This document shows, piece by piece, positions 1 through 54,786 of a DNA stretch of 54,786 bases. The notes under the pieces were generated by a model, which worked only from the letters and a program-made list of their open reading frames with translations, did no database searches and was not told the DNA's origin. The stretch lies in the IMG/VR virus record IMGVR_UViG_3300036826_000065, positions 1-54,786 of that record; one strand, 5' to 3'. Positions within the stretch are counted from its first letter, which is position 1, and the number at the start of each line of letters is the position of its first letter. This DNA comes from a virus (lineage: Duplodnaviria > Caudoviricetes). A program made the position numbers and the translations under genes.

Positions 1-127
1 GCGACTCGATCCGGCCCGCGATCCTTGGCGTTCGGCGTGTGCTTTAAGTGCGCCTCGGTTCCGTAGGCATAGCTCCATTCGTCGTTGCTGTAAACCGCAT
101 CGGCATGCACATAGCTGACGTCGCCGG
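1..127. repeat. 127-bp terminal overlap identical to 54660-54786 (circular assembly overlap)
   Basis: Exact identity of the first and last 127 nt; the recT ORF reads in frame across the join. Confidence 0.95.
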
Positions 128-524
128 ATCGCCGGACTAACTCAGCGATGCCTTTGTAGTCGATGATCAGTTGGCACTCCATCGTGTTGTTCTTCCGGTT
201 TTTAAACGGAATCAGATGGGCACGCCGACCATCGGGCTCGAGACCCAGGCTGCTGCAATCCAGCAGACAGCGGAACAAACTCTCCCGCGAGCACTCGCCC
301 AACTCGGGAATCTTCATCATGGTTGTCAGGGCCACGCGGATGAACCTGTCCGGTCGCATGACCGCTGGAAGCACGGCTTGCAGAGCCTTCTTGAACTCGT
401 CCCCCTGGAGCAGTTCCTTCACCGTCCTGGGCTGCTTCGCCAGTTGTTGCGCGGCTTGCTCCGCGACGGCTGGCTTATCCGCCGGGTCCACCGGCAGCAT
501 GGGTTGTTTGGTTTCGTCAGGCAT
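1..524 (-). CDS. recT: RecT-family ssDNA annealing protein, N-terminal part (continues at 54659..54302; about 293 aa in total)
   Basis: Manual translation MPDETKQP...RPDRFIRVALTTMMKIPELGECSRESLFRCLLDCSSLGLEPDGRRAHLIPFKN...CQLIIDYKG; ATG overlaps the YqaJ stop (TGATG). Confidence 0.9.
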   Translation of the reverse strand, partial: MPDETKQPMLPVDPADKPAVAEQAAQQLAKQPRTVKELLQGDEFKKALQAVLPAVMRPDRFIRVALTTMMKIPELGECSRESLFRCLLDCSSLGLEPDGRRAHLIPFKNRKNNTMECQLIIDYKGIAELVRRSGDVSYVHADAVYSNDEWSYAYGTEAHLKHTPNAKDRGPDRV

Positions 525-1492
525 CAAGCCGCCTCCTCCTTCTCTTCCTTCAAAAGTTTGGAGGTCAGCAGAAACCTCCGGCTTCCTTCCTTCGTCCGCG
601 AGTAGAACTCGATCAAGGCGTCACGTTCGGTCGGCAGCATGAACTGATTCATCAGCCCGCGAGCCATCGACTCCCAGTCAATAATGGTCCGGTCCTTGGT
701 CTTCCTCCAGGTGACCTGACCATCGACCCACTTGATGCCCTCGCGATTGGCGATCAATTGCTGTATCTGGACCTCCAGGTCTTCCTTGCGCCGCTTCAGG
801 TCGGCGCCGTTGATGCGGTTCCAAAGATACTCGTTCAATAACTCCAGTTCGGATTCATGGGCGAAGCGAAGGTCGGGCCTCTTGTGCGTGGGATAAGTCC
901 GCTGCAACCATCGCCGCGACAGGTCGCTGGAGGTAAGCTCCACCGGCACGCCGCGCACGACATGCGCGTCCCACCAGCGGCTGGCGACTCCCAGCAAGGC
1001 GTTGAATAACTCCGGGTCATGGCGGAACTCGTAATAGCGCATGGTCCCCCTATCATGGACAGCCAGAATCCAAGCCTCGCGCCCAGATACACCCAGATAC
1101 CAGTAACACTGAAGCGCGAAGTGCGCGGGCACTGAATCAATCGACTCCCCGAAGTGCAGGGGACTGAACTGTGTAACATGCTTGGCCTCCACGCCGACCT
1201 TCTCGCCCAGGGCGTCAGCGGTCCCCAGGGCGATGGCGCATTCGGGATGCTGGATCATGACGTTGGGCGTCACCGTCAGATTGAACCGGCGACTCGCCAG
1301 CGTGATGATGGCGGATTCAAACACATGCCCTTCGGCACGCTCATCGTCTACCTGGGGCTCCGGCTCCGCAATCGTCTCCGGCTCCGCAATCTTACTGATG
1401 AGCACGTCGCTCTCATCCTTGAACGGGTCTTCATGAATCAACGCCGATATGTCGCTTCCGCCGATGCCCAGGCGGCGCCGCAGCGGGTCCAT
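524..1492 (-). CDS. YqaJ-like viral recombinase/exonuclease
   Basis: RRLGIGGSD, GHVFE, TADAL..GVEAK and QCYWYLGV motifs; adjacent to recT; start placed at the coupled ATG 1492. Confidence 0.88.
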   Translation of the reverse strand: MDPLRRRLGIGGSDISALIHEDPFKDESDVLISKIAEPETIAEPEPQVDDERAEGHVFESAIITLASRRFNLTVTPNVMIQHPECAIALGTADALGEKVGVEAKHVTQFSPLHFGESIDSVPAHFALQCYWYLGVSGREAWILAVHDRGTMRYYEFRHDPELFNALLGVASRWWDAHVVRGVPVELTSSDLSRRWLQRTYPTHKRPDLRFAHESELELLNEYLWNRINGADLKRRKEDLEVQIQQLIANREGIKWVDGQVTWRKTKDRTIIDWESMARGLMNQFMLPTERDALIEFYSRTKEGSRRFLLTSKLLKEEKEEAA

Positions 1493-1722
1493 TACCGTTT
1501 CCCCTTGCCGACAGCCACTGGCCGTCTCAGCGGTAATGGCTTGGCGACTTCCAAAATCAGGTCGGTCATTTCGACCTCGCGGCAATCAGCGCAGAGCCAT
1601 CTGCCCAGGAGATATTTCACGCCCAGCTTCTCCCTGCAACGGTCGCAGATCAACGCCGTCGCCCGCTCGCCTGGGTCAGGCACTGAGGGCCTCCCCAGCC
1701 GCCGCGCTATTGGTTCTCGCAC
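1492..1722 (-). CDS. small Cys-rich (CxxC...CxxC) hypothetical protein
   Basis: CDRC and CADC; stop overlaps the YqaJ start; true start uncertain. Confidence 0.5.
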   Translation of the reverse strand: MREPIARRLGRPSVPDPGERATALICDRCREKLGVKYLLGRWLCADCREVEMTDLILEVAKPLPLRRPVAVGKGKR

Positions 1723-1999
1723 GCCTGGGCGCCCGCTTCTTCACCACCGGCTTCTTGAGCGGCACGACCGGCGGCGTGACCGGCGCGGGACCATGCTCCT
1801 CTTCGTTGCATGGCGGCAATGAATTAATGCGACCGAAGATCAGGTCGTCGATGATGGCGCCCACGGGAAACTTAGCCAAGCCGCCGCCGTCGCGACGTTC
1901 CTTCTCCTCTAAAAGCCGCATCAATCCGATGCGCGTGAAATCGACGTACCGCCTGGGCCTGTTATCGTCAGCGGGCTTGTTGGGGCGAGCCATAGACAC
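1676..1999 (-). CDS. hypothetical protein, first gene after the early promoter
   Basis: GAGG SD upstream; lies downstream of the promoter at 2124-2152. Confidence 0.55.
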   Translation of the reverse strand: MSMARPNKPADDNRPRRYVDFTRIGLMRLLEEKERRDGGGLAKFPVGAIIDDLIFGRINSLPPCNEEEHGPAPVTPPVVPLKKPVVKKRAPRRARTNSAAAGEALSA

Positions 2000-2123
2000 A
2001 CGTCTCCTCTCGTTGATTTACTCGTCACTCAATGTGTCAGTTGAAGGGATCTATCTCAGTTGCTGAACGCCTGATTCCCAGCCCATTTGAATTTCTAAGG
2101 TCGCTCTCAACTTCGATGATGAG

Positions 2124-2152
2124 AATATACGGCGGCGCGAAATTCCTGTCAA
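2124..2152 (-). promoter_or_regulatory. sigma70-type promoter for the early/recombination operon
   Basis: TTGACA-17 bp-TATATT on the minus strand. Confidence 0.75.
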
Positions 2153-2595
2153 GCCCAAATGATTGACAGTACACGACTTCTTTGCGAAAGTTGCTCAACT
2201 TTTTTGTCAAAAGTTTTTCTAATTCTTGCGCGAGCTTGTTCGCGAATTTGTCAGGAATTATTGAACAACTCTGAGCAAGCCAATCTGAGAAGTTCAATGC
2301 CCTCAATACAACTGCGTTACGGCGGCATGTGCAACGCACGTTGCGCGGCACGTTAAGGAGGCGAGTTCAGTCAGCAGAAACCTGCGCGAGACGCACAACA
2401 AAGTTGTCTCAGGAAGGCGATTTTGCGCCGAAAAATATTTTTCAGGTGCTTGGATTTTCTGTGACGGAGAGCACAGAGGACAAAACGCGCCGGGATGGTC
2501 TGGAATCAAGGGCTTGAGACTAAGACGTAGCTCTCGCTCAGGAGTTGTCCCTACGCCGGTCGGTCGCCGGAAGACGCGCTACAGGGGTTTACCGG

Positions 2596-2952
2596 CTAGT
2601 CGGCTGGCTTGGCTTCCAAGACTTGCAAGAGAGGCTCCAGCCAATCCAGTTGGCCGCAAGCCAGTTCCAGCGAGTCGCCCAGCTTGACCAACCTGCGAAT
2701 TTCGTCGTCGGTCAAACTCGCCTGGAAGAGCCCAGCCGTGTCGGCTGCTTCCGCAGCCACGTCATCGAAGACCATGCCGCCGTTTCCGTTGGGCCGGAGA
2801 TACTTGCGCTTCTCCTCGCTATTGATGCGGATCTTCTGCCGGACGTTGTACCAGCAACGCAGTTCCTCGCGCTTACCCTTCTGCTCGCCTAAGAGATTCT
2901 CCAATCCCAGGCGTTGCACGACGCTAAGTGAGATAGCTCGTTCACGTGCCAT
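2596..2952 (-). CDS. hypothetical protein downstream of the tail fibre (possible fibre chaperone)
   Basis: 118-aa ORF in operon position. Confidence 0.6.
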   Translation of the reverse strand: MARERAISLSVVQRLGLENLLGEQKGKREELRCWYNVRQKIRINSEEKRKYLRPNGNGGMVFDDVAAEAADTAGLFQASLTDDEIRRLVKLGDSLELACGQLDWLEPLLQVLEAKPAD

Positions 2953-2981
2953 ATTGACTTATTCTAACCTTGACTCGTTGT

Positions 2982-5900
2982 TTACGGCTCCGTCTCATAG
3001 CAAATGATGCCGCCGATAATACGAACGTTCACGTCAGCGTTGTTGATCTTCAACGCCACTACAGCCCCGCTAGCTACGGTGAGGCCTGTGTGATTGCCGT
3101 AGCTGGTGACACCGCCACCGATTATCCCAAAATCCCCGCCATACACATGGTTATTGGTCTGCACCGTTCTGAGCCATTTGCCGCCGCTGTCAGCGGACAA
3201 AATGCCGTTGATATTGATCTGCATGCAGGAGACGTTTCCAAGGTTGTCCACCTGGAAGTTGCTGCCGCCGCTGTACTGGAAGATAATGCCGGTTCCAGGC
3301 GCACCAGAGCACTGCACCGACCGGAATGTCACGTCGTTGGTGGTTCCCACCGGCTGGCCGATGGAGAGTGTCACCGTGTTGGAGCCGTTGCTGGCGGTCA
3401 CGCCAGTGCTTCCAGCAATCGAGATCGCGGGACCGCTCATGCCGTTCACGCTGGTCACGCCCGCGCCGGTCGTCGCGAAGTTGACCGTGCCCCAGCCGGT
3501 GCCGGTGTAGTAGTAATACGTGCTGCCGGACTGGTAGGCCAAGCCGCCCACGCCCGTGCCGGGAATCGGCAGGTTCGCACTGCCGAAGCCTCCCGTGCTC
3601 GTCATCATGAAGGCCGCGCCGCCATGACTGTCAGCCGCCCTGAAGTTGCCGTTCTCCAGATACACGCCGACCGACCTCGCATTCGTCTGGTCGTCATTCG
3701 GGGGGTTCGGATTCTCTCCGGTTACCTGCCCGCGCACGTGCAACTGGCCGGTGTTATGCAGCCACATTTTGGCGTAGCGCGAGGATTGGGTATTTGGCGT
3801 CACGTTGAATTGTATGTCGGTGCCCCAGGCCGAACCGCTCCAGGCCTCGCTGGTGACGAACGTGATGGATGCGCTCGCGGCTGAGATGAAGCCGCCGCTA
3901 TGGGCGCCGCGCCCGCCTATGGACATGAGCGTGAGGCCGCTCGGCAGATTCTGAAAGACGCCACTCCCTGGCAACCCGCCGGTATAGTATGCGCGGCGCC
4001 CGATAAAGCCTGGTACTCGGGTAGGATCGTTGGCTGAGTCGTAGCAATCCACGAGCAGATTGTTGGTCGCGTTGGAGGTCACGAATAAGCCGGTAACGCC
4101 GGTCAGGCCGGAGCCCAGGTCGGGCGTGAAGGCCGGGAAGACGCCGATCCGCCCCAGGGCGACGATGCCGCCGACCGTCTGAATGGAGTTGTAGTTGGTG
4201 GCGACGTCCACGTACAGCCCGCCGTTGCTCTGGATGAAGCCCTGTTCGCACTCGATGCCGACCACGCTGTTGGACGTGCCCTTGACGTGCAGGAATGTTT
4301 GCGGAGCGGGATTGTTAATGCCAACGTAGCCGTTGTACTGAATTCGCATTCGCTCGGTGCGAGTTGTGCCTCCAGCATATGTGTAGAAGGCGAGGCCGGA
4401 GGTCTGGCCACTCGCCGTCTCCCAGATTGCACTTAGACCCGGTGCAGCGGCGTAATAACTGGCGTTGTAATAAATCGGATCGCCCAAGTATATCGAGGCC
4501 GCAATCTTCGCGCTAGATGAAGTGTTGGCCGTAGCGTATGCGCCTATATCGCCCCTGACGGATAGGGTATTCCACGGCGCATCACCAATGCCCACGCTCT
4601 CATAAAACCGGGCGTAGGTCGACCGGAGTTCCAGCGACGTGGCATTGGAGCCGCCGCCTGATCCGTCGCCCACGAGGAAGGAGAGGGCTCCAGTGACGTA
4701 GTAGTTGGGAGAGGCGGATACGGTCACCGCCGTGCAAAGGATCGCCGCGCCGCCGTTGCCGGAACCGTACCAGTTGACGCCGCCCAGGATATCGCCGCTT
4801 TGGATCTTAGTCGGAGCCGCGAGAGTGCCCCGATGCCTGGAGAACGCTATGTACGGGTAGAAGTAACTGGTGTCGTTCGCATAGGTCATCGAGATCTGAT
4901 TCGTAACATCGCTCGCGATGCGGAGGATGCCAGGATTCAGACTGAGGATCTTATTGGTGTAATCCCAGGCGAATCCGGCCTCTCCGGTGATCCCAGTTCC
5001 CGTCTTGTAATACTGGATGGCCTGATCCGTCCCCGCGCCGCCGATGCTGGCGAGCGTGTTGAAGTTCAGCGTCTTCCAGCCCGCTGGCAGCGTTGGCGAG
5101 GGGGTATCATCCCAGTAGTAGTAAGTCGAGTTCCCTTGGAAAGCGAAGACGCCGTAGCCGCCCCCGGGCGGATTGAGGTCCGCTGTCGAGGCGTGGGCCT
5201 TCATGTGGACGTTCTGCGCGGTGACAAAGCCGGAAGCCGCGTTGATCCAGGCGTTGCAGCAGAGATGGGTTGTCAGCACCACCTTCGCCGCCGGGGGCTG
5301 GTTGGCACTGGAAGCCCAAAGTAGCACGTCGGTCCAGCCATCGGGGAATGAAGCGTTGAGCAGTGGCTGCGGGAAATTGATGCCGCCCTGCAACCTGGGC
5401 AGGTCGATGTAGCCACCTTTGTAAGGCGAGATGGAACTGGAAATGATGCCCACTCCATTGCAATACACGCCGCCAGTGGTGGCCTGGATCGCTTGGTAGC
5501 TGGGGGCTGGAGTGTAGAAGCCGTCCTCGCTGTGGATGTAGCCAATGGAAGCGTAAATCGACGGTGAACCAGAGACACCCATCACCTGGAGCGGCCAAGT
5601 GGGGGCCGTCTTGATGCCGACCTTACCACCGAAGTAGCTGGGGGCATCGCCAGTGTTGTACATAGCCCAGCTATCATTGGCAGTGGAGGATTGTTGGGTG
5701 AAAATCGCGTAGTTATGCTGGCCCGAACTTAGGGCCTCCATCCTGACCCCATAGAGATTGGTGATCGTAGTGGCGGCGGGATTAGATCCTATAAAACAGA
5801 ACCAGTTCCCAATCGTTGAGGTCGCGCCGCCGCCGTAGGCCCCGCCATCACACCAGAAGCCCATCACGTTATTGATCGTGCCGGTCGCCCCGGCGGTATA

Positions 5901-7292
5901 AACATAGGGACCAGCATTATACGCAACCAAGTAACCGATGGTGCCCGAACTCTGAACATAAGGTCGAGAGATGAACACATACACACTTGGGGAGGCCGTG
6001 GTCCCTGTTGTTACAAGTTGATAGAAATTGGCGTAACAGGTATTAGCAAGCGAACTATTATTGACGTATACTTCGTTCCAGTTCGGGATCAGCACGCCGC
6101 CCGTTGCATTGGAAATGTTGGCGCTGTTAAAAAGCGTGATCGCGGTAACGTCTGCAAAGCTCGTGACGTTGCTGGTGATACGCACTTTTCTGAACAGCCC
6201 GCCGCCGCTTGGAGCCTGAATCGCATTGTCAGCCGTGGAAGCGGTCTGGAAGCCGCCGTCCGCGACGACATAGGCATTGCTGACATAGATGCCTTGCTGG
6301 TTCGGCTTGCCGATGATGTTCAAGATCTGCTGCGTGTAGTCCCACTTGATATTTCCGTCGCCGCCAAAATGACCAGCGGCGTCTTTATACTGCACCGACT
6401 GAGTAACACCTCCCGGCGCGGTCCCGCCCGCGACCGCAGAGAAGTCGATCTCCTTCCACTGCGGAACCGTGGGGTCGAAGTACCAGTAGGTCGATCCGGC
6501 CTTATGGGCAATGGCTCCGTAGGCTGATACCGGCCCATTGAGGGTTGCCGGGTCGGAGTGACTCAGCATGTGGTAACCCTGCGCCGTGACGAACCCGGCG
6601 GCTGCATCGATCCAGGCGTTACAGCACAGGTGCTGGCCGATGATCTGCGATATCGTCCCGTTGGAAGTCGAGGCCCAGAGCAGCACGTCGGTCCCGGTGA
6701 ATGCATGGCCCGCCAGAGCCACCGGAAAGTTCAGCGCTCCCGCCAGCGAGGGGAAGTCGATGTAGCCGCCCCAGTAGGGCGTGGCGTGAGATGACAGATA
6801 AATCCCCGCGCAATCGATGCCGCCCTGGGGGATGCGCAACGAGTTGTATGCCGTGCTCGTTGGCAATGCCAAGTAGTCGGTTGTGAACTCGATGCCGTAG
6901 CCCGCCTGGGTATTGATCTCCGCGCCCTGGTCGGCGTTGAGGATCGTCTCGCCGGTCGATCTAATGAACGACATCTGCGTGCGCAGGAACGCGCCCGTGT
7001 CGTCATAAGCGAACAAGTGCAGGTCGGAGCCAACATTGCTTCCCGTTTCCGCGCCCTCCTCCGCGAACGCCCAGCGGGAAGTATTGTCGTTGTAGAAAAC
7101 GAGCTTGTCTGGAAACAGCGCACTAGACTGCTTCTTGTCGGCTGCGGTGAAATCTTCCGCCACGCTTACCAGCGAAGCGTTGTGTAAGTTGTGCTGGTTC
7201 CCGTCAATGTCGGACAACCAGGGCGTCTGCGCGGCGCCACTGCTTGATCCGCCGGTCGGAGAGCCTTTCTCGTAGATCCAAGATCGTGCCAT
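2982..7292 (-). CDS. long tail fibre / receptor-binding protein with internal duplication
   Basis: 1436 aa, G/S/T/N-rich; ERMRI...GYVGINN.P...LHVKG fibre repeats; last large tail gene. Confidence 0.8.
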   Translation of the reverse strand: MARSWIYEKGSPTGGSSSGAAQTPWLSDIDGNQHNLHNASLVSVAEDFTAADKKQSSALFPDKLVFYNDNTSRWAFAEEGAETGSNVGSDLHLFAYDDTGAFLRTQMSFIRSTGETILNADQGAEINTQAGYGIEFTTDYLALPTSTAYNSLRIPQGGIDCAGIYLSSHATPYWGGYIDFPSLAGALNFPVALAGHAFTGTDVLLWASTSNGTISQIIGQHLCCNAWIDAAAGFVTAQGYHMLSHSDPATLNGPVSAYGAIAHKAGSTYWYFDPTVPQWKEIDFSAVAGGTAPGGVTQSVQYKDAAGHFGGDGNIKWDYTQQILNIIGKPNQQGIYVSNAYVVADGGFQTASTADNAIQAPSGGGLFRKVRITSNVTSFADVTAITLFNSANISNATGGVLIPNWNEVYVNNSSLANTCYANFYQLVTTGTTASPSVYVFISRPYVQSSGTIGYLVAYNAGPYVYTAGATGTINNVMGFWCDGGAYGGGATSTIGNWFCFIGSNPAATTITNLYGVRMEALSSGQHNYAIFTQQSSTANDSWAMYNTGDAPSYFGGKVGIKTAPTWPLQVMGVSGSPSIYASIGYIHSEDGFYTPAPSYQAIQATTGGVYCNGVGIISSSISPYKGGYIDLPRLQGGINFPQPLLNASFPDGWTDVLLWASSANQPPAAKVVLTTHLCCNAWINAASGFVTAQNVHMKAHASTADLNPPGGGYGVFAFQGNSTYYYWDDTPSPTLPAGWKTLNFNTLASIGGAGTDQAIQYYKTGTGITGEAGFAWDYTNKILSLNPGILRIASDVTNQISMTYANDTSYFYPYIAFSRHRGTLAAPTKIQSGDILGGVNWYGSGNGGAAILCTAVTVSASPNYYVTGALSFLVGDGSGGGSNATSLELRSTYARFYESVGIGDAPWNTLSVRGDIGAYATANTSSSAKIAASIYLGDPIYYNASYYAAAPGLSAIWETASGQTSGLAFYTYAGGTTRTERMRIQYNGYVGINNPAPQTFLHVKGTSNSVVGIECEQGFIQSNGGLYVDVATNYNSIQTVGGIVALGRIGVFPAFTPDLGSGLTGVTGLFVTSNATNNLLVDCYDSANDPTRVPGFIGRRAYYTGGLPGSGVFQNLPSGLTLMSIGGRGAHSGGFISAASASITFVTSEAWSGSAWGTDIQFNVTPNTQSSRYAKMWLHNTGQLHVRGQVTGENPNPPNDDQTNARSVGVYLENGNFRAADSHGGAAFMMTSTGGFGSANLPIPGTGVGGLAYQSGSTYYYYTGTGWGTVNFATTGAGVTSVNGMSGPAISIAGSTGVTASNGSNTVTLSIGQPVGTTNDVTFRSVQCSGAPGTGIIFQYSGGSNFQVDNLGNVSCMQININGILSADSGGKWLRTVQTNNHVYGGDFGIIGGGVTSYGNHTGLTVASGAVVALKINNADVNVRIIGGIICYETEP

Positions 7293-7293
7293 G

Positions 7294-10200
7294 TTAATCT
7301 CCCGCCGCCGTGATGGTAACCGACTCCAGCGGTCCCAGCGTTATTGTCGTCGCGGCGTCCCATAGCGGATCGCCCGCTTGCGGCGTGATGATCACGTTGT
7401 GCGTGCCCTTGACGTTGGCGATGTACAGCGCACGCCCCTGGTAATCCGCCAGCGCGAGCAGATGCACCGGCACATCGTTGGTGGAGCAGTCCACGCGGAT
7501 CGTCTGGTCGGTGACGCGGGCGAGCCAGAACGTGCTGCCAGAAACGTCTGGGTCGTTGGCAGATGGACCGATCTCGCGCACGCCCGGAGGTTCCGCGAAG
7601 ATGAAGATCTCGCGCATGCACGCCGACTCCTCATCGGTGATCCGCCCTTGATCATCGACCAGGAAGCCGCCGACCAGGGCGACCATGTTCTGCAAGTTCT
7701 CGATGCGCAGCCGCAATTCAAACGACACGCCAGGAGCCATGACGCTGGTGTCGGTCGTCTCAGTGAAGTAGACCCAATCGCGAGCTTCCACGATGCACAA
7801 CGACGTGTTGTCCGGCGGCGTGTCCAGCGGCGGGTTGACGGTGATGCGGATGTTTGTGTTCGCCGTGATGGCGCGAAACTGTCCGGCGCCCTTGCCGCGA
7901 ATGATGCGGAATATGTTGCCGACCTCCACGCCAGGATCGAGGCCAGCCCAGCCTGGGCGGAAGCCGGACTGTGCATAGCCTACAGAGTTATTCCACAGGG
8001 AATCCTCAACCCAGGTTCCGCCCGCGTCCCAGGAAGTCGGCTGCGACCGGGCGATCAGAACATCCCCAGGCTGTAGGGGATCACCGGCCATCGGGTCCGG
8101 CGTGACCGTGAACGATCCGGCGCTACTGTTGAAACCGATCACCTTGAAATTCCACAGGGGTGCAGAACCATCGCTGGCGTCCGCGACCGCTGTCAGGATG
8201 CGATTGTTCCAGTTATCGGTTGAGCCGATGAAGTCGTTCGACTGGATCGTGTTCGCCGCAACGCCGGTCACGACCACGCCAGCCACGCCACTGTGCCAGA
8301 CATGCTTCGCCTGGATACGCACCTTGCGAGCGGACTGTTCGGGAAGCTCGTGCGTCATGGGATGGACGGGACCGTTGAACGTGGTGCTCGTTGGTAGCGG
8401 CGCGACCGTGCTCTGCTGCCAGCCGATCAACCGCCGGTCGGTCCCCGCGTACAAATCCCAGGTGTCCCAGGAGCCGCTGGTCGCTGGCGTCATGTCGAGA
8501 TGCACGCCCTGGCCGGTGACGCCCGCAGGAATCCAGAGTGCAATCGGAAGAGACGGAATCGTGTAGCCCGCTGGCCCATGCTGGCCTACCGCGACGTAGA
8601 TCGTCATCGGACCATTCAGCGTGCCGCCTGGGACCAGCGTTGCGCCTAAGATCCTGGGCTGCACCTGCGCGGGAAATGTGTTGATGACCATCTCGCCGCT
8701 GACGAAAATGCTGGGCGCCCAGACGCCCTCGCGAGTAATGTTGTAGTCCTGCCACAAATCAAACGAACGCTCCATCGCATCGGTGTATACCGGATCGCCG
8801 GCAACCGGCCCAATACGATTCGGCATCCACGCGAGCCCATTGATGGAGGGCAGATGCTCCGGTATCACCGGGTCGGTCGGCACGTCGGCTGGCTTGGGAC
8901 CGGCGGTGAAGTCGTACATCGAATCGGTCACGCCGGAGCAGACGATATCGATGGAGAAGTCCGGGTTCAGCGTCCAGCGCTGCACGCGCCCTTTCTGGTA
9001 TGCGCTCGCGCCCGCAGGTAGCCGCGAATGCTGGACGCCGATAATATCGCCGCACTTGGTCTGCATCGCGAGCAGAGTCGTGCGGAACTGCATGTTGCGC
9101 GTGTTCTGCGGTTCGGTCGGTCCCCAGCCGCCCAGTTCCTCGCGCAGCCTTGCGACGAGGATGCGAGCGGCTTGCGACTTGGTGGACACGCCGACAAAGC
9201 TCATCTGGTTGCGCGTATACATCGGCGCCGCGCCGTTACCGGCGAATATCGCCTGATCAATGTCGTAAACGGAGATGGTGTTCAGGGCCCAGCCGGAGCC
9301 GGTCTGTGTCTGATCCGCCGCAAACTCCTCATCGCCAAATTGACCATCGAGCCAATTGAACTGCGGCGCCATCGGCGTTGCCTGAAGCGACTGGTACAGG
9401 ATGGTGTCTCGCGTGAAGCCCTGGCCCGTGAGCACGGCGGCGTTCTCGCGGATTCCGATCCAGAGCTTGCCATTGACGAAGGTGTAATACCCGCAGCAGC
9501 AGTTCAGAATTTCCTGAATCCAGTCCTTCAGCGGCTTCTGTTCTTTCAGCACGCCGCGAAACTTGAACTGCGATTCGTTCTGGGTCGGCACGATCATGCT
9601 GGGCACGATCTCCTCGCAGATCGCCGCCGCCGCGAGCGCCGCGTCCAGGTCGAAGTAATTCTCCATCTCGTTGGCCGGGATGGTGCCGATGATATCGTTG
9701 GTCACTTTCTCGCCCAGCCCGCGCAGGAAGACGTTGATCGCGATCCAGACCGGGTTACTGAGTCTCTGCTGCCAGTTGCGCGTCTTGTCGGCGTTCCACG
9801 ACCAGCCGTACATGCCGCCGACCACGGTGACGGTCATGTGCCGGTCCACAACCTGCTTCAGTTGCATGCCCGCGTCATCGGTGCGCCGCACTTCCGCGAA
9901 CGCCACGCCAGCGGCATAAGTGCTCTGCGCCGGAACCGCGCCCCAGGGCGAACTGCTGAGTTGAAAATATTCCGTTGTTAGATTTGCCGGATCGTTGCCG
10001 TTGATCCCGCGAAAGCCGCCGTTGTGAACGGGATCGTGCGGCGGCTGGTCGTCCAGCTTGTGCTTGAGCAGGTTGGTCGCGTAGCCCGCAATCGGACCCT
10101 CGCTGACGATGCCCAGGGCGCTGTAGAACTCGCTTTCTTCGCGACCGGCGGCGACGTCGCACACGACCGGCATCTCGTGGTCGGACCAGATCTCCTGAAT

Positions 10201-11346
10201 GGGCCGCTGATAGACGCTCTCGTTGGTCAGCGTGACCGAAGTGATGCGCGAACGCCCAAAGCCGAAGACGCCGGTTGAGTTGTCCTTCAGGCGGACGCTC
10301 GCCGGTAGCGCCACGATGCCGCCGAAGGAGCCCTTCACGCCGCGAGCGACACACGCATCGTAGTCCTTCGGACAATCGGGGAAGCTGGCCGTGCTGGGGC
10401 AGAACCGGCCCTTGTAGACCTTCCAGCACGTGCGCGAGACGGTGCGCGAGGGATAAGGAATGCCCAGTTCAAAGACGCCGTCGGAGCATTGGATGATGAA
10501 CCGGCCATCGCTGGTGAGGTTCCAGGGCCTCGCGTAGCCAGCCCAGAAGTCGATCAGGTAATTGGAATTGACGTGGAATAACTTGAACTCCACCGTGGCG
10601 CGGTAGAGGTTGATCAGGTTGGCGTACTGCGTCCAGACGTCATCGCTGTTACCGAACGTGAACGTGACCGCATCGCTGGCCTCGTTCAGCGTCTGCGTGA
10701 TCGCGGACCACTCCAGCAAGCGAGGCAGGAATAGCTGACCGTTCATGGTGACTCGCCGGTTGCTCAGATATAGCGGATCAGGCGCGACCGGACTGGGCAC
10801 AGACGCCGTTGGGACCGGCGTGCGCGGTGAGATCTTCACCAGCGGGATGAACTCCTGCACTTGCGCCTGAAGCGCCGGAGTTAGTGTCGCATCGGGGAAT
10901 CGCGTCACGCGCTGGGAAGCGCTGAACGTGTAGTTCGCCGTCGTCGTGGAAACCTCGATGAGCGTAATGCCGGGGTCGTTGCAGAGCATCGCGTAGAGAT
11001 GGTCGAAGGTGATCGAGGGGTTCTCGTAGCGGCACACCACGACCTCGGAGCCGCCGGGAAACTGATGCGTGTAATTGAACTGCGCGTACTGCCCTTGTGC
11101 TTGTTGGAAGTGGACCTTGAGCGCGTTGTACTCGTTGCAGGCGAGCCCGCGTGAGCGCACCACGCGGAACCGGCGTGCGCCGTTGCCCAGGAGGTAGCGT
11201 TGCTCCTGGTTGAGCCCCGGCTGGTCGAAGGTATGGATCGCAATCGGAGGCGTCCAGTCGAAGCCGCTGGCGTATTCGCCGGTAAGCGGAAAGTCTCCGA
11301 TGACGTGCGGATCAGGAATCGCAATCGGACCCAGGGAGTCGCTCAC
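7294..11346 (-). CDS. tail tip / baseplate hub protein
   Basis: 1350 aa after the distal tail gene; Cys cluster RTCWKVY...CP...CPKDYDAC..RG...FGG typical of tail-tip proteins. Confidence 0.75.
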   Translation of the reverse strand: MSDSLGPIAIPDPHVIGDFPLTGEYASGFDWTPPIAIHTFDQPGLNQEQRYLLGNGARRFRVVRSRGLACNEYNALKVHFQQAQGQYAQFNYTHQFPGGSEVVVCRYENPSITFDHLYAMLCNDPGITLIEVSTTTANYTFSASQRVTRFPDATLTPALQAQVQEFIPLVKISPRTPVPTASVPSPVAPDPLYLSNRRVTMNGQLFLPRLLEWSAITQTLNEASDAVTFTFGNSDDVWTQYANLINLYRATVEFKLFHVNSNYLIDFWAGYARPWNLTSDGRFIIQCSDGVFELGIPYPSRTVSRTCWKVYKGRFCPSTASFPDCPKDYDACVARGVKGSFGGIVALPASVRLKDNSTGVFGFGRSRITSVTLTNESVYQRPIQEIWSDHEMPVVCDVAAGREESEFYSALGIVSEGPIAGYATNLLKHKLDDQPPHDPVHNGGFRGINGNDPANLTTEYFQLSSSPWGAVPAQSTYAAGVAFAEVRRTDDAGMQLKQVVDRHMTVTVVGGMYGWSWNADKTRNWQQRLSNPVWIAINVFLRGLGEKVTNDIIGTIPANEMENYFDLDAALAAAAICEEIVPSMIVPTQNESQFKFRGVLKEQKPLKDWIQEILNCCCGYYTFVNGKLWIGIRENAAVLTGQGFTRDTILYQSLQATPMAPQFNWLDGQFGDEEFAADQTQTGSGWALNTISVYDIDQAIFAGNGAAPMYTRNQMSFVGVSTKSQAARILVARLREELGGWGPTEPQNTRNMQFRTTLLAMQTKCGDIIGVQHSRLPAGASAYQKGRVQRWTLNPDFSIDIVCSGVTDSMYDFTAGPKPADVPTDPVIPEHLPSINGLAWMPNRIGPVAGDPVYTDAMERSFDLWQDYNITREGVWAPSIFVSGEMVINTFPAQVQPRILGATLVPGGTLNGPMTIYVAVGQHGPAGYTIPSLPIALWIPAGVTGQGVHLDMTPATSGSWDTWDLYAGTDRRLIGWQQSTVAPLPTSTTFNGPVHPMTHELPEQSARKVRIQAKHVWHSGVAGVVVTGVAANTIQSNDFIGSTDNWNNRILTAVADASDGSAPLWNFKVIGFNSSAGSFTVTPDPMAGDPLQPGDVLIARSQPTSWDAGGTWVEDSLWNNSVGYAQSGFRPGWAGLDPGVEVGNIFRIIRGKGAGQFRAITANTNIRITVNPPLDTPPDNTSLCIVEARDWVYFTETTDTSVMAPGVSFELRLRIENLQNMVALVGGFLVDDQGRITDEESACMREIFIFAEPPGVREIGPSANDPDVSGSTFWLARVTDQTIRVDCSTNDVPVHLLALADYQGRALYIANVKGTHNVIITPQAGDPLWDAATTITLGPLESVTITAAGD

Positions 11347-11741
11347 GACGTGTAGACCTCGCGGAGGCCGAAGCTGGCCTGGGACCGCGCCAGCGAAATC
11401 TGATCGTTGAAGCTGCCGTCGAACACCACGCAGTAACGCCCCACGGGATTCGCGCCGGTCGGATCGTAAGTGAAGCCCGGTGTCTCAAAAACGGAATAGA
11501 ACCAAAACGCCTTGGTGAGATGCGCCTTGTAGAAGTTGAAGAGCGAGGTGTATTGCGTGGGCTTTAGCCTCTGCGTCATGCGGAAAAAGTGGCGCGGGTT
11601 CGACATGAGCGCGGCGCGATCCGAACTGCCGTCCATGTAGGAATCGACATATGCCTCGTAGCGCAGTTCCTCTGTGAAAGCCGCGCAAAGCGCCCACGGC
11701 ATGACTTCGGTCGGCGCCCCTGGACCCACATTACCCGGCAA
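11343..11741 (-). CDS. distal tail protein (DUF2460/gpM-like)
   Basis: Position after the TMP; FNFYKAH..KAFWF motif and LREV end. Confidence 0.6.
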   Translation of the reverse strand: MPGNVGPGAPTEVMPWALCAAFTEELRYEAYVDSYMDGSSDRAALMSNPRHFFRMTQRLKPTQYTSLFNFYKAHLTKAFWFYSVFETPGFTYDPTGANPVGRYCVVFDGSFNDQISLARSQASFGLREVYTS

Positions 11742-11809
11742 ATTGCAACCTCCCCATGGGGTGAAATGCTATTGACCGGCTGCGCGGGCGCGTGATGCGA
11801 TGAGAAGTT

Positions 11810-12274
11810 ATGCGTGTGCTCTTCTTTACTGCCATCGCCGCTGTCTGCATCTGGTTGGTCTTCTTTGTTCCTACTGAGAAATCAGGGACGGCGGCGTCAT
11901 CCGAAACAGTTGAGACGCGGAGGCCCCTTGTTCTGCCGGACGACCGTCCGGCGCCCGTAACAAGGCGAGGTCTGGTTGGCCGTAGGTTCAAGATAAAAAC
12001 GGTCTGGATTGGCCCTGGCGATGCAAACGACGCCGACCAAAAACTAAAGATCGTTGTGATCATGGTCGGCATGCGCGAGGGAGGCCGTTCGGCGGATAAA
12101 GCCTGGGATAATTTGATGAAGATGGTATTGCTGGGCGAAGCCGGATACGCGCTAAACAACCACACACTCCAAGTAATACAGCAGGTTGGTGATGCCTGCC
12201 GGTTTGAAAACCTCGCCACCGGTCCCATCAACCGTGGCTGGATACCTTGCGGGAAACTCATCTCGTTACCGTGA
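11810..12274 (+). CDS. membrane-anchored protein on the opposite strand (moron-like)
   Basis: N-terminal hydrophobic helix VLFFTAIAAVCIWLVFFV; fills the gap between the TMP and distal tail genes. Confidence 0.6.
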   Translation: MRVLFFTAIAAVCIWLVFFVPTEKSGTAASSETVETRRPLVLPDDRPAPVTRRGLVGRRFKIKTVWIGPGDANDADQKLKIVVIMVGMREGGRSADKAWDNLMKMVLLGEAGYALNNHTLQVIQQVGDACRFENLATGPINRGWIPCGKLISLP

Positions 12275-15200
12275 GCGGCTCCAGCAATGCGCTGGACTGC
12301 CGTGTCCTGTTCGTTCCCGTCACCGCCGCCGTTGTGTTCGCCGCGCCGATAGCGCCTGGGTTGCTGGCGATGGCGTTCACGACTCGGCCTTCCAGCAATG
12401 CGTTCGCTTGCCCAGGATTCAATTGCAGATACAGTGGCGGCTGCGGCGTGAGCGCTTGCGCGTACTGAGTCGTGGTCGCACCCGTGTATGGGCTCGCGAC
12501 CAATTGCCCACTGCTGTAGACCGGCTGCAATTGCAAGCCCCCGGTCGCACTCTGCGCGAAGGTCGCCGGATACATCGGTCGCGGGAGTGCAGCGTGCGTC
12601 TGGCCGGATGAGATGGCGTAAGCGCGGACGATCTCCTGCACTTCGGTTGAGTAGATGCCAGTGCTGATTTTGCCGCCGTACTTCTGGTTGATGATATCCG
12701 CGATACTTTGCAACACGCCCTGGTCTGGAATGATCACGTGATACGCCTGGAAGATTCTGTCGCGGACCTGCGAGAGGAAACCTGGGACAAGCATGCGGAT
12801 GGTTCCGGCAACCGCTCCGGCGGCTGCGCCGACAGCGGCTCCGATCAATGTGCCCACGCCGGGAATGATGGAGCCGATGGTTGCGCCCAGCATTGCTCCA
12901 CCCAGAATTGAGGAGCCCAGGCCGGTCACGCCTCCGCGCTTCATGCCGAATGCGATCAGCCCCGCGCCGGTTCCGGCGATGGCGCCCTTGCCCATTCCGA
13001 AGCCCAGGCCGGGAAGATTCTTGGCGATCTGCGAGCCAACGCTCGCGCCCAGCAGTGCGCCGCCGATGGCCGTCTGCGTCAACTGCCCCGCTCCGGTCTT
13101 GGCGCCCAGTCCGCCCATGATTAACGCGCCGCCCGCCAGGGCCATGATGTTAGCCATGCCGGTGGATTTCAGGATGGCGCCAGCCTTCTGCCAGATCGTC
13201 GCTTGCGACCAATCGACACCGCCGATTGGCTTCCCAATGTCGAAGCTGCCCTTGATCCCAGACCATACCTTCTTCAGCGAGCCCAGGAAGCCGCCTAGGC
13301 GCGACGTGCGTGCCCCCAGGATGGATGGTCCCGCTGAAGTCGCGTAGACCGATGGCAACGACCGTGTCGGCAGGTTCGCGATCTGATCGTTCGCCGTATA
13401 GATACCGCTGGTGCTCAGAAGCGACGGCAACGCCCGTGTCGGTAGATCGCCAAACGTTTCCTCGATCATGCGCTGGGCGTCACCTTGGGCGGCGCCGCCG
13501 ATGCCCCCAGGTCCCGCGAGCATACCTGGACCGCCGGGAGTGTAGCCGCCCGCGAGCATTTGCCGATTCGCCGCAGCCGCCAGCCCGCTAGCCGCCATAG
13601 CCAAGTCTTGCCCTGCCTGGATCAGGAGGACGGCGCTGAAGTTCAGGTTAGTGCTGGCATTCTCCAGCCCTTGAAAGGCCGGTATGGGCGCCTTGCTGCC
13701 CTCAAAGTAAGGCCTTCGCCCCAGCAGCCGATCCAGCCAGGACCCGGTAAACTCCACATGACCGCCGCCGAATGTCTCTTGCAGAGTTCCGGCGATCCGC
13801 GACGTGACGAAACCTTTCAGCGCATTGGTGAACGCGCCCTTGATGGCGTTACCGATGTTCTGCCAGACCGAATGCGTGCGATCCGTCAGCGCATTCCAGA
13901 ACTGATCAGTGAAGGAGAGCAGATCGCCGTACATGTCGCGCTGGCTTTGCAGGATCGCGTCATCGGTCGCTTTCCACGCCGCAAAACGCGCCTCCTGGGT
14001 ACGCTGACTGCTCTGAATATCCAGCGCTTCGTTCTGGCGCCGTGTCGTGGACCGCATTTCATCTACGACCGTTTCCGCATCTTTGTGCTTGGCCGCATAC
14101 TCCTCCAGGTATGCGTTGTTGGCGTCCTTCTGAATTTGGGTCTGCTTTTTGATGAACTCGATTTGTTCATCTTGAATGTTCTGGATCTGCTGCACCCGCT
14201 CTTGCAGGTTTCGGGGTCGCTGAAGCTCCAGCTTCGCCACGTTATAAGCGGACGCCCGCGCCAGACTCTGAATAGTGAGGTTGGCCTCCTCCTCGATGCG
14301 CTTCTTGGCGAACTCCAGCATGAGAGCCTGGGACTCTCGTTCTGTATCTACGCGATGTCTGGCGATGATGCGGTCATATCGGGCGGCGATATCGGCTTTG
14401 TCCTGGTTGCCTTCGGCGTAGATCCTGACGCTCTCGGCGTTCATTTCCTTGTATGCCTGGGCGATTTGGGCATTGGTCATCTTGCTGGTATCAAGCTCGA
14501 TCAGCCTCGCGTTGAATGCGCCTTCCGCAGCCGCAGCAGTGCGAACATCAATCTTGTCCTGCTCCACTTGCTTGACGGCGTTCAGATCGTCTTCATATGC
14601 CTGGGCCCTCGCTTCCGCGATCTTCTGCTTACCGGCGAATGTTTCGTCGCCGTAAATCAGTTCGGCCTGAGAGATCGCCAATTGCCGACCGGCGCGGGCC
14701 ATCTCCTCCGCGTTCTTGAGAGCTTCCTTTTTTCGTTCCTCCTCCAGCTTTTTCAACTCGGTATCGATCCTGATACCCAGCCTTATGCGGTATTGCGCGA
14801 TGGCCTCATCGTTTTTTTCTACCTTGCTGACGTCAGCCTGGAATTCCAGCGGCAACGCCTGGATAGGCTCCTTGCCGACTCGCGCCAGTTCTGCTCGCGC
14901 TTCCAATACGGCGCGTTTGGCCTCCTCCACCTGTTGCTTCATCTTTTCGGAGTTGAACCTCGCCCGCAGTTCGCGCTGGAGCCGTTCCTCCTCCGTCTCT
15001 CCGGCTGGCGCCGCCGCACCCGCCCCGGCTGGCGCTTTGGCTCTTTCGCGCCGTATCTCCTCGCGAGCTTGCGCCGCCGCACTCTCGCCATATACGCCGG
15101 TAACGAACGAGCCGATGAGTCCGGTAACGAGGCCTTGCCCAGGTCCTCCTCCCTGGCCGAAGCCCATCATCGCGCCGGTCTTCGCCGCTTCCCTGGCCGC

Positions 15201-16739
15201 ACTACTCGTGATGTAGCTGTAGATGCCGCCGACTACCAACGCGACCACCCCAGCCGTCAGTGCTCCGATCCAGCCCGCGCTCAGTCCTCCTGCTCCGATT
15301 GCCGTGCCGGTGATTCCGGCGACTTCGCCGCCGCCAGCGGCTGCGAGCCCTTCCAGCGACAGCGTCCCAGGATTCATGAGCGTTGTGATCCTGCCGCCGC
15401 CGAACATCCGGCTGAACCATGTGCCAATCTGCGATCCAGCCGCGCCTCCGGCGACGGCGCCGCCGATGCCCAATCCTCCTCCGGCTACGGCTGCGCCGCC
15501 CCCTACTGCGCTTCCAGCTACGGCGGCTGCACCACCGGCTCTCGCGGCTGCGACTCCTGCGGCGGCTGCGGCCTCGCCACTCGCCGCTCCAGCGCTGGCG
15601 GCGGCTGCACCAGCCTCGGCTGCGGCTGCGCCGGTTTTGACGGCGGCTTTGCCGACCTCCAGCGTGAGCGTGCCCAGCGTCGTGATTTCCGCCGCGCCCG
15701 CGCCGATGCCGATTGCCGCGCCCACGCCCGCCCGCAGTGCGCCGAAGAAACCCCTGAATCCGGCGAAGCCGAATGTCAGTAACTTGACGAACGAGCCAAT
15801 GCTGAAGATCACGCCCGCGAGTGCGGTCATGTAGAACAGAGCATCCTTGACCGCTTGCGGCAACCTGCCCAGGGCCTTGATGAGATCATCCAGAGTGCCC
15901 ACTAATAGGATCAGGAAATCGAGCGTCTTACTCAGCGAAGGCCCGAAACCTTTATCGAAGCTCTGCGCCAGCGCACCAGTCGTTGTCTTGAGGACGTTTT
16001 CCTTGCGCTCCAGATCTTCAATAGCCGCCGCAGCCGCCGCGCCGTGCGTCTCCATACCCGCCAATGTGGTTACGGCTGCGACGAATTCGGGACCGGAGAA
16101 CGGCTTGAGAAACTTCTCTGTTCCGAAACGGTCCAGGCCTTTCGTCTCCATGAGCTTGGCGAACACCGGCAATCCAGTCTCCGTAGCCAGACTTACCAGG
16201 GCTTTCATGGTGACGCCTGGACGCGCCATCGCCTTCGCCAGGAGATCGAAAACCTTCGGCAGTTCGTTGACGGACACGCCGACCTTGGCAAGCTGGTTGT
16301 TCCAGTTTTCAAAGATCCTGGGCAACTCCTTCATCGGGACGCCCTGTTGGACTAGCCTCTGAAGACCGGTCACCGCCTCATCGAAATTGACGCCAGTCGC
16401 CAGCGCCATCTCGTGGAGTTGCTTGAAGACTTCGCCGCCGCCCTCGGCCATGTTCTGAAACCCGCGCTGGATGCGGTTCAACTGATCGCCCAGGCCGATC
16501 ATCTCCTTCACGGCTTTGGCTACGCCCAGGGCGGCGAAGGCATTCGCCATGCGCCCCAGGTCGTTAGTCACGCCTTCGACGGAAATGCCAATGGAGTTGA
16601 TGCCCTTGCTGGCTTGCTCACCGGCCTTCTCGCCGGTCGGCCCCAGGGCGCCCATTTGCTTGTTGAGCTTGTCGATATCCTGGGACGCACTTTGGGAGTT
16701 GAAATCGACCTGGAGATAGATGCGGTTGGTAGCGGGCAT
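12258..16739 (-). CDS. tape measure protein
   Basis: 1493 aa, Ala/Gly-rich, with coiled-coil and hydrophobic segments; follows the chaperone pair. Confidence 0.9.
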   Translation of the reverse strand: MPATNRIYLQVDFNSQSASQDIDKLNKQMGALGPTGEKAGEQASKGINSIGISVEGVTNDLGRMANAFAALGVAKAVKEMIGLGDQLNRIQRGFQNMAEGGGEVFKQLHEMALATGVNFDEAVTGLQRLVQQGVPMKELPRIFENWNNQLAKVGVSVNELPKVFDLLAKAMARPGVTMKALVSLATETGLPVFAKLMETKGLDRFGTEKFLKPFSGPEFVAAVTTLAGMETHGAAAAAAIEDLERKENVLKTTTGALAQSFDKGFGPSLSKTLDFLILLVGTLDDLIKALGRLPQAVKDALFYMTALAGVIFSIGSFVKLLTFGFAGFRGFFGALRAGVGAAIGIGAGAAEITTLGTLTLEVGKAAVKTGAAAAEAGAAAASAGAASGEAAAAAGVAAARAGGAAAVAGSAVGGGAAVAGGGLGIGGAVAGGAAGSQIGTWFSRMFGGGRITTLMNPGTLSLEGLAAAGGGEVAGITGTAIGAGGLSAGWIGALTAGVVALVVGGIYSYITSSAAREAAKTGAMMGFGQGGGPGQGLVTGLIGSFVTGVYGESAAAQAREEIRRERAKAPAGAGAAAPAGETEEERLQRELRARFNSEKMKQQVEEAKRAVLEARAELARVGKEPIQALPLEFQADVSKVEKNDEAIAQYRIRLGIRIDTELKKLEEERKKEALKNAEEMARAGRQLAISQAELIYGDETFAGKQKIAEARAQAYEDDLNAVKQVEQDKIDVRTAAAAEGAFNARLIELDTSKMTNAQIAQAYKEMNAESVRIYAEGNQDKADIAARYDRIIARHRVDTERESQALMLEFAKKRIEEEANLTIQSLARASAYNVAKLELQRPRNLQERVQQIQNIQDEQIEFIKKQTQIQKDANNAYLEEYAAKHKDAETVVDEMRSTTRRQNEALDIQSSQRTQEARFAAWKATDDAILQSQRDMYGDLLSFTDQFWNALTDRTHSVWQNIGNAIKGAFTNALKGFVTSRIAGTLQETFGGGHVEFTGSWLDRLLGRRPYFEGSKAPIPAFQGLENASTNLNFSAVLLIQAGQDLAMAASGLAAAANRQMLAGGYTPGGPGMLAGPGGIGGAAQGDAQRMIEETFGDLPTRALPSLLSTSGIYTANDQIANLPTRSLPSVYATSAGPSILGARTSRLGGFLGSLKKVWSGIKGSFDIGKPIGGVDWSQATIWQKAGAILKSTGMANIMALAGGALIMGGLGAKTGAGQLTQTAIGGALLGASVGSQIAKNLPGLGFGMGKGAIAGTGAGLIAFGMKRGGVTGLGSSILGGAMLGATIGSIIPGVGTLIGAAVGAAAGAVAGTIRMLVPGFLSQVRDRIFQAYHVIIPDQGVLQSIADIINQKYGGKISTGIYSTEVQEIVRAYAISSGQTHAALPRPMYPATFAQSATGGLQLQPVYSSGQLVASPYTGATTTQYAQALTPQPPLYLQLNPGQANALLEGRVVNAIASNPGAIGAANTTAAVTGTNRTRQSSALLEPLTVTR

Positions 16740-17099
16740 TTACTTTCCTCTGGCCTTTTTCATCTCCTCGGTCTGATATCGGTCCCGCTCTTCCACGAGT
16801 TGCCGCAGCAGAACGAAACTCGGATAGGGAATTTCGGCCAGCGTGACCGCGACACCCGCCTGGAGAGCGAAATCAAGGTCAAGGACTGACGCCAGGAGTG
16901 CTGCGACTGGAGAGGCCAAATATTCGGACAGGAGTTGTTGCGGACACAACGCGCACGGCAGGACTCCGTCCTCCGGCTCCGGGTTCTCCATCAACACTTC
17001 CGGGCACAGCTTCGGGCTGGGACACAGATCCTTCTGGCGCAAGAGCCGGTGAAAGATAAAGCGAGGCGAGGGCGATTCCGGCCAGTCCCCGCCGACTAA
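16740..17099 (-). CDS. tail assembly chaperone C-terminal extension (gpT-like), reached by -1 frameshift
   Basis: -1 frame is open from the slippery heptamer A AAT TTT (17105-17099) to the stop at 16740. Confidence 0.75.
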   Translation of the reverse strand, partial: LVGGDWPESPSPRFIFHRLLRQKDLCPSPKLCPEVLMENPEPEDGVLPCALCPQQLLSEYLASPVAALLASVLDLDFALQAGVAVTLAEIPYPSFVLLRQLVEERDRYQTEEMKKARGK

Positions 17100-17707
17100 A
17101 AATTTGCGTCATCGGCGCGAGGTCCAACGGAGCGGTCGATGAAGTCGATCACCGCTCGCACTACGGCGTCCTTGTGAGGACCCGGTATCCCTTTCGGGTA
17201 GTCGTCGCTCTTGCCGCCGCACTGGTCGTACAGCCATGCACCGGCCTCCGGCGTGGTAACCAGCAACTGCTGATTGAACGGCATGTCCAGCATGCGGAAC
17301 GCCGTGCGGCGGAACTTCACGACCTGATCCGCGCTGGGCAGCTTTAGGTGATGCTTCACGCGACCGTTGAGGATGATCGCCTCCACGTCGGCCTCGTTGC
17401 CCTCAAGCTCTACGCCGATCACGTCGCACGTACCGATGCTTTCCAGAACCTTCTGGGCTTCTGCGGGCGTCATGGCCGGTGCGCCGTTGATGGCGATAGC
17501 CTGATACAGCTTGACCTCCGCTTCGCCGGGTTCCGGCAGGATGGTTTCGCTGATGCCGCGCCCCAGGCGCCGGATCACGATCTTCCTGGCCTTCGCCCTG
17601 GTGATCCATTCAGCGTCGGTCGGAAAGCGCAGTACGACCTCTTGCGACTCCCCGCCGGTCGAAGCGACTCGCGCTTCAAATGCAATTTCCGAAGTAACAT
17701 CGAACAT
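17096..17707 (-). CDS. tail assembly chaperone (gpG-like)
   Basis: Between tail tube and TMP; ends GCA AAT TTT TAG. Confidence 0.75.
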   Translation of the reverse strand: MFDVTSEIAFEARVASTGGESQEVVLRFPTDAEWITRAKARKIVIRRLGRGISETILPEPGEAEVKLYQAIAINGAPAMTPAEAQKVLESIGTCDVIGVELEGNEADVEAIILNGRVKHHLKLPSADQVVKFRRTAFRMLDMPFNQQLLVTTPEAGAWLYDQCGGKSDDYPKGIPGPHKDAVVRAVIDFIDRSVGPRADDANF

Positions 17708-17866
17708 TCAGGTCCTCACATTGGTGATGAGAAAAACGATGGTGAGCAGGGCAAGCCCCGCCGACTGCCAATTAATCGGTCGCGCAGTTGGGGCCTGCAC
17801 CTGGACCGTACCGGCCAGGAAGCAGAGCAATGCGGCGACGAGCAGCAGAATTGTGAGTATCGGCAT
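17708..17866 (-). CDS. 52-aa two-TM membrane protein (not in the ORF track)
   Basis: MPILTILLLVAALLCFLAG...AGLALLTIVFLITNVRT; AAGGAGG SD; exactly fills the intergenic gap. Confidence 0.7.
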   Translation of the reverse strand: MPILTILLLVAALLCFLAGTVQVQAPTARPINWQSAGLALLTIVFLITNVRT

Positions 17867-17875
17867 ATGCCCTCC

Positions 17876-18988
17876 TTACAGCGCCAGGATGGCGTCCTTA
17901 TCGGTCGTCGCGGAGAACGTGACATAGGCGCCGGTCGTGGGCTTCAGCGGCGTCACCGTGCAATTGACGGTAACGATGCCGTCGGCCTCGCCGTTGGTCA
18001 CTGCGCTGAAAACCGCACGCGGGAAGTTGACCGTGAACTTATGCGTGTCCGGTCCCGCGCCGATGATCGCGCCGGTCACCGTGACAGTCACCGGCCCTTC
18101 GGTCTGCGGTGAAGACACGAGAGCGTTGTACTCTGCGGAGCCCTTGGATGCGCGAGCGACGAACGTTAACGCGCACTCGCGATCTCCGTACTCCATGCGC
18201 CCGCGCACGGCGTAACCCTGGTAAGTACCGCTACCTGGGAAGTAACCGCTGGGCAGACGCACGTTGTTGTTCCAGCGAAGCTCCAGCGAGATGAAGCTCT
18301 GCTGGAGCACGTAGTCGATGCCGACAATGCTGATCGTTGCGCTCGCCGCGTTGAGAAAGTTTTCCTTGGTCACTGGAGGCCAGGGCGTGATAGCCGAAGG
18401 CGATGCCATCTTGCCGGTCCCCACGCAGTTGACGCTGATGGTGCAGTTGGCGCGTCCTGGGCCACTCTGCATCGTGAGCGTCCAGTCGTTGACGACGAAG
18501 CCGATACCGGCGCGATCAATGACGGAGTCCGGCGGCGTGCGGATCTGCTCCGCGAAGGTGAACGGCGGCAAGTTGATGCACTGCACGACCGGGTCGCTGG
18601 GAGTCGCCGCATAAGTGAAGCCGGTGCCCGCCGCTGTCTTAGTCGCATTGCCGGTCGTAAAGCAGAACAACCACGCCATGAACTGCGACGAGACATACTT
18701 CTCGATGGTCACGGCGGCGTCGATGTTAGAAGGGAAAGTCTGCGTCGGAAACTCGTCGCCCTTACCGATATCCATCGCATCGGTTTCGTTAATCGGGTTG
18801 ACGACCATCAACGCCGGGTTGGTCTTAGTAAGTGACCAGACCTCCGCTGGCAGGTTCTCGGTTTGAACGGCGGATTGCGGCTTGAAGCCGAAGGCGATTT
18901 TCGTCTCGCGCACATTGGCGGGACAACTGGTCGGTCCCGCCATCGGCGTCACGGTATCAACGGGTGGATCTACAACGGTTGTGCCCAT
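17876..18988 (-). CDS. major tail tube protein
   Basis: 370 aa, beta-rich and T/V/G-rich; position before the chaperones. Confidence 0.75.
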   Translation of the reverse strand: MGTTVVDPPVDTVTPMAGPTSCPANVRETKIAFGFKPQSAVQTENLPAEVWSLTKTNPALMVVNPINETDAMDIGKGDEFPTQTFPSNIDAAVTIEKYVSSQFMAWLFCFTTGNATKTAAGTGFTYAATPSDPVVQCINLPPFTFAEQIRTPPDSVIDRAGIGFVVNDWTLTMQSGPGRANCTISVNCVGTGKMASPSAITPWPPVTKENFLNAASATISIVGIDYVLQQSFISLELRWNNNVRLPSGYFPGSGTYQGYAVRGRMEYGDRECALTFVARASKGSAEYNALVSSPQTEGPVTVTVTGAIIGAGPDTHKFTVNFPRAVFSAVTNGEADGIVTVNCTVTPLKPTTGAYVTFSATTDKDAILAL

Positions 18989-18991
18989 GTG

Positions 18992-19447
18992 TTACGCATC
19001 TCCTGATTCTTTGATTTCAGTTCGTATGTAGAGGTAATCGATTCCCTCTGTATCCTGCGTCCAACCCAGTTCCTTGAGAGTCGCCGGTAAGACGCCGTCC
19101 ATGACCGGGCAATACCGCCAGCGCAACCCGTCGCCCGGTACGGGAATGCCGTTCACGATGAGATCTCCGATATCCAGCGGGCTTGCGCCCTTGTCGGCGC
19201 GGACGAACATCATCAGCGTGTGCAGCCACGCCTCCATCTCGCCTTCGGTGATAGTGGTGTCGTCCCAATAGACCATCACGGTCCCTGGGGCTTGCTGGTA
19301 GATCGCCCGCGCACGGGAATTCATCATCGGGTTTTCGTCCACGTACCCGAAGATATTGGTGGCGTCGTTCTTCAGAGCCGCCACTAATGGCGGAATCTTC
19401 TGGAGCGTGCTCACTACCGCATTAATAAGGCTTCGCCTGGACACCAC
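18992..19447 (-). CDS. tail terminator/completion-like protein
   Basis: Size and synteny. Confidence 0.55.
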   Translation of the reverse strand: MVSRRSLINAVVSTLQKIPPLVAALKNDATNIFGYVDENPMMNSRARAIYQQAPGTVMVYWDDTTITEGEMEAWLHTLMMFVRADKGASPLDIGDLIVNGIPVPGDGLRWRYCPVMDGVLPATLKELGWTQDTEGIDYLYIRTEIKESGDA

Positions 19448-19916
19448 TTAGCTGCACCCATGCATGCTTTAAATAGATTCCGTACTGCTCGTTCGCCGCC
19501 GTGAACACTTCCACCTGATCGCTTGCCGCGAAGCCGATCATCTCCGCGTAGCCCTGGGCGCGGCGAGCGTGATCTCGAGCCGTTTTGCTCGTGTTCTCGG
19601 CGCGGATGGTATTCTGCGCGGCCTTGCGCAGCCCGAAGTTCTTGATCAGAAGTCCGGTCATCTTGTTGTCGCGCACCGGCCTCACGTGGAACTTTTTCTG
19701 CTTGATGATGGCGTACCTGGGCGTAAGCTTCGGCGCCGGATTGCCGTAAGCGTCTACGGCCTTCGACCAGCGTTCAAACTGCTTCGCCACCATCGAATCA
19801 CCGATGGTCTTGAGTTGCGGGTCGCTCAGATTCGGTTGTTTGAACCGGCCTCCGCGCACGCGCACCTTGACGTAGTTGCGATAGCTGCTGGCCGCTTCCC
19901 CGAAGTCGAAGGGCAT
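19422..19916 (-). CDS. neck/virion morphogenesis protein
   Basis: Probable start MPFDFGEA coupled to the upstream stop; basic; synteny. Confidence 0.55.
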   Translation of the reverse strand: MPFDFGEAASSYRNYVKVRVRGGRFKQPNLSDPQLKTIGDSMVAKQFERWSKAVDAYGNPAPKLTPRYAIIKQKKFHVRPVRDNKMTGLLIKNFGLRKAAQNTIRAENTSKTARDHARRAQGYAEMIGFAASDQVEVFTAANEQYGIYLKHAWVQLSGVQAKPY

Positions 19917-20230
19917 CAGCCTCTCTCCTGAAGCACGACGCTGGTATAGCCGATGATGAATTCGTTCACACGCACCACGTCGAACTCGACGCCATCGTTG
20001 AACACCGCATCGCCACGCTCCGGCACGCTGGGCAGGTCCGTATTCTGAATCCACAAATGCGAATAGCGCCCAGGCGATTGATCCTCGTCCTCGGCGCCGT
20101 CTTTCCAAATGGCTCTGATCGTGAATCCCGGCGAGTTTCCGCCGATGCGGTATTCGACCTCTTGCCCGAACACCGGCAAGAGCGCCGCCCATAGTTCCGG
20201 CGCGAAGAACGCATTGAACGCCGTCGCCAA
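19916..20230 (-). CDS. head-tail joining protein (gpFII-like)
   Basis: 104 aa after the MCP; P.RGD and FDVVRV pattern. Confidence 0.6.
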   Translation of the reverse strand: MATAFNAFFAPELWAALLPVFGQEVEYRIGGNSPGFTIRAIWKDGAEDEDQSPGRYSHLWIQNTDLPSVPERGDAVFNDGVEFDVVRVNEFIIGYTSVVLQERG

Positions 20231-20335
20231 ACTGTTCCTCCTTCCCTGCGCGATTCCCCGGAGGAAACTGGCTGGGCTCTCCGGGGAATGCGCTGGATTT
20301 GACCCACGACTCCGGCGATGGAGCCGCGAGCAAAA

Positions 20336-21358
20336 CTAAAGCACCTTCGCCTTGAAACTCGCGTTCGGGCGATAGGGCACGACCAGCGGCGCGGATTGCA
20401 GCATGACGAACCGCACCGAAGGATCTTCCTCGATCCAACTCTTGACGAAATACTGGACCGCTTGCAGACCGGCCTGTTCGTCGCGCACGGCGCCATAAGC
20501 TTGCACGCCTTCGATTGCGGACGAAGTCAGCACGCACGTCTGCGCGGGGAAAATGGGTTTCTCCACGCCGTCGGCGGGATCTACATACCAACCGGCGTAG
20601 ACAAAAATGTTGAAGCCGTCGATGGTTCCCTGGTACACGCCGCCTTCGGTGATCTGCGCATCCTGGGTCATGGTCGGCATGTTTTGATAGACCCGCTGCA
20701 ATGTCAGCCGGTCTTTCACGTTCGGATGGTTGCGGAAGACTTTCCAGACGTCCACGCCCATGATCACGTCGGTAACTTGCACGCCCGTGCTCTGCAAAAC
20801 GATCTGCGACCAATCCTGCAAGTCATCGAGCGGAAAGCCGGTAGTGACTGACCATAGAGTAGAGGCCACGATGGTGTTACCGGCGGCGCGTCCGAAGTCC
20901 AATACGACGGTCGGGTACTTATCGCCAGTGATAGTGGACTTACCTGTCACCAATACCTCTGACGCCATCACTTCCATGCGGCGCCGCACCATGTCCACTT
21001 GGTCTTGCAGGTCGCGGGCGATGAGTTGCCGTAGCCGGTCGCCGGGAGTCATCGTACCGCCGATCTGCTCGCCGGGTCCGCGCTTCAGCGGGCGATTCAT
21101 ATCGAACACCCTTTTGTCCTTCACATACGCGGGCCGGAACGTTGCGGTTTTAAAGTTCAGCGAAGCTACAATCTGACCTTCGACTAATGGACTTACAAAC
21201 GGACTGATGCGCCGCTTGCCGTCGAGTGTGTCGAAGTGAATGTCTTCGCTGGTTTCGGTTTGCACCGTGCCGAAGTATCTGTCGATCAGAAACTGTGGGT
21301 TGCCCAGCAAGGAGGCGACGACCCTTGTCAGCACGTCTGTCGAAAAAAGATCTGCCAT
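20336..21358 (-). CDS. major capsid protein, lambda gpE family
   Basis: SPFVSPLVEG, F.PAYVKDKR and QSAPLVVP motifs. Confidence 0.92.
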   Translation of the reverse strand: MADLFSTDVLTRVVASLLGNPQFLIDRYFGTVQTETSEDIHFDTLDGKRRISPFVSPLVEGQIVASLNFKTATFRPAYVKDKRVFDMNRPLKRGPGEQIGGTMTPGDRLRQLIARDLQDQVDMVRRRMEVMASEVLVTGKSTITGDKYPTVVLDFGRAAGNTIVASTLWSVTTGFPLDDLQDWSQIVLQSTGVQVTDVIMGVDVWKVFRNHPNVKDRLTLQRVYQNMPTMTQDAQITEGGVYQGTIDGFNIFVYAGWYVDPADGVEKPIFPAQTCVLTSSAIEGVQAYGAVRDEQAGLQAVQYFVKSWIEEDPSVRFVMLQSAPLVVPYRPNASFKAKVL

Positions 21359-21445
21359 TCTGTTGCTCCTGAAATGTCCAAACTTTGTAATCCCGCCGCT
21401 TCCTGCGACTCATCGCCTAGCCGCAGGAACGGCTAAAAGGTCCAC

Positions 21446-22090
21446 CTACGGCGTCGTCGGTGGAGGCGTCGTCGGCGCAGCCGGTTCAGGCGGCGGCACG
21501 TCCGCGAGTTCGGGATGCAATGCTCGCTCTTCGGCGGTCAGGTAACCCAACAGAGAATCGCTGGGCGGCACTGCCGGTGGAGGCGGCGGTTCGGTGGCGG
21601 CGGCTGCGGCGGTGTCCTCTGCGGCCTTGAGCGCGGCGCGGTTCGCATCGAGTTGGGCTTTGGCTTGCGCCGCCTCGGCGTCCATCGGAGCGCTCTTGAC
21701 CAGCGTGCCGTCGGTGTACACGACCGACTCGATGAGGATGGAGAAGTTGCGAAGTGCGTCTGCCACGGCGCCATGCCCCAATGCAGCGGGCCATACCACT
21801 GCGGCTGCGGAGAACTTACCGCTGAGATACACGGTCGCGGCGACAGTGGCGGTAGTGGCGTCAATGTCGTTGACCAGGATTGCATTGCAGTCGGCGGCGG
21901 CTGCGGGAAGTGTGATGGCGCCGGTCGCTGGATCGATCTTGACGATGGTCCCGCGAAGCAGGACGCCGATGCCGGAAGCCACCGTGCCGCTCCGCGATAC
22001 GACGTCGTCGCCGTCGGTCAACAACGGCAAGTAAGAGAATGGCGTCGTCGAGAACATGGCCTGAGCCATGGGATTTGCTACTGCTGGCAT
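21446..22090 (-). CDS. head decoration protein (gpD-like) with Pro/Ala-rich C-terminal extension
   Basis: L.RGT, AILVNDIDAT and VY.SGKF...V.WP motifs. Confidence 0.8.
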   Translation of the reverse strand: MPAVANPMAQAMFSTTPFSYLPLLTDGDDVVSRSGTVASGIGVLLRGTIVKIDPATGAITLPAAAADCNAILVNDIDATTATVAATVYLSGKFSAAAVVWPAALGHGAVADALRNFSILIESVVYTDGTLVKSAPMDAEAAQAKAQLDANRAALKAAEDTAAAAATEPPPPPAVPPSDSLLGYLTAEERALHPELADVPPPEPAAPTTPPPTTP

Positions 22091-22107
22091 GCTCGTTTAG
22101 CTCCTTT

Positions 22108-23403
22108 CTATGCGACCCGCCGGTCCTTCGGAACGAACCGCAGGATCGAGGCCGCTTCGGTTTCCGCACTGTCACCCAGCCCCGCGTCGGCGGATGTTCC
22201 GACCTTCGGATTGGGCACTTGACTCATGGCGTGTTCCAGCCGGTTCGTCGGCGCCGGAGCAACCGGAACCGCGAGCGGCGCGGAGGCGAGAACCTTGCGT
22301 GCGGCGTCGGGCTCAAGATCAGTCTCCAGGGCCAGCGTGCGGGCGAGTTGCTCGCGTCCGTTGGCTTCCTGACACGTGAGAATGGCTGCGATCCGCACTC
22401 GTTGATCGACCGGGGATGCAGCCGCCGGGACCGGCGCAGGAGCCGGTGGCGTCGTAGCGGGCGGTGTCGTCCCGCCAGTGGCGATTGGATCATTCATCGT
22501 TGTTTGCTCCGTTGTTGAGGCGGCTGACGCCGCTGGTCGTAAGAGGTTGTCTATGGTGACCGGGTTGCCCAACTCGTTCATCAGCGATTCAAAGTTGGAC
22601 ACAGAGTCGGCCATACCGGCGGCGACGGCTTGGCGTGCGATCATGACGCCGCCGCGACCGTAGTTCTGCGTGACGTTCTCCGCTGTCGTGCCGCGAAACG
22701 CAGCCACGCGGGAAACGAAGATTTCGGCAAGGGAGTCCGCGATAGCGAGAAGCTGGGCTCTTCCCTCATCGGTCCCGGCGTCAGCCCGCTTTAACGGGGA
22801 AACAGTGCTGACGATCTCGTACCGCTTGACTCCCCGCTTTTCCTGAGCCGCCCTATTATCCATGACGGTCACTACCACGCCGATGGAGCCCAGGAAGCTT
22901 GACTCGTTGGACACGATGCGCGAGGCCGCGCTGGCGATCCAGTAAGCGCCGCTGGCGGCGAGCCCGTCCACGTAAGCCGTCACCGGCTTGATGGCGGCGC
23001 CAGCCCGCACCATGTCGGCAAGCTCGCTCACGCCGTCTACCTGACCGCCGGGAGAGTTGACGTTCAGGACGATCTGCTGGACCGCAGAGTTCTCAATCGC
23101 CGCCTGGAAGTTCTGCGCGAGCGTCTCAATCGCCGTCGCGCCGGAGATCCTGGTGAAGATATCGGCGTATCTAAAAATCGGGCCGGTCACGTCGATAACT
23201 GCGATGCTTCCGCGCATCGTGACGTCGCCGCCGGTATTCTCTAGCGGCTGGCCCAGCTTCGCCGCGACGGCCTCCAGGTCGATCTCGCGACCGTCCATGT
23301 GGCGTTCGACGATATCCATGATGGTGGTCATCGAGCGGTCGGTGATAGCCCATGGCCTTTCCTGAATCGCTTGGAGCACGCGGAATAGCGGATGCCCTGG
23401 CAT
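22108..23403 (-). CDS. S49 prohead protease/scaffold (gpC-like)
   Basis: NSPGG, ASGAYWIAS and GSIGVV motifs; scaffold-like C-terminus RIAAILTC.EA.GREQLA. Confidence 0.92.
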   Translation of the reverse strand: MPGHPLFRVLQAIQERPWAITDRSMTTIMDIVERHMDGREIDLEAVAAKLGQPLENTGGDVTMRGSIAVIDVTGPIFRYADIFTRISGATAIETLAQNFQAAIENSAVQQIVLNVNSPGGQVDGVSELADMVRAGAAIKPVTAYVDGLAASGAYWIASAASRIVSNESSFLGSIGVVVTVMDNRAAQEKRGVKRYEIVSTVSPLKRADAGTDEGRAQLLAIADSLAEIFVSRVAAFRGTTAENVTQNYGRGGVMIARQAVAAGMADSVSNFESLMNELGNPVTIDNLLRPAASAASTTEQTTMNDPIATGGTTPPATTPPAPAPVPAAASPVDQRVRIAAILTCQEANGREQLARTLALETDLEPDAARKVLASAPLAVPVAPAPTNRLEHAMSQVPNPKVGTSADAGLGDSAETEAASILRFVPKDRRVA

Positions 23404-23405
23404 AG

Positions 23406-24980
23406 TTACTCCTTCTGCCTGACCGGCGTAACTGTGGGCTCTGCTGGCGAGCCGACCGGCGCGGGCGGCGGCGGTTCGACATACAGTCCCAACTGCTTCA
23501 GCCGCTCGCGTTCAATCGCGGCTTGTTCCAGCACTTCCATCCAGTCATCGCCCTGTTCGGCGCACTCTTTCTCCAGCGTGGAAGTCATGGACGCCATGCG
23601 AAGCTGACTCGCCTCCGCTTCCTTCATCGGATCGACATAGCCCCTGCCTGGGCCGATCCATTTGGCGCGTTCGTAGAGCGGGCGCAGGTCGTAGTAACCC
23701 GGCGCGTCGATGAGTCCCGCGTTCACGGCTTCCTCCAGCCAGAGGCAGTACACCGGCTGCAACCAATAGCTCGCCAGGAACATCCTGCGCGACATGAAAT
23801 AGCGCCATGCCTCGTTCAGTGCGGCGCGAGCGCTGGAGTAGTTCGTCTTACTGAAATCCTTGATCGCGAGTTCATACGGCATGCCCAGGGCGACACCGAT
23901 CTGCCGCTGCACCGCTTCGACGAAGTTGTTGTACTGCGGCGCCGGTCGCGTGGGCGTGAAGGGAGTGAGTTTGTCTCCTGGGTAGAGCGGAATGATGGCG
24001 CCGCCTTCCAGTTGCACGCGCCACTGGTTCTTATTCTGCAAATAGGCGTTCGGATCGCCGCCCATCAGCTCGTGGATGGCTTGTGGATCGAGCGGCGTCT
24101 CGATGACGCCCGCGACCAGGGAGTTCACGATAGCCGACTGCAACTCGGTTCTCTGGTAGCTGTCCAGCATGCGGAACTGCTCGATGACGGAGGAGAGGAC
24201 CGGCTTGCCGCGAGTCTGATCGACGCGATCCGTCGCGAGCACGTGGATCACGCGCTTCCGTCCCCACTCGGTTTCCGCCGGTATCGCTTGCCAGGGACCG
24301 ACCACGTTGACCCAGCCGGTAATCACCATCCAGTCCTGCATGACGCGCACGTAGTAGGTGAGCGGCTTGCCGTAGTCGTCCATCTCGATGCCGCCCCGAA
24401 GCTTCAAGGTCGGCGGCGTGAAGTTGGGGTTGCTGAGACGATCTACTTCGATCAACTGCAAACACGTGCGGAACGGCGTGTCGCCACGCTCCAGCCAGAG
24501 AGGCAACGCCAGCGCTTCGCCGGACTCGATGCACGACCGATAGACCAGCGACGTCAGGTAGTGGAAGTTGAACCGGCCAGCGGCGTCACACGCCGTCGTA
24601 TCGGCCCAGGTGCGCCAGAGTGACTCGACTTGCTGCGACCAGTCTTCCGCCCAGGCGATGTCGCGTCCCAGGGCGCGGTAATCGGGATAGCACGCGAGCC
24701 GCAGCCCGATGCCGACCACGTTGTCCACCAGTGTCTGGAACGCGCCGCTGGTGACGCCGTTGTTCCTCGCCAGATCGCGGGACCGCGCCACCAGCATGTC
24801 CTGGTCCGGCAAAAGCTCCGCGTCCGCCATGGCGCGGAACGGCAACCAGTTCGCGAGTTGCTTGCGCCAGCGGGAAGCTCCGGCATAGGGCCTCTCGGTG
24901 GACAGGTCGGCAGTCGCGCCATTAGCCCCGCCACGAGGCTTCCAGAGGCTCTGGAGCCACTTTACCGGCGAGGCCGTCAC
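23406..24980 (-). CDS. portal protein, lambda family
   Basis: RSRDLARNN, NVVGIGL, NYSSARAAL and GPGRGYVDP.KE motifs; start placed at the GTG overlapping the upstream stop. Confidence 0.92.
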   Translation of the reverse strand: MTASPVKWLQSLWKPRGGANGATADLSTERPYAGASRWRKQLANWLPFRAMADAELLPDQDMLVARSRDLARNNGVTSGAFQTLVDNVVGIGLRLACYPDYRALGRDIAWAEDWSQQVESLWRTWADTTACDAAGRFNFHYLTSLVYRSCIESGEALALPLWLERGDTPFRTCLQLIEVDRLSNPNFTPPTLKLRGGIEMDDYGKPLTYYVRVMQDWMVITGWVNVVGPWQAIPAETEWGRKRVIHVLATDRVDQTRGKPVLSSVIEQFRMLDSYQRTELQSAIVNSLVAGVIETPLDPQAIHELMGGDPNAYLQNKNQWRVQLEGGAIIPLYPGDKLTPFTPTRPAPQYNNFVEAVQRQIGVALGMPYELAIKDFSKTNYSSARAALNEAWRYFMSRRMFLASYWLQPVYCLWLEEAVNAGLIDAPGYYDLRPLYERAKWIGPGRGYVDPMKEAEASQLRMASMTSTLEKECAEQGDDWMEVLEQAAIERERLKQLGLYVEPPPPAPVGSPAEPTVTPVRQKE

Positions 24981-25252
24981 GGCATTGCCTCCATGCTGAC
25001 CGGCCTCCGGCGCGAGCGGTAGAACGCCGTGAGGTCGCCCCGCGCCAGGGCGCACTCTGCCGTGAGCTTGTCGATGTAGCGTTGCAGGTCACCGATGGCG
25101 GTCTGCGACCCCTCGTACTCGACGCGTCCCAACTGCGGCGTCTCGATGGCGGAAATATTCTGCCCGCGCATGAGCACGCCCATCTGCGCCTGGGCGTCCG
25201 CGAGTTGCTGGCACGGCAACGGAATCGGATTCGGTCTGCGGTTGCAGGGCAT
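24977..25252 (-). CDS. gpW-like head completion protein
   Basis: L.RG...RVEY...IGDLQRYI..L...RRRP, directly before the portal. Confidence 0.7.
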   Translation of the reverse strand: MPCNRRPNPIPLPCQQLADAQAQMGVLMRGQNISAIETPQLGRVEYEGSQTAIGDLQRYIDKLTAECALARGDLTAFYRSRRRPVSMEAMP

Positions 25253-25539
25253 CAGATCAGCTTGTTGATGACCGCTTCAGTCGCGCCCTGAAGCGCGGCG
25301 TCGGTAACATCCGCCCCAGCCGCCTGGACTGCCGGGTCCATGACGACCGGCGTCTGGAGTTGCGCGGCAATCGCATCGGGCTGCTGGTACATCGACTGCG
25401 CCCAGCGCAATCTCGCGTTGTGCGCCACCACGGTCGGCTCCTCGTTCATCACCGTGGTTGCAAACTGCATCGACGCGACCTTCACGCGCCCGCGAAACGT
25501 CATATCGACCATAAGTTGCGATGATTCGGTGTAAGTCAT
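25252..25539 (-). CDS. hypothetical virion-associated protein
   Basis: Coupled ORF with SD. Confidence 0.6.
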   Translation of the reverse strand: MTYTESSQLMVDMTFRGRVKVASMQFATTVMNEEPTVVAHNARLRWAQSMYQQPDAIAAQLQTPVVMDPAVQAAGADVTDAALQGATEAVINKLI

Positions 25540-25551
25540 CTAAGTTCCTCG

Positions 25552-27606
25552 TTAAGCTGCATACTTCACCCTGTTTCCGTCGGCGGGATCGTACCAAAGC
25601 GTCTTGGCTCCAGCCGCTGGCGCGGTAGATGGCAGACCGGGCAGACGCAGATTCGCACTCCCGTTAATATCGCCGCCAACGTCGAGTTGATAGGCGGGGC
25701 TGGCCGCGCCAAGGCCGATGCCCACGAGGCCAGCTTGGGTTACGTAGACGCGCACGTTGCTGGAATTGGTGACTACGCAGAAACCAGTGCCGCATTCAAT
25801 ATTGAAGTTGCCTCGCTTTGGGACAGCCGCTCCATGACTAGGCCCGTAATAGGTGAGGTAACTGTTCACGCCCGCCTGATTGAAGCCAAAGGCGATAGAT
25901 CCGGCGCCGTCACTACCAGTGGCGAAGAACGGAACGTTATTTCCAGCGGGGAGTGTCGCGGTAATGTGCCGAACGGCGGTAAGTATGTTCACGTTACTCA
26001 GGTTCTTAGCGCCGCCGTCAATGTTTGTTGACCACGGTGTCTGCGCCGCGTTGATCGTCAGATTCATCACGCCCGCAGAGAAGCTTGTTCCCAGCGTGAT
26101 GTTCGTCCCGGCGATCATGTTCAGGATCGTCGAAGCACCGTAGGGTGTGGAGTTCACGCGCACGTCCAGCCCAGGCGCGAACGGTGCGCCGTTGACCCGA
26201 TAGACTCCGGTGGTATTCACGTCGCCGGTAACATCGAGTGGATAAGCCGGGGCTCCATTGAGGACGCCGACCCGCCCGGTGTTTCCGTCCAGTCCCAGGA
26301 CGGTGAGCCAATCGGTATTGCGCTGGAACTTCAGGACGCCGCCGCTCGTGCCTACGCCCCATTGGAACGAGATACCGGGGTCGGTGATGTACATCCAGGT
26401 CGTATTGATGCTTCCGTTGAACCAAGTTGCATCGATGCTTTCTACGTTGTACAAACCGAAGCCGCCGCCGTCGATGGCACTAAGCCAGGGCGTCTGACTT
26501 CCGCCTCCGCCACCGCCGCCAATCGGCACTCCGTTGACCCGGTACTCTGCTCCGGTTGGGATATTCACGTTGCCGCTAGGATCGACCTGAAGCAGGTTGA
26601 CCCAGGTATCGGTGCGCCGCACGGTCCAGTTGCCGCCCATGTTATCCAGCGACATGTTCCAGGCGTAAGTGCTCCATACATCTGGCATCTGAATGCCGCG
26701 TACATTGATGTGAGCGTTAGTAGTTATGATGCCTACGTTATAGAGTTGAAAGCCTCCGGCGTCTATGTCACTCGTCCAGGGAGTCTGCGAGCCACTGCCG
26801 ATAGGTACACCGCCAATCGTGAAGTTGTAGCCATAGGCGACGTTGATATTGCCGCCAAATGATAACTGCGGAGGTGAGTTGGCGCTAATAGAGAAGAGAT
26901 TATTGCCGCCATACTGGATGTTCAGAGCGCCGCTACTGCCCCAGACTATCCATTGCCCAGACGGCCCCGCGACCGTCTGGTCCTGCATCTGAAGATTCGC
27001 ATTAATAGAGAGGTTGTTGACGTTGCTGAGGTCATGTCCCGCCGCATCAATGTCGCTCGTCCAGGGCGTTTGGTTTCCGCCAGTGGCGAGCGGAACACCG
27101 TTGACCTTATACTGCCCGGTGATATCTATGTCGGTGACGCCGCTGAGTGAGTGACCGCCGCCGTCAATGTTACTCAGCCAGGGAGTTTGCGCCGCGCCGC
27201 CGATAGGGACGCCGTTGATCTTGAAGGTGTAGCCCAGGTTGTATATGTCAACGATATTTATGCTGCCCGCGACTCCTAAGTCCCCGGTCACACTCATCCC
27301 AAAAGGATCTACGCCGGTAAAGCCGAATAGGGTGCTGCCGTAATACGACAAGTTCAGATTACCGGCATCGCCAAAGAACGTCCATGACTTAGGCGGCGTC
27401 AGATCTATGATATTCAGATAGGGCGCACTGATCTGGCTGGAAGCCGTTATGTTGCGGACGTTATTCAGATCGTGGTTAGCCGCATCGATGCTCTGCGTCC
27501 AGGGAGTCTGGGACGCCGCCGGACCCGGAGGCCCAGGAGGTCCCTGACAGTAAGACACCTTGAATTGCTGCTTCGGAGTTAGCGTGGCTTTGAACTGTTG
27601 CGTCAT
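25552..27606 (-). CDS. fibre-like protein with six QTPWxSxIDxxG repeats
   Basis: GPPGPPGP, QTPW repeats, and GRVGV..PAYPLDVTG fibre repeats. Confidence 0.75.
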   Translation of the reverse strand: MTQQFKATLTPKQQFKVSYCQGPPGPPGPAASQTPWTQSIDAANHDLNNVRNITASSQISAPYLNIIDLTPPKSWTFFGDAGNLNLSYYGSTLFGFTGVDPFGMSVTGDLGVAGSINIVDIYNLGYTFKINGVPIGGAAQTPWLSNIDGGGHSLSGVTDIDITGQYKVNGVPLATGGNQTPWTSDIDAAGHDLSNVNNLSINANLQMQDQTVAGPSGQWIVWGSSGALNIQYGGNNLFSISANSPPQLSFGGNINVAYGYNFTIGGVPIGSGSQTPWTSDIDAGGFQLYNVGIITTNAHINVRGIQMPDVWSTYAWNMSLDNMGGNWTVRRTDTWVNLLQVDPSGNVNIPTGAEYRVNGVPIGGGGGGGSQTPWLSAIDGGGFGLYNVESIDATWFNGSINTTWMYITDPGISFQWGVGTSGGVLKFQRNTDWLTVLGLDGNTGRVGVLNGAPAYPLDVTGDVNTTGVYRVNGAPFAPGLDVRVNSTPYGASTILNMIAGTNITLGTSFSAGVMNLTINAAQTPWSTNIDGGAKNLSNVNILTAVRHITATLPAGNNVPFFATGSDGAGSIAFGFNQAGVNSYLTYYGPSHGAAVPKRGNFNIECGTGFCVVTNSSNVRVYVTQAGLVGIGLGAASPAYQLDVGGDINGSANLRLPGLPSTAPAAGAKTLWYDPADGNRVKYAA

Positions 27607-27944
27607 GCTACCGCCCTGGTAACCTCCGAAGTGACTCGCACGTTACCGGCGAGGATGGTCGTAACTTGACCCGCTGGCGAAGTGATCTGTAAGTCCCATA
27701 CATAATCGCCGCATAGGTTGACTGTTTGACTCGCTGGAATAGTAAGTGAGATCGCCGGCGATGCAACCGCAGTTACTATCTCAATGTCTACGTCAGGATC
27801 GTTGTCCGCGACGTCCTGGCGGATCTGCGCCTTGGCCGTATATCCCGCGATCACTTGGTCCGGCGGCACGCCGTTGGAAGTCACCGTCACGGTCGCGCCC
27901 CAATCGTCGCCCTGGTAGATGATGAGATCTCCTCGATCAGGCAT
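27603..27944 (-). CDS. fibre anchor/adapter-like protein (BppU-like fold possible)
   Basis: IYQGDD...AQIR...YVWDLQIT...G.V.V..EVT pattern. Confidence 0.6.
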   Translation of the reverse strand: MPDRGDLIIYQGDDWGATVTVTSNGVPPDQVIAGYTAKAQIRQDVADNDPDVDIEIVTAVASPAISLTIPASQTVNLCGDYVWDLQITSPAGQVTTILAGNVRVTSEVTRAVA

Positions 27945-27947
27945 CCA

Positions 27948-30900
27948 TCACTCCGTGAAATCCGTTCTTGCGCTGAAGCTCTGGAACTGCGGCATCGGCG
28001 TCGTGCGGAGCTTCGGCGCGGCCACCGGCTTCCTGGCGCTCGCGGGTTCGTTCTTGCGTTCGGTCGAGGTCAGCCGGTCTTGGAGATCCTGCCAGCGGGC
28101 CTCGTTCCAGCTTTCAAACCGCATGCTCGCCGCCGCCGCACGTGCGTAGATCCGGCAATTCCCGGCGACGAAGACTTGCCCATTGCGTCGGCAGATCAGC
28201 GTCCCGTTGGGGACCGTCGCGCAATATACGGTTCCTTGATGCTGGACCGTGCGACCGATAAATCCACGCTGTCCATTGGCGCCGCCATCTAGATACGCCC
28301 GCTTTACATGGGAATTCTCATGTACATGGAATTGATCGCGGGTATTGTCTCCGGTGCGTCCCCTGATTTCGTAAGGCCGCGATTCCCTGCGATGAGATCT
28401 GGGCGCACTCCCCAGCTTGAGAAAAAGTTCCTGGTAGTCGTCGGCTAACTTCTCGCAGACGGTCGCGATCACTCTACAGTCGCCGGATTGAAGCCAGCCA
28501 TCGCCCAGGACTGCCGTCTGAAGAAACGCCTCGATGACGTCCCGTGACGACTGCTTGATCCACGACGGGATGCGGCGGCTTTCCTGCAATCGCCCCCAGG
28601 GCGCCACCTCATCGAATAACTGCTTGGAGGTCGCGGTGAACTTATGGACTCCGTCGTTCCAACTAAATCGCCAGGGAAGCCTGTCCAGTAATCGGGCGAT
28701 GGCTTCAACGTTCTCCTTCTTGGTTTGGCAAATGCTGACCAGCCGCCGCACCGACCCCTCGTGCTCATTGATCGCCGCCGAACCCTCTGTAATCCACCAG
28801 CCATAGAACCGCGCCAGATCCATCGCATCAACATGTCGCTCCGGCTCGATCTCCATGCCGGAGTCACTCTTATGGCTCGCAGGAATCGTAATCTGTGGTG
28901 CGCCACGCTCCAGCCATTGGCCGGTTAACTTGATCTGATGCCGCTGGGTTAATTCGCGGGCGAGCGTGACCTGGGGACCGACTACACCATTGCGCGAGGG
29001 AAGATAAGTGACCATGCGGTGAGCAGGCGTCGTGAGGATATCGATGCGCCTCCCCTGGAGATGCACCATGTCGCCGCTGTACTGGCGAATGATCAGGTCG
29101 GATGGCCGCTGGAATTCGATGGCGTCCGTCTCCAATTCCACGGTCGCGACCTTCTGGCCGGAAAGATCGATGAATCGCTTCCATCCCTCGTCGGTCAGCA
29201 CCTCTGTCGAGGCGTCGAAGCAATCGAGAGCCTCGTTCCGCTCGCGGTGCTTTTCCCACTGGGTCTTCTTCATGCCGCGCACCGTCGATGTAACCAACCG
29301 CTCCGCTGTTAGCTGTTCAAAGTACTCGCGTGAGTAATTGGGGAAGTGGCAGAAGCCGACCGGCCAGGATTCGCCCGCGCTCAGGTCCGGCGTGCGGCTC
29401 CGCAGCCAGCGGTAGAGTTCCTCCTTCGCGATGTCCACGTTGACCGGCCAGAGCCGGATGCCGTACTTGAGCTTGCTGCCATGGGGGCCGACCTCCACCA
29501 TCGAGGCCGACCCCACCAAGGACGCGGGCCTGTTACTCCCCTTAACCCCCATCACGCGCATCGGGCTCATGCGCCGCACGTAGTCGTAAACCGCCATCGT
29601 GTTGAAGCCGGTGTCGATGGCGAGCTTGGCGATCCGGGTCGGCTGACCGTACTCGGTCGGAATGTCCTCGTCCAAGAGCTTGGTGATGTTCTCCCAGACC
29701 TGCGGCTGCGACGTGTCGCCGTCGAACACGCGATAGTCCACAGACCAGCTATGCCGGTCGCGACCCCAGGCGACGATCTCGCATTCCAGCCGCCGCGCCT
29801 GGACGTCCACGCCAGCGGTGACCAGGATGCCGCCCTCCGGCACCACGCCCAGCATGTAATCCTCGCGCCGCTCATAGAGCCGGTCAGCGTCCGGCGCCTC
29901 CGCGACGTCCAGCCAGGGCAAGCCCAGGATGGTATTAACGAAGATCTGCTGCTTCTGCGGGTCTTCCCCGGCCTCTTCGCGTTTGCGGGCGACGTCCTCC
30001 CAGGAGAGCCAGCCGACCGGCGAGTAGAGCGACGACAGGTGGTAGCCGTGCGTGCGCGGGTTCTCCGCGCCGTCCGGCCTCCACTCGCCACGCGGAAGCA
30101 TGTACGCCTTGTGGTGGTTCGCCAGTCCCTCGCCGCAGCCCGCGCAGTGATAGCGGGCCGTCTCCGGCTTGCCGTGCTGCCAGCGGAGTTGGGCGAACAC
30201 CAGGACCTGCTTCTCGCCGCAGTGCGGACAGGGCACCCAGTATTGCCGCTTGTCGCTGTCCTCGTAGAAGCGCTCGATGCGCGAGTGTCCGCTGACGGTC
30301 GGCGTCGAAACGATGAAGATCTTCCGGCGTGCGAAGTTCGTCGTGCGGGCGATGGCGAGTCCGCATGGTTCGCCCTCGCCTTCGACGTCGCCTTTATAGC
30401 CATCGACCTCATCGAGGAAGAGATACCGCGCCGACATACTGCGGAGTCCCTTGGCTGAGTTAGCCCCGGTCATTACCAGTAACCCGCCAGGGAATTCCTT
30501 ACTAAGTAGCGTGTTGCTGCTATCTCTAGATCTGGAGTCTTTCACCCGCGTGCGCAGCACGACGGAGTCTTCTATGAGCGGGCCGATGCGTTGCTTACTG
30601 TTGCGCCGCGCCATCTCGATGGTCGGTTGCACCACGAGCATGGGACCGGGCGCCATGTGGATGACGAAGCCGACCCAGTTATTCCCAGCTTCCGTCCCCC
30701 CGATTTGGGCCCCCTTCTGGAACACGACCGTCTCGACGCGGGAAGCCGGGGAGAGATCGTCCATGATGGCGCGGAGAAACGGCGCACGGGAAGTGCGCCA
30801 CGGTCCCGGCTCCGGCGACGAACGCGCCGATAGCTGACGGAACTGATCCGCCCATTGACTGATCGTGAACGCGGGGTCAGGTCTGGCTCCGTCGCGGGCT

Positions 30901-30959
30901 GCGCGATCATACACCGCAGCCGCGTCCGCGATCCTCTCGCCAATGAGCGCGACGTCCAC
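27948..30959 (-). CDS. terL: terminase large subunit (GpA family) containing an intein
   Basis: KGAQIGGTE, LFLDEVD, STPT, VPCPHCG, GVDVQ and RNEALD motifs. Confidence 0.95.
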   Translation of the reverse strand: MDVALIGERIADAAAVYDRAARDGARPDPAFTISQWADQFRQLSARSSPEPGPWRTSRAPFLRAIMDDLSPASRVETVVFQKGAQIGGTEAGNNWVGFVIHMAPGPMLVVQPTIEMARRNSKQRIGPLIEDSVVLRTRVKDSRSRDSSNTLLSKEFPGGLLVMTGANSAKGLRSMSARYLFLDEVDGYKGDVEGEGEPCGLAIARTTNFARRKIFIVSTPTVSGHSRIERFYEDSDKRQYWVPCPHCGEKQVLVFAQLRWQHGKPETARYHCAGCGEGLANHHKAYMLPRGEWRPDGAENPRTHGYHLSSLYSPVGWLSWEDVARKREEAGEDPQKQQIFVNTILGLPWLDVAEAPDADRLYERREDYMLGVVPEGGILVTAGVDVQARRLECEIVAWGRDRHSWSVDYRVFDGDTSQPQVWENITKLLDEDIPTEYGQPTRIAKLAIDTGFNTMAVYDYVRRMSPMRVMGVKGSNRPASLVGSASMVEVGPHGSKLKYGIRLWPVNVDIAKEELYRWLRSRTPDLSAGESWPVGFCHFPNYSREYFEQLTAERLVTSTVRGMKKTQWEKHRERNEALDCFDASTEVLTDEGWKRFIDLSGQKVATVELETDAIEFQRPSDLIIRQYSGDMVHLQGRRIDILTTPAHRMVTYLPSRNGVVGPQVTLARELTQRHQIKLTGQWLERGAPQITIPASHKSDSGMEIEPERHVDAMDLARFYGWWITEGSAAINEHEGSVRRLVSICQTKKENVEAIARLLDRLPWRFSWNDGVHKFTATSKQLFDEVAPWGRLQESRRIPSWIKQSSRDVIEAFLQTAVLGDGWLQSGDCRVIATVCEKLADDYQELFLKLGSAPRSHRRESRPYEIRGRTGDNTRDQFHVHENSHVKRAYLDGGANGQRGFIGRTVQHQGTVYCATVPNGTLICRRNGQVFVAGNCRIYARAAAASMRFESWNEARWQDLQDRLTSTERKNEPASARKPVAAPKLRTTPMPQFQSFSARTDFTE
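28158..29222 (-). mobile_element. 355-aa intein with LAGLIDADG homing endonuclease
   Basis: Starts CFDASTEVLTDEGW; TPAHRM block B; GWWITEGS and AVLGDG; ends VYCATVPNG...AGN followed by +1 Cys. Confidence 0.92.
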
Positions 30960-31466
30960 TTAGCGGAACTCACCCAGGGCCGCAGCCAAGCATTTGTCCG
31001 GCGGGTAGCCGTGCGTGAAGTATTCGCACTGCAAACCCACGTTCGCCTTGCCGCCCTTGGCCTTGATCCACGGCACCTTGCGGTTGGCTGCGTAACCGCC
31101 GCCGTACTCGTCATCCTGGGGCCAGTCGTAGTACATCTTTGCGTCCGGGTCGTAGTTGTCCTGCACGAGCTTCAACATGGTCGCGGCGGCATACCCGGTT
31201 CCGCAGTAGCGCGGCGCCTCCTGGCGGAAGCCGCCCTGGGGCAGACTCACCGTCACATAGCCCAGGAAATACAGGCTGGGAAACGCGCACACCGGGCTGG
31301 GCTCAGGACCGATCCGCGTATTCATCTGCCAGTTGTCCGGTGGACCGAACTCCGCGATTTGGCACTCGCGCATTTCATCGGAGAGTTCCTGAGCGGTCCC
31401 AGGAATCGCAGGGAGTTGAGCAATGGAATCCTTCAGGTCCTTCAGTTTGTCCAAGGCTTCCGGCAT
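30960..31466 (-). CDS. hypothetical protein between terS and terL
   Basis: 168-aa ORF with SD, abutting terL. Confidence 0.65.
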   Translation of the reverse strand: MPEALDKLKDLKDSIAQLPAIPGTAQELSDEMRECQIAEFGPPDNWQMNTRIGPEPSPVCAFPSLYFLGYVTVSLPQGGFRQEAPRYCGTGYAAATMLKLVQDNYDPDAKMYYDWPQDDEYGGGYAANRKVPWIKAKGGKANVGLQCEYFTHGYPPDKCLAAALGEFR

Positions 31467-31468
31467 AG

Positions 31469-31537
31469 TTACTCCTCTTCCTTGTCGTCGTCGCCGTTAT
31501 CTTCCTCGTCGTCCTTCGGCTTATCGATGTAAGTCAT
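31469..31537 (-). CDS. 22-aa highly acidic peptide
   Basis: MTYIDKPKDDEEDNGDDDKEEE; GGAG SD; fills the gap exactly. Confidence 0.45.
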   Translation of the reverse strand: MTYIDKPKDDEEDNGDDDKEEE

Positions 31538-31546
31538 AAGTAACTC

Positions 31547-32053
31547 CTAAGTCAGGTTAGTTTCCGCGAAGTCGGTAAATACCCGGCGGATTTCCTCCTC
31601 CAAGATGGAGAAAACCTTGGCCTCGTCCTTCTCCCCGGCCAGGAGTGGCGCGACCCTGGCGGGAATATTCAGACACGCATCGCGAATCATCCGAAACCGG
31701 CTGAAGGCGGCGCGTTCGACAGCGGTGCGGGAAATCAGTTCGCCAGCGCGAACCTCAAGCTCCAGCTTGCGGCGTTGCGCGTCGTAGACTTCCTTCAGGG
31801 CGCGAGCGTCGGCGTACATCATTCCGGCGACCGGCTCCGTCGCGGAGGTCGTCGCGGCGCCCTGCTTCTGCTGCGGGCCGCTGGGGCCAGCGGAGATCTT
31901 GCTGCGGGAGTGCGCTTCCCATTCGCGATCCGCCGCTTCGCTATCGATGGTGCCGTCGGCGTTGCGCGTGATGCGCCCGTCGCGCACGGCGTTAGCGATG
32001 GTCTGTGGGTTCACGCCGCGCTGGACGGCGTATTCAGTGATCGAAACGTCCAC
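31547..32053 (-). CDS. terS: terminase small subunit (Nu1-like)
   Basis: N-terminal wHTH (SITEYA..RGV...AVRDGRI); A.RRKLE...GELI; RDA.LNIP.R. Confidence 0.85.
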   Translation of the reverse strand: MDVSITEYAVQRGVNPQTIANAVRDGRITRNADGTIDSEAADREWEAHSRSKISAGPSGPQQKQGAATTSATEPVAGMMYADARALKEVYDAQRRKLELEVRAGELISRTAVERAAFSRFRMIRDACLNIPARVAPLLAGEKDEAKVFSILEEEIRRVFTDFAETNLT

Positions 32054-32161
32054 GACAGTCTTGCCTCTTGGTCGGAAGTGCTGTACACTTCGCCTAAGTA
32101 AAGCCTGTCGAAGATATCGTTCATGGAGCCGCTGGCATCGAACCCCAGCGGCTTCGCTGTT

Positions 32162-32419
32162 TTAAACCTTGGGTGCGGGCGCGGGAGGCGGCGTCGTGGT
32201 CGTCGTCGCCGGAGTCACCGTGACCGGAGCCGCAGGAGCCGCCGGTTTCGCTTCGGCCTCATCTTCACTCACCATCACCAGGGCGGTAAGCTCGCCAACG
32301 ATCACGCCCTTGACCGGCGTGCCGTCCACGGCCACCTCGCCGGACTTCGCGCCGTCCTTCGCGCCGATAGGGATTACGAGTGAGATCATGAGTTGTCCTT
32401 TGACTAACTGACTTATCAT
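32162..32419 (-). CDS. hypothetical Pro/Thr-rich protein
   Basis: 3' part of ORF 32162..32698; start uncertain. Confidence 0.45.
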   Translation of the reverse strand: MISQLVKGQLMISLVIPIGAKDGAKSGEVAVDGTPVKGVIVGELTALVMVSEDEAEAKPAAPAAPVTVTPATTTTTPPPAPAPKV

Positions 32420-33780
32420 CGATTCACCCATAAGGTCAACAAAATAATAAGTTACGACACTTAACCTGCTATAATGAGGTTTAAGGTGGTAGTAAGTAGC
32501 CGCCGAACCCGCCCAGGCCGACCGGCCAGACCCCCAGGAAAATCCCCGAAGCGGAAAAGAGCCCTCGCCAAACATTGTCATTTGTGGGGAGGTGTACGCA
32601 CCCATGCAGGCGCGAAGCCGCCGGGGAGCCACCGCCTTCGGTAGGACCCGCAAACCGCTGAAAACAAAGGAGATTCCGGTTTTAAACCGCGAATACACAA
32701 ACAGAAAGTGTACCTTTGCGGCGCAAAGCGTTGTAACGCTCGTACACCTCTGATTCCATTGGGTTTAGCTGGGTCAGGTTTGTGGAGCCGTGCGAGTCGG
32801 CGTAATCCATTGAAAACAAAGGGCTAGTCCTGGGCGCATGGTGTCGGCGCATGCCCAGGGCGCACGCGGCGCACGGTTTAAGCCATTGAAAACAAACGGC
32901 TGACAGCCATTACCGCCGCCTATTACCGCCGCTAACCGTGGCGTGCCCAGGGTGCCAAACGCCTATCTTCGGAGCATTATCAACGGTTTAGCAGGAATTT
33001 ATCCCCAGGGCGCAAGTTTTTGGTCGGAATCGGCTGTCGGCACGCCGAAACCGCTATGTAATTCTTTCAAAACTGCGACTGTATCAGACTAGCTTGTCTG
33101 ATATATTGCAGATATCTGAGTCCGAATATGCTGCTTTACCAGGGCGCATGCGGTCGGCACGCCCTGGGCGCATGCTGTCCGATACCTGGGCGGCGCATCC
33201 TGGGCGCCCTGGGCGCACGTGCGGGGTATTCCTGGGCATGCTGGGCACGCCCTGGGACGGCTGACGGTCGGCGCCCTGGGCATGCTCGCCGCTCGCCGAC
33301 CTGGGGACGGTCGGCGCATCCTAAAGGGACGGCTATCGGGCGCCCAGGTCGCGACCTGGGACAAATGGGCTATGGCTATTTATTCACTGGAATGTATATT
33401 TATCCAAACGGCTGTCGGCACGCCCTAATCTCTGCTAGGTTTCTAGCATGTTTTTCCACAGGATACGGGGAGGATAAATTCGCTTTACTTTCACTTCTTT
33501 TCGGTTTTCGTTCGCCTATGGGGAATACCCTGATACCGGGGAGTTTCCTGAGGCGCATCCTAGGGCCTGCAAACGCTCAGGAACCCTATGTCCGTTTGTG
33601 GGATTATCAATAACTTACAGACATACTGCTACAGACTGTAGCACTGCTTTATACAGTGTTTATGCATCCCCTGGGGCGGCGCATCCTGGGCACGCCCTAA
33701 AACACGTTGGGCGCCCTAAGTCTTGCGACCTGGGCGCCCAATGGAATGGTGGGGCTGTAATGAGGTATTGCGGGGTAACC

Positions 33781-34056
33781 TTACGGCACGAGTGAAACCA
33801 GTGTGCAATGCTCACAAAACAGTGCGCCGTTACCGACCGCAGCAAACGGCACGCCCTGGGCGCATCCTGGGCACACGGCACGCAAGTCTAGATCGCACGT
33901 TGCGCCGTACCAGGGCGCGTCAGCGGTCGGCGGTATTGCGCCGCTATGCCAATCCTCTACATCGGCAAGCGTCATACCTAGGCACGCACGCACGTCAGCG
34001 TGCCGCGCAAGTCGCAGAGCAAGCGACAGCAAGGTTTCGATAACCTGGGCACGCAT
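33781..34056 (-). CDS. small hypothetical protein with CxxC pairs
   Basis: GGGAG SD; CPGC and CEHC. Confidence 0.55.
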   Translation of the reverse strand: MRAQVIETLLSLALRLARHADVRACLGMTLADVEDWHSGAIPPTADAPWYGATCDLDLRAVCPGCAQGVPFAAVGNGALFCEHCTLVSLVP

Positions 34057-34057
34057 G

Positions 34058-34288
34058 CTAGTTGGACTCCCTGGGCGATTCCATTGAATCCAATTCGACA
34101 GCCGCTATCGTCGTCAGGTCGTATCCCTGAGCATCAACACGATCAATCAAGCTTGACCATGCGGCTGTCAGGGACTCGCAGTGAAAGCAGAATAGGCGCG
34201 TGCGCCCATTGTTCAAATGGAACCGAAAAAAGAACAACGATAGGCGCGTATCGTTGTTGATCAACTGAGTATGTCTGTTAATCGTCAT
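34058..34288 (-). CDS. small hypothetical protein (ribozyme cassette)
   Basis: ATG 9 nt after the ribozyme-borne GGGAG. Confidence 0.6.
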   Translation of the reverse strand: MTINRHTQLINNDTRLSLFFFRFHLNNGRTRLFCFHCESLTAAWSSLIDRVDAQGYDLTTIAAVELDSMESPRESN

Positions 34289-34297
34289 AGTGGGTAT

Positions 34298-34348
34298 CTC
34301 CCTACGCCTCACGGCGTTTCGTCCCATCCCAGGGACTCATCAGGGGAG
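34298..34348 (-). ncRNA. type I hammerhead ribozyme, copy 1
   Basis: CUCCC-CUGAUGA-GUCCC(UGGGAU)GGGAC-GAAA-CGCC(GUGA)GGCG-UA/GGGAG. Confidence 0.92.
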
Positions 34349-35065
34349 TTAGGATGCGAGCACAATAAAGGGAGAGTCGGCGTTAATCGCGAGTCCCTTC
34401 GCCCTTAAGCCGACAACGACTCCCTTCGGGTCCAGAAATCGCAAGTCGTGCAAGTCGCCATCAATCACACGGTAACCATGCCACGTCTCAGGCAAAGGGA
34501 AACCTTTGCGCACATGAAACACGACAGCGACATTGACGCCTAGCGCGAGTACTCGCAGGGACTCAGTTAGATTCTCGCCACTGTAGCTGTATGTCAGATG
34601 GTAGTTAGGTAGCTGGCGCAAATCCGCTTTAGGTAGTTTGGTGTAATCGTAAAAGGTTACCTGGGGAAACGACCGCGCCATTTCTTTGGCTAACCACGGT
34701 AGATCACTCGTGCCGTTGATACGGACAGCTAAACGCATGCCGCGTTTGGCGGCGCGGCGCACGTACATGCCAATGTCATACCTGAGGCATGCCAGAAACA
34801 ATGCACGATTGCCAGCCAGCAACATAGTCTTGGCGACTCGTGCCGCTTGCACGTTGCGAAACCGCCCCATGCCAGCCATATTGAGACATAGCGCTATGCA
34901 CCATGCCGTTGCGCCTAGGCAGACATTGAGGACTCCTGAAGACATAGCTGGCGCCAGATACATAATCGCTGTCAGCCAGCCTAGGGACTCGCCCTTGACA
35001 GTCTTGTAATTGTCATCCTGCAATAGCCGTTTGTAACCGTTTGGTTTCCGTTTATTCGTCGTCAT
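34349..35065 (-). CDS. phage GP88-like protein
   Basis: C...C..CL..AG.G, RINGTSDLPW, FYDYTK, NYHLTYS, DGDLHDLRFLD and VGLRAKG motifs. Confidence 0.7.
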   Translation of the reverse strand: MTTNKRKPNGYKRLLQDDNYKTVKGESLGWLTAIMYLAPAMSSGVLNVCLGATAWCIALCLNMAGMGRFRNVQAARVAKTMLLAGNRALFLACLRYDIGMYVRRAAKRGMRLAVRINGTSDLPWLAKEMARSFPQVTFYDYTKLPKADLRQLPNYHLTYSYSGENLTESLRVLALGVNVAVVFHVRKGFPLPETWHGYRVIDGDLHDLRFLDPKGVVVGLRAKGLAINADSPFIVLAS

Positions 35066-35077
35066 AGTAGTTTGGGT

Positions 35078-35128
35078 CTCCCTACGCCTCACGGCGTTTC
35101 GTCCCATCCCAGGGACTCATCAGGGGAG
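35078..35128 (-). ncRNA. type I hammerhead ribozyme, copy 2
   Basis: Identical 51-nt core to copy 1. Confidence 0.92.
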
Positions 35129-35347
35129 TTAGCGAACCCGGAACACCGGACGGCGCCCACAGTCCTCCCCAGGGCGCACGGCAACGTTGATTCTACCGAC
35201 CTTGATTTCGGAACCGCCAGCTAACCACTGATACTTGCGCGGCGAAACCTTGACCCATGGACCATGCGCAAAGTTGTAGCAAGTACACTCCAGTACGGAG
35301 TGATCGAATTCAAACGTGGCGCCAATTTCCAGGTCGCGAAATTTCAT
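35129..35347 (-). CDS. small hypothetical protein
   Basis: MKFRDLEIG; coupled (TAATG); stop abuts the ribozyme. Confidence 0.6.
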   Translation of the reverse strand: MKFRDLEIGATFEFDHSVLECTCYNFAHGPWVKVSPRKYQWLAGGSEIKVGRINVAVRPGEDCGRRPVFRVR

Positions 35348-35571
35348 TAGCGTAAACCTCCATTGAGCAGCACACGATAAGTGTGATTCCCAGCAAAGTC
35401 GCTGTATCGGTATTCCACGCGATTACGATTCCGATAATCGCGTGTTGCGTCGTTATGGCCGAAGTAGTCACGAGTCCAATCTGTCGCCAGCCAGAGAAAC
35501 TCGCAATGAACGGTGACGTCAAATGACGTTTCCGTCTGGTTTTCAAAACATACGATGTAAGGTCTTTCCAT
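35347..35571 (-). CDS. small hypothetical protein
   Basis: ATG 9 nt after the ribozyme GGGAG. Confidence 0.6.
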   Translation of the reverse strand: MERPYIVCFENQTETSFDVTVHCEFLWLATDWTRDYFGHNDATRDYRNRNRVEYRYSDFAGNHTYRVLLNGGLR

Positions 35572-35580
35572 AGTGGGTAT

Positions 35581-35631
35581 CTCCCTACGCCTCACGGCGT
35601 TTCGTCCCATCCCAGGGACTCATCAGGGGAG
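35581..35631 (-). ncRNA. type I hammerhead ribozyme, copy 3
   Basis: Identical 51-nt core. Confidence 0.92.
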
Positions 35632-35871
35632 TTAGTGTCTCCAAAACTTGCCATTCGGACTGGCAGCGCCGTCAGGATTGATATAACCGTGGCATTCGTC
35701 AGCGGGTCTATACCACGTCAGCAATAGGGACTCTGACGGATTAGCATAGTGCTTAAGGTATCGGCGCATTTGCAGCATCGCGCCCTGATCAGTGTGCGCC
35801 GTCAGGCGAACATAATTTCGCTCGCCTAGGCTGTCGATAATCTCAATCGCGTATGTCGTGTAAGGTTTCAT
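35632..35871 (-). CDS. small hypothetical protein
   Basis: MKPYTTYAIE; bounded by two ribozymes. Confidence 0.65.
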   Translation of the reverse strand: MKPYTTYAIEIIDSLGERNYVRLTAHTDQGAMLQMRRYLKHYANPSESLLLTWYRPADECHGYINPDGAASPNGKFWRH

Positions 35872-35880
35872 CGTTTGTGT

Positions 35881-35936
35881 CTCCCTACGGCGCCGTGGGC
35901 GCCGTTTCGTCCCATCCCAGGGACTCATCAGGGGAG
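35881..35936 (-). ncRNA. type I hammerhead ribozyme, copy 4 (variant stem III)
   Basis: Same core; stem III is CGGCGCC(CAC)GGCGCCG, a different sequence with pairing retained. Confidence 0.92.
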
Positions 35937-36161
35937 TTAGGACAAGTCAGCCAGTAGCGCAACGACGGCGCCGATTACCGCGCCGCCTAGTCCGGTGATT
36001 GCCGCCCATGCGCCGGCTGACCAGACAGTGGGCGCCGCAACATGGAGTGTTGCCGCGACAGCTAGCGCGAGAAATCCGACCGCTGAAAGACCCAGGGCGC
36101 CGCACATGAAGTAGTCAACTACCGGGATGCCGTTTGTGTAACTGCGTTTGTTGTTTGTCAT
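35937..36161 (-). CDS. small two-TM membrane protein
   Basis: Two hydrophobic helices; first gene of the ribozyme operon. Confidence 0.6.
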   Translation of the reverse strand: MTNNKRSYTNGIPVVDYFMCGALGLSAVGFLALAVAATLHVAAPTVWSAGAWAAITGLGGAVIGAVVALLADLS

Positions 36162-36171
36162 AGGTAAGTCA

Positions 36172-36201
36172 ATCCTAGTGACTACTCCCCAAGGTAGTCA
36201 A
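36172..36201 (-). promoter_or_regulatory. promoter of the ribozyme operon with overlapping palindrome
   Basis: TTGACT-18 bp-TAGGAT; TGACTAC/GTAGTCA inverted repeat inside. Confidence 0.6.
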
Positions 36202-36555
36202 GTGTCGGCGCAAGTCAGCTATTGACTTTGCGGCGCAAACGCGAGTTAGGCTGACTCAGTGGCGCCGACCGCCGTGCGCCGCATGCCATAGTCTTACCGT
36301 GCGCCCTGGGCATGCTGTATCAGTGACTTACAGCATGCCGTAGGACTAGCTATAGGCGTTAGCCGGTTTCGGACCGACCGCTCGGTTTCCTGACCCCGGC
36401 TTTCCCCTTTGTTTTCAAGCACGTACCAGCGTTACAAGAAATTTCACCCCAAACGGGCTTGGGGCGTTTGGAGAGGTCGATCCTATAGATTTTGAATGGG
36501 CCAATTTTTGGCCGGAAATATTTTGGGAGTCCCAGGCCGGAGACAGAGCCCATAT

Positions 36556-36595
36556 AAAAGGAAAGCCCCGCGCCGCCGAAGCGGAACGCGGGGCT
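36556..36595 (-). terminator. intrinsic terminator
   Basis: AGCCCCGCG...CGCGGGGCT followed by TTCCTTTT. Confidence 0.7.
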
Positions 36596-36616
36596 GAAGG
36601 TTTCCAGGGGGGGGTG

Positions 36617-36862
36617 CTACTTACCCCAAACGTCTGGCAGCATGGACTGACAAACCGCTTCAAACAGGCTGTCGATGGCTTTCAGCGGTACACCATCCAG
36701 ATCAGATACGCTCCGCATGATGGTAACGACTTCCCGCGCAATCATCGCCTCTTGCAGCCCCACGCCCAGGGCACGGTAGACCGGGTCGCTTGAGAGCTTT
36801 TTTGAAATCGCCTTGAGTTGAGCTTTTTGCCAGTTGCCGCCCTGAAGGCTGGGGCTCGTCAC
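36617..36862 (-). CDS. hypothetical protein
   Basis: GTGA-coupled; GGAGG SD. Confidence 0.55.
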   Translation of the reverse strand: MTSPSLQGGNWQKAQLKAISKKLSSDPVYRALGVGLQEAMIAREVVTIMRSVSDLDGVPLKAIDSLFEAVCQSMLPDVWGK

Positions 36863-37011
36863 TGCACTTCCTCCGCGAGGAGGTCGAGAGCCATGTCGAT
36901 ATGGACGGCGGCGTCCCGCAGGTGGTCGATGGCGGTTTGGCCTTCGGCTTCCATAGCCGCGCCCAGTTTGATGATGGCGCTATTCGCGAGTTCTTTCCAG
37001 GTCGTCTTCAT
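36859..37011 (-). CDS. 50-aa hypothetical protein (not in the ORF track)
   Basis: MKTTWKELANSAIIKLG...; GGGAG SD. Confidence 0.55.
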   Translation of the reverse strand: MKTTWKELANSAIIKLGAAMEAEGQTAIDHLRDAAVHIDMALDLLAEEVQ

Positions 37012-37067
37012 GGTGGGTGTCTCCCTTAGATCTCAGCCTAAGGGGTAATCGCGCCTTCAAGTCAAGC

Positions 37068-37096
37068 AAAAAAGAGGGCCTCGCAGAAGGAGGCCC
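37068..37096 (-). terminator. intrinsic terminator
   Basis: GGGCCTC-loop-GAGGCCC followed by TCTTTTTT. Confidence 0.7.
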
Positions 37097-37166
37097 AGAT
37101 TTGTGGATGTATTGAACTGAGAAGTCGGCAGGTTGACTGCCAGGGAATACCGAAACCTCCCCCAGT

Positions 37167-37685
37167 TTACCGCGCCGGTCGCCACAGGACGTCCTCAACC
37201 GGCGTCTTGCCGGTGACCAGGGGATGGTGCAGCCAGTAGGCATCCAGGACGTTGTACAGCCTTAGGCGCCCAGAGGCTCTGTAGACGCTCCGCAGGTATT
37301 CCGGCCTGATCGGCACCCCCAGGTAGGGGACAGCGGCATTGGCGCCCCTCCAGGCGAGTTCCACGGCTATTCCTGGGGCGCTTGCGGGCTGTACCCAGGC
37401 GTGATGGATGGCGAGCGGGATGGTTGGTGAGACGGCGTACCCTTCCACGTAGACCCACTTGTGCGGGTAACGGGTGGCGAGCCGGTAAGCGCGGGTGAAA
37501 CATTGCTGCGGCTCCAGGGGATGTTTATTCTGGCGCCAGGAGAATTCCTGGCCGTGCCGCAGCACGAGATCCTCGATGCAGATGAACCGCCGCTCGTCGG
37601 CGCCAGGGATGGTGCGATGGATCGTGACCATGTTGCGCAGGAAGGTGCGGAGGTCGTCGATCATGCCGGTTCGATCTCGTTTCAT
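37167..37685 (-). CDS. hypothetical protein with C...YVEGY...HAW motif (papain/transglutaminase-like triad possible)
   Basis: QCF, YVEGYA and IHHAWV. Confidence 0.6.
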   Translation of the reverse strand: MKRDRTGMIDDLRTFLRNMVTIHRTIPGADERRFICIEDLVLRHGQEFSWRQNKHPLEPQQCFTRAYRLATRYPHKWVYVEGYAVSPTIPLAIHHAWVQPASAPGIAVELAWRGANAAVPYLGVPIRPEYLRSVYRASGRLRLYNVLDAYWLHHPLVTGKTPVEDVLWRPAR

Positions 37686-38296
37686 TGGGTGCGCCTCCGC
37701 ATCTCGGATGGCATGAAGTCGTGCATCGACCACTTGCCGTATCCAAACATTTTCAATCGCCCGTCGAAATCTTTCTGATCGTTGAGCATGAATTCGGGCT
37801 TGCCGATGAAGAGCCGCCCTTGAATATTCTGCACGCAGGTACACACGCGCTCCGGCGTCTGCACCAGTGCGTTGAGGGCATCGCGGACGGTCAGGAGGCC
37901 TTGCGCAACTAGCTCGTGCTGATGGTCGGCGCCCTGATCGAGATGGGCCCTGATCTCGGCCTCCGGCAACGCCATCAACGCTGGCGTCGTGCCGAAGCGG
38001 TTGATCACCGACACCAGCGCGACGGCGTCCGGCTTGACGATATCGACGGCGAACCGCAGGATGCCGAATGCCGCGTTCTTGGTCGCGCCGCTATTGAGCC
38101 AGTCGTCGCCCAGGCGTTCCGCGATCTCGGCTTCGACCTTGCGCATGCGGTGGAGCGTCTCGCCCTGGTGCAACGTCGCGATCAACATGCCGAAGCTTTT
38201 CTTCTGCCGGAGATCGACCTTCGCCATATTCAGCGCTTGCGCGGCGATGCCCTTGAGTTCCGCGTCAGTCATTGTCTTTGCATCCAAAACGTCCAC
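37682..38296 (-). CDS. hypothetical protein
   Basis: Coupled ORF. Confidence 0.6.
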   Translation of the reverse strand: MDVLDAKTMTDAELKGIAAQALNMAKVDLRQKKSFGMLIATLHQGETLHRMRKVEAEIAERLGDDWLNSGATKNAAFGILRFAVDIVKPDAVALVSVINRFGTTPALMALPEAEIRAHLDQGADHQHELVAQGLLTVRDALNALVQTPERVCTCVQNIQGRLFIGKPEFMLNDQKDFDGRLKMFGYGKWSMHDFMPSEMRRRTQ

Positions 38297-38505
38297 GCCA
38301 GGACCGCAGCCCTGGCGGCTTGCCGCTTGGTCATGTGCGGCGGATCGTGCTCACCGGCGCCTGGGACATAGCACATGCAGCGATGTTCGATATGCGCCAC
38401 CGAACCCATGATGGTGCGGAAGCCGCACTCGCCGTGCATCGGCTGTTTAAAGTCGGAATGCTGTTCGCTCTCCGCGACCGGCTCGCCGCACCACAGGCAG
38501 ATCAT
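38269..38505 (-). CDS. small Cys/His-rich protein
   Basis: CLWC, H.EC and H..C.C. Confidence 0.55.
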   Translation of the reverse strand: MICLWCGEPVAESEQHSDFKQPMHGECGFRTIMGSVAHIEHRCMCYVPGAGEHDPPHMTKRQAARAAVLAWTFWMQRQ

Positions 38506-38705
38506 GAAGGGCTCTCCAGTTGATATCGGACGTAGCCGCCCTTATTTTCCAAGGTCACTCTCCATTCGCTCCAGCCCGCTGGCACCAGCTTGACGAACTC
38601 GTCGAAGGGTAGGCTGAAAGAGCCGCCATTGTGCCGAAGCATGACAAATAGACACAGGGCAAGCTCTCTACAGTGCTCCTCGTTTTCGTCTATTTCCTCG
38701 ATCAT
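38502..38705 (-). CDS. hypothetical protein
   Basis: ATGA-coupled at both ends. Confidence 0.55.
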   Translation of the reverse strand: MIEEIDENEEHCRELALCLFVMLRHNGGSFSLPFDEFVKLVPAGWSEWRVTLENKGGYVRYQLESPS

Positions 38706-39031
38706 GACCTTACCGCCATCTTCACGCCCTCCAGAACCTTCTCGTGACCGGCGAGCGCTTCCTCGTAGCTCCGGTAGCGCCGCTGCATAATGTCCTCGCT
38801 CGCGAGGCTAATCCCGCAGCCGCCGAAAATCATCGTCTCCCACAAAACCGGCTTGCCGGACCGCCACCAGTTGTGATCGACGCCCAGGAACACGGTGCTG
38901 ACCGTGTAGTCGCCCACGCGATCCTGGCGCACGACGCGATCCGAAAGTTCAAACCACGTCGCCCACTTGAAAATGTCCGGTTCTTCAACCGGCGTCTTGC
39001 CATCCAGCGCCAGGATGTAGTTCTTGATCAA
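38702..39031 (-). CDS. hypothetical phage protein
   Basis: VSTVFLG.DH...WETMIFGG...RY.SYEEALAGH. Confidence 0.65.
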   Translation of the reverse strand: MIKNYILALDGKTPVEEPDIFKWATWFELSDRVVRQDRVGDYTVSTVFLGVDHNWWRSGKPVLWETMIFGGCGISLASEDIMQRRYRSYEEALAGHEKVLEGVKMAVRS

Positions 39032-39963
39032 ATCTTCACCTCCACGTCGATATCGCGCACGATCTTCCGCTTCTTGTTGCCGCGCACGGTCATCGGCGTC
39101 CAGACAAGCTGGTGATATTTGCCGAACAAGCCTGGGCCTTGCCGATAGTCGCGGAAATGCCCACGGCAAATGTGCATCGCCTTCGCGAGCCCAACTTTGT
39201 CGGCGTTGCCCTCGCGCCGCAGGATCTGTTTCAGCGGATCGATGATGAGCGTCTTGAAGCCGGTCGGCGTCTGGCCTTCATGCCGCTCGCGATGCCTCTT
39301 AACGAGCTTCGCGTCGATCTTGTTGTCCACGACGCGCACGTTGCGACAGTGAAGGAAGCACATTGCCAAGCATGTCGGCTTGACGAACGTCATCAGGTTG
39401 CGCATTGTCTCGTCGTAGGGCTCGCCGCTGGGCGAGTAGGTCTGCATCCAAGGCCGGTCGATGATGACGCCGTCCTTATCGATCATCAGAAAGATCGAGC
39501 CGTGCGGGCCGTCCGCGACGACGTCGCGCCGCATGCGGTAGTCGATGAAGACTTCAAACCAGAGCAACCATTTGCACTCGTCCGGCGGTTTCTGATCCGC
39601 GACGATCTCCTTCGCCGGATCGAGCGAGGTCGTCAGCACGCCCAGGCGCCCGCCGCCCCATTTGTCGCTCAGATCGGTGAGCCCTTTTTCCTTGGAGTAA
39701 ATGTGATTGGGTAAGGGATGTTCAGCGAAGAACTGCGGCCAGGGCGGCGCAAGGTTGGGGAAGTCTTCCTTCAAGTCCCAATATTCCTGATCGGACTGAT
39801 AGAAATATTCCGCGACGTTGGGAATGTGCAAGCACGGCATGTCGTTCTGGAGAAGCTCCAGAACCTTCTGGGCGTGCTTTTCCCAGGCGTCGTACTTGGA
39901 CGGTGCAACGAACCAGGGCGCACGCACCGGGCCGCGCCGGAGATCATCGAGAAAGCGAGCCAT
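39028..39963 (-). CDS. hypothetical phage protein
   Basis: 311 aa; C-terminal H.CRGHFR...W....RG. Confidence 0.7.
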   Translation of the reverse strand: MARFLDDLRRGPVRAPWFVAPSKYDAWEKHAQKVLELLQNDMPCLHIPNVAEYFYQSDQEYWDLKEDFPNLAPPWPQFFAEHPLPNHIYSKEKGLTDLSDKWGGGRLGVLTTSLDPAKEIVADQKPPDECKWLLWFEVFIDYRMRRDVVADGPHGSIFLMIDKDGVIIDRPWMQTYSPSGEPYDETMRNLMTFVKPTCLAMCFLHCRNVRVVDNKIDAKLVKRHRERHEGQTPTGFKTLIIDPLKQILRREGNADKVGLAKAMHICRGHFRDYRQGPGLFGKYHQLVWTPMTVRGNKKRKIVRDIDVEVKI

Positions 39964-40322
39964 CAGTTGCGCTTGCTCCAGTTGTTGGGCACTGCCCCGC
40001 GTATCTCTTCCGCGACGACCTCCGGCTTGTCCGGCAATCTCACCTCGTCACCGGGCTTGAGTCCTCCCAGCGCGAGCCAGCATTGCTCGCAGATGATCGG
40101 CATCGCCGTTCGTTTCTTGAGCAAGCGCTGGCTGGACGGCGACACGATTACCTGTGCGCCGCACTCGCCGCACTTGCGGTCGAAGCTTGAGCCGCGAGTC
40201 GCCCAGTCGGCGTCCGCTCTCGCGCATATGAGCACCATCGGATCGTTCATTCTGAAATCTCGAGCCTCTGTATCATGGTAGAAAATCGGGGGCCGAATGC
40301 AGCCGGGGCGCGAGCCTTGCAA
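39963..40322 (-). CDS. small zinc-finger-like protein
   Basis: CGEC and CEQC; start probably internal. Confidence 0.5.
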   Translation of the reverse strand: MQGSRPGCIRPPIFYHDTEARDFRMNDPMVLICARADADWATRGSSFDRKCGECGAQVIVSPSSQRLLKKRTAMPIICEQCWLALGGLKPGDEVRLPDKPEVVAEEIRGAVPNNWSKRN

Positions 40323-40354
40323 CCTTCAACCCCGAACCTTGTCGGCCCCTGTGA

Positions 40355-40684
40355 TTATGCGGCGTGCGACTTGCGGAACTCGCGCACGCTTTCCCCGCGT
40401 TTGCGAGGCAAGCCGTAAGCCGTCGGATCGAACAAGCTCGTCAGCGGCGACTCAGGATGCTTGCGCCAAATCTCGGTCGATTGGAATTCGCGCCATGCAT
40501 CCGCGCCCTGGCGAGTGAGATGGAAGCCGCGCCCTGGGCGGTACACGATCCACTTGCGGATGAGCATCGAGCGGAAAGGTCGTTGATCGTATTTCCCGGC
40601 TTCGCTGATGGTCATGTAGTAGCCGGAGCCGGACTCCGCGAAGGCGCGGAGCATGGGATAGCCACGATTGGAAAGTTGGATCAT
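40355..40684 (-). CDS. hypothetical (winged-helix-like) protein
   Basis: Coupled ORF; LT..G motif. Confidence 0.55.
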   Translation of the reverse strand: MIQLSNRGYPMLRAFAESGSGYYMTISEAGKYDQRPFRSMLIRKWIVYRPGRGFHLTRQGADAWREFQSTEIWRKHPESPLTSLFDPTAYGLPRKRGESVREFRKSHAA

Positions 40685-41064
40685 GACTTCTTCCTCATAC
40701 CCCCTTTGGCAAGGGTTTCAAGAGGATTCTTGGATGGCCCTTTCGCAAGCTCTTTGTACGAGGATCGTGGGCGCGAGTCCGCATAGGCCGACATGAAGGT
40801 CATCTGCACCATGCCGAACACTTCGTTCACCGCCATGTGGACGGCATGATTTCTGATGTCGATAGGCAGACGGAAGTGCAGATCTTCCTTCCCTTCGTCG
40901 CTGAAGCCGTATTCGACCGTGACGGTCAGCTTGTTGAGGTTGCGATCCAGCGGCGTTTTGAAGGATGCGCGTATGTTGATCCATTCCAGGTTCCGCCGGA
41001 GTTCCCAGATCAGGAGGATCAGGACGCGGGCGATATTGCGGATCGACTTCACCTGGGCCTTCAT
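40681..41064 (-). CDS. hypothetical protein
   Basis: ATGA-coupled. Confidence 0.5.
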   Translation of the reverse strand: MKAQVKSIRNIARVLILLIWELRRNLEWINIRASFKTPLDRNLNKLTVTVEYGFSDEGKEDLHFRLPIDIRNHAVHMAVNEVFGMVQMTFMSAYADSRPRSSYKELAKGPSKNPLETLAKGGMRKKS

Positions 41065-41585
41065 GCTTCAGCCCCCAGGTGTCCGTTTTTTTTTAAGCCG
41101 CGACCGGCCACCATTGCCGCCAGCCGCGCCTTCTGCTCGCGAGGCGTCAGTGCGTCCCAGCGCTTGCGCCGCGCACGCGTGGCCTTATTCACCCACTTCT
41201 TATGATCCGGGTGATCGGGGTGACGAATATCGGTCGGAGACAAAGCGGACACTTTGACGACCGGCGTGTCCTTCGGCTTGCGCTTCGCCACGCGCCGCGC
41301 CATCTCCAACTTCCTCTCCTCCGGGTCGTCCGGCCAGCCGGTGCGCAGGCTGGGGATTTCGCGCCGTCTACCGCGCCGCCGGGTCGCCTCCTGAACGACC
41401 GGCAGGATATCGCGAACGACAATCGGTTCGGTTTCTTCCGCGTTGGGCAGCAGAGCCTCCAGCGCGTCGATCTGCCGCTGCAATGCGGCGATCTTTCGTT
41501 GATGAAGCTTCACTCCTTCCTTGAGGCCTTCCAGTACGGCCTCGATTTCTTCTTGGTTGATCGTGTTGTGGGTTTCGGTCTTCAA
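41061..41585 (-). CDS. basic coiled-coil hypothetical protein
   Basis: TTG start with GAGG SD. Confidence 0.6.
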   Translation of the reverse strand: MKTETHNTINQEEIEAVLEGLKEGVKLHQRKIAALQRQIDALEALLPNAEETEPIVVRDILPVVQEATRRRGRRREIPSLRTGWPDDPEERKLEMARRVAKRKPKDTPVVKVSALSPTDIRHPDHPDHKKWVNKATRARRKRWDALTPREQKARLAAMVAGRGLKKNGHLGAEA

Positions 41586-41845
41586 TTCCTCTGACTCCCG
41601 CTTCTCCTCAGACTTTTTCTAATCCCCGTGACGCGAGCGCACTCAGACTTTTGCGAGATATATTATCTCCGGCGTGCTTCGGATACAAACAAATTTTTGA
41701 CAAATATGTAACAAACATACCGCATGTAATGAAGCCGAACGGTCACCCAGCAACCCTGCTGCGATGCGGTCCAGCACACTATATTCCAGGGGCAATTTTA
41801 CGACGTGGCTAAGTTTATACCCGTCATGTAATTTTTGTAAACAGA

Positions 41846-42112
41846 ATGAACAAGCCTCCACTACCGGAAGCGCTACAGCGAACGTTCGGCAAAACCGTGA
41901 GATGTCTGAGGAAGCGAATCGGCATGGCGCAGGAAACGCTGGCGCTGGAAACAGGCATAGGGAGAAGCTACATGGGAGCACTGGAACGAGGGCTCCATAG
42001 TCCGTCGCTGAATACGATTTATCAACTGCTGCCAGTCTTACGGGTGAGCTTCCCCGAATTTGCGCAGGAGTTTGAAAACAACCTGCACCCACGCGCAAAG
42101 CGGCAAGCGTAG
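41846..42112 (+). CDS. XRE-family HTH regulator
   Basis: FG..VR.LRK..GMAQE.LA...GI.RSY...LERG...PSL. Confidence 0.9.
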   Translation: MNKPPLPEALQRTFGKTVRCLRKRIGMAQETLALETGIGRSYMGALERGLHSPSLNTIYQLLPVLRVSFPEFAQEFENNLHPRAKRQA

Positions 42113-42118
42113 GCATGC

Positions 42119-42475
42119 CTATCCGGCCTGGGCGACGATGCAGCCGCATCTCTTCGCGCCGGATATTCCCTTGCGCTCCACGATCCTCCAGCCGGAGCCG
42201 CCGCAGAGTGGACAGCCGGTGTTCTGCGGGGCGCCCAGGTATTCGCCGGGACGCGGGTTGAAGTGATCGTAGATATCCACCGGCTTGGGGCAGTCGTGCT
42301 CTGACTTGATCCATCCGGCGACGAACGCCTCGGCGGCTTCCATGCTGGGCGCACTCTGCATGGCCTTGATCAGCATGGCGACGGCCTCGTCGTCCTTGGG
42401 AAAATAGTTCAGGCCGGAGAGTCGTCTAACCAGCAGAAACGCTGAGTCCCCGGCTATTGATTCTCGCGAGGGCAT
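42119..42475 (-). CDS. replication-associated protein with Zn ribbon
   Basis: CPLCGGSGW...KRCGC; follows the initiator. Confidence 0.55.
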   Translation of the reverse strand: MPSRESIAGDSAFLLVRRLSGLNYFPKDDEAVAMLIKAMQSAPSMEAAEAFVAGWIKSEHDCPKPVDIYDHFNPRPGEYLGAPQNTGCPLCGGSGWRIVERKGISGAKRCGCIVAQAG

Positions 42476-43373
42476 CCATCACTCCTTGGTGTTTCGCCTG
42501 GACCTCGCTCATCGGCTTCCTGGGGACCGGCGCCATGAGCCAGTCGCCATCGCTGATCCATCGCCACAATTGGGGCCTGAATTTTTCCACCGGCAACGTG
42601 AGCCAATATTCCCGCCATGCCGCGTGCGCGGACCGGAGCTTCGCCGCCGCCCCAGGATCGCGGGCCAGAACCTTCTCTACTTCGGGGATGGCCTTCAGCG
42701 GTAGCCCAGGTTGCGGATGGTCCGCGAGCAACTCCCAGGCCAGGGCTTCGGCTTCGGAGCACGACCCCTGGCTCGCCCGGTGAGCCTGGGGTTCAACCGG
42801 GGTTGTTAATTCTTCAACCTGGGTTGCCGGAGAGGCCGACATTGCCACCTCCGGGTCGTGTTGGTTTAGATTTTTATTCGCCGCCGCCGCCGCCGCCGCC
42901 GCCGTTTCCCTACTTTCTCCAGATGGCACGGCGGCATGAGAAAGAACGTCTAGTTCAGAAACGTCTGGTTCATATAAGGATAGCTGGCCTCCGCTTTGTC
43001 GCTGGTGACGAAGCTGGTTTGTCACCCGTGACGAAGCTGGTTTGTCAGATCTGACAGGTTTCGGAGGCGCTTTCCACTCGCCGGGAGTGGCGAATTCGTA
43101 GGAGCATCCGCGACCTGTATCCCAGCCGCAGCGCACGATGCCCAGGGCGCGGAGTTGCGCCATGCCGCGATCCAGCGTGCTCAGGCTGAATCCCGCCCGC
43201 TTCGCCAATGTCGCCCGCTTCGGGTTGCATTGGCCGCTCTTTTGGTTACGAAACGAATAAAGGACCAGGAGCACTTTTAATGCGGCGAGCGATACATCCT
43301 TGCGCAGAATTAATGCCTGGGGGACACAAACGAATGGTTGTGTGAGAGAATTATTAGCGGATGCGTTTGTCAT
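42426..43373 (-). CDS. replication initiator with N-terminal HTH
   Basis: CNPKRATLAK..G.S..T..R...L...G; internal direct repeats. Confidence 0.75.
   Translation of the reverse strand: MTNASANNSLTQPFVCVPQALILRKDVSLAALKVLLVLYSFRNQKSGQCNPKRATLAKRAGFSLSTLDRGMAQLRALGIVRCGWDTGRGCSYEFATPGEWKAPPKPVRSDKPASSRVTNQLRHQRQSGGQLSLYEPDVSELDVLSHAAVPSGESRETAAAAAAAANKNLNQHDPEVAMSASPATQVEELTTPVEPQAHRASQGSCSEAEALAWELLADHPQPGLPLKAIPEVEKVLARDPGAAAKLRSAHAAWREYWLTLPVEKFRPQLWRWISDGDWLMAPVPRKPMSEVQAKHQGVMDALARINSRGLSVSAG
43005..43047. repeat. two 20-bp direct repeats (putative ori iterons)
   Basis: GTGACGAAGCTGGTTTGTCA at 43005 and 43028. Confidence 0.7.
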
Positions 43374-43511
43374 AGGACGTTTCCTATGGGCCGCCGTTGG
43401 GTGTCTCCCAAAAATATTCGGCGGCGGCTCTAAGCCTGAGCGACTTTGAAGCGGACGCTCAGGCGGGATTAGCAGGTAGAGCGGTTGGCGACGGCCAGCC
43501 GCTTTTTTTTG

Positions 43512-43898
43512 TTAGGGGGAGTGTTCAAATCGACGCAACCATTCCAATAACTCTTCGACCGATTCCACTACCACAACTTCCAGCCCGTAGAGGCGCAGTT
43601 CGGCGTGCCGCCTCAACTGCACCTCGGAGATCGCGCCGCCTGGGCGCTTGACCTCCACGAGAAAACTGGGATGCCGCACCGCGATCCAATCCGGGTCGCC
43701 TGGGACGCCCATGCGGATGAAGCAATTGTTCGGCGTCTTGAACAGGCCCACGTGCTGGCGCACCGGCATGTAGCCCTTCAGCCGGAGAATGTCGAGACAG
43801 CCCTTCTCGACGTCGTTCTCCGAAACCTTGATCTTCGGCGCACGCAGTGCGAAGCGCTGACGCGCCTCCTTCGTTCTGCCGAACAGATCGCGGCTCAT
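43512..43898 (-). CDS. VRR-NUC domain nuclease
   Basis: E..VE, G.PD, VEVKRPGG..SEVQ. Confidence 0.85.
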   Translation of the reverse strand: MSRDLFGRTKEARQRFALRAPKIKVSENDVEKGCLDILRLKGYMPVRQHVGLFKTPNNCFIRMGVPGDPDWIAVRHPSFLVEVKRPGGAISEVQLRRHAELRLYGLEVVVVESVEELLEWLRRFEHSP

Positions 43899-44112
43899 AC
43901 GTTCGCTCCAGCGCTGGCTTGCGCCTCCGGGTCGAAGTACACGTGGACTCCCGCCCGCATCAACGTGCCGATGAGCGCGACCCATTCGGGCTTGCTGCAT
44001 GAGACGACGCCCAGCACGTTCCAGCCGGTGACGGCTTCGATCTCGATGCGCCCGTGGAAAATCTCAGGCGGCGCGGTGCGATGCCAGCGGAGGCGGAATT
44101 GAGAAGCCGGTG

Positions 44113-44448
44113 TCACGCCGCGACGGCCTCCTGGGCGGCGGCGCGGACCTCGATCCGGCACTTGGAGCAGACGTCATGCTTCTCCAGTTCGTCCCAGGCG
44201 AGCACGCCGCGCTTATGGGCGCGGGTGATATCGTCGCCGCACCACGTGCGCGTCACGCGCTCACCGAACATCCAGATATGCCGCACGCGCCCTATGACCG
44301 CCGTCTTGAGCGCATACCGGCCCTTCACGACGGAGATGAGGAAGATCAATTGTTGCTGGTACACCGCTTCGGCGTTGCGCTTCTGCACGCACGCGGGGCA
44401 GACCAGCGCGAGATCCGGCACGGGATTTTTGCAATCACGACAGAGCAC
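44113..44448 (-). CDS. Cys-rich hypothetical protein
   Basis: CRDC, CPAC and CSKC. Confidence 0.55.
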   Translation of the reverse strand: MLCRDCKNPVPDLALVCPACVQKRNAEAVYQQQLIFLISVVKGRYALKTAVIGRVRHIWMFGERVTRTWCGDDITRAHKRGVLAWDELEKHDVCSKCRIEVRAAAQEAVAA

Positions 44449-45586
44449 TCAACCTCCTAGCAAGAACCGTGTATGCGACCGCAGCCTGGAGAGGTACGAC
44501 TCCATTTCCTGCGCACTGAAGACGAGGTCGGCGTTCGACCAGCCAAGTGGCGCACCCATCAACCAATCGACGAAAATCGGATTTAGCCTCGGCCTGAAGA
44601 TCGAGCGGACCCGATTGTAGGGCCAGGGCAAGCGCAGCCTTAACTGGCGACAAAGCTGGAGAAAAATGCGGACTCGTTCGGAGAAACTCAGACCATCGAC
44701 AATCGAGAGGTCCTGGGGCAAAGAGGGGAAGAGTTCCGCTTGGTTCTTCAGGTCCACCGTGTGCTTGATTCCCCGCGCATCCACTCCCCGCCGTGCGACC
44801 GTCGCCGGGTCCAGCTTGTTCCCGCCCTGGGGCGTGCGCGGCGTCTGCCAGTATTCCGTCTGGTCCTGCAAATCCATCGCGTGACCGGAGCCCCGCCGCT
44901 TCCCAGGCGCCTGACTGCCGCCCTTCTGCGGATGCCCGCCCTGGGGCGTCTGCCACTGCCGCGCCGCATCCGTTAACGTCGTGCCGTCGTGCATGACGCC
45001 GGTCATGGTGGATTGCCTCGCGGAGGACTTGCCGTCCTTGCTCGTGGCGGTAGGCCAGGAAGAAAGTTCGGAGGCGCCCGTGAGAGGCGCCCACGTGGGA
45101 AGCTCGTAGGCTTCCCCACGCGCAAGTAAACCCCAGCGCGGCCAGATCCCTGAGAACGATTCCCATGCCCCCCACAGGGGTTGTTGCGCCGTCATCCAGG
45201 TCTGCAAATCGCTCAACTGGGCGATCAGTGTCCCGCAGGATTCCGTTGACGTTCTCGCCGCAGAAGAGCGGGGCTCCGCACTCGTCGATGATCCTGGCGA
45301 TATCGCTCCAGATCCATCGCTGGTCGTTGGCTCCTCGGCGTGTACCGGCGACGGAATGCGGCTGGCAAGGCCAACCGGCAACGACGCAATCCACTCGCTG
45401 ATGGAGGGGTCGTGCATCGAATCCCAGCACGTCGCGGAAGAGCTTCGCGTGCGGGAAGCGGAGCCGGAATCTTCGCGCCGCGTGCGCGTTGTTTTCGACG
45501 CCGGCAATCGTTTTGTAGCCTGGGAATGCGGCTTCGACGGCGAGGTCAAGCATGCCGATTCCCGCGCAGAGGGAGAGCCCATTCAC
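44435..45586 (-). CDS. C5 cytosine DNA methyltransferase, alpha polypeptide
   Basis: Motif I LCAGIG, IV GWPCQPHS, VI ENV, VIII H.R.R.F, X GNGVVP. Confidence 0.88.
   Translation of the reverse strand: MNGLSLCAGIGMLDLAVEAAFPGYKTIAGVENNAHAARRFRLRFPHAKLFRDVLGFDARPLHQRVDCVVAGWPCQPHSVAGTRRGANDQRWIWSDIARIIDECGAPLFCGENVNGILRDTDRPVERFADLDDGATTPVGGMGIVLRDLAALGFTCAWGSLRASHVGASHGRLRTFFLAYRHEQGRQVLREAIHHDRRHARRHDVNGCGAAVADAPGRASAEGRQSGAWEAAGLRSRDGFAGPDGILADAAHAPGREQAGPGDGRTAGSGCAGNQAHGGPEEPSGTLPLFAPGPLDCRWSEFLRTSPHFSPALSPVKAALALALQSGPLDLQAEAKSDFRRLVDGCATWLVERRPRLQCAGNGVVPLQAAVAYTVLARRLSALS
44449..45582 (-). CDS. overlapping-frame beta polypeptide of the methyltransferase (start uncertain)
   Basis: WPT/WQTP repeats and motif IX-like RLNPIFVDWLMGAPLGW. 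Confidence 0.65.
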   Translation of the reverse strand: MGSPSARESACLTSPSKPHSQATKRLPASKTTRTRREDSGSASRTRSSSATCWDSMHDPSISEWIASLPVGLASRIPSPVHAEEPTTSDGSGAISPGSSTSAEPRSSAARTSTESCGTLIAQLSDLQTWMTAQQPLWGAWESFSGIWPRWGLLARGEAYELPTWAPLTGASELSSWPTATSKDGKSSARQSTMTGVMHDGTTLTDAARQWQTPQGGHPQKGGSQAPGKRRGSGHAMDLQDQTEYWQTPRTPQGGNKLDPATVARRGVDARGIKHTVDLKNQAELFPSLPQDLSIVDGLSFSERVRIFLQLCRQLRLRLPWPYNRVRSIFRPRLNPIFVDWLMGAPLGWSNADLVFSAQEMESYLSRLRSHTRFLLGG

Positions 45587-45807
45587 GCGACCTCCTGCGC
45601 CAGGGCGCGGCGGATGGCTGGCTCGTCCTCAGGGAATTTCTCGATGGCCGCTTCGGGCGTCATCGAGTATTCGACCAGCGGTCGGCGTCCCCGCCAGCAT
45701 GCCGGTCCATGCCAGTGGTAATGGAATAGGCCGTCCCGGCGCAGATGCAGCCATTCCTCGCATCCGCGACCGGCGGGACGATGAAATACCTGAACCGGGT
45801 CGCTCAT
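45583..45807 (-). CDS. hypothetical protein
   Basis: GTGA-coupled to the MTase. Confidence 0.5.
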   Translation of the reverse strand: MSDPVQVFHRPAGRGCEEWLHLRRDGLFHYHWHGPACWRGRRPLVEYSMTPEAAIEKFPEDEPAIRRALAQEVA

Positions 45808-45829
45808 GGGCTAGAGCGCCCCCAAACGC

Positions 45830-45861
45830 AAAAAAGCCCAGGGGTATAGAGCCCCTGGGCT
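45830..45861 (-). terminator. intrinsic terminator after the integrase
   Basis: AGCCCAGGGG-loop-CCCCTGGGCT followed by a T run. Confidence 0.75.
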
Positions 45862-45890
45862 AATTGCCCTCTGATCAGAGGGTTGGCGGC

Positions 45891-47660
45891 TCACGCCGCG
45901 ATCCGTACCCTGGTCGTTACCTGGAGTTGCTTATTGTAAATCGCACGTTCAGGCTGCTTACAATTAGCAACATTCAGGCGAACCAGGATGGTGATTTCCG
46001 CCCAGCCGTGTGCGTAGCGTATGCCGCCAGCCGGAATCCAGTCCAGCAGGATGGCTTGTTGCTCCACCGGGTCGGTCGTTTGGAAAGCCTTGCGGGCTAG
46101 CCGCTGAATTGTGGCGAGGTCGTATTGCTCCGGCTCAACCTCTCCGGCTCCGGCTTCGATGCGCCGGTCCAAGAGGGCGAGTTCGGTTTTATATTTCGCC
46201 ACCAGCCCAGCATACTCCGCTTTGTCCTCGTCGGAGTCGGCGTCGATCTCCTTTCTCATCGCTTCCCGTCGCTTCTGATCCTTCCGCTTCCGCTCTTCGC
46301 GGAGGCGAGCCAGTTCGGCCTCGTCGTCCGGCGTGACGACCTCACCGAACTTCTCCGCGACCAGCGACTCCAACTGATCGCAGACGGCGGTCTTCAGCCC
46401 ATTCCAAACGCCGGGATGCAGAATGTCGGCGCGAACGGATTTGGAATCGCACTCGTAATGTCCCTCCGTCTTGTGCCGGTGCGTGCAGCGGTAGTACAGC
46501 GTGCGCGTGCCGTCGTCCTTCACCGCACTTCCATGCGCGGGCGCCATCGCTTTTTTGCACTCCTCACCGATGCCCTCGCCGGAGATCACGGTGGCGCCGC
46601 AGGAAACCAGCGTGCTGAGTATCGCCACCTGACCGCCGTCTTCGGCTCGCCGTGCGGGCTTGCCAGTGGACGCGGCGCCATTGCGCTTCAGGCCTTCGAT
46701 GATGGCCGCTTGCTCATCCGGCGTCCAGATGCCGCCACCGGGCATCTCGATCTTGCCAGCCCACTCCTCGCGGGGCTTGAACACCTTCACGGTGCGAACC
46801 TTGTGCCGCTCCGCTTCCGGGTTACGAACTTTTTTGGGCTCGATGAACTTGCGCTTGCCGTACCACCATTCGCCGCTGGAATAGGTCCAGTCGTTCGCGA
46901 TTGCGGCCACGGTAATCGGATTCCAGCCCAGCTTGCCGCCGGGAGTCTTGATGCCACGCGAGTCCAGTTCCCGGCAGATGCCACGCTGGGTGCCTTCGCG
47001 CCCCCCGGCCAGCGCGAGTTCACCGATTAGCTGCACGACTTCCAGTTCGTTCACGCGCCGTTCGTAGAAGTTCTGCGGTCTGCCGGTCGGAACTTCCTCG
47101 TTGGCGTTCAGAGCCCGCGCCGCGATCTCCCTGGCGGTCACCATGTGCCAGCCGTAGGGCGCACCGAAGTGCGCGAGGCCCTTCGCCAGCTTCGCCATCA
47201 CGCCATAGCGGGACTTCTCCGCAATGTCGTCCCGCTGATACTGGGCGACGGTCAGAAACATGTTCATCTGCATGCGGAACCAGCCGCTGTCCTGATACCA
47301 GCCCAGGTCGCCCAGCAGCACGTCGGCCTTCAGTTCGCGGAACTCGCGGATGGTTGCGAGCCCGCCTTCGACGTCGCGGGAGAAGCGGTCGATCCAGGGG
47401 AATGCGACGGCGTTCGCCACGCCAGCGCGGATCTGTTTTTTGGCGAGCCGGATCGAAGGCCGGTTGAAGTCAGTGCCGCTGTAGCCCTTGTCTTCGATCA
47501 TCAGTTCGGCGGGAATGTCGCAATCGTACTTGTCGGCCAGGAGGGCGAACTTGTTGCCCTGTCCGTCGAAGGAGTAGTTGCCGACCTGCTTCAGCAAGCT
47601 GACGCGCTTAATCCCGATTGCGATCCGGCGTGCCGGTCTTGGGAATGCTCTTGCGGCCAT
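45891..47660 (-). CDS. large serine recombinase (integrase)
   Basis: RVS..Q, D.GYSG...RP, DRFSR; recombinase domain PYG; Zn-ribbon cysteines and coiled coil. Confidence 0.92.
   Translation of the reverse strand: MAARAFPRPARRIAIGIKRVSLLKQVGNYSFDGQGNKFALLADKYDCDIPAELMIEDKGYSGTDFNRPSIRLAKKQIRAGVANAVAFPWIDRFSRDVEGGLATIREFRELKADVLLGDLGWYQDSGWFRMQMNMFLTVAQYQRDDIAEKSRYGVMAKLAKGLAHFGAPYGWHMVTAREIAARALNANEEVPTGRPQNFYERRVNELEVVQLIGELALAGGREGTQRGICRELDSRGIKTPGGKLGWNPITVAAIANDWTYSSGEWWYGKRKFIEPKKVRNPEAERHKVRTVKVFKPREEWAGKIEMPGGGIWTPDEQAAIIEGLKRNGAASTGKPARRAEDGGQVAILSTLVSCGATVISGEGIGEECKKAMAPAHGSAVKDDGTRTLYYRCTHRHKTEGHYECDSKSVRADILHPGVWNGLKTAVCDQLESLVAEKFGEVVTPDDEAELARLREERKRKDQKRREAMRKEIDADSDEDKAEYAGLVAKYKTELALLDRRIEAGAGEVEPEQYDLATIQRLARKAFQTTDPVEQQAILLDWIPAGGIRYAHGWAEITILVRLNVANCKQPERAIYNKQLQVTTRVRIAA
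45926..45971. other. candidate attP
   Basis: GTTGCTTATTGTAA-18 bp-TTACAATTAGCAAC (13/14 inverted arms) with central TT. Confidence 0.6.
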
Positions 47661-47781
47661 TAGCGCGTTCCTCCCTTTCCAGCCGTCTGCCGATTTCGAC
47701 CAGACGCCTCAGAGCCGCCGTGAGCTTCGCGCCTTCCAGCGGTTGCCCTTGCTTCAGCGTGACTTTGATCTTGCGGGCCAT
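47608..47781 (-). CDS. 57-aa basic protein upstream of int (possible RDF/regulator)
   Basis: Manual translation MARKIKVTLKQGQPLEG... Confidence 0.35.
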   Translation of the reverse strand: MARKIKVTLKQGQPLEGAKLTAALRRLVEIGRRLEREERANGRKSIPKTGTPDRNRD

Positions 47782-47895
47782 CAGTGATGGCTCGTCGTGA
47801 TGACCATGCCTTGAGCATGGTCTGTATGGTTTCGGTCATGGTCTATGCGTAGCATGGGCCGTCTGCTTCAAGTCAATGGCCTTGGGGTGAAATCC

Positions 47896-48225
47896 TCATC
47901 CCTCCCAGGGCGTCAGGGCGAAGCCGTCGCCCTCCGGCGGATGATCGACCCACAGGGCCTCGTATAGCGACTCGCTCCGCGAGACGACTTTGTAGTCGAG
48001 TTCGCCCGCTCGCCGCAGCATGCGCAGGATGCGATCCGGCGAGCCGGGCGCCACTTCGCCCACGTTCACGCGCACGTAGCGCCGCAGATCGTCCGCGAAG
48101 AACTGCTGGCCGCACCGCTCGCGCATAAACGCTTTGACGGCCCCGCCGATACGCTCGCTGACGCGCTCGATGTTCTCTTGCTGCTCGTCCATCGCCTCAT
48201 TCCATGCCCAGTTCCTGGCGCACAC
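47896..48225 (-). CDS. hypothetical winged-helix-like protein
   Basis: APGSPDRILRMLR..G..DY.VVSR..SLY. Confidence 0.6.
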   Translation of the reverse strand: MCARNWAWNEAMDEQQENIERVSERIGGAVKAFMRERCGQQFFADDLRRYVRVNVGEVAPGSPDRILRMLRRAGELDYKVVSRSESLYEALWVDHPPEGDGFALTPWEG

Positions 48226-48562
48226 CGGGAAGGTCGCGGAACCAGAACCGGCGCCCGTCAGCCGACTCGCCGGTCAAGTGCATGCGCAGAATTGGAGATT
48301 GCTTCCCGCGCAGATGTTCACGCAGCCACTGGAGCCCAACGACAATGAAGCCGTGCGGGCTGCGGGAGTCCACCTGGGGCGGCATGGCCGCGACTTCGGT
48401 CTTGGAGAGTACATCCGCCATTCCGTCCCAGGGATTGATCTCATCGGTCATTTGATTTCTCCTCGCCTCGCCATGCCCCTCCGCGCCCAACCGGGCCTCG
48501 CCGGGTAGATCATTCGTCGGCCTCCAGAATCGATATGCCGCCAGCTTGCTTCGCCGCCTCAT
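48197..48562 (-). CDS. hypothetical protein (true start probably internal, MTDEIN)
   Basis: GGAG SD before the internal ATG. Confidence 0.45.
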   Translation of the reverse strand: MRRRSKLAAYRFWRPTNDLPGEARLGAEGHGEARRNQMTDEINPWDGMADVLSKTEVAAMPPQVDSRSPHGFIVVGLQWLREHLRGKQSPILRMHLTGESADGRRFWFRDLPGVRQELGME

Positions 48563-48731
48563 CGAGCAGGTCCATTCCCGGCTGGTTGGTCGCGAAGATG
48601 TAGATCGGCCCTTCCTCCGGCTGCACCACCTTCCTCACCGTATAGAAGGGGTCCGGCGACGTGATGGAGTGCGTGCGGAAAACATCCGTCAGCAAGTCGC
48701 CCAGGAGGAGAGCCATTTCGTTGCTGGTCAT
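48510..48731 (-). CDS. hypothetical protein
   Basis: Coupled ORF. Confidence 0.5.
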   Translation of the reverse strand: MTSNEMALLLGDLLTDVFRTHSITSPDPFYTVRKVVQPEEGPIYIFATNQPGMDLLDEAAKQAGGISILEADE

Positions 48732-48952
48732 CGCTTCGGCCTTCTGAATAACTCGCGATCAGGGCACGTAACGAAGTGCGACTCGCCGTCCGGGTTGTAG
48801 ATTCCCAGCACGCCGTTCAGGTGGCGCACCATATAGACTTCAGCCTTGCAGTTGGGACCGCGACACACAGATGGATTCCCAACACGCGACAGTAACGCCC
48901 GCGTGAGCGCGTGGGCGCGTTCCAGTTCGGTTAGTTCATTTACTCCAGACAT
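48728..48952 (-). CDS. small Zn-binding hypothetical protein
   Basis: C...C and HF.TCP. Confidence 0.55.
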   Translation of the reverse strand: MSGVNELTELERAHALTRALLSRVGNPSVCRGPNCKAEVYMVRHLNGVLGIYNPDGESHFVTCPDRELFRRPKR

Positions 48953-49154
48953 TCAGTCCCCTCCGCAGTGATCGTCACCGAATGCAGCAGATTGCGCGAG
49001 CGATCTCGCCATTCGATCTCGACGCCGCCAATTAAGTTGGCCCGCACTTCGGGCGTGGCGTTGATGATTTGTTCGGCCAGAAAGATGGCCGCTTCGCTGG
49101 GCGGCTGATCGCCGCAGCCTGGGTCGGCCCCGCGCAGATAATCAAGCTTGATTG

Positions 49155-49577
49155 TCATTCGCCCTCCTTCGGCGGCTCCTTCACGGGTTTCAGCGAGCCG
49201 GAGTCCTCCTCCATCAGCCGCTGGCCTTCCTCCCAACTCACTGCGTTGGGATACTCCACCATCTCGATGCCGCGCCGCTTCAGTTCCTTCATGACCTTCT
49301 CCATGTGATCCGCGAATGAGCGGTTGTGCGCGTGTCCCAGGACCCAGCACAGGACCTCCGCATAGGAATGAATACGGATCGCTAACATCGAGCCGGAGCC
49401 AATGGGGATGCTGGGCTCGAGAATGAGTCCCGCGTATAAGTCGTGCGCGAACTGAATCTCGCGCAAGCTACGGATTTTAGGCCTTTCCATCGCCCCCTCG
49501 CTTGAATTGAAGCTTGCGGGCGAAGTCGAAGAGCACGTCATAGGCGACAAGATAAACGTCCCGTTTCCGCTTCTCAC
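49155..49577 (-). CDS. hypothetical protein (start probably MERPKI)
   Basis: L.WVLG motif; internal SD. Confidence 0.5.
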   Translation of the reverse strand: MRSGNGTFILSPMTCSSTSPASFNSSEGAMERPKIRSLREIQFAHDLYAGLILEPSIPIGSGSMLAIRIHSYAEVLCWVLGHAHNRSFADHMEKVMKELKRRGIEMVEYPNAVSWEEGQRLMEEDSGSLKPVKEPPKEGE

Positions 49578-49680
49578 TGATCTCCAGGTAGCGCGGGAAA
49601 AGCCGAATGATGAGAGGCCGGTCGCGATGCTTTGCCGCCGTCTCGCGAATTACTGAGCTTGAGCTTTCAAGCTTGGTCAT
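49477..49680 (-). CDS. hypothetical protein
   Basis: GAGGAG SD. Confidence 0.55.
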   Translation of the reverse strand: MTKLESSSSVIRETAAKHRDRPLIIRLFPRYLEISEKRKRDVYLVAYDVLFDFARKLQFKRGGDGKA

Positions 49681-49827
49681 AACTCCTCAGTCGCGCCGCA
49701 GGTTTGACACACATATCCATAAAACACCATCCATTCCGAATAGCCGTCACAACTGACGCCCGATGGATACTCAACTTCGGCGTAAGTCATCGGGGCGCCG
49801 CATGAGCAAACCTTCTCGGGTTGATCA

Positions 49828-50304
49828 TTCTCGCCTTGCATCGCACTGCCCCACCTCACCATGCCCTGCCCCACCTCGCCAGACATTGCCTCGCCATGCC
49901 TAGCCATGTTGAGGAAAAAAACCTCGCCTTACCTTACCTGACCGTGCCCGACCCTACCCGACCCTACCCGACCAGACCTCACCCGACACAGCCTCGCCAT
50001 GCCCCGCCGCTGAAAAAAAAGAATGAGTGCAGCCTCGCCATGCCTCGCCGTGCCGGACCTCACCTCGCCATACCGGGCCACGCCTTAACTCGCCTAGCCC
50101 CGCCATACTTTAAATCCTCGCCTCGCCATGCCTGACCAAGCCAAACCGCGCACGGCCTCACCATGCCGGACCCCGCCCAGCCACAAGATGAAAATATGAG
50201 TGCAACCTCGCCTTACCTTGCCGCGCCGCGCCACTCCCCGCCACTCCATGCATTGGCCCACCACGCGATGCCACGCCAAGCCTGACACCGCCCTGCCTCA
50301 CCAC
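49828..50304 (-). repeat. five (NN-GGY)n pentamer arrays, putative guide RNAs (49828-49907, 49921-50010, 50032-50106, 50115-50184, 50205-50304)
   Basis: Strict 5-nt periodicity (RCC-NN on plus), 14-20 units each, separated by AT-rich linkers. Confidence 0.85.
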
Positions 50305-50309
50305 GATCT

Positions 50310-50990
50310 CTACGCGGCTGTCATCGTCTTGCCGGACAGCAAGCCAGCCAGCCGCTCCAAAGCCTTGCGAACATCGTCGTTCGCGAGATCCATGAGCCCG
50401 CTCTCTAGGAGATCGATCACCTGACGGATCATGAACGTCTGGGTCGCGCCGCCCAGGCGTTTATTCACCTCGACCTGCTCGCCGGTCAGCGTCATTCCGC
50501 TCATGTGGGCGGCGGCGCGTTTCAGCGGAATCGGCTGCGGCTTCTTTTGCCCCGGCACATTCAATTCGCCCAGCCGGTTGAGCCGAAGCTCGCCCAGTTT
50601 CATGACCGTCACGCCCAGGGCGGCGGCGGTCTGATCAACCGTCAGTTCCAGCTTCTGCCCAATCAACTGACAGCGGATGCGGTCAATGTTCGTCAGTTTG
50701 CGCCCATGATCCGCGTTCAGGCGCATCGCATCCATGAATAGCTCGCCATCGGTCTTATAGTTCCGTGTCACCACCTCGACCGGATATTCCTTGCCGTGCA
50801 GCGACAGATACAGTTTGTACCGATGGAAGCCGTCCACGATCCGCCGCGATTTCGCGCAGATGATAATCGGCGGGAATGTTCTCCCGGCCTTCAGCGATTG
50901 CTTCATTTCCGCGACGTGGTACATATCTACCGACTCTCGCGGATAAACGTCATAGTCCAAAACTAAGTCGCTCAATTTATAAGTCTTCAT
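50310..50990 (-). CDS. ParB/Srx N-terminal domain protein
   Basis: FPPIII...IVDGFHRY and N..HG..L motifs. Confidence 0.8.
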   Translation of the reverse strand: MKTYKLSDLVLDYDVYPRESVDMYHVAEMKQSLKAGRTFPPIIICAKSRRIVDGFHRYKLYLSLHGKEYPVEVVTRNYKTDGELFMDAMRLNADHGRKLTNIDRIRCQLIGQKLELTVDQTAAALGVTVMKLGELRLNRLGELNVPGQKKPQPIPLKRAAAHMSGMTLTGEQVEVNKRLGGATQTFMIRQVIDLLESGLMDLANDDVRKALERLAGLLSGKTMTAA

Positions 50991-50991
50991 A

Positions 50992-51332
50992 ACCTCGCCC
51001 TGCACCGCCAAACCTCACCATGCCTCGCCGTACCCAACCCGGCCAGACCCCGCCAAGCCAAGCATCACCCCGCACGGCCCTGCCACGCCCCGCTGCAAAA
51101 GAGTTCCACAAATCTTATAAGTGCAACCGCGCCATGCCTTGCCGAACCGCGCCAGGCCGTGCCTGACCCGGCCAGACCTCGCCTGACCAGACCCGGCCAA
51201 GCCTCGATCAGGAGGAGCAGGGCGGGAAGCAGCCCGCCCTGTCGAAGTATGTGTCAGAGTTGTCCTCGCCTTGCCTCGCGCCGCCCAGCCCGGCCAGACC
51301 TTGCCGCGCCAGGCCGCGCACGGCCTCGCCTT
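50992..51332 (-). repeat. three (NN-GGY)n arrays (50992-51091, 51126-51205, 51263-51332)
   Basis: Same periodicity; hairpin at 51218-51241 in a linker. Confidence 0.85.
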
Positions 51333-51907
51333 CAGTTCTTAGAAGTCTCCAGAAGTCGTAGACTGAAACGTCCGAATGGTCCTCCCTTCTCCGGTCGGTA
51401 ATCACCGATGCCGACCATGCGACCGGCGAGGTTGCCAATCTCCTCGATCATCTTCAGGTTCTCCACGATGGTGTCGTCCACCTCCAGGTTCACGACCGCT
51501 CGCCAGTTTTCGATCTTTGGGCGCGAGCGCATGATGCCGATGGTCTTGTTGAGGACCACGCGCCGGGTATCCACCGTGTAGCTCTTGCCGCTCATCGGCT
51601 TGCCCTTGGCGTCCAAGATCTGGAAGTATTCGTCCAACGGGAAGATGGTCGCCTTCAGAACTCCCAGCGCACTGAGCTTGCCGATGCGACGGCCTTTGCC
51701 GCCGCTGGCAATCGCCGCCTTCACGGCGACTGTGGGAAAGACGAAGTTGCCCTTCTCATCCAGGTAACGACCGGCTGCGGCTTCGTCCTCCGGCTCCGGC
51801 ACCTTCTTGGTGTCCAGCTTGCCGTGCTTACTGCCGCTCATTGCGGAAGGGTTGTGCATCAGAATCGGCGTCGTGCCGACCAGTTCGACTTTAATATTCG
51901 TTGACAT
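51332..51907 (-). CDS. RAMP/Cas7-like RNA-binding protein (putative guide-RNA effector)
   Basis: N-terminal VELVGTTPILMH, FP..AVKAAI, and C-terminal Gly-rich loop GIGDYRPEKGGPFGRF; flanked by arrays. Confidence 0.65.
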   Translation of the reverse strand: MSTNIKVELVGTTPILMHNPSAMSGSKHGKLDTKKVPEPEDEAAAGRYLDEKGNFVFPTVAVKAAIASGGKGRRIGKLSALGVLKATIFPLDEYFQILDAKGKPMSGKSYTVDTRRVVLNKTIGIMRSRPKIENWRAVVNLEVDDTIVENLKMIEEIGNLAGRMVGIGDYRPEKGGPFGRFSLRLLETSKN

Positions 51908-51941
51908 ACACGTGTCCTCTCAGTTCTCATTGATTGGATTG

Positions 51942-52166
51942 ACCATGCCCCGCCATACCACGCCGAATCACGCCTGACCAAGCCAAACCCAACCGCGCCT
52001 AGCCAAACCCTGCCGGGATGCTATGTCCGGGGTTGCCCAATAGTTTCGGTATTAGGCCCTTGTATTAAGAAACCTCGCCTTGCCATACCATGCAGTGCAT
52101 TGCCATGACCCGCCGGACCTCGCCGGACCAGACCTCGCCTAGCCGTGCCACGCACCGCCATGCCTC
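51942..52166 (-). repeat. two (NN-GGY)n arrays (51942-52016, 52072-52166)
   Basis: Same periodicity. Confidence 0.85.
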
Positions 52167-52533
52167 AACTCTCAGAATCTTCGTCAAGATCTTCCCTGTC
52201 GAATAACTGCCTCTGCAACTCGCCGGGAGTCATCTTCTCGACGCGAATCGGCTTACCACTGCTCGCAACAAAAACAGTCTTTTCGCCAACTGAGGGCTCA
52301 TCGAAAGTAACCCCAATCTCCATCTCCTCCAACTCATAGCCCAGGGCGAGTTTCTGCTGGAGATCGCTGCACGCCTTCTCGGCGGTCAGGATCTCACTGG
52401 CAATCGCGGACGTCATTGCCTTTTTCCGACTGCGCAGTTCATAAATCGCTCCCACGCGAAAAACCAGTTCGTCCTTCATCCGCGACGTCTCTTCGGCGGT
52501 GAACGGTCGCTTCACTTCCTCCGTCATCTTCAT
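52165..52533 (-). CDS. hypothetical phage protein
   Basis: FT.EE...GYE...G...MT..ELQ; GGAGG SD. Confidence 0.7.
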   Translation of the reverse strand: MKMTEEVKRPFTAEETSRMKDELVFRVGAIYELRSRKKAMTSAIASEILTAEKACSDLQQKLALGYELEEMEIGVTFDEPSVGEKTVFVASSGKPIRVEKMTPGELQRQLFDREDLDEDSES

Positions 52534-52546
52534 GAAGTAAGCCTCC

Positions 52547-53518
52547 TTAGTGCGCCCAACTGGGTTGTGGCAAGAACACCTTCTTGCCGGTTTCGGTTTG
52601 CAGCCGTGCGACGAAGATCGCCTTCACCCGGTTGTACGCGGGCGTGCGGTCGCGTTCGGAGATCGTGCGCCCCAGGAGCCAATCGACATAGTCCGCTGTC
52701 GCGCTTACCGACATGAGACATTTCTTGAACGAATCCCTGGTAATCGGCGCCACCTTGCTCGACAGTTCGGGGTGCAGGACTAAGCGCCGGAAAAGCCACA
52801 TGCAGATGATCATGTTGAGCGTTGACCAGAGCCGACCGTACTGCAAGTCGCGCCCCCAGGCGCCCACGGCAAGATTCAGGAATTCGATGAGCGCATCGTA
52901 CTCCTTCGGATCGAGCGTTTCCGCGACCAGGGCGGCGCTTAATGTGGCGCCCGTGCTGGGGACTTCCGACATGCTGCCGCGCCATGCCCTGAGGACCAGC
53001 GACATGCCCACGACCGGCGCCGACTGATTGCGGCGGATGTAATCGTAGCCGACAAAGGGACAATGCGCCCGCAACTTCCGCAGCCCGTCGATGGAGGACT
53101 CCAGCCCGCGCAGGATATCGTCTGGGCGCATGCGGACCAGTTGCGAGTTCAGCCGGACGAACTCCTCGCCCATGTCGGCCATCGAGTTGAAGTAGTGCGT
53201 CCTGACGTCGGTGTAGCCTTCCTTGCAGCCGGAGAGGATGAACGACTCCTTCCTGTGCTGGCCGTCGATCAGATAGATCTCGCCGTCCAGAATCGCCAGC
53301 GTGATGATTCCCGGCCAGACGCCGCCGTCGCGCTTCATCTCTTCGGCCAGGGCGCGGACCTTCTCGTTCTGGCGCACCGGCCTCTGGAACGGCGGCGACT
53401 TCCACTTCTCCAGCAACGTGGGCGTCACCATGATGGTGTCCACGACGGTGCGAGTCTTTTTCTCCACCGGCGTTTGCGGTTTCACGATTTTAAATAGCGC
53501 GGCCAATGGCATGTGCAA
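52547..53518 (-). CDS. DGQHR/ParB-like domain protein
   Basis: FQRP and YLIDGQHR. Confidence 0.75.
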   Translation of the reverse strand: MHMPLAALFKIVKPQTPVEKKTRTVVDTIMVTPTLLEKWKSPPFQRPVRQNEKVRALAEEMKRDGGVWPGIITLAILDGEIYLIDGQHRKESFILSGCKEGYTDVRTHYFNSMADMGEEFVRLNSQLVRMRPDDILRGLESSIDGLRKLRAHCPFVGYDYIRRNQSAPVVGMSLVLRAWRGSMSEVPSTGATLSAALVAETLDPKEYDALIEFLNLAVGAWGRDLQYGRLWSTLNMIICMWLFRRLVLHPELSSKVAPITRDSFKKCLMSVSATADYVDWLLGRTISERDRTPAYNRVKAIFVARLQTETGKKVFLPQPSWAH

Positions 53519-54275
53519 CGTCTCCTTCCTCAGTGGTCATTTCCGCGAGCCGATAAATCTCCTTGGCCTCCGGCGAGTCCAAGAGATGCCAGCCCATTGC
53601 GTCGTAGGGCCTCATCCTTGCGCTCCGCAGGATCATCCGAACGAATTGCCCGTGCCCATGGTTGCTGCGGTCGCTGATCAAGCCGTGCGGTCTGTGGAAG
53701 AGCTTGGGCATCTCCTCCAGCCGGTACAGCCTCCGGTGCGCCTTCTCCGGGTTGGCCTTCAGGTCGCCGCGCATCAGCCGGTAATGGCGCAGGTTCAAAT
53801 TCATGATCAGGTCCATGCGCGGGAAGCGGGCGCAGCACTCGATGATCTCCGCGACCGGAACGCCCGCGCCGGTCCTGCTCCGATACAGCCAGCCGTTCGG
53901 GTCGATCACGATACTGCCGACAGCGTGCGGCGGCATGCCCTTGGCCCATTCCATGAAGTGCCGGTTATCGAGCATCTCCACCCGGCAGTTGGGTCGGCCT
54001 CGCAGCCGCGTCTCAAGCTCGCCCGCGCGGGCGTTATCCAATTCAAAGAACATCGCCTTCCAGCGGCGCAGATGTTTCTGCGCAAGCTCCAAGAAGACCA
54101 GCGGCGTACCGGGGACGCCGTACTCATCGTTCCAACCGGAACCGGCGTTCAAGTCGAAGTGATAGTAAGTATCGCCAGGGTAAAGTATCCGCATGCTCAT
54201 GCTGAACATAGCGGCGATCCGCCGCCCTTTGTCGCAAGTGCTCAGACCTTGCCCTTGACGTCTGCCATCCTGCAT
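53490..54275 (-). CDS. SAM-dependent methyltransferase-like protein (TcmP/GMT-like)
   Basis: GQG.S..., FDLNAGSG, G.P, IDPNG and DLIMN motifs. Confidence 0.6.
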   Translation of the reverse strand: MQDGRRQGQGLSTCDKGRRIAAMFSMSMRILYPGDTYYHFDLNAGSGWNDEYGVPGTPLVFLELAQKHLRRWKAMFFELDNARAGELETRLRGRPNCRVEMLDNRHFMEWAKGMPPHAVGSIVIDPNGWLYRSRTGAGVPVAEIIECCARFPRMDLIMNLNLRHYRLMRGDLKANPEKAHRRLYRLEEMPKLFHRPHGLISDRSNHGHGQFVRMILRSARMRPYDAMGWHLLDSPEAKEIYRLAEMTTEEGDVAHAIGRAI

Positions 54276-54301
54276 AAGTTCGCCAGCTTTCGGTAAGGGA
54301 G

Positions 54302-54659
54302 TTACTCTTTGGGCGGCTCGCCGGTTTCCTGCGCCGCCGACATGACCCGGTCGCGGAGCTTCGGCCTTTCTTTCGCACCGGCCTCCAGTTGCTTCGCGCC
54401 TTCGTCGAGGACTTCTTCCCAGCCGCTGACATCCACGGCTTCGGTGTCCTCCTTCTCGATGACGTTGCGCACCTCAGGCGAGAGCGGAAGCCACTTGGAA
54501 TGGCGGCGGAAAACCGTCTTCTTCGCCATCTCGTCGAAATCGGTCACCCATGGTCCCTGATCCGGCGACTTACTGCGCTTGCGGATCTTCTCGATCTCTG
54601 ACGGGTTCATGACGATGAAATCTTCGCTACCGTCCTTGAATCGCACGTAGGAATAGTAA
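54302..54659 (-). CDS. recT: RecT C-terminal part (joined to 524..1)
   Basis: GPWVTDFDEMAKKTVFRR.SKWLPLS. Confidence 0.9.
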
Positions 54660-54786
54660 GCGACTCGATCCGGCCCGCGATCCTTGGCGTTCGGCGTGTG
54701 CTTTAAGTGCGCCTCGGTTCCGTAGGCATAGCTCCATTCGTCGTTGCTGTAAACCGCATCGGCATGCACATAGCTGACGTCGCCGG

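Follow-up and report, generated by a model that had tools for sequence, protein, structure and literature searches.

The window analyzed, a stretch of 54,786 nucleotides, comprises the complete genome (54.8 kb) of a temperate soil phage that has genes for a serine integrase, an O-like replication protein, terminase, portal and protease. An identical 54.8 kb contig was found binned in a 10.2 Mb Blastocatellia MAG. As this contig is free-standing and has no other copies in the MAG, the host assignment is tentative; the host lineage is probably a soil acidobacterium. No tRNA or tmRNA genes were detected within the window, and no match to riboswitch families was found in it. Among the INPHARED cultured phages, none carried the ribozyme cassette described below, and the sole match was to an 89-nt coding stretch.

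Four near-identical elements of 51-56 nt were identified on the minus strand, where they occupy a 1.64-kb part of a small-gene operon and flank gene B, the gene pair C-D and gene E. All of the genes named here are encoded on the minus strand. Gene A (35937..36161, 74 aa) was assigned to no family and appeared hydrophobic by eye. This gene is without a Shine-Dalgarno (SD) sequence, and its ATG is located 10 nt past the -10 hexamer of a promoter-like site. The site (P2, 36172..36201, minus strand, TTGACT-N18-TAGGAT) is a consensus match only and likely starts the ribozyme-bearing transcript; the promoter-like motif occurred 3 times versus 0.01 expected. Gene B (35632..35871, 79 aa) belongs to no known family. 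Genes C and D, at 35347-35571 (74 aa) and 35129-35347 (72 aa), respectively, overlap through TAATG; D has its own GGAGG, and no ribozyme separates the two. Gene E (34349..35065, 238 aa) matched Pfam GP88 (PF17338) and phrog_1617, a family of unknown function, at 4.5e-69 and 1.3e-41. Gene F (34058..34288, 76 aa) was assigned to no family and includes a terminator-like hairpin at 34258-34233. A further promoter-like site (P1, TTGACT-N19-TAGGCT at 37065-37035, also a consensus match only) and the ribozyme-less leader behind it occupy 37011..37065 of the minus strand. The site is conserved in a close relative of the phage (L189) and is followed by a leader-like TAAGGGAGAC module.

Structure and placement of the four ribozymes

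The four elements have the sequence motif and the topology of type I hammerhead ribozymes, in which stem I is open and loops cap stems II and III. Hammerhead 1 (HH1), which has a long stem III, is located at 35881..35936, HH2 at 35581..35631, HH3 at 35078..35128 and HH4 at 34298..34348, with the CUGAUGA...GAAA cores at 35931-35905, 35626-35600, 35123-35097 and 34343-34317, respectively. The core residues C3 U4 G5 A6 N7 G8 A9 and G12 A13 A14 were complete in 4/4 copies of this phage and in 4/4 copies of L189. The core pattern was matched four times compared to 0.25 expected, a count reached in 0/100 shuffles. Stem I is formed by CUCCC/GGGAG (5 bp) in all four copies and stem II by GUCCC-UGGGAU-GGGAC (5 bp, with G10.1-C11.1). 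Stem III is A-CGCC-GUGA-GGCG-U in three copies (5 bp including the A-U pair) and A-CGGCGCC-CAC-GGCGCCG-U in HH1 (8 bp including the A-U pair). The A15.1-U16.1, 10.1-11.1 and 1.1-2.1 pairs are intact, and the three helices meet at the core. The cleavage triplet was found to be GUA in 8/8 copies (this phage and L189), in agreement with the N-U-H rule, with A as H17. Cuts are predicted at 35886/35885 (HH1), 35586/35585 (HH2), 35083/35082 (HH3) and 34303/34302 (HH4), such that successive cuts are about 300, 503 and 780 nt apart. No ligand- or signal-sensing domain was found in the elements, in which stems II and III are simple hairpins of 5-8 bp closed by loops of 3-6 nt.

Each ribozyme is fused to the stop codon of the gene before it and to the SD of the gene after it. 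The TAA codons of genes A, B, D and E (35939-35937, 35634-35632, 35131-35129 and 34351-34349) lie 0 nt before stem I of HH1, HH2, HH3 and HH4, respectively, and the GGGAG that forms the 3' strand of stem I is separated by 9, 9, 12 and 9 nt from the ATG of genes B, C, E and F. This strand is the only SD-like sequence before these four genes; the usual SD of the phage is GGAG at 5-12 nt. The leaders predicted to remain after cleavage (all minus strand) are GGGAG plus 9 nt for gene B (35872..35885, ATG at 35871), GGGAGAUACCCACU for genes C (35572..35585, ATG at 35571) and F (34289..34302, ATG at 34288), and GGGAGACCCAAACUACU for gene E (35066..35082, ATG at 35065). The leader behind P1, TAAGGGAGACACCCACC-ATG at 37028, is nearly identical to these. 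Overall, the copies constitute a 67-nt repeat family that spans TAA to ATG, with 100, 91, 100 and 64% identity to the reference copy. A preliminary description of this DNA had proposed that hammerheads punctuate a co-oriented small-gene phage operon, that each repeat begins directly after a TAA, and that the SD of the next gene, 9-12 nt before its ATG, is formed by the 3' strand of stem I. These proposals were borne out on the minus strand, where the ribozymes proved to be canonical type I hammerheads; the full core, GUA triplet and stems I-III were present in all four repeats, the stem III of its 'copy 4' (HH1 here) was different and still paired, and all four predicted cuts were as it had placed them.

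The same description had also noted that loop II UGGG can pair with a downstream CCCA. This complementarity is present in three copies, but comparison did not support a pseudoknot; pairing is possible in 3/8 copies of this phage and L189, and the contact was rejected as a conserved feature. Copy b of L189 has CCCAC and a UGCAAU loop, two UGGGAC loops are without CCCA, and CCCAC is also present in the hammerhead-less leader (37016-37012). Loop II could pair with the 3' tail (4 bp) in 3/8 copies and with the 5' tail (6 bp) in 3/8 copies, neither pairing being consistent. The 6-bp pairing, in which loop II contacts the last codon and UA (R-UCCUA; HH1, HH4 and L189 copy c), includes one U-A to C-G change and was left aside, as the remaining 5 copies lack it. 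When loop II-tail pairing was compared by permutation among 90 family members, runs of at least 4 numbered 28 versus 22.8 ± 3.3, and runs of at least 5 numbered 9 versus 5.2 ± 2.0. No general enrichment of 5'-tail pairing was detected in the class by permutation (26 versus 23.1 ± 3.5), a second reason for leaving the 6-bp pairing aside. No conserved tertiary contact between stem I and loop II was established, and cleavage at cellular Mg2+ could, as a consequence, be slow.

In folding predictions for the isolated elements, the MFE structure was the canonical hammerhead three-way junction at -23.3 to -30.3 kcal/mol (HH1, -30.3). In context with 40-nt flanks, the probability of the hammerhead fold was 0.46-0.71 for HH1-3, and for HH2 with longer flanks it was 0.06-0.19. 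In context, the fold of HH4 was predicted to be disfavored (probability of 0.00-0.17) and to lie 0.4-5.3 kcal/mol above the MFE, as the SD is competed for by an upstream CUCUCCCU. Before the cut, the SD was predicted to be mostly paired, with a probability of being unpaired of 0-0.36. After the cut, its last two bases, AG, were predicted to be free. The earlier proposal that cleavage frees a sequestered SD is therefore consistent with these predictions for the uncut RNA, but less so for the cut RNA, as the GGG of the SD was predicted to re-pair with a downstream CCC in three copies.

Family model and ribozyme-less junctions

Comparison to the Rfam hammerhead models, one of the checks named in the preliminary description, yielded 0 matches at the gathering score. 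The copies scored 27.2-41.4 bits with RF00008 (Hammerhead_3; cut-off 48.5) and 17.8-19.3 bits with RF00163 (Hammerhead_1; cut-off 34), the latter aligning positions 1-45 of 45 over the exact spans of the elements; with both models, the core and stem II aligned along the whole model. The RF00008 alignments were set aside, as they fit the core and stem II only and force a wrong (type III) topology. A model built from the present copies (R1) was used in a filter-off scan of the whole window. By this approach, exactly four matches were detected at 80.9-83.6 bits (83.6 for HH1 and 80.9 each for HH2, HH3 and HH4), and the next match scored 10.6 bits. Model R1 found type I hammerheads in 100 viral loci, 101 in all. 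In an alignment of 87 distinct sequences, which was fitted to the model and drawn from loci pre-selected by a pattern that fixes four of the stem II pairs, 97.6% of cells were paired compared to 65.4% when shuffled and 28.7-42.1% when the partner was slid. Strong covariation was observed at this family level, with both sides changing in 13/15 pairs and in 398 cells versus 105 expected, in the same model-fitted alignment.

Placement of the ribozymes in this phage was found to be typical for the class. Among 95 other contexts, the next ORF start was within 50 nt of the cut in 70/86 contexts having one (median 31 nt), the upstream stop codon overlapped or abutted the ribozyme in 49/78 contexts having one, and 2-7 co-oriented copies were present in 19/71 loci. 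Use of the SD as a strand of stem I was detected in 3/95 of these contexts, all from one contig, plus one doubtful case (L042) that a script had scored as having the SD in stem I and that by eye looked to have a different topology. The one contig (L073) is unrelated to this phage and has three mutually divergent hammerheads, in which TAA abuts or is near stem I and (U/G)GGAG is 5-10 nt before ATG; one C-G to A-U change retains GGAG. A pattern-biased scan inspected by eye yielded additional cases of an SD in stem I (L132, L141, L195, L183 and L133).

The relative L189 has ~80% nucleotide identity to this phage in the neighbouring genes. Its four copies are invariant in the core, stem I and stem II and vary in loop II and stem III with pairing kept; the SD is the 3' strand of stem I in 4/4 copies here and 4/4 copies in L189. 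A third relative (run X6) has a 5-nt insertion in stem III of hammerhead 3. In this run, a joint of 34288 to 35877 was considered as a deletion and rejected, as one side spans only 28 letters and similarity between ribozyme/leader copies accounts for it instead. No match to this stretch was found among RNA runs, and contigs from the DNA runs break at the repeats and are uninformative on cleavage. Gene content also differs between the two phages, with gene B here and a PAPS-reductase gene plus gene X in L189 at the same place, and with an extra gene Y between two of the L189 ribozymes.

Presence and absence of the ribozyme at one and the same junction were also observed. At ~8726-8742 of L189, a TAA is followed by an identical GGGAGACACAA-ATG junction from which the ribozyme is absent, and an ordinary GGAGG site serves the homologous gene C'. 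Based on these ribozyme-less versions, the ribozyme is an optional insert and the existence of the SD does not require cleavage. The flanking genes are evidently expressible without the ribozyme, as suggested by these sequences, so a benefit of the ribozyme is putative. Both the L189 junction and the gene C' site count indirectly against the earlier suggestion that translation of the next gene needs cleavage.

Probable operon processing and rival explanations

Taken together, it is likely that the four elements are functional type I hammerheads. Their most likely role is to divide the operon transcript into separate mRNAs, each having a 5'-OH leader that opens with the SD. The proposed unit is an intercistronic cassette of 67-72 nt that would comprise a stop codon, ribozyme, SD, spacer and start codon and would belong to an early or middle operon of small genes in this temperate soil phage. 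Transcription would probably start from 36201-36172, and each ribozyme would fold and cut after GUA to give the predicted products A, B, C-D, E and F-onward. The upstream product of each cut would keep its stop codon and have a 3' end of two GC-rich hairpins with a 2',3'-cyclic phosphate. The downstream product would start with 5'-OH-GGGAG, thus placing the SD at the extreme 5' end of a 14-17 nt leader, a form nearly matched by the leader that lies next to the promoter in the neighbouring transcript (TAAGGGAGACACCCACC-AUG, 37028). Since stem I is only 5 bp (approximately -7 kcal/mol), the products should separate and the SD should be left available. From the sequence we infer cleavage in vivo, release of the products, and any effect on mRNA stability or translation; the net effect would be a separate mRNA fate for each cistron and a standard, context-independent translation start. 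Masking of the SD before the cut is real but, given that the junction also occurs without a ribozyme in relatives, its role is probably secondary.

A greater role for this masking, in which stem I holds the SD until the ribozyme cuts itself and genes B, C, E and F depend on ribozyme activity, is possible but doubtful; it would make the cassette a counterpart in nature of the synthetic SD-masking hammerhead switches. The shared SD strand in all copies of both phages, the same layout in the three L073 hammerheads and the cases found by eye, the low predicted accessibility of the SD before the cut, and the function of a similar synthetic design in E. coli (PMC7445771) are all consistent with such gating. 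However, a 5-bp stem of -7 kcal/mol is a weak obstacle for a ribosome and, judging from footprint size, a ribosome that terminates at the adjacent UAA would sit on both stem I and the core, which would itself open the SD. The same junction and the gene C start also occur without a ribozyme, the GGG exposed by the cut is predicted to re-pair with CCC in 3/4 copies, the layout is rare in the class, and there is no aptamer-like insert to regulate the ribozyme. A more elaborate scheme, which we consider unlikely, is that stem I mimics an SD:anti-SD duplex against the stop codon, such that a race between ribosome and ribozyme sets the ratio of coupled to independent translation. An untranslated or new transcript would fold and cut, releasing an mRNA that starts with a 5'-OH and the SD, and the next gene would need the cut for its translation; a ribosome terminating at UAA would instead cover stem I and the core, block cutting and couple translation. 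The race would also set the decay of each mRNA. If true, this scheme would define a physiological role for hammerheads of bacteria or phages for the first time and would provide a natural prototype of synthetic SD-masking ribozyme switches.

It is rather improbable that the cassettes are selfish or recombinogenic repeats that duplicate or serve exchange between phages with little or no effect on expression. Over 67 nt, the cassettes of HH2 and HH4 show 100% identity while the two phages differ by ~20%, the gene content of the phages differs at ribozyme boundaries, the types of loop II and of stem III are shuffled from copy to copy in L189, and similar ribozyme bodies are present in otherwise unrelated contigs (L073 and L196). 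Recombination and function can coexist, however, and an intact catalytic core in 8/8 copies with stems that change only compatibly is unexpected for a homology patch; exact stop-SD placement and co-orientation with the genes are the rule (19/19 multi-copy loci). The low Rfam scores, below all cut-offs, the failure to find a tertiary contact and the GC-rich hairpins at the 3' ends would fit a non-catalytic element in which the hairpins of a vestigial hammerhead act as intercistronic stabilizers or RNase-processing signals. This explanation is very unlikely, as CUGAUGA, GAAA and UA add no hairpin stability and yet are invariant in 8/8 copies and in the 101-member family, and prophage hammerheads with a consensus core were active in the 2011 tests described in the main text of PMC3088659. 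Least probable of all is excision followed by joining, in which the 5'-OH and 2',3'-cyclic phosphate RNAs are ligated by the reverse reaction of the ribozyme or by an RtcB-type ligase into circular or spliced mRNAs. The B, C-D and E products would carry matching half-ribozymes at both ends, and the possibility was raised in PMC3088659, but neither spliced nor circular products were detected according to its main text. Processing of the operon into separate mRNAs thus remains our preferred reading.

Tandem prophage hammerheads were already known in 2011, and the use of the SD as a stem I strand is real and uncommon. The locus leaves knowledge of the class unchanged and offers a clean test system, with four nearly identical ribozymes that are each fused to a stop codon and an SD, a natural ribozyme-less allele in a close relative, and a promoter-proximal leader of the same form. 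The effect of cutting on translation and mRNA stability could be measured here without artificial junctions.

Comparison with known systems

According to the main text of Perreault et al. (2011; PMC3088659), tandem hammerheads flank single prophage genes and cleave in vitro, and those of Agrobacterium tumefaciens also cleave in E. coli. Examples include the A. tumefaciens ardA triple, Azorhizobium caulinodans and Clostridium scindens, and it was proposed there that a polycistronic transcript is processed into mRNAs of gene length. These clusters are similar to the one described here in having co-oriented hammerheads that flank genes or short blocks, temperate-phage DNA and a consensus core. 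They differ in that, in the present phage, the SD is a strand of stem I, the ribozyme abuts a stop codon and the host is probably a soil acidobacterium. The novelty implied by the preliminary description is lower as a result, since tandem prophage hammerheads and their cleavage are covered in PMC3088659. Neither 'Shine' nor 'ribosome binding' appears in the main text of that paper, although an SD overlap may yet occur in its examples. No report of a natural hammerhead with the SD as stem I was found in the main texts of freely searchable papers. The role of phage and prophage hammerheads was called open in reviews of 2017 (PMC6155905) and 2019 (PMC6765202).

Hammerheads close to a coding region are also known from other viruses. 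A hammerhead variant of the haloarchaeal viruses HF1/HF2 heads a polycistronic early transcript 13 nt before the start codon, with the mapped 5' end at most 3 nt from the cut (PMC3088659, main text). This element differs in being single copy, in its archaeal host and core variant, and in that no SD within a stem is described for it in that text. RNA viruses of fungi and plants are described in PMC13725137 as having type I hammerheads in their 5' UTRs that enable translation; these ribozymes are comparable in that type I self-cleavage just 5' of a coding region is tied to translation initiation. The RNA virus elements differ by acting in eukaryotic cap-independent initiation and on RNA genomes, and the account given of them includes neither an SD nor operon processing.

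The original synthetic hammerhead designs with an SD in stem I reportedly date from 2008. PMC7445771 describes synthetic type I switches in which an extended stem I contains the SD, a design that works in E. coli. Similarly to the ribozymes of this phage, they place a type I hammerhead before a bacterial gene with the SD in stem I, such that the cut exposes the ribosome binding site. The synthetic switches use the extended stem I together with an aptamer on stem III for ligand control, whereas the phage ribozymes have a 5-bp stem I, plain stem II and III hairpins and no ligand sensor, and are intercistronic rather than in a 5' UTR. Thus, the type I design with the SD in stem I that was devised by synthetic biologists is also a natural one and is present in several unrelated phage contigs.

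Hammerhead elements of the operon and their class membership

Four hammerhead elements were identified on the minus strand of the window, punctuating the small-gene operon A to F: HH1 (35936-35881), HH2 (35631-35581), HH3 (35128-35078) and HH4 (34348-34298). The four share the order CUCCC, CUGAUGA, GUCCC-UGGGAU-GGGAC, GAAA, a closed GC-rich hairpin, UA and GGGAG, with no conserved hammerhead core position missing, GUA as the cleavage triplet and A15.1-U16.1, G10.1-C11.1 and G1.1-C2.1 all paired. Stem I is open while stems II and III are capped, and the topology is therefore type I. When each element was folded in isolation, the canonical three-way junction was the minimum-free-energy (MFE) structure. 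A preliminary description of four repeats with a full core and stems I-III was thus borne out by the minus-strand reading; its cut positions agree with those predicted here, and the copy it singled out for a different yet paired stem III was found to be that at 35936, in which stem III is longer and still fully paired. The copies form one 67-nt repeat family spanning TAA to the next ATG, and two of them are identical to each other. As also described earlier, the TAA of ORFs A, B, D and E directly adjoins stem I, and GGGAG, the 3' strand of stem I, lies 9, 9, 12 and 9 nt before the ATG of B, C, E and F, respectively. The pattern CUGAUGA-N(8-36)-CGAAA occurred four times in the window compared to 0.25 expected, a count reached in none of 100 shuffles. 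The HH2-4 cassettes (34298-34351, 35078-35131 and 35581-35634) were additionally noted to close all three reading frames, by TAA and the two in-frame TGAs of CUGAUGA, a TGA in the stem III loop and a TAG at the cut site; HH1 leaves one frame open.

Infernal comparison to Rfam, the check proposed in the preliminary description, gave no hammerhead match at gathering score in the window, and by this threshold the elements fall outside the Rfam hammerhead families. In permissive mode, Hammerhead_3, which imposes type III topology, matched the core and stem II at 27.2-41.4 bits (cut-off 48.5). Hammerhead_1 aligned end to end across exactly the four spans at 17.8-19.3 bits (cut-off 34), in a permissive search (E-value up to 10) by which 13 of 14 control genomes also matched, none above cut-off. 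A covariance model was then built from the four window copies and four copies of a related phage. With filters off, this model detected exactly four matches in the window at 80.9-83.6 bits (next best, 10.6 bits), and it gave 101 matches in 100 viral loci fetched beforehand by a core plus stem II pattern. In the alignment of 87 distinct rows, 97.6% of cells were paired compared to 65.4 ± 0.9% in shuffles and 28.7-42.1% after sliding the partner column, and both-sided changes were found in 13 of 15 pairs (398 cells versus 105 expected); the alignment is model-fitted, and four stem II pairs were set in advance by the fetching pattern, which does not affect the covariation of stems I and III. The four copies truly belong to the type I hammerheads of phages, and their arrangement has been described before.

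In 95 other type I contexts, assessed by crude ORF rules, the ribozymes generally sit in the intercistronic gap. Of the 86 contexts with a following ORF, 70 have its start no more than 50 nt from the cut (median 31 nt), and of the 78 with an upstream stop, 49 have it overlapping or abutting the ribozyme. In 20 of these, the stop is supplied by the first UGA of CUGAUGA, such that the catalytic core doubles as stop codon. Two to seven copies were present in 19 of 71 loci, co-oriented within every locus. The array of one 92.7-kb viral contig (L067, 1336-6895) is denser than that of the window, with seven co-oriented type I hammerheads in 5.5 kb, all intergenic and each with a separate GGAGG downstream of stem I.

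The Shine-Dalgarno sequence in stem I and ribozyme-free junctions

Clear genes of this phage typically have GGAG as ribosome-binding site 5-12 nt upstream, and the 3' strand of stem I is the sole such site before B, C, E and F. By partition-function folding with 40-nt flanks, this Shine-Dalgarno sequence (SD) had a probability of being unpaired of 0-0.36 before the cut. After the cut, its A and G were predicted to be free, and in three copies GGG was predicted to pair with downstream CCC in a 3-bp 5' hairpin. Stem I alone folded at about -7 kcal/mol, so the products should separate and a ribosome could equally open the stem; a ribosome terminating on the abutting UAA should, from its known footprint size, cover both stem I and the core. 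Masking of the SD exists, but a strong or obligatory gate is unlikely, because stem I is weak and could be opened or covered by a ribosome. By the same crude ORF rules as above, an SD inside stem I is rare, with 3 cases among the 95 other contexts, every one in contig L073, and a further doubtful one. L073 is related to the window phage only by the ribozyme body; its three ribozymes are mutually divergent, yet each has TAA abutting or close to stem I, with (U/G)GGAG 5-10 nt before ATG. The layout was also seen by eye in L132, L141, L195, L183 and L133, in a scan biased towards UCCC/GGGA stems.

A related phage is represented by contig L189 (identical to L206; 53.5 kb), which is syntenic with the window (about 75-89% nucleotide identity) and whose four hammerheads belong to the same family. 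Among the window and L189 copies, loop II reads UGGGAU, UGCAAU or UGGGAC and stem III takes three forms, all paired; in a third relative (run X6), stem III of HH3 has a 5-nt insertion. The genes between ribozymes are small and have no assigned function except E (Pfam GP88/phrog_1617). The GP88 gene is ribozyme-flanked in the window phage and L189 alike, and placement differs elsewhere: in L189 an additional gene is enclosed by two ribozymes, and the homologue of gene C has an ordinary GGAGG with no ribozyme in front. After the gene A homologue (L189 8726-8742), TAA immediately followed by GGGAGACACAA-ATG leads into a PAPS-reductase-like gene absent from the window; this junction equals that of the window minus the 51-nt CUCCC...GUA block. 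Because L189 carries this ribozyme-free junction and the GGAGG start of the gene C homologue, the ribozyme is, by sequence comparison, an optional insertion after a stop codon, and the SD behind it evidently works in its absence. L133, a more distant relative (terminase about 61% amino-acid identity), carries at 1139-1198 (minus) a hammerhead-like element that shares the leader (GGGAGAUACCCAAC-AUG); with two additional U before stem II, this element may be a core variant or a decayed copy.

These results bear on the earlier proposal that cleavage frees the SD. The predicted pairing of most of the SD before the cut agrees with this proposal, and the re-pairing of GGG in three copies does not. 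That SD unmasking is the main purpose of the ribozymes is possible, at a fairly low probability, and is weakened by the ribozyme-free alleles.

Folding in context, transcription and the phage

The UGGG:CCCA pairing of loop II noted as possible in the preliminary description can form in only 3 of 8 family copies and failed a comparative test. It was rejected as a conserved feature: copy b of L189 has CCCAC but a UGCAAU loop, two UGGGAC loops are without a CCCA partner, the ribozyme-free leader of promoter-like site P1 carries the same CCCAC, and the class-wide loop II/3' tail excess is weak (28 versus 22.8 ± 3.3, runs of at least 4). An alternative 6-bp pairing, of loop II (UGGGAU/UGGGAC) with the last sense codon and the UA of the stop (R-UCCUA), is possible for HH1, HH4 and L189 copy c (partner sites at window 35937-35942 and 34349-34354 and L189 about 11131-11136). 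It shows one apparent compensatory change (U-A to C-G), and the other five copies lack it. Pseudoknots of this kind are reported for about 40% of hammerheads (PMC3088659). With 40-nt flanks, the hammerhead fold of HH1-3 was retained in the MFE (P = 0.46-0.71). With longer flanks, P fell to 0.06-0.19 for HH2. The HH4 fold was disfavored in context by 0.4-5.3 kcal/mol because upstream CUCUCCCU competes for the SD. Context folding is a point against the ribozymes; co-transcriptional folding could favor them despite the competing folds.

Three promoter-like sites (TTGACT-N18/19-TAGGMT) were found in the window compared to 0.01 expected, all within 36172-37065. Based on motif match, the ribozyme-bearing transcript likely originates at P2 (36201-36172, minus). 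Gene A has no SD and P2 lies 10 nt before its ATG; translation would therefore be from a nearly leaderless mRNA. Another site (36222-36252, plus) is divergent to P2. P1 (37065-37035, minus) is downstream of a terminator-like hairpin (37096-37076), and both are kept in L189. The P1 leader (TAAGGGAGACACCCACC-ATG) is ribozyme-free and almost that of the post-cleavage leaders (GGGAGAUACCCACU-AUG). At the usual -10-to-start distance, the P1 primary transcript would begin 1-2 nt before GGGAG, and cleavage would thus provide internal cistrons with an SD-first short leader like that of the promoter-proximal cistron.

The approximately 450 nt at 36162-36616 are without convincing ORFs and carry divergent promoter-like sites of phage-specific form, with an 11-bp perfect inverted repeat (GGCATGCTGTA...TACAGCATGCC) near 36335-36305. 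Together with 37035-37096, this stretch may be a regulatory switch region. At 34233-34258 (minus), 30 nt inside ORF F, there is a 10-bp hairpin with six T behind it, kept in L189 except for a single loop base. The ribozyme operon could end at this hairpin, acting as terminator or attenuator; the product following HH4 would then be a short RNA, or expression of F would require read-through.

The complete 54,786 bp virus record is bordered by direct terminal repeats, with nearly all long ORFs on the minus strand. PHROG matches to a large terminase, portal, head protease, serine integrase, DNA methyltransferase and O-like replication initiator identify it as a temperate tailed phage. The same stretch is contained in soil metagenome runs, and an identical 54.8 kb contig in a Blastocatellia MAG bin is only a hint of the host.

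Probable operon processing and comparison with known systems

Co-transcriptional self-cleavage of the operon is the most likely mechanism, and we consider it probable. Separate mRNAs for A, B, C-D, E and F-onward would result, in which each upstream piece would have a structured 3' end and each downstream piece would start with an SD-first 5'-OH leader. The locus provides a well-controlled natural system for testing the role of phage hammerheads, a function still called open by reviews of 2017 and 2019 (PMC6155905, PMC6765202).

Processing into operon- or gene-length mRNAs was proposed by Perreault et al., who report in the main text that three arrays cleave in vitro and one in E. coli (PMC3088659). 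That main text does not mention the Shine-Dalgarno sequence or ribosome binding, in contrast to the window hammerheads with their SD in stem I. No description of a natural hammerhead of this kind was found in the openly accessible literature. Exactly the same principle is known from synthetic biology, where an SD was placed in the extended stem I of a type I hammerhead and cleavage exposes the site (PMC7445771).

Follow-up and report, generated by a model that had tools for sequence, protein, structure and literature searches.

Four predicted type I hammerhead ribozymes, each complete, lie on the minus strand of a soil phage, between accessory genes, and we think it probable that they act as intercistronic mRNA-processing linkers that double as recombining repeats. 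The window, by which we mean the whole stretch of 54,786 nt that was analyzed, is a complete 54.8-kb temperate lambda-like siphovirus whose source is soil. A single minus-strand transcription unit, gA-gB-gC/gD-gE-gF, sits between its early and packaging genes, and each of the four intergenic gaps of that unit is occupied by the same 66-71-nt module. Ribozyme arrays in phages have been known since 2011, and as a general phenomenon they are not novel. Here, a sister phage (G001) reveals gene gain, loss, and swap at the hammerhead repeats.

The locus is an unusually clean natural test case. A short operon holds four minimal ribozymes that are nearly identical, each joined to a stop codon at one end and to a ribosome-binding site at the other, and a sister phage differs by whole cassettes at these junctions. 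Does the arrangement insulate expression? Is the ribosome-binding site freed by cutting? Do the repeats drive gene turnover? All three questions become testable at this locus.

The ribozymes and their modules

All four ribozymes sit within 1.65 kb, on the gene strand. The most upstream module, HH4 (35869..35939, minus strand), begins with the TAA of gA (35939-35937), followed by the hammerhead (35936-35881) with a predicted cut between 35886 and 35885; cuts are placed after A17 and given in plus-strand coordinates. The 3′ part of the module consists of GGGAG (35885-35881), the spacer ACACAAACG, and the ATG of gB (35871-35869); HH4 scores 83 bits with model R1. On the same strand, the HH3 module (35569..35634) runs from the TAA of gB through a 51-nt hammerhead (35631-35581, predicted cut between 35586 and 35585) and a Shine-Dalgarno sequence to the ATG of gC. 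The same order is found in HH2 (35063..35131), from the TAA of gD through the hammerhead at 35128-35078 (predicted cut between 35083 and 35082) and a Shine-Dalgarno sequence to the ATG of gE, and in HH1 (34286..34351), from the TAA of gE through the hammerhead at 34348-34298 (predicted cut between 34303 and 34302) and a Shine-Dalgarno sequence to the ATG of gF.

The first-pass annotation of this DNA spoke of identical 51-bp repeats. This describes the three downstream ribozymes well, HH1 to HH3 showing no differences across the 51-nt ribozyme or, flanks included, across 56 nt (between HH1 and HH3 the identity spans 66-67 nt), but it does not extend to HH4, a ribozyme of 56 nt with a different, longer stem III (8 bp, CAC loop). 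In all eight modules of the window and G001, the TAA abuts stem I without spacing, and GGGAG, a spacer, and the ATG follow the cut. GGGAG is both the 3′ strand of stem I and the Shine-Dalgarno sequence for the gene that follows, whose ATG lies 5-12 nt further on. A GGGAGA-type ribosome site is also present at two ribozyme-free genes (37009-37025 and 7290-7303).

The 28-nt core CTGATGAGTCCCTGGGATGGGACGAAAC occurs in four copies, all on the minus strand, against an expectation of 0 from 100 shuffles, and the pattern CTGATGAG...CGAAAC has no further site anywhere in the record. Each minus-strand copy reads, 5′ to 3′, UAA, CUCCC, CUGAUGA, a GUCCC-loop-GGGAC hairpin, GAAA, the stem III hairpin, UA, the cut, and GGGAG, with stem I as the open stem. 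As the criterion for a hammerhead core we used C3-U4-G5-A6-N7-G8-A9, G12-A13-A14, A15.1-U16.1, and H17 at the cut. The positions CUGAUGA, GAAA, and U16.1-H17 (GUA before the cut) are intact in the four window copies and in the four G001 copies. Both the MFE and the centroid fold of every window copy give the hammerhead three-way junction, with 5 bp in stem I, 5 bp in stem II, and 5 or 8 bp in stem III.

An alignment of 10 sequences adds comparative evidence. In it, 95.8% of the cells pair, compared with 86.1% in shuffles (none of 500 shuffles reaches the observed value), while slid controls of the same alignment pair at only 42-51%. Two-sided changes are seen in 6 of the 18 pairs, five of them in stem III and one in stem II, and none of the 500 shuffles attains this covariation. 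That stem I and the core are invariant in this alignment is in part a consequence of the search pattern, which held both constant.

No Rfam family matches at its gathering score. Below threshold, the type III model RF00008 gives 41.4, 30.0, 28.6, and 27.2 bits against a cut-off of 48.5, with the stems mis-assigned, and RAGATH-1 gives 21 bits against 56.3. Taken at face value, the Rfam alignments imply a type III topology; we rejected it, since it leaves stems mispaired, whereas every copy folds perfectly as type I. The Rfam shortfall touches the curated-score criterion only, and not the definition of the motif.

A tertiary contact between stem I and stem II makes natural hammerheads fast at low Mg2+. 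In these copies we find no supported contact of this kind, whether loop-loop or pseudoknot: the candidate pairings between loop II and the flanks show no covariation between copies, and the potential pairing of UGGG in loop II with the spacer CCCA of HH1 to HH3 is not kept in HH4 or in the G001 copies. Because the ribozymes are minimal, with a 5-bp stem I and no supported tertiary contact, their cleavage speed at cellular Mg2+ is uncertain. Self-cleavage itself, and the resulting 5′-OH and 2′,3′-cyclic phosphate ends, are predicted by analogy from the established chemistry of the class.

The operon and its sister phage

The predicted cuts bound units of 300, 503, and 780 nt, exactly the sizes that the first-pass annotation had given. 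All genes of the unit are on the minus strand. The 300-nt unit (35586..35885) carries gB (35632-35871, 79 aa); the 503-nt unit (35083..35585) carries gC (35347-35571, 74 aa) and gD (35129-35347, 72 aa), whose stop and start overlap as TAATG; the 780-nt unit (34303..35082) carries gE (34349-35065, 238 aa). The first gene, gA (35937..36161), encodes a hydrophobic protein of 74 aa, its TAA being the first three bases of the HH4 module, and gF (34058-34288, 76 aa) lies downstream of HH1. gE matches Pfam GP88 (PF17338, E 1e-41) and phrog_1617, both families of unknown function. gA, gB, gC, and gD have no family match in Pfam or PHROGs, and gF has no family, only a sub-threshold Pfam match. For gB there are no relatives in IMG/VR, and the ESM Atlas gave only leads below 0.9 for gB and gD.

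Just upstream of gA is a promoter-like site (36172..36201, minus strand; TTGACT, 18-nt spacer, TAGGAT, 9 of 12 positions), a consensus match only, in a window where the count of such sites is no higher than in shuffles. A terminator-like hairpin (36582-36565, minus strand), also a consensus match only, closes the unit preceding gA.

G001 is syntenic with the window at about 80-90% identity. We judge gC, gD, and gE to be real genes because their differences from the G001 orthologues fall mostly at third codon positions (33 of 52, 30 of 54, and 87 of 115, respectively); the gE protein is 95% identical to its G001 counterpart. The first ~115 nt of gF, 93% identical in G001, contain a terminator-like hairpin and then a T-run (34258-34233).

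The order in G001 is gA, a PAPS-reductase gene, HHa, geneX, gC, gD, HHb, GP88, HHc, geneY, HHd, and gF. Three cassette-scale differences separate it from the window. One is a 266-bp indel of geneY plus a ribozyme, exactly in register between two modules; window positions 34351-34285 align to both HHc and HHd, and both edges of the indel therefore fall inside modules. Another sets gB plus HH3 in the window, gB having no counterpart in G001, against geneX, with the left edge at a module. The third is an indel of the PAPS-reductase gene, with its right edge at a module. The annotation had suggested that the units are exchangeable cassettes and had proposed comparing what lies between the ribozymes in related phages. 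The genes there do differ across these two genomes, and one indel has both edges in modules, so that the cassette reading is supported by this comparison, really but thinly at n = 2.

The same differences can be read as ordinary phage mosaicism at gene boundaries, in which the ribozyme repeats would be passengers, duplicated along with genes and without any particular role in recombination. This we regard as somewhat unlikely. Ribozymes are not needed for mosaicism here, since kilobase-scale indels and replacements also occur in ribozyme-free regions (for example, window 52199-49805 and G001 33501-34810). Two of the three array differences have one edge outside the modules, and the comparison comprises only two genomes. 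Passengers, on the other hand, fit poorly with the exact register of the 266-bp indel and with the modules themselves. HH1 and HH3 differ at 0 of 66 positions, including 27 positions in the loops, stem III, and spacer that G001 shows to be variable, whereas positional orthologues between the window and G001 differ at 10-14 of about 71 positions and orthologous genes differ at 13-32% of nucleotides. Judged by their sequences, the modules within one genome are homogenized (concerted evolution). Furthermore, for each of two pairs of segments the eight modules show every one of the four possible combinations, namely loop II (with CAA or not) with stem III (short or long), and stem III with the spacer (AAACG or CCACU), which indicates recombination inside modules.

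In the reading that we prefer, of processing linkers that also recombine, the comparison with this one sister phage shows the modules to be recombining direct repeats. They are homogenized within a genome and mosaic from one genome to the other, and genes have been gained, lost, and replaced as cassettes with edges in the modules. Selection may have favored such recombination, or it may follow from the presence of repeats in a phage with RecET. Enzymes of the phage itself that could use the repeats as substrates are a RecT-family annealing protein (54302..54769, minus strand; its ORF runs off the record end) together with a RecE/YqaJ-like exonuclease (524-1585, minus strand). The sole integrase is a large serine recombinase (45891-47660), 10 kb from the array.

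A stronger version, which we consider unlikely, is that the module of stop codon, ribozyme, and Shine-Dalgarno sequence is a dual-use linker: as RNA it would free the genes from one another and give each a standard leader, and as 66-71 bp of DNA it would provide the homology for RecET cassette exchange. If this were true, a gene dropped between two modules would be expressed independently of its neighbors; RecET could add, delete, or swap genes both within a genome and between co-infecting relatives; and cassettes would circulate much as in an integron, with no site-specific recombinase dedicated to the purpose.

What cutting would do to the message

As mRNA-processing linkers, and going by the known chemistry of the class, the ribozymes would divide the polycistronic transcript into linear messages that carry one or two genes. 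These would all start with a 5′-OH right at the ribosome-binding site, and end with two stable ribozyme hairpins and a 2′,3′-cyclic phosphate. Every gene would receive the same leader regardless of the sequence upstream, and the stability and translation of the genes would be uncoupled.

Cutting might instead be chiefly a translational switch, with the ribosome-binding site locked in stem I until the cut and message separation secondary; cleavage would then time or couple expression, possibly modulated by a ribosome terminating on the adjacent TAA. The fusion of GGGAG to the 3′ strand of stem I, with the TAA unspaced against the 5′ strand in all eight modules, is what such a switch would look like, and in the uncleaved model the Shine-Dalgarno sequence is mostly paired (P(unpaired) 0.01-0.32). 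With 5 bp and -7.0 kcal/mol (bimolecular penalty not included), the product helix is weak, and release after cutting should therefore be fast. We nevertheless find the switch quite unlikely as the main role. The modeled cost of opening the Shine-Dalgarno sequence falls on cleavage from 1.7, 4.5, 4.2, and 6.2 to 0.2, 2.8, 2.8, and 3.5 kcal/mol in the four copies, so that unmasking is real in the model but modest, a gain of just 1.4-2.7 kcal/mol. Three of the four cleaved products keep the Shine-Dalgarno sequence ~60% paired with downstream sequence, the modules have no ligand-binding or regulatory extension, and the same ribosome-binding site is used without a ribozyme elsewhere in the genome. 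In the literature that we searched, there was nothing specific linking natural hammerheads to Shine-Dalgarno masking or to phage recombination.

The annotation had also proposed that ligation of the cut units would rebuild a hammerhead. It would, by topology: every unit has GGGAG at its beginning and, at its other end, a ribozyme complete except for that strand, and thus joining the ends restores it. RtcB-type ligases act on 5′-OH and 2′,3′-cyclic phosphate ends, which are the ends predicted here. A bolder extension of the dual-use linker would have some cut units rejoined by a host RtcB-type ligase into exonuclease-resistant circular mRNAs. That units are religated in this way, or by the reverse reaction of the ribozyme, into retrozyme-like circles is highly improbable, even though the GGGAG at the 5′ end and the CUCCC plus complete core at the 3′ end can pair: the rebuilt hammerhead is an intact self-cleaver that would cut the circle again, with no alternative fold predicted to silence it; the circular folds are not unusually stable and not viroid-like (z -0.7 to -2.0, 56-64% of bases paired); the units code for proteins; the Shine-Dalgarno sequence would be paired again in the circle; and no reverse transcriptase or RNA ligase family was found among the 69 window ORFs scanned with Pfam. 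For comparable arrays, the part of Perreault et al. 2011 available to us reports that circular or spliced products were sought and none detected (PMC3088659). Circular mRNAs are unnecessary for explaining any of our observations.

Relatives and known systems

The search for further arrays returned few relatives. Of 79 other viral loci with GP88 homologues, none has such a ribozyme nearby, and the cargo is therefore independent of the ribozyme. In viral contigs, the exact 28-mer has no matches, and the pattern CTCCCCTGATGAG..CGAAAC is found in four contigs: G001 has the array, while G002 and G003/G004 have single type I hammerheads. G002 is no clear case of this coupling: only a short ORF begins at the GGGAGG-ATG that follows the cut, and the long gene has a later start with a ribosome-binding site to itself. 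In genome contigs, the pattern gives 68 matches at 62 loci, nine of them followed by T-H-GGGAG. Eight of these nine come from a single contig whose four ribozymes were each counted in two overlapping loci, and the ninth is L056; the remaining genome-contig matches look like chance occurrences in coding DNA. Over 6841 nt the contig with the four ribozymes matches the window at 100% identity and is therefore the same phage; it is binned in a MAG with the title Blastocatellia bacterium. In 150 other genomes from the class of this MAG, model R1 found nothing, and a fifth, weak R1 match in the MAG was rejected (CUGUUGA core, inside an ORF). The pattern scan of metagenome contigs found only G001's own contig, a TerS query only G001 and a 5.4-kb fragment, and queries with gB, geneY, and gF no additional ribozyme-flanked relatives.

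Among sequencing runs recorded as RNA, none contains the stretch. In four soil DNA runs, contigs end at the ribozyme repeats, and none spans the whole module array. gB (35640-35853) has zero cover in these runs, from which we draw no inference. Two joints in run X6, 34288 to 35877 (28 letters on the shorter side) and 35478 to 35877 (20 letters), were rejected as cassette deletions because their sides are under 30 letters and their likeness under 95; the best explanation for them is a ~88%-identical G001-like relative with HH4-like modules.

The closest known systems are the prophage arrays of Perreault et al. 2011 (PMC3088659). As far as the available part of that paper goes, multiple hammerheads there flank single genes or short gene blocks whose identity is not constant, as in the triple array around ardA in Agrobacterium tumefaciens; processing into single-gene mRNAs is proposed, and three arrays cleave in vitro. 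A 2019 review, in the portion available, repeats the mRNA-processing proposal and calls the purpose of phage genomic hammerheads undefined (PMC6765202). The window shares with those arrays the clustering of coding-strand hammerheads within a few kb, around single genes or short blocks with varying cargo. Unlike them, as far as their published description was accessible, its four ribozymes are minimal type I hammerheads of one near-identical sequence family, its modules are fused unspaced to the stop codon and use the 3′ strand of stem I as the Shine-Dalgarno sequence, and a sister genome makes cassette turnover and repeat homogenization directly readable.

The likeness to mobile circular RNAs goes less far. 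Retrozymes and viroid-like circular RNAs with hammerheads were reportedly described by Cervera and de la Pena in 2020. As in retrozymes, hammerhead direct repeats bound each unit here, the predicted cut ends are 5′-OH and cyclic phosphate, and joining would rebuild the ribozyme. Retrozymes are non-coding and highly self-paired, are mobilized by reverse transcriptases in trans, and accumulate as circles. The high self-pairing of retrozyme and viroid circles is described in the accessible part of de la Pena et al. 2020 (PMC7761336). The window units, in contrast, are conserved ORFs under purifying selection and have no unusually stable fold.

Two other comparisons concern the parts of the module. 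In integrons, cassettes carry attC sites acted on by the IntI tyrosine integrase beside an attI/Pc platform; here there is no IntI tyrosine integrase, and the repeats are hammerheads and not attC-like imperfect palindromes. RiboJ-type synthetic insulators place a hammerhead upstream of a ribosome-binding site, where it strips variable upstream RNA and leaves a standard 5′ end. The window likewise has a predicted self-cleaving hammerhead upstream of the ribosome-binding site, but unlike the engineered RiboJ the arrangement is natural, comes in four repeats, and makes the ribosome-binding site itself one strand of the ribozyme.

Finally, Botstein in 1980 and later lambdoid work are said to have proposed that short conserved intergenic linkers offer homology for the exchange of unrelated modules. 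Unlike those linkers, the one in the window is an RNA enzyme plus a ribosome-binding site, repeated within one operon, and for that reason it may also cause intragenomic deletion, duplication, and gene conversion.

Hammerhead motifs and the modules that carry them

The 28-nt ribozyme core is present in four copies, all on the minus strand (HH4 first on the transcript, HH1 last), where chance would give none, and it makes the sole CTGATGAG...CGAAAC site in the record. Read on that strand, each copy runs UAA-CUCCC-CUGAUGA-GUCCC(UGGGAU)GGGAC-GAAA, then a stem III hairpin ending in UA, and then, across the cut, GGGAG. With an open stem I (CUCCC/GGGAG), loops closing stems II and III, and canonical core positions throughout, all four are, by sequence, complete type I hammerheads. 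Stem III has 5 bp and a GUGA loop in HH1 to HH3, and an unrelated 8 bp in HH4. From the type I motif, we predict cuts after the GUA triplet on the minus strand, between positions 35886 and 35885, 35586 and 35585, 35083 and 35082, and 34303 and 34302, which gives the units of 300, 503 and 780 nt already stated in the first-pass annotation.

We regard the hammerhead motifs on the mRNA strand as genuine. Minimum-energy and centroid folds both produce the exact hammerhead junction in 4/4 copies (-24.4 to -31.4 kcal/mol, z -1.8 to -3.2). In an alignment of 10 sequences (the four copies, four from a sister phage, and two single hammerheads of other viral contigs), 95.8% of paired cells are compatible with pairing vs. 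86.1% in shuffles, the invariance of stem I and the core being partly due to the search pattern that fixes them. Both sides change at 6 of the 18 pairs, none of 500 shuffles reaches the observed covariation, and slid partners pair only 42-51%. At the Rfam gathering score no copy has a match; sub-threshold matches to the type III model misplace the stems, and a type III assignment was rejected.

Each hammerhead is fused at its two ends to a stop codon and to a ribosome-binding site. The TAA of the upstream gene abuts stem I directly in every one of the four, and the GGGAG that forms the 3′ strand of stem I is followed 9-12 nt further on by the ATG of the next gene. A GGGAGA-type ribosome-binding site is also found at two window genes that have no ribozyme, so we infer that it is the phage's ordinary Shine-Dalgarno, and that the 5′ strand of the ribozyme evolved to pair with it. 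In transcript order, the array consists of gA (74 aa, hydrophobic), HH4, gB (79 aa), HH3, gC (74 aa) and gD (72 aa), HH2, gE (238 aa, Pfam GP88), HH1, and finally gF (76 aa). Ahead of gA lie a hairpin resembling a terminator (36582-36565) and a site resembling a promoter (36201-36172), both consensus matches only; the array is therefore probably a transcription unit in its own right, situated between the early genes and those for packaging.

The last gene has features of its own. A 10-bp hairpin, then CTTTTTT, occurs 30 nt into gF (34258-34233, minus strand). Identity to the sister phage is 93% over the ~115 nt that follow HH1 vs. ~80% over the remainder of gF, and substitutions in gF are weakly biased to third positions (14/29). 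The predicted HH1 cut together with termination at 34258-34233 would free an RNA of ~76 nt (34227-34302), and part or all of gF may act as an element at the RNA level.

Cassette differences between two phages and recombination of the modules

A pattern scan of IMG/VR finds one other record with such an array, G001 (53,525 bp, estimated complete), whose genome is for the most part syntenic with the window and roughly 80-90% identical to it. Four modules of this family, HHa to HHd, are present there. All read TAA-CUCCC...GUA-GGGAGA-spacer-ATG; loop II, stem III and spacer come in different variants. Its layout is gA, a PAPS-reductase-domain gene (PF01507), HHa, geneX, gC and gD, HHb, GP88, HHc, geneY, HHd, and gF. 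The genes common to both phages are real, as judged from the concentration of their differences at third codon positions (gC 33/52, gD 30/54, gE 87/115).

Three differences between the arrays are of cassette scale. First, a 266-bp segment of geneY plus a ribozyme is found in G001 only. The HH1 module (34351-34285) aligns to HHc and HHd alike, which places both edges of the segment within modules, the outcome expected of unequal recombination between one module and another. Second, gB plus HH3 stands where G001 has the unrelated geneX; on the left this swap is bounded by the module, including an identical ACACAAACG-ATG spacer, and on the right by the start of gC. Third, only G001 has a PAPS-reductase gene between gA and its first module; the right edge of this gene is the module's TAA, and its left junction is TAA-GGGAGACACAA-ATG. 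This junction (L075 9079-9095, that is, G001 49079-49095) has the stop, Shine-Dalgarno and spacer of a module with the ribozyme exactly absent; either the site is empty or the loss was precise.

The modules themselves recombine. HH1 and HH3 are identical at 66/66 positions from TAA to ATG, though their flanking genes are unrelated, while positional orthologue modules of the two phages differ at 10-14 positions and orthologous genes at 13-32% of nucleotides; homogenisation of the window copies therefore postdates the split of the two phages. Among the four G001 copies 6-15 positions differ, which shows that loops, stem III and spacer can vary freely. Moreover, among the eight modules we observe all four combinations of loop II (with or without CAA) and stem III (short or long), and all four of stem III and spacer (AAACG or CCACU). 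For such multi-nucleotide states this points to crossovers, or to conversion tracts whose ends lie in the conserved core between the variable segments. RecET-type annealing systems use homologies of a few tens of bases; the window phage encodes RecT and a RecE-like exonuclease, and the identities among its modules, at 51-67 bp, exceed that length. Mosaic indels also occur elsewhere in the two genomes, without ribozymes. The proposal that the ribozymes bound exchangeable cassettes is supported by these two genomes: cargo varies, one indel has both edges inside modules, and modules recombine.

The DNA-level argument is one of two genomes because the module family is rare and because contigs of a third, G001-like relative, in two soil runs, break at the repeats. 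A scan of metagenome contigs returned only G001's own contig, and one of genome contigs only the window's own phage. R1, a search model of the ribozyme family, detects copies neither in 150 other genomes from the class of the metagenome-assembled genome (MAG) described below nor in any of 79 other viral loci with GP88 homologues (79/79 absent); a regex finder on the GP88 loci gave the same result, with 0 matches on reversed controls. A single type I hammerhead is found on each of two unrelated viral contigs, G002 (L076 7165-7220) and G003 (L009 1303-1351); stem I is again CUCCC/GGGAG, and the cut site is GUC. Stem I of the G002 copy is abutted by the stop codons of the upstream ORF, and the start of the long downstream gene seems to lie further on, at a ribosome-binding site of its own.

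The phage carrying the array

Pfam and PHROGs scans of the 54,786-bp IMG/VR virus record that makes up the window, which has direct terminal repeats, show a temperate lambda-like siphovirus with nearly all genes on the minus strand. They identify a gpA-type large terminase (27948-30959, minus), small terminase (31547-32053), lambda-family portal, S49 head protease, head-decoration and tape-measure proteins, large serine integrase (45891-47660), C-5 DNA methylase, O-like replication protein, RecE/YqaJ-like exonuclease (524-1585) and RecT (54302-54769). Cut by the record end, the RecT ORF matches the Pfam model over positions 79-189 only; the ORF's missing 5′ part should span the terminal repeat and adjoin the RecE-like gene (region 1-523), where G001 is collinear. 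In a MAG titled Blastocatellia bacterium, one contig matches the window at 100% identity over 6841 nt. By this match it is the same phage, and its length is that of the phage, so it gives a host hint at the binning level only.

The large terminase (1003 aa) has a LAGLIDADG domain at residues 808-861, and residues ~581-934 (28157-29220) include weak matches to intein-bearing PHROGs. These 1.06 kb have no counterpart in the otherwise collinear G001 terminase, and look like an intein or homing-endonuclease insertion in one phage only. Upstream of the small terminase, ~1 kb (32850-33870) without a convincing gene is densely filled by a GC-rich motif around GCCCTGGGC, repeated in direct and inverted orientation (17 copies in the record vs. 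0.9 expected, 5 of them here), which may be a packaging-recognition or regulatory array. Some ribozyme copies have this motif in their long stem III as well (GGCGCCCUGGGCGCC in G001).

Probable fate of the transcript and comparison with known systems

From the chemistry of the class and from Perreault et al. (2011, PMC3088659), we infer that the ribozymes would cut a polycistronic RNA into linear messages. Each would start with a 5′-OH at its own Shine-Dalgarno and end in two ribozyme hairpins with a cyclic phosphate, which would standardise gene leaders and uncouple the fates of the messages. In our folding model, opening the Shine-Dalgarno costs 1.4-2.7 kcal/mol less after cutting, a modest effect. 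More speculatively, stem I would be hidden beneath any ribosome that terminates at the TAA next to it, so that translation and cleavage may hinder one another.

Nothing favours the other fate proposed in the first-pass annotation, the rejoining of cut units into circular mRNAs. Its topology is right, in that joining the unit ends does rebuild a hammerhead, but a ribozyme restored in this way would cleave itself once more. The 69 window ORFs scanned include no family of reverse transcriptases or RNA ligases, and Perreault et al. report circular or spliced products as sought and not detected. The circular folds are ordinary (z -0.7 to -2.0; 56-64% of bases paired), whereas PMC7761336 describes retrozyme circles as highly self-paired, and a retrozyme identity of the array was rejected; so was an integron identity.

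The array belongs to a known kind, the clustered hammerheads flanking phage genes of Perreault et al.; a 2019 review (PMC6765202) still calls the function of such arrays undefined. Two features go beyond this picture: the compact fusion of stop codon, ribozyme and Shine-Dalgarno in a type I format, and cassette turnover and concerted evolution seen directly at the modules.

Follow-up and report, generated by a model that had tools for sequence, protein, structure and literature searches.

The window, by which we mean the whole 54,786-nt stretch of viral DNA analysed here, very probably carries a phage-borne VIPR (Viral Interference Programmable Repeat) locus, comprising a Vipr RAMP protein, a ParB-fold accessory protein and ten or eleven arrays, two of which (D and E) would be aimed at a tyrosine recombinase. 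The arrays consist of GGYNN units on the gene strand and are packed between and after the genes (Table 1). As VIPR was described in 2026 preprints (10.64898/2026.04.26.720920, 10.64898/2026.04.26.720927, 10.64898/2026.10.15.759431), the locus belongs to an already published kind and a new system is ruled out. An earlier reading of this DNA without database searches (the sequence-only reading) had implied novelty, which is not borne out; the resemblance to VIPR that it noted was correct. The gapped code that it proposed, in which the NN pairs read two of every three target bases and skip the wobble position, is the published VIPR mechanism (10.64898/2026.04.26.720920, 10.64898/2026.04.26.720927), and its suggestion of action by binding or repression, with no nuclease evident, agrees with published systems bearing DNA-binding accessory genes. 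The locus, an independent rediscovery, shows VIPR to be recognisable from raw sequence.

Table 1. Features of the VIPR locus, listed in the direction of the gene strand (positions in the window)
Feature	Position	Strand	Description
vrRNA array A	52070..52164	-	19 GGYNN units; end GGCGA-GGTT
vrRNA array B	51940..52014	-	15 units; stops 33 nt upstream of the vipr start; no GGCGA-GG end
vipr gene	51332..51907	-	191 aa; RAMP/Cas7 fold (predicted); homologous to SUSP1 Vipr
vrRNA array C	51266..51330	-	13 units; begins one base past the vipr stop codon; end GGCGA-GGAC
G+C-rich hairpin, C-D linker	51218..51241	-	in the 62-nt linker
vrRNA array D	51124..51203	-	16 units; end GGCGC-GG; NNx codons read as tyrosine-integrase box II
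vrRNA array E	50990..51089	-	20 units; NNx codons read as tyrosine-integrase box I
ParB-like accessory gene	50310..50990	-	226 aa, counted from the ATG at 50990
vrRNA array F	50203..50302	-	20 units, 14 with perfect GGY; end GGCGA-GGTT
vrRNA array G	50118..50182	-	13 units
vrRNA array H	50030..50104	-	15 units
vrRNA array I	49919..50008	-	18 units
vrRNA array J	49831..49905	-	15 units; end GGCGA-GA
Short array K	48463..48502	-	8 units; end GGCGA-GGCGA-GG; 1.3 kb downstream of J

Ten arrays lie on the minus strand within 49831-52164, as the sequence-only reading had described, though with 13-20 units each rather than the 14-20 that it gave; the eleventh, array K, falls beyond the region that it had picked out. 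Across all 172 units, G occupied position 1 in 156 (91%) and position 2 in 168 (98%), and position 3 was C or T in 169 (98%). The NN positions were variable, with all 16 dinucleotides present. The plus strand of the window (54.8 kb) carried no GGYNN array, and 60 first-order Markov simulations produced no array of at least 8 units on either strand; the stricter filter used with the simulations recovers 10 of the 11 real arrays, and in array F just 70% of the units have a perfect GGY. Tandem Repeats Finder detected the arrays merely as fragments, with periods of 5, 10 and 20. Among 78 other vipr loci, 48 had GGYNN arrays on the vipr strand and none had them on the opposite strand, and just one (L011, with 13 arrays) exceeded the array number of 11 seen here.

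The claimed GGCGA-GG 3′ end was exact in seven of the ten arrays (8 of 11 counting array K), the exceptions being B, D and J, and the linkers, 13-62 nt in length, were mostly A/T-rich, again as described. The last unit of array E overlaps the start codon of the ParB-like gene, and the 3′ end of array J runs into the probable start of a small ORF for a zinc-ribbon protein. When three linkers were folded, two were no better than shuffles and the third had one hairpin; the C-D linker gave a folding energy of -20.2 kcal/mol (z -2.6), with no T-run after its hairpin. Neither a sigma-70-like promoter nor an intrinsic terminator was detected in the locus, where two terminator-like sites compare with 3.2 expected from shuffles. 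No Rfam family reached threshold, and no hammerhead was found between the arrays.

On the evidence of sequence homology and a predicted structure, the 191-aa protein is a RAMP/Cas7-fold Vipr, a homologue of the solved SUSP1 Vipr. A profile of its 77-sequence family matched residues 1-185 to PDB entry 36pp_D, "SUSP1 Vipr protein" (E 8.6e-27), and the single sequence alone matched the same entry at E 3.3e-9. The AlphaFold model (pLDDT 92.4) found its best Foldseek matches in type VII Cas7 and type III Csm3, with a top E of 5e-7, upholding the RAMP-like fold that had been proposed for this gene. Residues H18, R129, D169, Y170 and R171 align with H17, R138, D177, W178 and R179 of SUSP1 Vipr, which are its GGY-contact residues (10.64898/2026.04.26.720927). 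Of these, R129 and R171 were invariant among the 77 relatives and D169 was at least 90% conserved, while position 170 has Tyr in place of the SUSP1 Trp. No Pfam or NCBIfam family was found for Vipr.

The accessory gene, already noted as ParB-like from its sequence, proved to have a ParB fold by structure and profile comparison. The ATG at 50990, rather than the TTG at 51011, is its likeliest start. The product comprises a ParB N-terminal domain, in which YPR, DGxHR and N..G motifs are conserved, and helical domains after it. Foldseek matched it to Myxococcus ParB, Noc and KorB at E 4e-6, and its family profile matched ParB structures at E 6.7e-5. PF02195 was detected in 4 of 10 members of the family; the window's own protein had no Pfam family above cut-off. 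A homologue adjoins vipr in 10 of the 78 loci, and no other window gene apart from vipr is shared with the 78. In a quick tree, 11 ParB-linked Viprs grouped together (SH-aLRT 97) as a clade sister to the SUSP1 and LESphi2 group. The complex prediction for Vipr and the ParB-like protein scored 0.00, which speaks neither for nor against an interaction. The word "ParB" does not occur in the main text of two of the preprints (10.64898/2026.04.26.720920, 10.64898/2026.10.15.759431). We infer a probable role for the ParB/KorB-like protein in reinforcing silencing on DNA.

Reading the NN pairs as the first two bases of codons (NNx) had been said to yield sensible peptides, and two guides did yield integrase motifs. 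Guide D reads H-D/E-L-R-H-T-L-A-S, which is tyrosine-integrase box II, and guide E reads R-G-E-..-G-L-R-W-T-D-I-D, which is box I. Among 151 arrays examined, these box II and box I readings were confined to window arrays D and E, and shuffles in the box II and box I tests averaged 0.035 and 0.1. Of the models compared, sense codon positions 1-2 gave the best fit to the pooled NN composition, at +15.5 bits, with the runner-up at +3.9. Guides D and E appear to point at a tyrosine recombinase gene, at the two motifs that encode its catalytic residues, a statement in which the motif readings are observed and the targeting is inferred.

Seed searches of sequence collections covered guides A, D, E, F and H. 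A 10-unit seed of guide E had one metagenome match, at which the full guide agreed at 35 of 40 NN positions (87.5%), in frame on integrase box I. The integrase gene concerned is cut by the contig end. This low-G+C integrase is unlikely to come from a host of the 60% G+C phage and is probably not the natural target. With a 9-unit seed, guide E had 12 matches in species genomes, five of which extended to 29-32/40, all on the same integrase motif; the other seven failed to extend. Guide D had its best in-frame site at box II in three of four full integrase ORFs, and its seed had one match, at 23/32, the highest reached for this guide. A control pattern read backwards had no match where the guide pattern had four (five genomes) and two (401 genomes); the 401-genome sample, from one phylum, gave one new weak match. 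In viral contigs, neither the 11-unit seed of guide E nor the 10-unit seed of guide D had a match, and the single match to the 9-unit seed of guide E failed to extend (<25/40). Seeds of guides A and H had no match, that of guide F had two, extending to at most 25/40, and apart from guide E no searched guide reached 80% of NN positions on any target. Against the 78 vipr loci, guides D and E fared no better than shuffled guides.

It is possible, though on balance rather unlikely, that the locus is a genuine VIPR in which the integrase reading of D and E is coincidental or their target another, the real targets being unrelated genes or non-coding sites. The lack of any target at 90% or more of NN positions is consistent with this, as are the ceiling of guide D, the result with shuffled guides, and the origin of the best guide E match in a seeded search and its composition unlike that of the phage. 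Coincidence would nevertheless have to place both catalytic motifs of one enzyme family in adjacent guides, a pairing seen in 0 of 149 other arrays and rare in shuffles, and to carry five of 12 seed matches in frame onto the same motif with none for the backwards pattern. In addition, a satellite recombinase is targeted by a published VIPR (10.64898/2026.10.15.759431).

The eight guides without an assigned target leave room for some arrays being decoys or anti-VIPR guides against the VIPR of competitors, like the solo vrRNAs of satellites and SUSP1-family phages, and some published vrRNAs do target other VIPR loci (10.64898/2026.10.15.759431). We consider this improbable here, as no guide beat shuffles on the vipr genes or arrays of the 78 related loci and the arrays are located inside an intact vipr operon. 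Very improbable is a role for the arrays as DNA, as iteron- or parS-like sites at which the ParB-like protein would act in partition or replication control. The ParB-fold gene does sit amid the arrays, and the locus is known from its sequence alone. Against such a role, arrays also occur beside vipr in 38 loci without a ParB-like gene, always on the vipr strand. Iterons bound by proteins do not show such variable NN positions, and in the SUSP1 and P. fulva systems the homologous arrays have been found to be expressed and to co-purify with Vipr (10.64898/2026.04.26.720920). Finally, chance G-rich low-complexity sequence or a decaying, functionless repeat, to which the fragmentary Tandem Repeats Finder calls and the degenerate array F might be ascribed, is hardly credible and already refuted as far as sequence statistics reach, given the empty simulations, the restriction of the real arrays to one strand, the 91-98% position-specific conservation and the same architecture beside vipr in 48 of 78 loci.

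Taking the locus as a VIPR directed in part at tyrosine recombinases, we can postulate how it would work by analogy with SUSP1. A transcript shared by arrays and genes would be processed to vrRNAs of ~65-100 nt. Each repeat would be bound by one Vipr protomer, hiding the GGY bases and presenting the NN pairs, which would bind double-stranded DNA with every third base skipped, and transcription would be silenced by this binding. Guides D and E would likely keep a rival in the same host, be it a prophage, a satellite or an integrative element, from excising or integrating. The recombinase of the phage itself, a large serine recombinase, would be spared, and the complete phage genome has no tyrosine integrase. 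Across that genome, no guide beat the best of 200 shuffles, and guides of at least 13 units scored at most 70% of NN. The phage comes from soil; the nearest phage relatives of its portal protein (35-50% identity) infect various Proteobacteria, and comparison of its serine recombinase gave no clue to the host.

A bolder and unlikely version for the ParB-linked clade would extend the role of the Vipr-vrRNA filament beyond a local block of transcription. A ParB/KorB-like clamp would be loaded at the filament, a site programmed by RNA, and would spread from there over the target DNA and silence or immobilise the whole rival element, with guides on invariant tyrosine-recombinase catalytic motifs. 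If this were true, a single phage could put many integrative elements out of action, unrelated ones included and whatever their synonymous drift. On the main reading, the apparent choice of target suggests resistance to escape by codon changes and by protein changes alike. With D and E on tyrosine recombinase motifs in a phage that itself integrates by a serine recombinase, the locus would extend the published idea of immobilising rivals via their recombinase.

The accessory protein has the same predicted ParB N-terminal domain fold as the CTP-dependent DNA clamps ParB, Noc and KorB. It differs from them in its arginine-patch motif, DGxHR instead of GERRxR, and its gene has no evident ParA partner or parS site and travels with vipr rather than in a partition operon. 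From the Cas7 proteins of class 1 CRISPR-Cas (Csm3 of type III-A, and type VII), Vipr is set apart by an identity of just 8-14%, and the guide is read discontinuously, at two of five RNA bases and two of three target bases. Tandem Repeats Finder found no CRISPR-period repeat (60-79 nt) in the window, and the scanned subset of its proteins contained no Cas family of Pfam or NCBIfam and no further RAMP gene.

The closest counterpart is type II VIPR, known from Escherichia phage SUSP1 and a Pseudomonas fulva prophage. Both have a Vipr RAMP with matching GGY-contact residues, tandem GGYNN arrays on either side of vipr and on the strand of the genes, and a two-gene core carried by a phage; in both, self-targets are absent and recombinase is an apparent target class, and a guide here may share with the known systems a fit to coding sequence in which the wobble bases are the ones skipped. 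The present Vipr is nonetheless only ~27% identical to that of a Felixounavirus and falls in the ParB-linked sister clade, separate from the SUSP1 and LESphi2 Viprs. The ParB-fold accessory gene does not resemble the gene found where vap1 lies (BLASTP E 73 against the gene after vipr in a Felixounavirus). SUSP1 vrRNAs are capped by a conserved 40-60 nt pseudoknot tail, whereas the window arrays have just the GGCGA-GG(A/T) end; with linkers down to 13 nt and only this part in common, they lack the tail of type II VIPR. The ParB/KorB-fold accessory protein and the tail-less predicted vrRNAs bear on how vrRNAs are processed and silencing is enforced. The locus also has 10-11 arrays, 11 with array K, against four in SUSP1, and 13-20 units per array against a reported 9-16, and it leaves the known VIPR principle unchanged.

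Ten runs of GGYNN pentamers (arrays A to J) were found on the minus strand within 49831-52164, as the sequence-only reading had reported, and these contain, from A to J, 19, 15, 13, 16, 20, 20, 13, 15, 18, and 15 units. A shorter eleventh run, array K with 8 units, lies outside the range given in that reading. The eleven arrays together have 172 units, of which 156 have G as their first base, 168 have G as their second, and 169 have C or T as their third, and the variable NN bases use all 16 dinucleotides. No such run occurs on the plus strand anywhere in the 54.8-kb window, and runs of at least eight units appeared in 0 of 60 first-order Markov simulations covering both strands, where the filter was a stricter one that passes 10 of the 11 arrays in the window. 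The arrays were seen by Tandem Repeats Finder only as fragments with periods of 5, 10, and 20, which is expected because two of every five bases vary.

The arrays are separated by linkers of 13-62 nt, and most share a 3ʹ end: GGCGA-GG closes 7 of the 10, or 8 of 11 when the short array K is counted, with deviant ends in D (GGCGC-GG) and J (GGCGA-GA) and no motif in B. Array K stands alone, directly upstream of a small ORF starting near 48451, and may represent a short or decaying guide RNA (vrRNA). At their 5ʹ starts, arrays I and J read GGC.. GGCAT GGCGA GGC.. TGTC., similar to the 3ʹ ends of arrays G, H, and K, and this likeness suggests that the conserved ends could be a route by which arrays arise or recombine.

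We then considered the 191-aa product of vipr. No Pfam or NCBIfam family was found for it; it matches PHROG 4652 (function unknown) with E 9.8e-21, and its relatives number 121 clusters in a word-indexed search and 2300 representative clusters at E ≤ 0.001. Searched against structures, a profile of 77 relatives gave one match, 36pp_D, “SUSP1 Vipr protein” from an Escherichia phage (E 8.6e-27, residues 1-185), which a single-sequence search also reached (E 3.3e-9). The name VIPR, given in the sequence-only reading, was correct, and so was the proposed RAMP/Cas7-like fold: the AlphaFold model (mean pLDDT 92.4) placed type VII Cas7 and type III Csm3 at the top of the Foldseek ranking (best E 5e-7). 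Residues H17, R138, D177, W178, and R179 hold GGY in SUSP1 Vipr (10.64898/2026.04.26.720927), and HMMER alignments give H18, R129, D169, Y170, and R171 as their counterparts here. R129 and R171 are invariant across the 77-relative profile, and D169 is nearly so. We consider it very probable that the locus is a member of VIPR.

Every part of the locus lies on one strand in tight packing, in the order A, B, vipr, C, D, E, ParB-like gene, and F to J. Array C starts one base past the vipr stop codon, and the ATG of the ParB-like gene overlaps the final unit of array E. No sigma-70-like promoter was found in the locus, and its two terminator-like sites are no excess over shuffles, with none between arrays on the gene strand. 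The C-D linker carries one G+C-rich hairpin (linker fold -20.2 kcal/mol, z -2.6). The single-strand, tightly packed layout suggests that the locus is transcribed as one long RNA and cut afterwards. All large ORFs of the phage are on the minus strand. A small zinc-ribbon-like ORF starts within or just past the last units of array J, while genes for a second ParB-superfamily protein and a TcmP “three-Cys-motif partner” candidate sit directly upstream of the locus, neither being shared with related VIPR loci. RecT-like and large serine recombinase genes flank the region.

Coordinates of the vipr locus and neighboring features in the window
Feature	Position	Strand	Details
Large serine recombinase	45891-47660	-	Resolvase, Recombinase, and Zn_ribbon_recom domains
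Array K	48463-48502	-	8 GGYNN units; end GGCGA-GGCGA-GG; 1.3 kb downstream of J
Small ORF	49677-49838	-	Two CxxC pairs; weak A2L zinc-ribbon match, E 0.003
Array J	49831-49905	-	
Array I	49919-50008	-	
ParB-like gene	50310-50990	-	226 aa; ATG at 50990
vipr	51332-51907	-	191 aa
Second ParB-superfamily protein	52547-53518	-	GmrSD_N/DUF262, E 7.7e-4, weak, below cut-off; DGQHR-type motif
TcmP candidate	53490-54275	-	Weak match, E 6.5e-6, below cut-off
RecT-like annealing protein	54302-54769	-	PHROG 148, E 2.3e-35

The ParB-like accessory protein was modeled with a pLDDT of 93.1, and Foldseek ranked Myxococcus ParB with CTP analogues, Noc, a pNOB8-like ParB N-domain, and KorB highest (best E 4e-6). 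A 10-member profile of its family matched ParB structures with E 6.7e-5, PF02195 was detected in 4 of the 10 members, the window's own copy having no match, and PHROG 1033, “ParB-like partition protein,” was matched with E 6.7e-10. Invariant residues of the family include YPR, D-G-x-H-R, and N..G. The protein has no similarity to the product of the gene after vipr in a Felixounavirus.

To place the locus among its relatives, 76 loci from a Vipr-profile scan of viral contigs were combined with two phage records into a set of 78. Of these, 48 have arrays of at least eight GGYNN units on the vipr strand, and 0 have them on the other strand. Within the stored flanks, the remaining 30 (L012-L014, L018-L021, and 23 more) have no canonical array of that length; they may use non-canonical repeat units, which the VIPR preprints describe, or have arrays past those flanks. 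A ParB-like homologue adjoins vipr in 10 of the 78 loci, and among 14 window proteins tested (45891-54769), Vipr and the ParB-like protein are the sole ones to recur in these ten; the RecT-like protein recurs in 2 of the 78, one of which (L004) is ParB-linked. In a quick maximum-likelihood tree, whose 70 rows remained after nine with <150 matched residues were excluded, the 11 ParB-linked Viprs fall together on one side of a branch (SH-aLRT 97), and their sister is a group that includes a Pseudomonas phage LESphi2 protein, a Felixounavirus protein, and L027 (union SH-aLRT 98). Among the 66 arrays of this clade, the final two units tend to carry (A/G)A and GA, followed by GG and mostly A and C, giving a consensus end GGC-RA-GGY-GA-GGAC. 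Three related loci have back-to-back arrays, L011 (6341-7163, 13 arrays), L017 (6347-6950, 10), and L030 (6162-6510, 5), with nothing between neighbors except a 6-nt GGAC-NN spacer, which moves the pentamer register along by one base; these may be the “staggered array” form so termed in the discovery preprint (10.64898/2026.04.26.720920).

Natural variation was examined by aligning contigs (not reads, and some of low depth) from other soil metagenome runs on 48300-53600. A relative in one run is ~92-94% alike across vipr, the ParB-like gene, and arrays B, D, and E, and in it the F-J stretch (49822-50312, ~490 nt) is swapped for ~1180 nt of non-aligning sequence and array C is likewise replaced. 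The guides therefore change more quickly than the genes do, which is what guide arrays would be expected to show. In two runs, 10 nt are inserted close to the 3ʹ end of array D, the length of two units. One contig runs directly from 49779 to 52324, as would be seen if a relative were without the entire VIPR cassette, by a weak joint whose shorter side is 27 letters.

Pooled NN from all guides minus their two conserved 3ʹ units best fit sense codon positions 1-2 of the phage's genes (+15.5 bits vs +3.9 for the next model). Read as such codons with the third base skipped, guide E gives V-(S/R)-R-G-(D/E)-(F/L)-(F/L)-G-L-R-W-T-(D/E)-(I/M)-(D/E)-F... and guide D gives ...L-(H/Q)-(D/E)-L-R-(H/Q)-T-L-A-S..., which we take to be box I and box II, respectively, of tyrosine recombinases. 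The conserved motifs claimed from the sequence alone held for these two guides: the window and the 78 loci have 151 arrays between them, and D and E alone fit the two integrase templates, where 200 shuffles gave mean counts of 0.1 for box I and 0.035 for box II. No guide exceeded 200 NN-order shuffles in its own genome or 60 shuffles in the 78 loci; the 14-unit pattern of guide E at ≤3 mismatches gave four sites in 3 of 5 genomes and, in one phylum, hits in 2 of 401 genomes, with 0 for the backwards control each time. A 10-unit exact seed of guide E had one site in the metagenome collection, where the whole guide, located via that seed, matches 35/40 NN in frame with the integrase sequence L-R-R-G-E-L-L-G-L-R-W-T-D-I-D, in a gene that runs off its contig. 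A 9-unit seed had 12 sites in species genomes, five extending to 29-32/40 on the integrase motif and seven without extension. In 3 of 4 complete integrase ORFs, guide D scores highest in frame on the H-x-L-R-H motif (17-20/32), and its own seed had one site (23/32). PF00589 has no match in the window, a complete virus record with terminal repeats (control positive in 14/14 genomes), and the phage's own integrase is the large serine recombinase. We lean modestly toward guides D and E being aimed at a tyrosine recombinase, and go no further because the 35/40 match was located via a seed, its gene is low in G+C and unlikely to be part of the host of a 60% G+C phage, the target searches gave no site at ≥90% of NN, and the seeds of guides A, F, and H gave no convincing target in sequence collections.

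VIPR was already known as a kind of system before this locus, from 2026 preprints (10.64898/2026.04.26.720920, 10.64898/2026.04.26.720927, 10.64898/2026.10.15.759431). As described there, one Vipr protomer covers each repeat, hiding GGY and presenting NN, which pairs with double-stranded DNA while one target base is skipped per unit, mostly the wobble position, and binding represses transcription. The sequence-only reading, with GGY bound, NN read with a skipped wobble base, and possible action by binding or repression, came close to this mechanism. Natural targets are given as rival phages and satellites, a satellite recombinase among them (10.64898/2026.10.15.759431), and a recombinase is a plausible target of the present locus as well. 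The locus falls in a ParB-linked, tail-less VIPR clade and carries an unusually large number of guides.

Follow-up and report, generated by a model that had tools for sequence, protein, structure and literature searches.

The locus described here is a VIPR system, of a kind already described, and two of its guides correspond to a tyrosine integrase, one to box I and the other to box II. Box I, with its catalytic Arg, and box II, the HxxR box, are the catalytic boxes of tyrosine recombinases. The array at 51126..51205, which spells box II, is very probably the guide part of one phage VIPR vrRNA, and silencing of the integrase of a rival element is its likely function.

VIPR, first described in 2026, is an RNA-guided gene-silencing system (10.64898/2026.04.26.720920). 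In the available text of that preprint, Vipr is a small RAMP-like protein that binds vrRNAs of 9-16 YNNGG repeats; the GGY of each repeat is held by the protein, and the NN pair with double-stranded DNA by a 1-nt skip rule, the skipped base being mostly the wobble position of a codon (10.64898/2026.04.26.720920). The same text reports that VIPR binding represses transcription and that in nature it is turned on competitors, namely other phages, satellites and prophages. The words 'integrase' and 'recombinase' do not occur in its main text, the supplementary target tables aside. According to the accessible part of a cryo-EM study, there is one Vipr protomer per repeat, the residues that hold GGY are named, and bases are flipped periodically (10.64898/2026.04.26.720927). 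A further preprint, in the portion at hand, reports that a guide of phage SUSP1 set on the active-site codons of a satellite serine recombinase blocks excision, and that standalone satellite-borne vrRNAs redirect Vipr complexes (10.64898/2026.10.15.759431).

Arrays and genes of the locus

The virus record is complete (54,786 bp, with direct terminal repeats and 60% G+C), and the window is this whole stretch of DNA at its full length of 54,786 nucleotides. The long ORFs are on the minus strand. Sequencing runs with the segment 49800-52200 were soil-metagenome DNA runs only, and blastn against cultured phages gave only a short match in the RecT gene, to mycobacteriophages. The RecT-family ORF (54302-54784) runs off the right end of the record; because it matches the Pfam model only at profile positions 79-189, the gene probably continues across the terminal repeat.

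The pattern (GGYNN)x7 had 34 matches on the minus strand of the window, none on the plus strand, and none when read backwards as a control. By these strand-specific match counts against the backwards control, the array field is far beyond chance. On the plus strand there were 14 runs of at least five NNNCC units and none of the mirror form; 13 of the 14 runs were intergenic, at 48458-52149, and the remaining one was a weak 5-unit run in a large ORF at 3822. The window holds 11 GGY/NN arrays of 8-20 units each, in unusually long intergenic regions at 48465-52166 (Table 1). As is characteristic of VIPR systems, arrays flank vipr in long intergenic regions on the same strand as the gene. A vrRNA is marked by at least four YNNGG units in tandem, typically 9-16, with GGY conserved and NN variable. 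The arrays are GAGG-rich, and in some units TGC or GTC replaces GGC.

Table 1. Features of the VIPR locus, with positions in the window
Feature	Position	Strand	Remark
Box II array, repeat tract of putative vrRNA	51126..51205	-	16 YNNGG units; NN spell integrase box II (DFRLHDLRHTLAS[KN][IM]A)
3' junction of box II array	51092..51128	-	GGYTGCACTYAT at 51117-51128, then T-rich stretch
Box I array	50992..51091	-	20 units (3 degenerate TGC units); NN spell integrase box I
vipr gene, 191-aa RAMP-like protein	51332..51907	-	homologue of phage SUSP1 Vipr; between arrays
13-unit array beginning at vipr stop codon	51268..51332	-	array decoding
G+C-rich hairpin, nine pairs, without U-tract	51218..51241	-	between vipr-stop array and box II array
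15-unit array, upstream of vipr	51942..52016	-	array decoding
13-unit array, upstream of vipr	52102..52166	-	degenerate continuation to about 52075
Block of five arrays, short A+T-rich linkers	49848..50244	-	array decoding
Arrays of the five-array block	50244..50205, 50184..50120, 50106..50032, 50010..49921, 49907..49848	-	
8-unit array between two small genes	48465..48504	-	array decoding
ParB-like protein gene	50310..50990	-	PHROG ParB-like, E 6.6e-10; between two array blocks
122-aa protein of unknown function	52165..52533	-	just upstream of arrays

The box II array is made up of 16 unbroken, perfect NN-GG-Y units on the minus strand (51205..51126). Its NN pairs are GA TT CG CT CA GA CT CG CA AC CT GC TC AA AT GC, letter for letter the list given in an earlier, sequence-only reading of this DNA. 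That reading had proposed an NNx code, and this is the published 1-nt skip rule of VIPR (10.64898/2026.04.26.720920). With the NN as codon bases 1 and 2, the units decode as D/E F/L R L H/Q D/E L R H/Q T L A S N/K I/M A. The peptide D.RLHDLRHT.AS that had been drawn from them is an allowed reading but not the sole one, the two-way boxes having been narrowed (H not Q, D not E). The box I array decodes as G V [SR] R G [DE] [FL] [FL] G L R W T [DE] [IM] [DE] ..., which includes the box I arginine. This array continues into the following gene's ribosome-binding site and ATG. Among the other arrays, 50010..49921 decodes as A G [IM] [DE] [CW] R [DE] L R [SR] R [SR] R T [HQ] [NK] [NK] [DE].

The sequence GGYTGCACTYAT has three exact copies in the window (50023-50034, 50196-50207 and 51117-51128, minus strand), all at array 3' ends and each followed by T-rich sequence; its total of four matches was reached in none of 100 shuffles. 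Its role may be that of a 3' handle, of a processing site or of a promoter for the vrRNA that follows, and the 3' junction of the box II array is a candidate 3' tail or handle. The fold of the 3' tail of that array was not significant (z-score -0.52). The 62-nt segment containing the nine-pair hairpin had a folding energy of -23 kcal/mol and a z-score of -3.26, and the hairpin could act as structured tail, as terminator or in processing. Terminator-like sites were no commoner than in shuffles, and a sigma-70 promoter scan gave no sites. An Rfam search of 47800-52700 (E<=1) found no ribozymes, hammerhead or other, between the arrays; its one match, to Collinsella-1, was sub-threshold (16.8 bits against a cut-off of 35) and was taken as chance.

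The 191-aa vipr product matched no Pfam family and one PHROG, of unknown function. Among 581 candidates, 121 were homologues at E<=0.001. By tblastn the protein was found in 132 phage records, mostly of Felixounavirus-like coliphages, and a viral search with the Vipr protein gave one distant viral locus. The match to the SUSP1 record had E 2.9e-11, and BLASTP against SUSP1 agp039 gave 26% identity over 196 columns (E 2e-16); agp039 itself lies between intergenic regions of 450 nt and 530 nt that bear GGY/NN runs. The GGY-holding residues H17, R138, D177, W178 and R179 of the SUSP1 protein align with H18, R129, D169, Y170 and R171, the Trp (W178) being replaced by another aromatic residue, Y170. 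In 66 homologues R129 and R171 are invariant and D169 nearly so. SUSP1 K33 has no matching residue, its counterpart being G29 in a low-confidence loop. A C-terminal glycine-rich motif, GIGDYRPEKGGPFGRF, is present, and G162, G166, G176 and G179 are invariant in the 66 homologues.

An AlphaFold2 model of the 191-aa protein, built from the alignment of the 66 homologues, had a pLDDT of 92.9. Foldseek gave 130 matches to the model at E<=0.001, headed by chains of ~190-220 residues that belong to effector complexes of type VII and type III CRISPR systems (lowest E 2.3e-7). Judged by chain size, these are probably the backbone Cas7/Csm3 subunits. The predicted structure and the Foldseek matches agree in giving the protein the RAMP-like fold, with RRM core, glycine-rich loop and thumb, that marks VIPR systems.

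Array-bearing viral loci were also collected with no criterion but the repeats themselves: (GGYNN)x10, matched against viral contigs, gave at least 120 loci (L010-L129 being those listed), of 38-71% G+C and with variable NN pairs. Among the 120 listed, arrays were confined to one strand per locus with the single exception of L039, and 84 had a match to the Vipr HMM; all 84 matches shared the strand of the arrays, and their median distance to one was 44 nt. In the other 36 of the 120 listed loci there was no such match within the DNA searched, and these could be solo vrRNA carriers, hold other Vipr clades or be truncated. Homologues of the ParB-like protein, which had no Pfam match, were present in four of the 120 listed loci (L073, L083, L101 and L121), and those of the 122-aa protein in one. 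The ParB-like gene is at this stage a candidate accessory (vap) gene, and the gene of the 122-aa protein a second candidate.

Matches of the two guides to tyrosine integrases

In the gapped query each GGY was replaced by one free base, and the full box II pattern had 47 bases. With all 16 NN exact, this pattern had no match in viral contigs, metagenome contigs or genome contigs, and the contiguous 11-NN core RLHDLRHTLAS, with both unusual leucines, had none in viral contigs. When units 4, 11 and 14-16 were freed, the relaxed 11-NN pattern, with 22 specified bases, found 59 loci in viral contigs; the same pattern read backwards as a control found none. Each of the 59 lay in frame over [DE][FL]RxHDLRHTxAS, with 11-13 of the 16 NN pairs and up to 28/32 bases. 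A 10-NN pattern gave at least 119 loci in metagenome contigs, which by construction of the pattern encode RLHDLRHTxAS; the best among the 60 matches listed had 27/32 bases. In genome contigs a 12-NN pattern found five MAG contigs, of Gemmatimonadales, Acidobacteriaceae, Bdellovibrionales, Acidobacteriota and Methylomirabilota, and the best genome match was the integrase of the Acidobacteriota MAG (L314), with 29/32 bases and 13/16 NN pairs. The box II array scores, 29/32 there and 28/32 in the viral contig L172, were always in frame. All nine target ORFs examined with Pfam matched PF00589 (E 2e-16 to 1.5e-33), and two of the nine had an arm-binding domain besides. The two best-matching integrases, those of L314 and L172, have an N-terminal arm-DNA-binding domain, PF13356, together with PF00589. 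The gapped-pattern search that had been proposed for this array thus matched real integrases, and the assignment of the motif to box II of tyrosine recombinases is borne out by the 59 in-frame matches and the nine PF00589 ORFs.

The best targets of both guides follow the 1-nt skip rule at >=80% NN match, with the skips on wobble positions. In every match the guide reads in the same direction as the coding strand; therefore no pairing with the mRNA is possible, which fits DNA binding, and the guide would pair with the template DNA strand. The phage's own genome gave best scores of only 20/32 for the box II guide and 23/40 for the box I guide. A search of that genome for PF00589 gave no match at E<=10, the control search being positive in 14 of 14 reference genomes, and there is no self-target because the phage is without an integrase of its own.

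The neighbouring array had been said to spell the other integrase motif, and it does: it matches box I (G-x-R-R-G-E...G-L-R-W-x-D-x-D) in the same ORFs and in the same frame. Two reciprocal tests bear on this. In the first, 183 loci were picked solely via sub-patterns of the box II array. The box I array reached >=26/40 bases at 40 sites; 200 shuffles of its unit order averaged 0.36 such sites and never exceeded 4, and with its unit order reversed it reached this at no site. One of the 200 shuffles reached the real maximum of 30/40; the top scores alone are therefore weak evidence, and it is the excess in counts that tells. A separate search for box I, in frame only and 150-447 nt upstream of box II, placed the best box I sites ~76-120 codons upstream of box II, and alignments of the three best loci place the box I matches in the same ORF and frame as box II. 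In the second test 113 viral loci were picked solely via a box I sub-pattern. Here the box II array reached >=22/32 at 18 sites, where shuffles averaged 0.52 and never exceeded 5, and >=24/32 at five sites, where shuffles averaged 0.01. The best box I array score, among the loci of this test, was 34/40 (L422). Shuffled arrays, which on the idea of a chance resemblance should have matched equally well, were in both tests far below the real guides. The proposal that both arrays hit the same integrase gene stands as to ORF and frame, but no gene matched both guides at >=80%; the best pairs were 28/32 with 29/40 (L172) and 26/32 with 29/40 (L312). The nine other arrays of the window showed no excess over shuffles in the integrase loci.

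One integrase or many

In independently chosen integrases, the box II guide matched at rates of 1.00 (H), 0.88 (R), 0.98 (H) and 0.88 (A) and, at further conserved codons of the same set, 0.73 (L), 0.71 (D), 0.65 (R) and 0.58 (T). At the variable codons, units 1, 2, 4, 11 and 14-16, the match rate was 0.00-0.23; Leu at unit 11 was found at 0.01 of sites, and the rates for units 14-16 were 0.00-0.20. The sequence-only reading had suggested that guides are retained against invariant residues. This is borne out only in part: the invariant residues are indeed covered, but at variable positions the guide has specific bases that few other integrases share. These specific, rarely matched bases point to one particular target lineage, and the box II guide looks like a copy of one particular integrase outside the searched collections, not like a consensus. 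That guides are kept against invariant residues is, in the part of the text available, already in print for a serine recombinase (10.64898/2026.10.15.759431).

A guide working at the level of the family, with both arrays silencing many tyrosine integrases via the invariant codons of boxes I and II and mismatches elsewhere being tolerated, is unlikely. The best match rates do fall at conserved positions (the two H, R, A, L and D above all), 10-13 of the 16 NN pairs are matched in hundreds of diverse integrases, and there was no perfect target across the three collections. Against this, rare and specific bases at variable positions are what is expected from descent from, or selection on, one target, and natural targets were counted, as far as the text at hand shows, at >=80% NN match (10.64898/2026.04.26.720920), most integrases being lower. 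We are likewise doubtful that the two guides make up a general anti-integrase weapon, with the ParB-like protein as a new accessory class on bound DNA. If that were true, one lytic soil phage could simultaneously keep a multitude of prophages, satellites and integrative elements, unrelated to one another, from moving; RNA-guided silencing would act at the level of the family, not of the element, and the weapon would read codon positions 1 and 2 of both catalytic boxes common to most tyrosine integrases. The ParB-like protein, encoded between the arrays, could then spread or clamp on the bound DNA.

It is very improbable that the array is a decoy or counter-defence RNA, one that redirects or soaks up the Vipr of another element and does not arm the phage's own. 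The redirection of Vipr complexes by standalone vrRNAs mentioned above is a precedent, and the 36 listed loci without a Vipr match in the DNA searched would suit it; in this phage, though, the arrays flank a full-length vipr on the same strand, and the reported decoys, in the portion of the source available, aim at repetitive host sequences and not at the catalytic codons of mobile elements (10.64898/2026.10.15.759431). That the arrays are structural or regulatory repeats, and the integrase reading a coincidence among many arrays and motifs, is extremely improbable: the 5-nt period does recall TRAP-like triplet-plus-spacer sites, two-tier G-quadruplexes and centromere-like arrays, nine of the 11 arrays are without a recognised target, and the arrays are rich in GAGG with one running into a start codon, but a 22-base pattern fell in frame on one motif in 59 of 59 cases against none for its backwards control, the box I array independently matched the same ORFs with the reverse test holding too, none of 433 other arrays in the 120 listed viral loci decoded to box I or box II, in sense or antisense, and a RAMP-like protein lies alongside the arrays in 84 of those loci. 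TRAP-like RNA sites, two-tier G-quadruplexes, Chi-like sites, centromere repeats for the ParB-like protein and ribosome standby sites were dropped given the VIPR literature and the control scans.

For the VIPR guide, the preferred reading, the course of events may be pictured from the available text of the VIPR preprints. Each Vipr protomer would bind one repeat, hold its GGY and present the NN; the NN would pair with one DNA strand, every third target base being flipped out, and the bound complex would repress transcription. Upon infection of a soil host, the box I and box II guides would bring Vipr to the integrase gene of an element that resides there, which might be a prophage, a satellite or another integrative element. 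Expression of the integrase would be blocked and, with it, excision or integration of the element. Silent changes would offer the target no escape, since across the catalytic motifs only codon positions 1 and 2 are read.

Relation to known systems

The nearest known relative is the VIPR of SUSP1, type II in the available text of 10.64898/2026.04.26.720920. Both have a homologous Vipr of ~190-195 aa with conserved GGY-contact residues, GGY/NN arrays on both sides of vipr in long intergenic regions and on the gene strand, and a one-base skip per codon. Unlike SUSP1, the present phage is a soil phage of 60% G+C; its Vipr is only distantly related, a ParB-like gene lies between the arrays, and there are 11 arrays as against four. 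No vap1 homologue is present, SUSP1 vap1 having no BLASTP match among the window ORFs at E<=1. The pseudoknot tail of the SUSP1 clade was not detected in the soil phage, and the short GGYTGCACTYAT junction recurs instead.

Like the vrRNA4 of SUSP1, as described in the part of the source at hand (10.64898/2026.10.15.759431), the box II array would be a phage guide on the active-site codons of a recombinase, wobble-aligned against escape by silent mutation, and for both the proposed result is that excision is blocked. The vrRNA4 target given there, a recombinase of 506 aa, has a catalytic serine, and the guide covers 18 bp (six units). In contrast, the predicted targets of the soil phage are tyrosine integrases (PF00589), and each of the two catalytic boxes has a guide of its own, one of 16 and one of 20 units. 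The tactic of striking at a recombinase active site, so far reported for a serine recombinase, would thereby take in tyrosine integrases, which are much commoner, on both catalytic boxes, and two defined guide-target pairs are offered. The discontinuous code of VIPR holds far from E. coli, in an uncultured soil phage of 60% G+C with a Vipr of 26% identity. That the code was correctly deduced with nothing but the sequence at hand suggests that other arrays in such loci can be read likewise.

CRISPR-Cas arrays consist of direct repeats of 25-40 nt and unique spacers, and go with cas genes. Tandem Repeats Finder gave only periods of 5 to 20 nt and no CRISPR repeats at 48000-54786, and the neighbouring proteins were without Cas families in Pfam and PHROGs; on both counts the locus was set apart from CRISPR-Cas. 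It resembles the class 1 backbone (Cas7/Csm3-type) in that the predicted Vipr fold matches type VII and type III effector chains and in that VIPR, in the text available, has one protomer per repeat unit with periodic flipping (10.64898/2026.04.26.720927). It differs in that the VIPR guide is discontinuous, with two of five bases read, and is fixed in the genome, not acquired as a spacer.

Related strains carry altered arrays. In soil-metagenome contigs from two runs (X6 and X7) there are 10-base, two-unit insertions at the 3' end of the box II array (51125-51129), and in the X6 contig the array by the vipr stop (51203-51332) is replaced by other sequence; arrays therefore vary by whole units between strains. 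The vipr and ParB-like genes of X6 are ~6% different, with 109 other letters in ~1,685 aligned bases.

Follow-up and report, generated by a model that had tools for sequence, protein, structure and literature searches.

A minus-strand VIPR guide array of an uncultured soil phage reads in frame with the box I motif of tyrosine integrases

Genome and locus features

The window, i.e., the whole stretch of DNA that was analysed, is a complete virus record of 54,786 bp with terminal repeats and a G+C content of 60%. The phage is present in soil metagenome runs; no RNA run is among the sequencing runs that contain the stretch. Its region 48460-52166 carries 12 arrays of 5-nt units (144 units), all on the minus strand, when at least six units are required per array; at the same threshold the plus strand of the window holds none. 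Because all 12 arrays lie on the minus strand and none on the plus strand, the array studied here (array E) is not a chance run. The names vipr and vrRNA are those of the VIPR system, to which the locus is assigned below. The features of the region, from array A downstream, are:

52072 to 52166, minus strand: vrRNA array A, 19 units
51942 to 52016, minus strand: vrRNA array B, 15 units, upstream of vipr
51332 to 51907, minus strand: vipr gene for a 191-aa minimal RAMP (Cas7-like) protein, between arrays B and C
51263 to 51332, minus strand: vrRNA array C, 14 units, beginning at the vipr stop codon
51126 to 51205, minus strand: vrRNA array D, 16 perfect units
51092 to 51125, minus strand: spacer from array D to array E, with the conserved motif TGCACTTAT and then a T-rich run
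50992 to 51091, minus strand: vrRNA array E, 20 consecutive 5-nt NN-GGY units
50310 to 50990, minus strand: ParB-like gene, candidate vap (phrog_1033 ParB-like, E 6.7e-10), directly downstream of array E
49828 to 50304, minus strand: block of six arrays (F, G, H, I, J and K) downstream of the ParB-like gene
48460 to 48504, minus strand: vrRNA array Z, a short outlier of 9 units
45891 to 47660, minus strand: large serine recombinase of the phage (Pfam Resolvase, Recombinase and Zn_ribbon_recom)

The arrays of the window have 8-20 units each, and all 16 dinucleotides occur among their NN positions. A 3' end of the form (A/G)AGGC GAGGW is common to them. After each of arrays D, G and I comes the motif TGCACTYAT with a T-rich stretch (51092-51125, 50185-50204 and 50011-50031, minus strand), and a tail like that of phage SUSP1 was not found after the window arrays. 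The spacers of another array-bearing locus (L093, 39% GC) contain a similar motif, TTGCAATCAT, which in some of them stands 17 nt before a TATAAT-like hexamer. Motifs of the TGCACTYAT type may be no RNA tail but the -35 element of promoters that serve individual guides. Neither a sigma-70-like promoter nor an intrinsic terminator was predicted in 49700-52300. Rfam yielded no family in the locus at E ≤1 apart from one sub-threshold match, and the tRNA search found none. In 49000-54786, Tandem Repeats Finder reported only arrays of period 5, 6, 10 and 20, and no CRISPR-type array (direct repeats of 24-48 nt with unique spacers).

A RecT-like annealing protein (phrog_148) is encoded at 54302-54769 (minus strand). 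A 105-nt stretch of it shares 73-74% identity with the RecT genes of Mycobacterium phages and is the sole DNA-level match of the 7.8-kb region among deposited phages, and the search of the phage collection returned no close relative of the region other than this stretch. The 684-aa ORF likewise has no close relative among deposited phages. Contigs from two soil metagenome runs that cover 50100-52070 contain a relative whose ParB-like and vipr genes diverge by about 6%. In this relative, array D has 10-nt (two-unit) insertions after 51125 and after 51129, and further arrays are replaced or skipped; the guide arrays thus change more quickly than the genes do.

Identification of the VIPR locus

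VIPR is a phage-borne system in which a small RAMP protein, Vipr, binds guide RNAs (vrRNAs) of 9-16 GGY/NN units that end in an invariable structured 3' tail (10.64898/2026.04.26.720920). The NN dinucleotides pair with double-stranded DNA while each third target base, mostly a codon wobble position, is skipped; natural targets lie in competing phages, satellites and prophages, and a target is called at an NN match of at least 80% without gaps (10.64898/2026.04.26.720920). The structure has one protomer per unit, with GGY held by named residues, in a gapped R-loop (10.64898/2026.04.26.720927).

The 191-aa protein of the window has a Cas7/Csm3 RAMP fold (model pLDDT 93.8, built on a 40-sequence alignment; Foldseek E 9.7e-8). 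It matches protein ALH47069.1 of phage phiSUSP1 with E 2.9e-11; the pairwise alignment has 26% identity and E 2e-16. In SUSP1 the ALH47069.1 gene is followed by a small gene and has one array upstream and three downstream. From this position, which matches the published layout, we infer that it is the SUSP1 vipr gene. The SUSP1 residues that contact GGY (H17, R138, D177, W178 and R179) align with H18, R129, D169, Y170 and R171 of the window protein. Four of the five are unchanged and the fifth is still aromatic (W178 to Y170); across the 40 aligned sequences, the conservation of R129 and R171 reaches 90% or more. Protein-level matches were found in 132 phage records, including Felixounavirus-like, Pseudomonas and Gordonia phages, and a single-protein search for related loci with Vipr returned one relative (L001).

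When IMG/VR was scanned for exact runs of ten GGYNN units, at least 120 contigs of 38-72% GC were found. Among the matches listed, the arrays are confined to one strand in 117 of 120 loci, and a Vipr homolog was detected with a local profile in 83 of 120, all fetched by the (GGYNN)x10 DNA pattern alone. The locus of the window is assigned to VIPR since its 12 arrays flank a RAMP-fold gene that is homologous to the phiSUSP1 gene at the vipr position. It shares with the published system a phage-borne core, probably of two genes, a small RAMP gene flanked by 5-nt GGY/NN arrays on the gene strand, conserved GGY-contact residues, the one-base-skip reading of NN on wobble positions and the lack of a self-target (10.64898/2026.04.26.720920; 10.64898/2026.04.26.720927). 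A TRAP-like RNA-binding array, heptad-operator-like DNA sites, and G-quadruplexes, rut sites or R-loop origins were considered as other identities of the repeats and rejected; the Vipr fold and the published code fit instead. In four other loci (L099, L065, L075 and L058), a 4-nt step, AGGC, connects arrays of 8-13 units and displaces their phase by one base, in agreement with the ‘staggered arrays with 1-nt overlap’ of the published account (10.64898/2026.04.26.720920).

The ParB-like gene has no Pfam match. Homologs lie directly downstream of vipr in four other loci (L075:2558-3451; L113:1844-2650; L065:75-1262, minus strand; L093:3704-4411), so that the gene stands immediately after vipr in five loci, the window included, of 39-68% GC. 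On account of this placement it is likely to represent a class of VIPR accessory gene. A single-protein search for related loci with the ParB-like protein returned no relatives. The word ‘ParB’ does not occur in the main text of 10.64898/2026.04.26.720920, the supplements of which may list such genes.

Array E

On the minus strand, units 1-10 of array E are GGGGC GTGGC AGGGC CGTGC GGGGT GATGC TTGGC TTGGC GGGGT CTGGC, and units 11-20 are CGGGT TGGGT ACGGC GAGGC ATGGT GAGGT TTGGC GGTGC AGGGC GAGGT. Canonical NNGGY is present in 17 of the 20; units 4, 6 and 18 have a TGC end. The NN list is as the initial annotation gave it: GG GT AG CG GG GA TT TT GG CT CG TG AC GA AT GA TT GG AG GA. Units 19-20 (AGGGC GAGGT) fit the array-end consensus of the same phage. 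Unit 20 (GAGGT) lies 1 nt upstream of the ATG of the ParB-like gene at 50990, and this last unit doubles as the Shine-Dalgarno sequence of that gene. Its 20 units exceed the published range of 9-16, and a SUSP1-like tail is lacking.

In tyrosine recombinases the first catalytic arginine lies in box I (T-G-x-R-R-G-E-L-L-G-L-R-W-x-D-I-D). When one base is skipped after each NN, units 1-17 are in frame with this motif and read TG-V-R-R-G-E-L-L-G-L-R-W-T-D-I-D-L. The decoding involves a choice of residue at 9 of the 18 positions used (AG, GA three times, TT three times, TG and AT). Natural integrase genes use the same codon families at the choice positions, e.g., TGLRRGELLGLRWKDIDLEG in L165. Two of the choices, Arg from AG and Leu-Leu from TT TT, belong to codon families that are less usual in DNA of 60% GC; matched integrases on contigs of 59-61% GC (L160, L162 and L164) do use them.

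The part of the reading that covers units 13-16 (‘TDID’) may be partly structural, because the pair AT GA (units 15-16; ATGGY GAGGY) is also present in arrays A, H, I, J, K and Z of the phage. The run AC GA AT GA of array E is also the 3' end of array I, and about one such shared 4-unit run between arrays is expected by chance, as estimated from the NN frequencies. The case for box I stands on units 1-12, without units 13-16.

Searches for matching genes

Collections were scanned with exact patterns, no mismatches being allowed, in which the NN of consecutive units are separated by one free base. The results are:

Units 3-12, genome collection: 3 matches, 3 in integrases (two Ktedonobacteraceae MAGs and one Dormibacteraceae MAG)
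Units 3-12, metagenome collection: 10 matches, 10 in PF00589 integrases
Units 5-12, IMG/VR: 17 loci, 8 in integrases (6 distinct genes) with TG-x-R-x-G-E/D-L-L/F-G-L-R-W
Units 9-17, IMG/VR: 3 matches, 3 in integrases (…LRWTDIDF…)
Units 1-8, IMG/VR: 8 matches, 3 in integrases (TGVRRGELL/F…)
Units 1-13, metagenome and genome collections: 0 matches

All 13 matches to units 3-12 lie in frame at box I of PF00589 proteins, of which 10 are distinct. Over units 1-17 they share 27-31 of the 34 read bases with the guide, with the skip at codon position 3. At least 82% of the read bases agree in 12 of the 13, against the 80% of the published target criterion (10.64898/2026.04.26.720920). The best match (L165, 31/34) comes from a contig of 31% GC and another (L162, 30/34) from one of 61% GC, while the sites in L158 and L126 likewise agree in 30-31 of 34; no perfect or near-perfect target was found in the metagenome and genome contigs, where units 1-13 had no exact match and 31/34 was the best value. 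The three genomes with an exact ten-unit match, i.e., the two Ktedonobacteraceae MAGs (L156, L158) and the Dormibacteraceae MAG (L157), are the only species-representative genomes that have one. Such matches in soil Chloroflexota and Dormibacterota MAGs give a weak lead to the host range of the phage.

The nine non-integrase matches of the units 5-12 scan agree with the guide in only 0-1 units past the seed. PF00589 was scored above the Pfam cut-off for 13 of 13 ten-unit matches, 3 of 3 matches to the 3' half, 3 of 8 to the 5' half and 5 core matches; among the core matches, L131 is truncated at the end of its locus, and a local HMM shows that L137 and L138 carry the same gene. The two guide halves thus find the same motif, box I, when searched separately, and the whole guide is colinear with it. 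The decoding proposed in the initial annotation is supported by these in-frame PF00589 matches to exact sub-patterns from both halves, and the gapped-pattern search that it had suggested did return tyrosine integrases in frame (all 13 matches for units 3-12).

The phage itself lacks PF00589 and encodes the serine recombinase at 45891-47660, which bears out the earlier observation that it has no tyrosine recombinase and uses a serine integrase. Its own recombinase is not targeted by array E. The best self-matches of the guide within the phage are 20/34 (59%) and 23/40.

Statistical assessment and a second box I guide

As a control, 19 integrases from array-bearing contigs were taken that had not been selected by pattern. 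For the null distribution, each 12-unit window of 472 arrays (n=1503) was scored against the box I DNA of these 19 genes. Units 1-12 of array E (offset 0) scored 12.3 of 24, as compared with a null of 6.14 ± 1.23, i.e., about 5 SD above it, and ranked 2nd of 1503. With 17 units, array E ranked 1st of 775 windows. Under the NN composition of the phage itself, the exact tail gives P = 2.0e-6 with 12 units and 9e-8 with 17; both values hold for a single motif, uncorrected for the number of motifs that might have been noticed, and the phage contains 36 such windows.

Rank 1 among the 1503 windows belongs to an array in another, unrelated phage (L026 800-954, plus strand), with P = 1.9e-9 against the 19 unselected integrases. 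This phage has a contig of 122 kb and 65% GC, with vipr at 151-804 and a 31-unit array directly downstream. From unit 4 the array reads G-L-R-L-G-E-I-L-S-L-Q-W-K-D, which is box I again, spelled with NNs that differ from those of array E. The top 9 of 34,128 combinations of window, orientation and register all come from array E or the L026 array. The exact 8-unit core of this second, independent box I guide has six matches in IMG/VR, none of the six in an integrase; this result counts against the box I reading and also gives the chance level for such patterns.

Proposed function of array E and other explanations

Array E spells the active-site motif of tyrosine integrases, and the phage therefore probably uses this guide to shut down rival mobile elements. 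The favored reading, held with good though not full confidence, is that array E is a VIPR guide RNA by which this 54.8-kb soil phage silences the tyrosine-integrase genes of its rivals through box I. That the real target would be the integrase of a competing element is taken over from published VIPR biology. By analogy with SUSP1, one Vipr protomer would cover each 5-nt unit and sequester GGY, and the filament would display the NNs, which would pair with one strand of the DNA and leave each third target base flipped out; once bound, the filament would block transcription. The complex is expected to sit on integrase genes that belong to competing elements in the host, be they prophages, satellites or integrative elements. 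Rivals silenced in this manner could neither integrate nor excise, and the serine integrase of the phage would be spared. Because the skipped bases are the wobble positions of a catalytic motif, a rival could not escape by synonymous change.

A broader form of this proposal, entertained here only tentatively and thought rather less likely to hold than to fail, is that array E acts as a ‘pan-integrase’ guide, fitted not to one rival but to the box I consensus of the whole family. The integrases read by array E come from contigs of 31-61% GC, including the Ktedonobacteraceae and Dormibacteraceae MAGs, and since wobble bases do not count for VIPR, a single vrRNA can match 79-91% of the read bases of at least 10 distinct integrases. 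In that case a phage that has itself gone over to a serine integrase could silence the integration and excision of most tyrosine-integrase elements in the cell. The second, independent box I guide, that of L026, suggests that such a strategy would be recurrent.

It is unlikely that array E is a vrRNA whose likeness to box I is coincidental, produced by biased NNs and the free choice of residues, with its true target outside the searched collections. The NNs of the phage are indeed dominated by GA (34/173), AT (19) and GG (16), half of the decoded positions (9/18) need a choice, an exact 13-unit match is absent from the metagenome and genome collections, and many possible motifs could have been noticed, which brings a look-elsewhere effect. 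The probability of P = 2e-6 to 9e-8 was, however, computed under that same biased NN composition, and coincidence would also have to account for 13 of 13 seed matches in one motif of one family and in frame, for two guide halves that find box I independently, and for the same target in the L026 phage with different NNs.

The position of the array could also be read in another way, namely that it serves mainly as a cis leader of the ParB-like gene, where Vipr would coat the nascent 5' UTR and tune translation while DNA targeting would be secondary or absent. The last unit, GAGGT, 1 nt ahead of the ATG at 50990, an array that abuts the ParB-like gene in L093 as well, and the lack of a separate predicted promoter or terminator all fit such a role. 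Yet it leaves unexplained why the NNs spell a conserved motif of a foreign protein over 17 units, and it is compatible with a guide function rather than opposed to it; as the main role of array E it is considered improbable. Still less credit is given to the idea that array E is a decoy or redirecting vrRNA that draws off the Vipr of a competitor, like the satellite-borne solo vrRNAs that have been described as redirecting phage VIPR (10.64898/2026.10.15.759431). Array E lies inside a complete locus, beside its own vipr and candidate accessory gene, and integrase genes are not a repetitive host decoy, so that this explanation is regarded as very improbable.

Comparison with known systems

The closest precedent for the guide reading of array E is vrRNA4 of SUSP1, which silences the excision recombinase of the F5 satellite, an enzyme with a catalytic serine, at active-site codons (10.64898/2026.10.15.759431). 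Both are phage vrRNAs aligned to wobble positions on the catalytic-core codons of a competitor's recombinase, and because such codons are targeted, escape would break the enzyme. They differ in that vrRNA4 is directed at a serine recombinase, has an 18-bp (6-unit) footprint and was demonstrated experimentally for one E. coli satellite family (10.64898/2026.10.15.759431), whereas array E, a predicted guide, covers tyrosine-recombinase box I over about 17 units in a phage that has a serine integrase. At the level of the locus, the window protein is only 26% identical to that of SUSP1, there are 12 arrays in the window and four in SUSP1, and in place of the pseudoknot tail of SUSP1 some window arrays are followed by TGCACTYAT and a T-run. 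The ParB-like candidate accessory gene further sets the window phage apart from the VIPR loci of the published main text (10.64898/2026.04.26.720920).

VIPR also differs from the CRISPR effectors with Cas7 backbones (Csm3 of type III-A, Cas7 of type VII). A CRISPR repeat-spacer array is absent from 49000-54786, the period is 5 nt and not 6 nt, two of five guide bases pair against two of three target bases, the target is double-stranded DNA and the outcome is silencing.

The VIPR system and a guide aimed at the catalytic core of a recombinase were already known. As a serine-recombinase target has been published, the new point is the target class. The word ‘integrase’ is absent from the main text of 10.64898/2026.04.26.720920, the supplements of which may list integrase targets, and ‘tyrosine’ is absent from the main text of 10.64898/2026.10.15.759431. 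Three points appear to be new, namely a guide to box I of tyrosine integrases, the likely accessory role of a ParB-like gene and the occurrence in a soil phage. A system published only in 2026 from E. coli and Pseudomonas phages is thereby extended to a soil phage that is uncultured and has a different, ParB-like candidate accessory gene. The guide also points to a very general target, as tyrosine integrases are the commonest integration enzymes among prophages, satellites and integrative elements. Natural integrases differ from the guide in 3-7 read bases; if such mismatches are tolerated, one RNA could disarm many unrelated rivals, and this would explain why a wobble-skipping code pays. Array E with box I also offers, beyond the model systems, a natural pair of guide and target that is concrete enough to be tested.

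Array C

The NNs of array C read [KN][DE]-R-A-L-A-[KN]-L-R-W-G-[DE]. This array was considered as a further box I guide, being partly box-I-like (z 4.1), and was rejected in view of its 8-unit pattern, for which 0 of 6 IMG/VR matches are integrases. One match of array C (L189) agrees in 23 of 28 read bases, and its context (…HINGNKLDPALANLRWGD…) looks like that of an HNH endonuclease.
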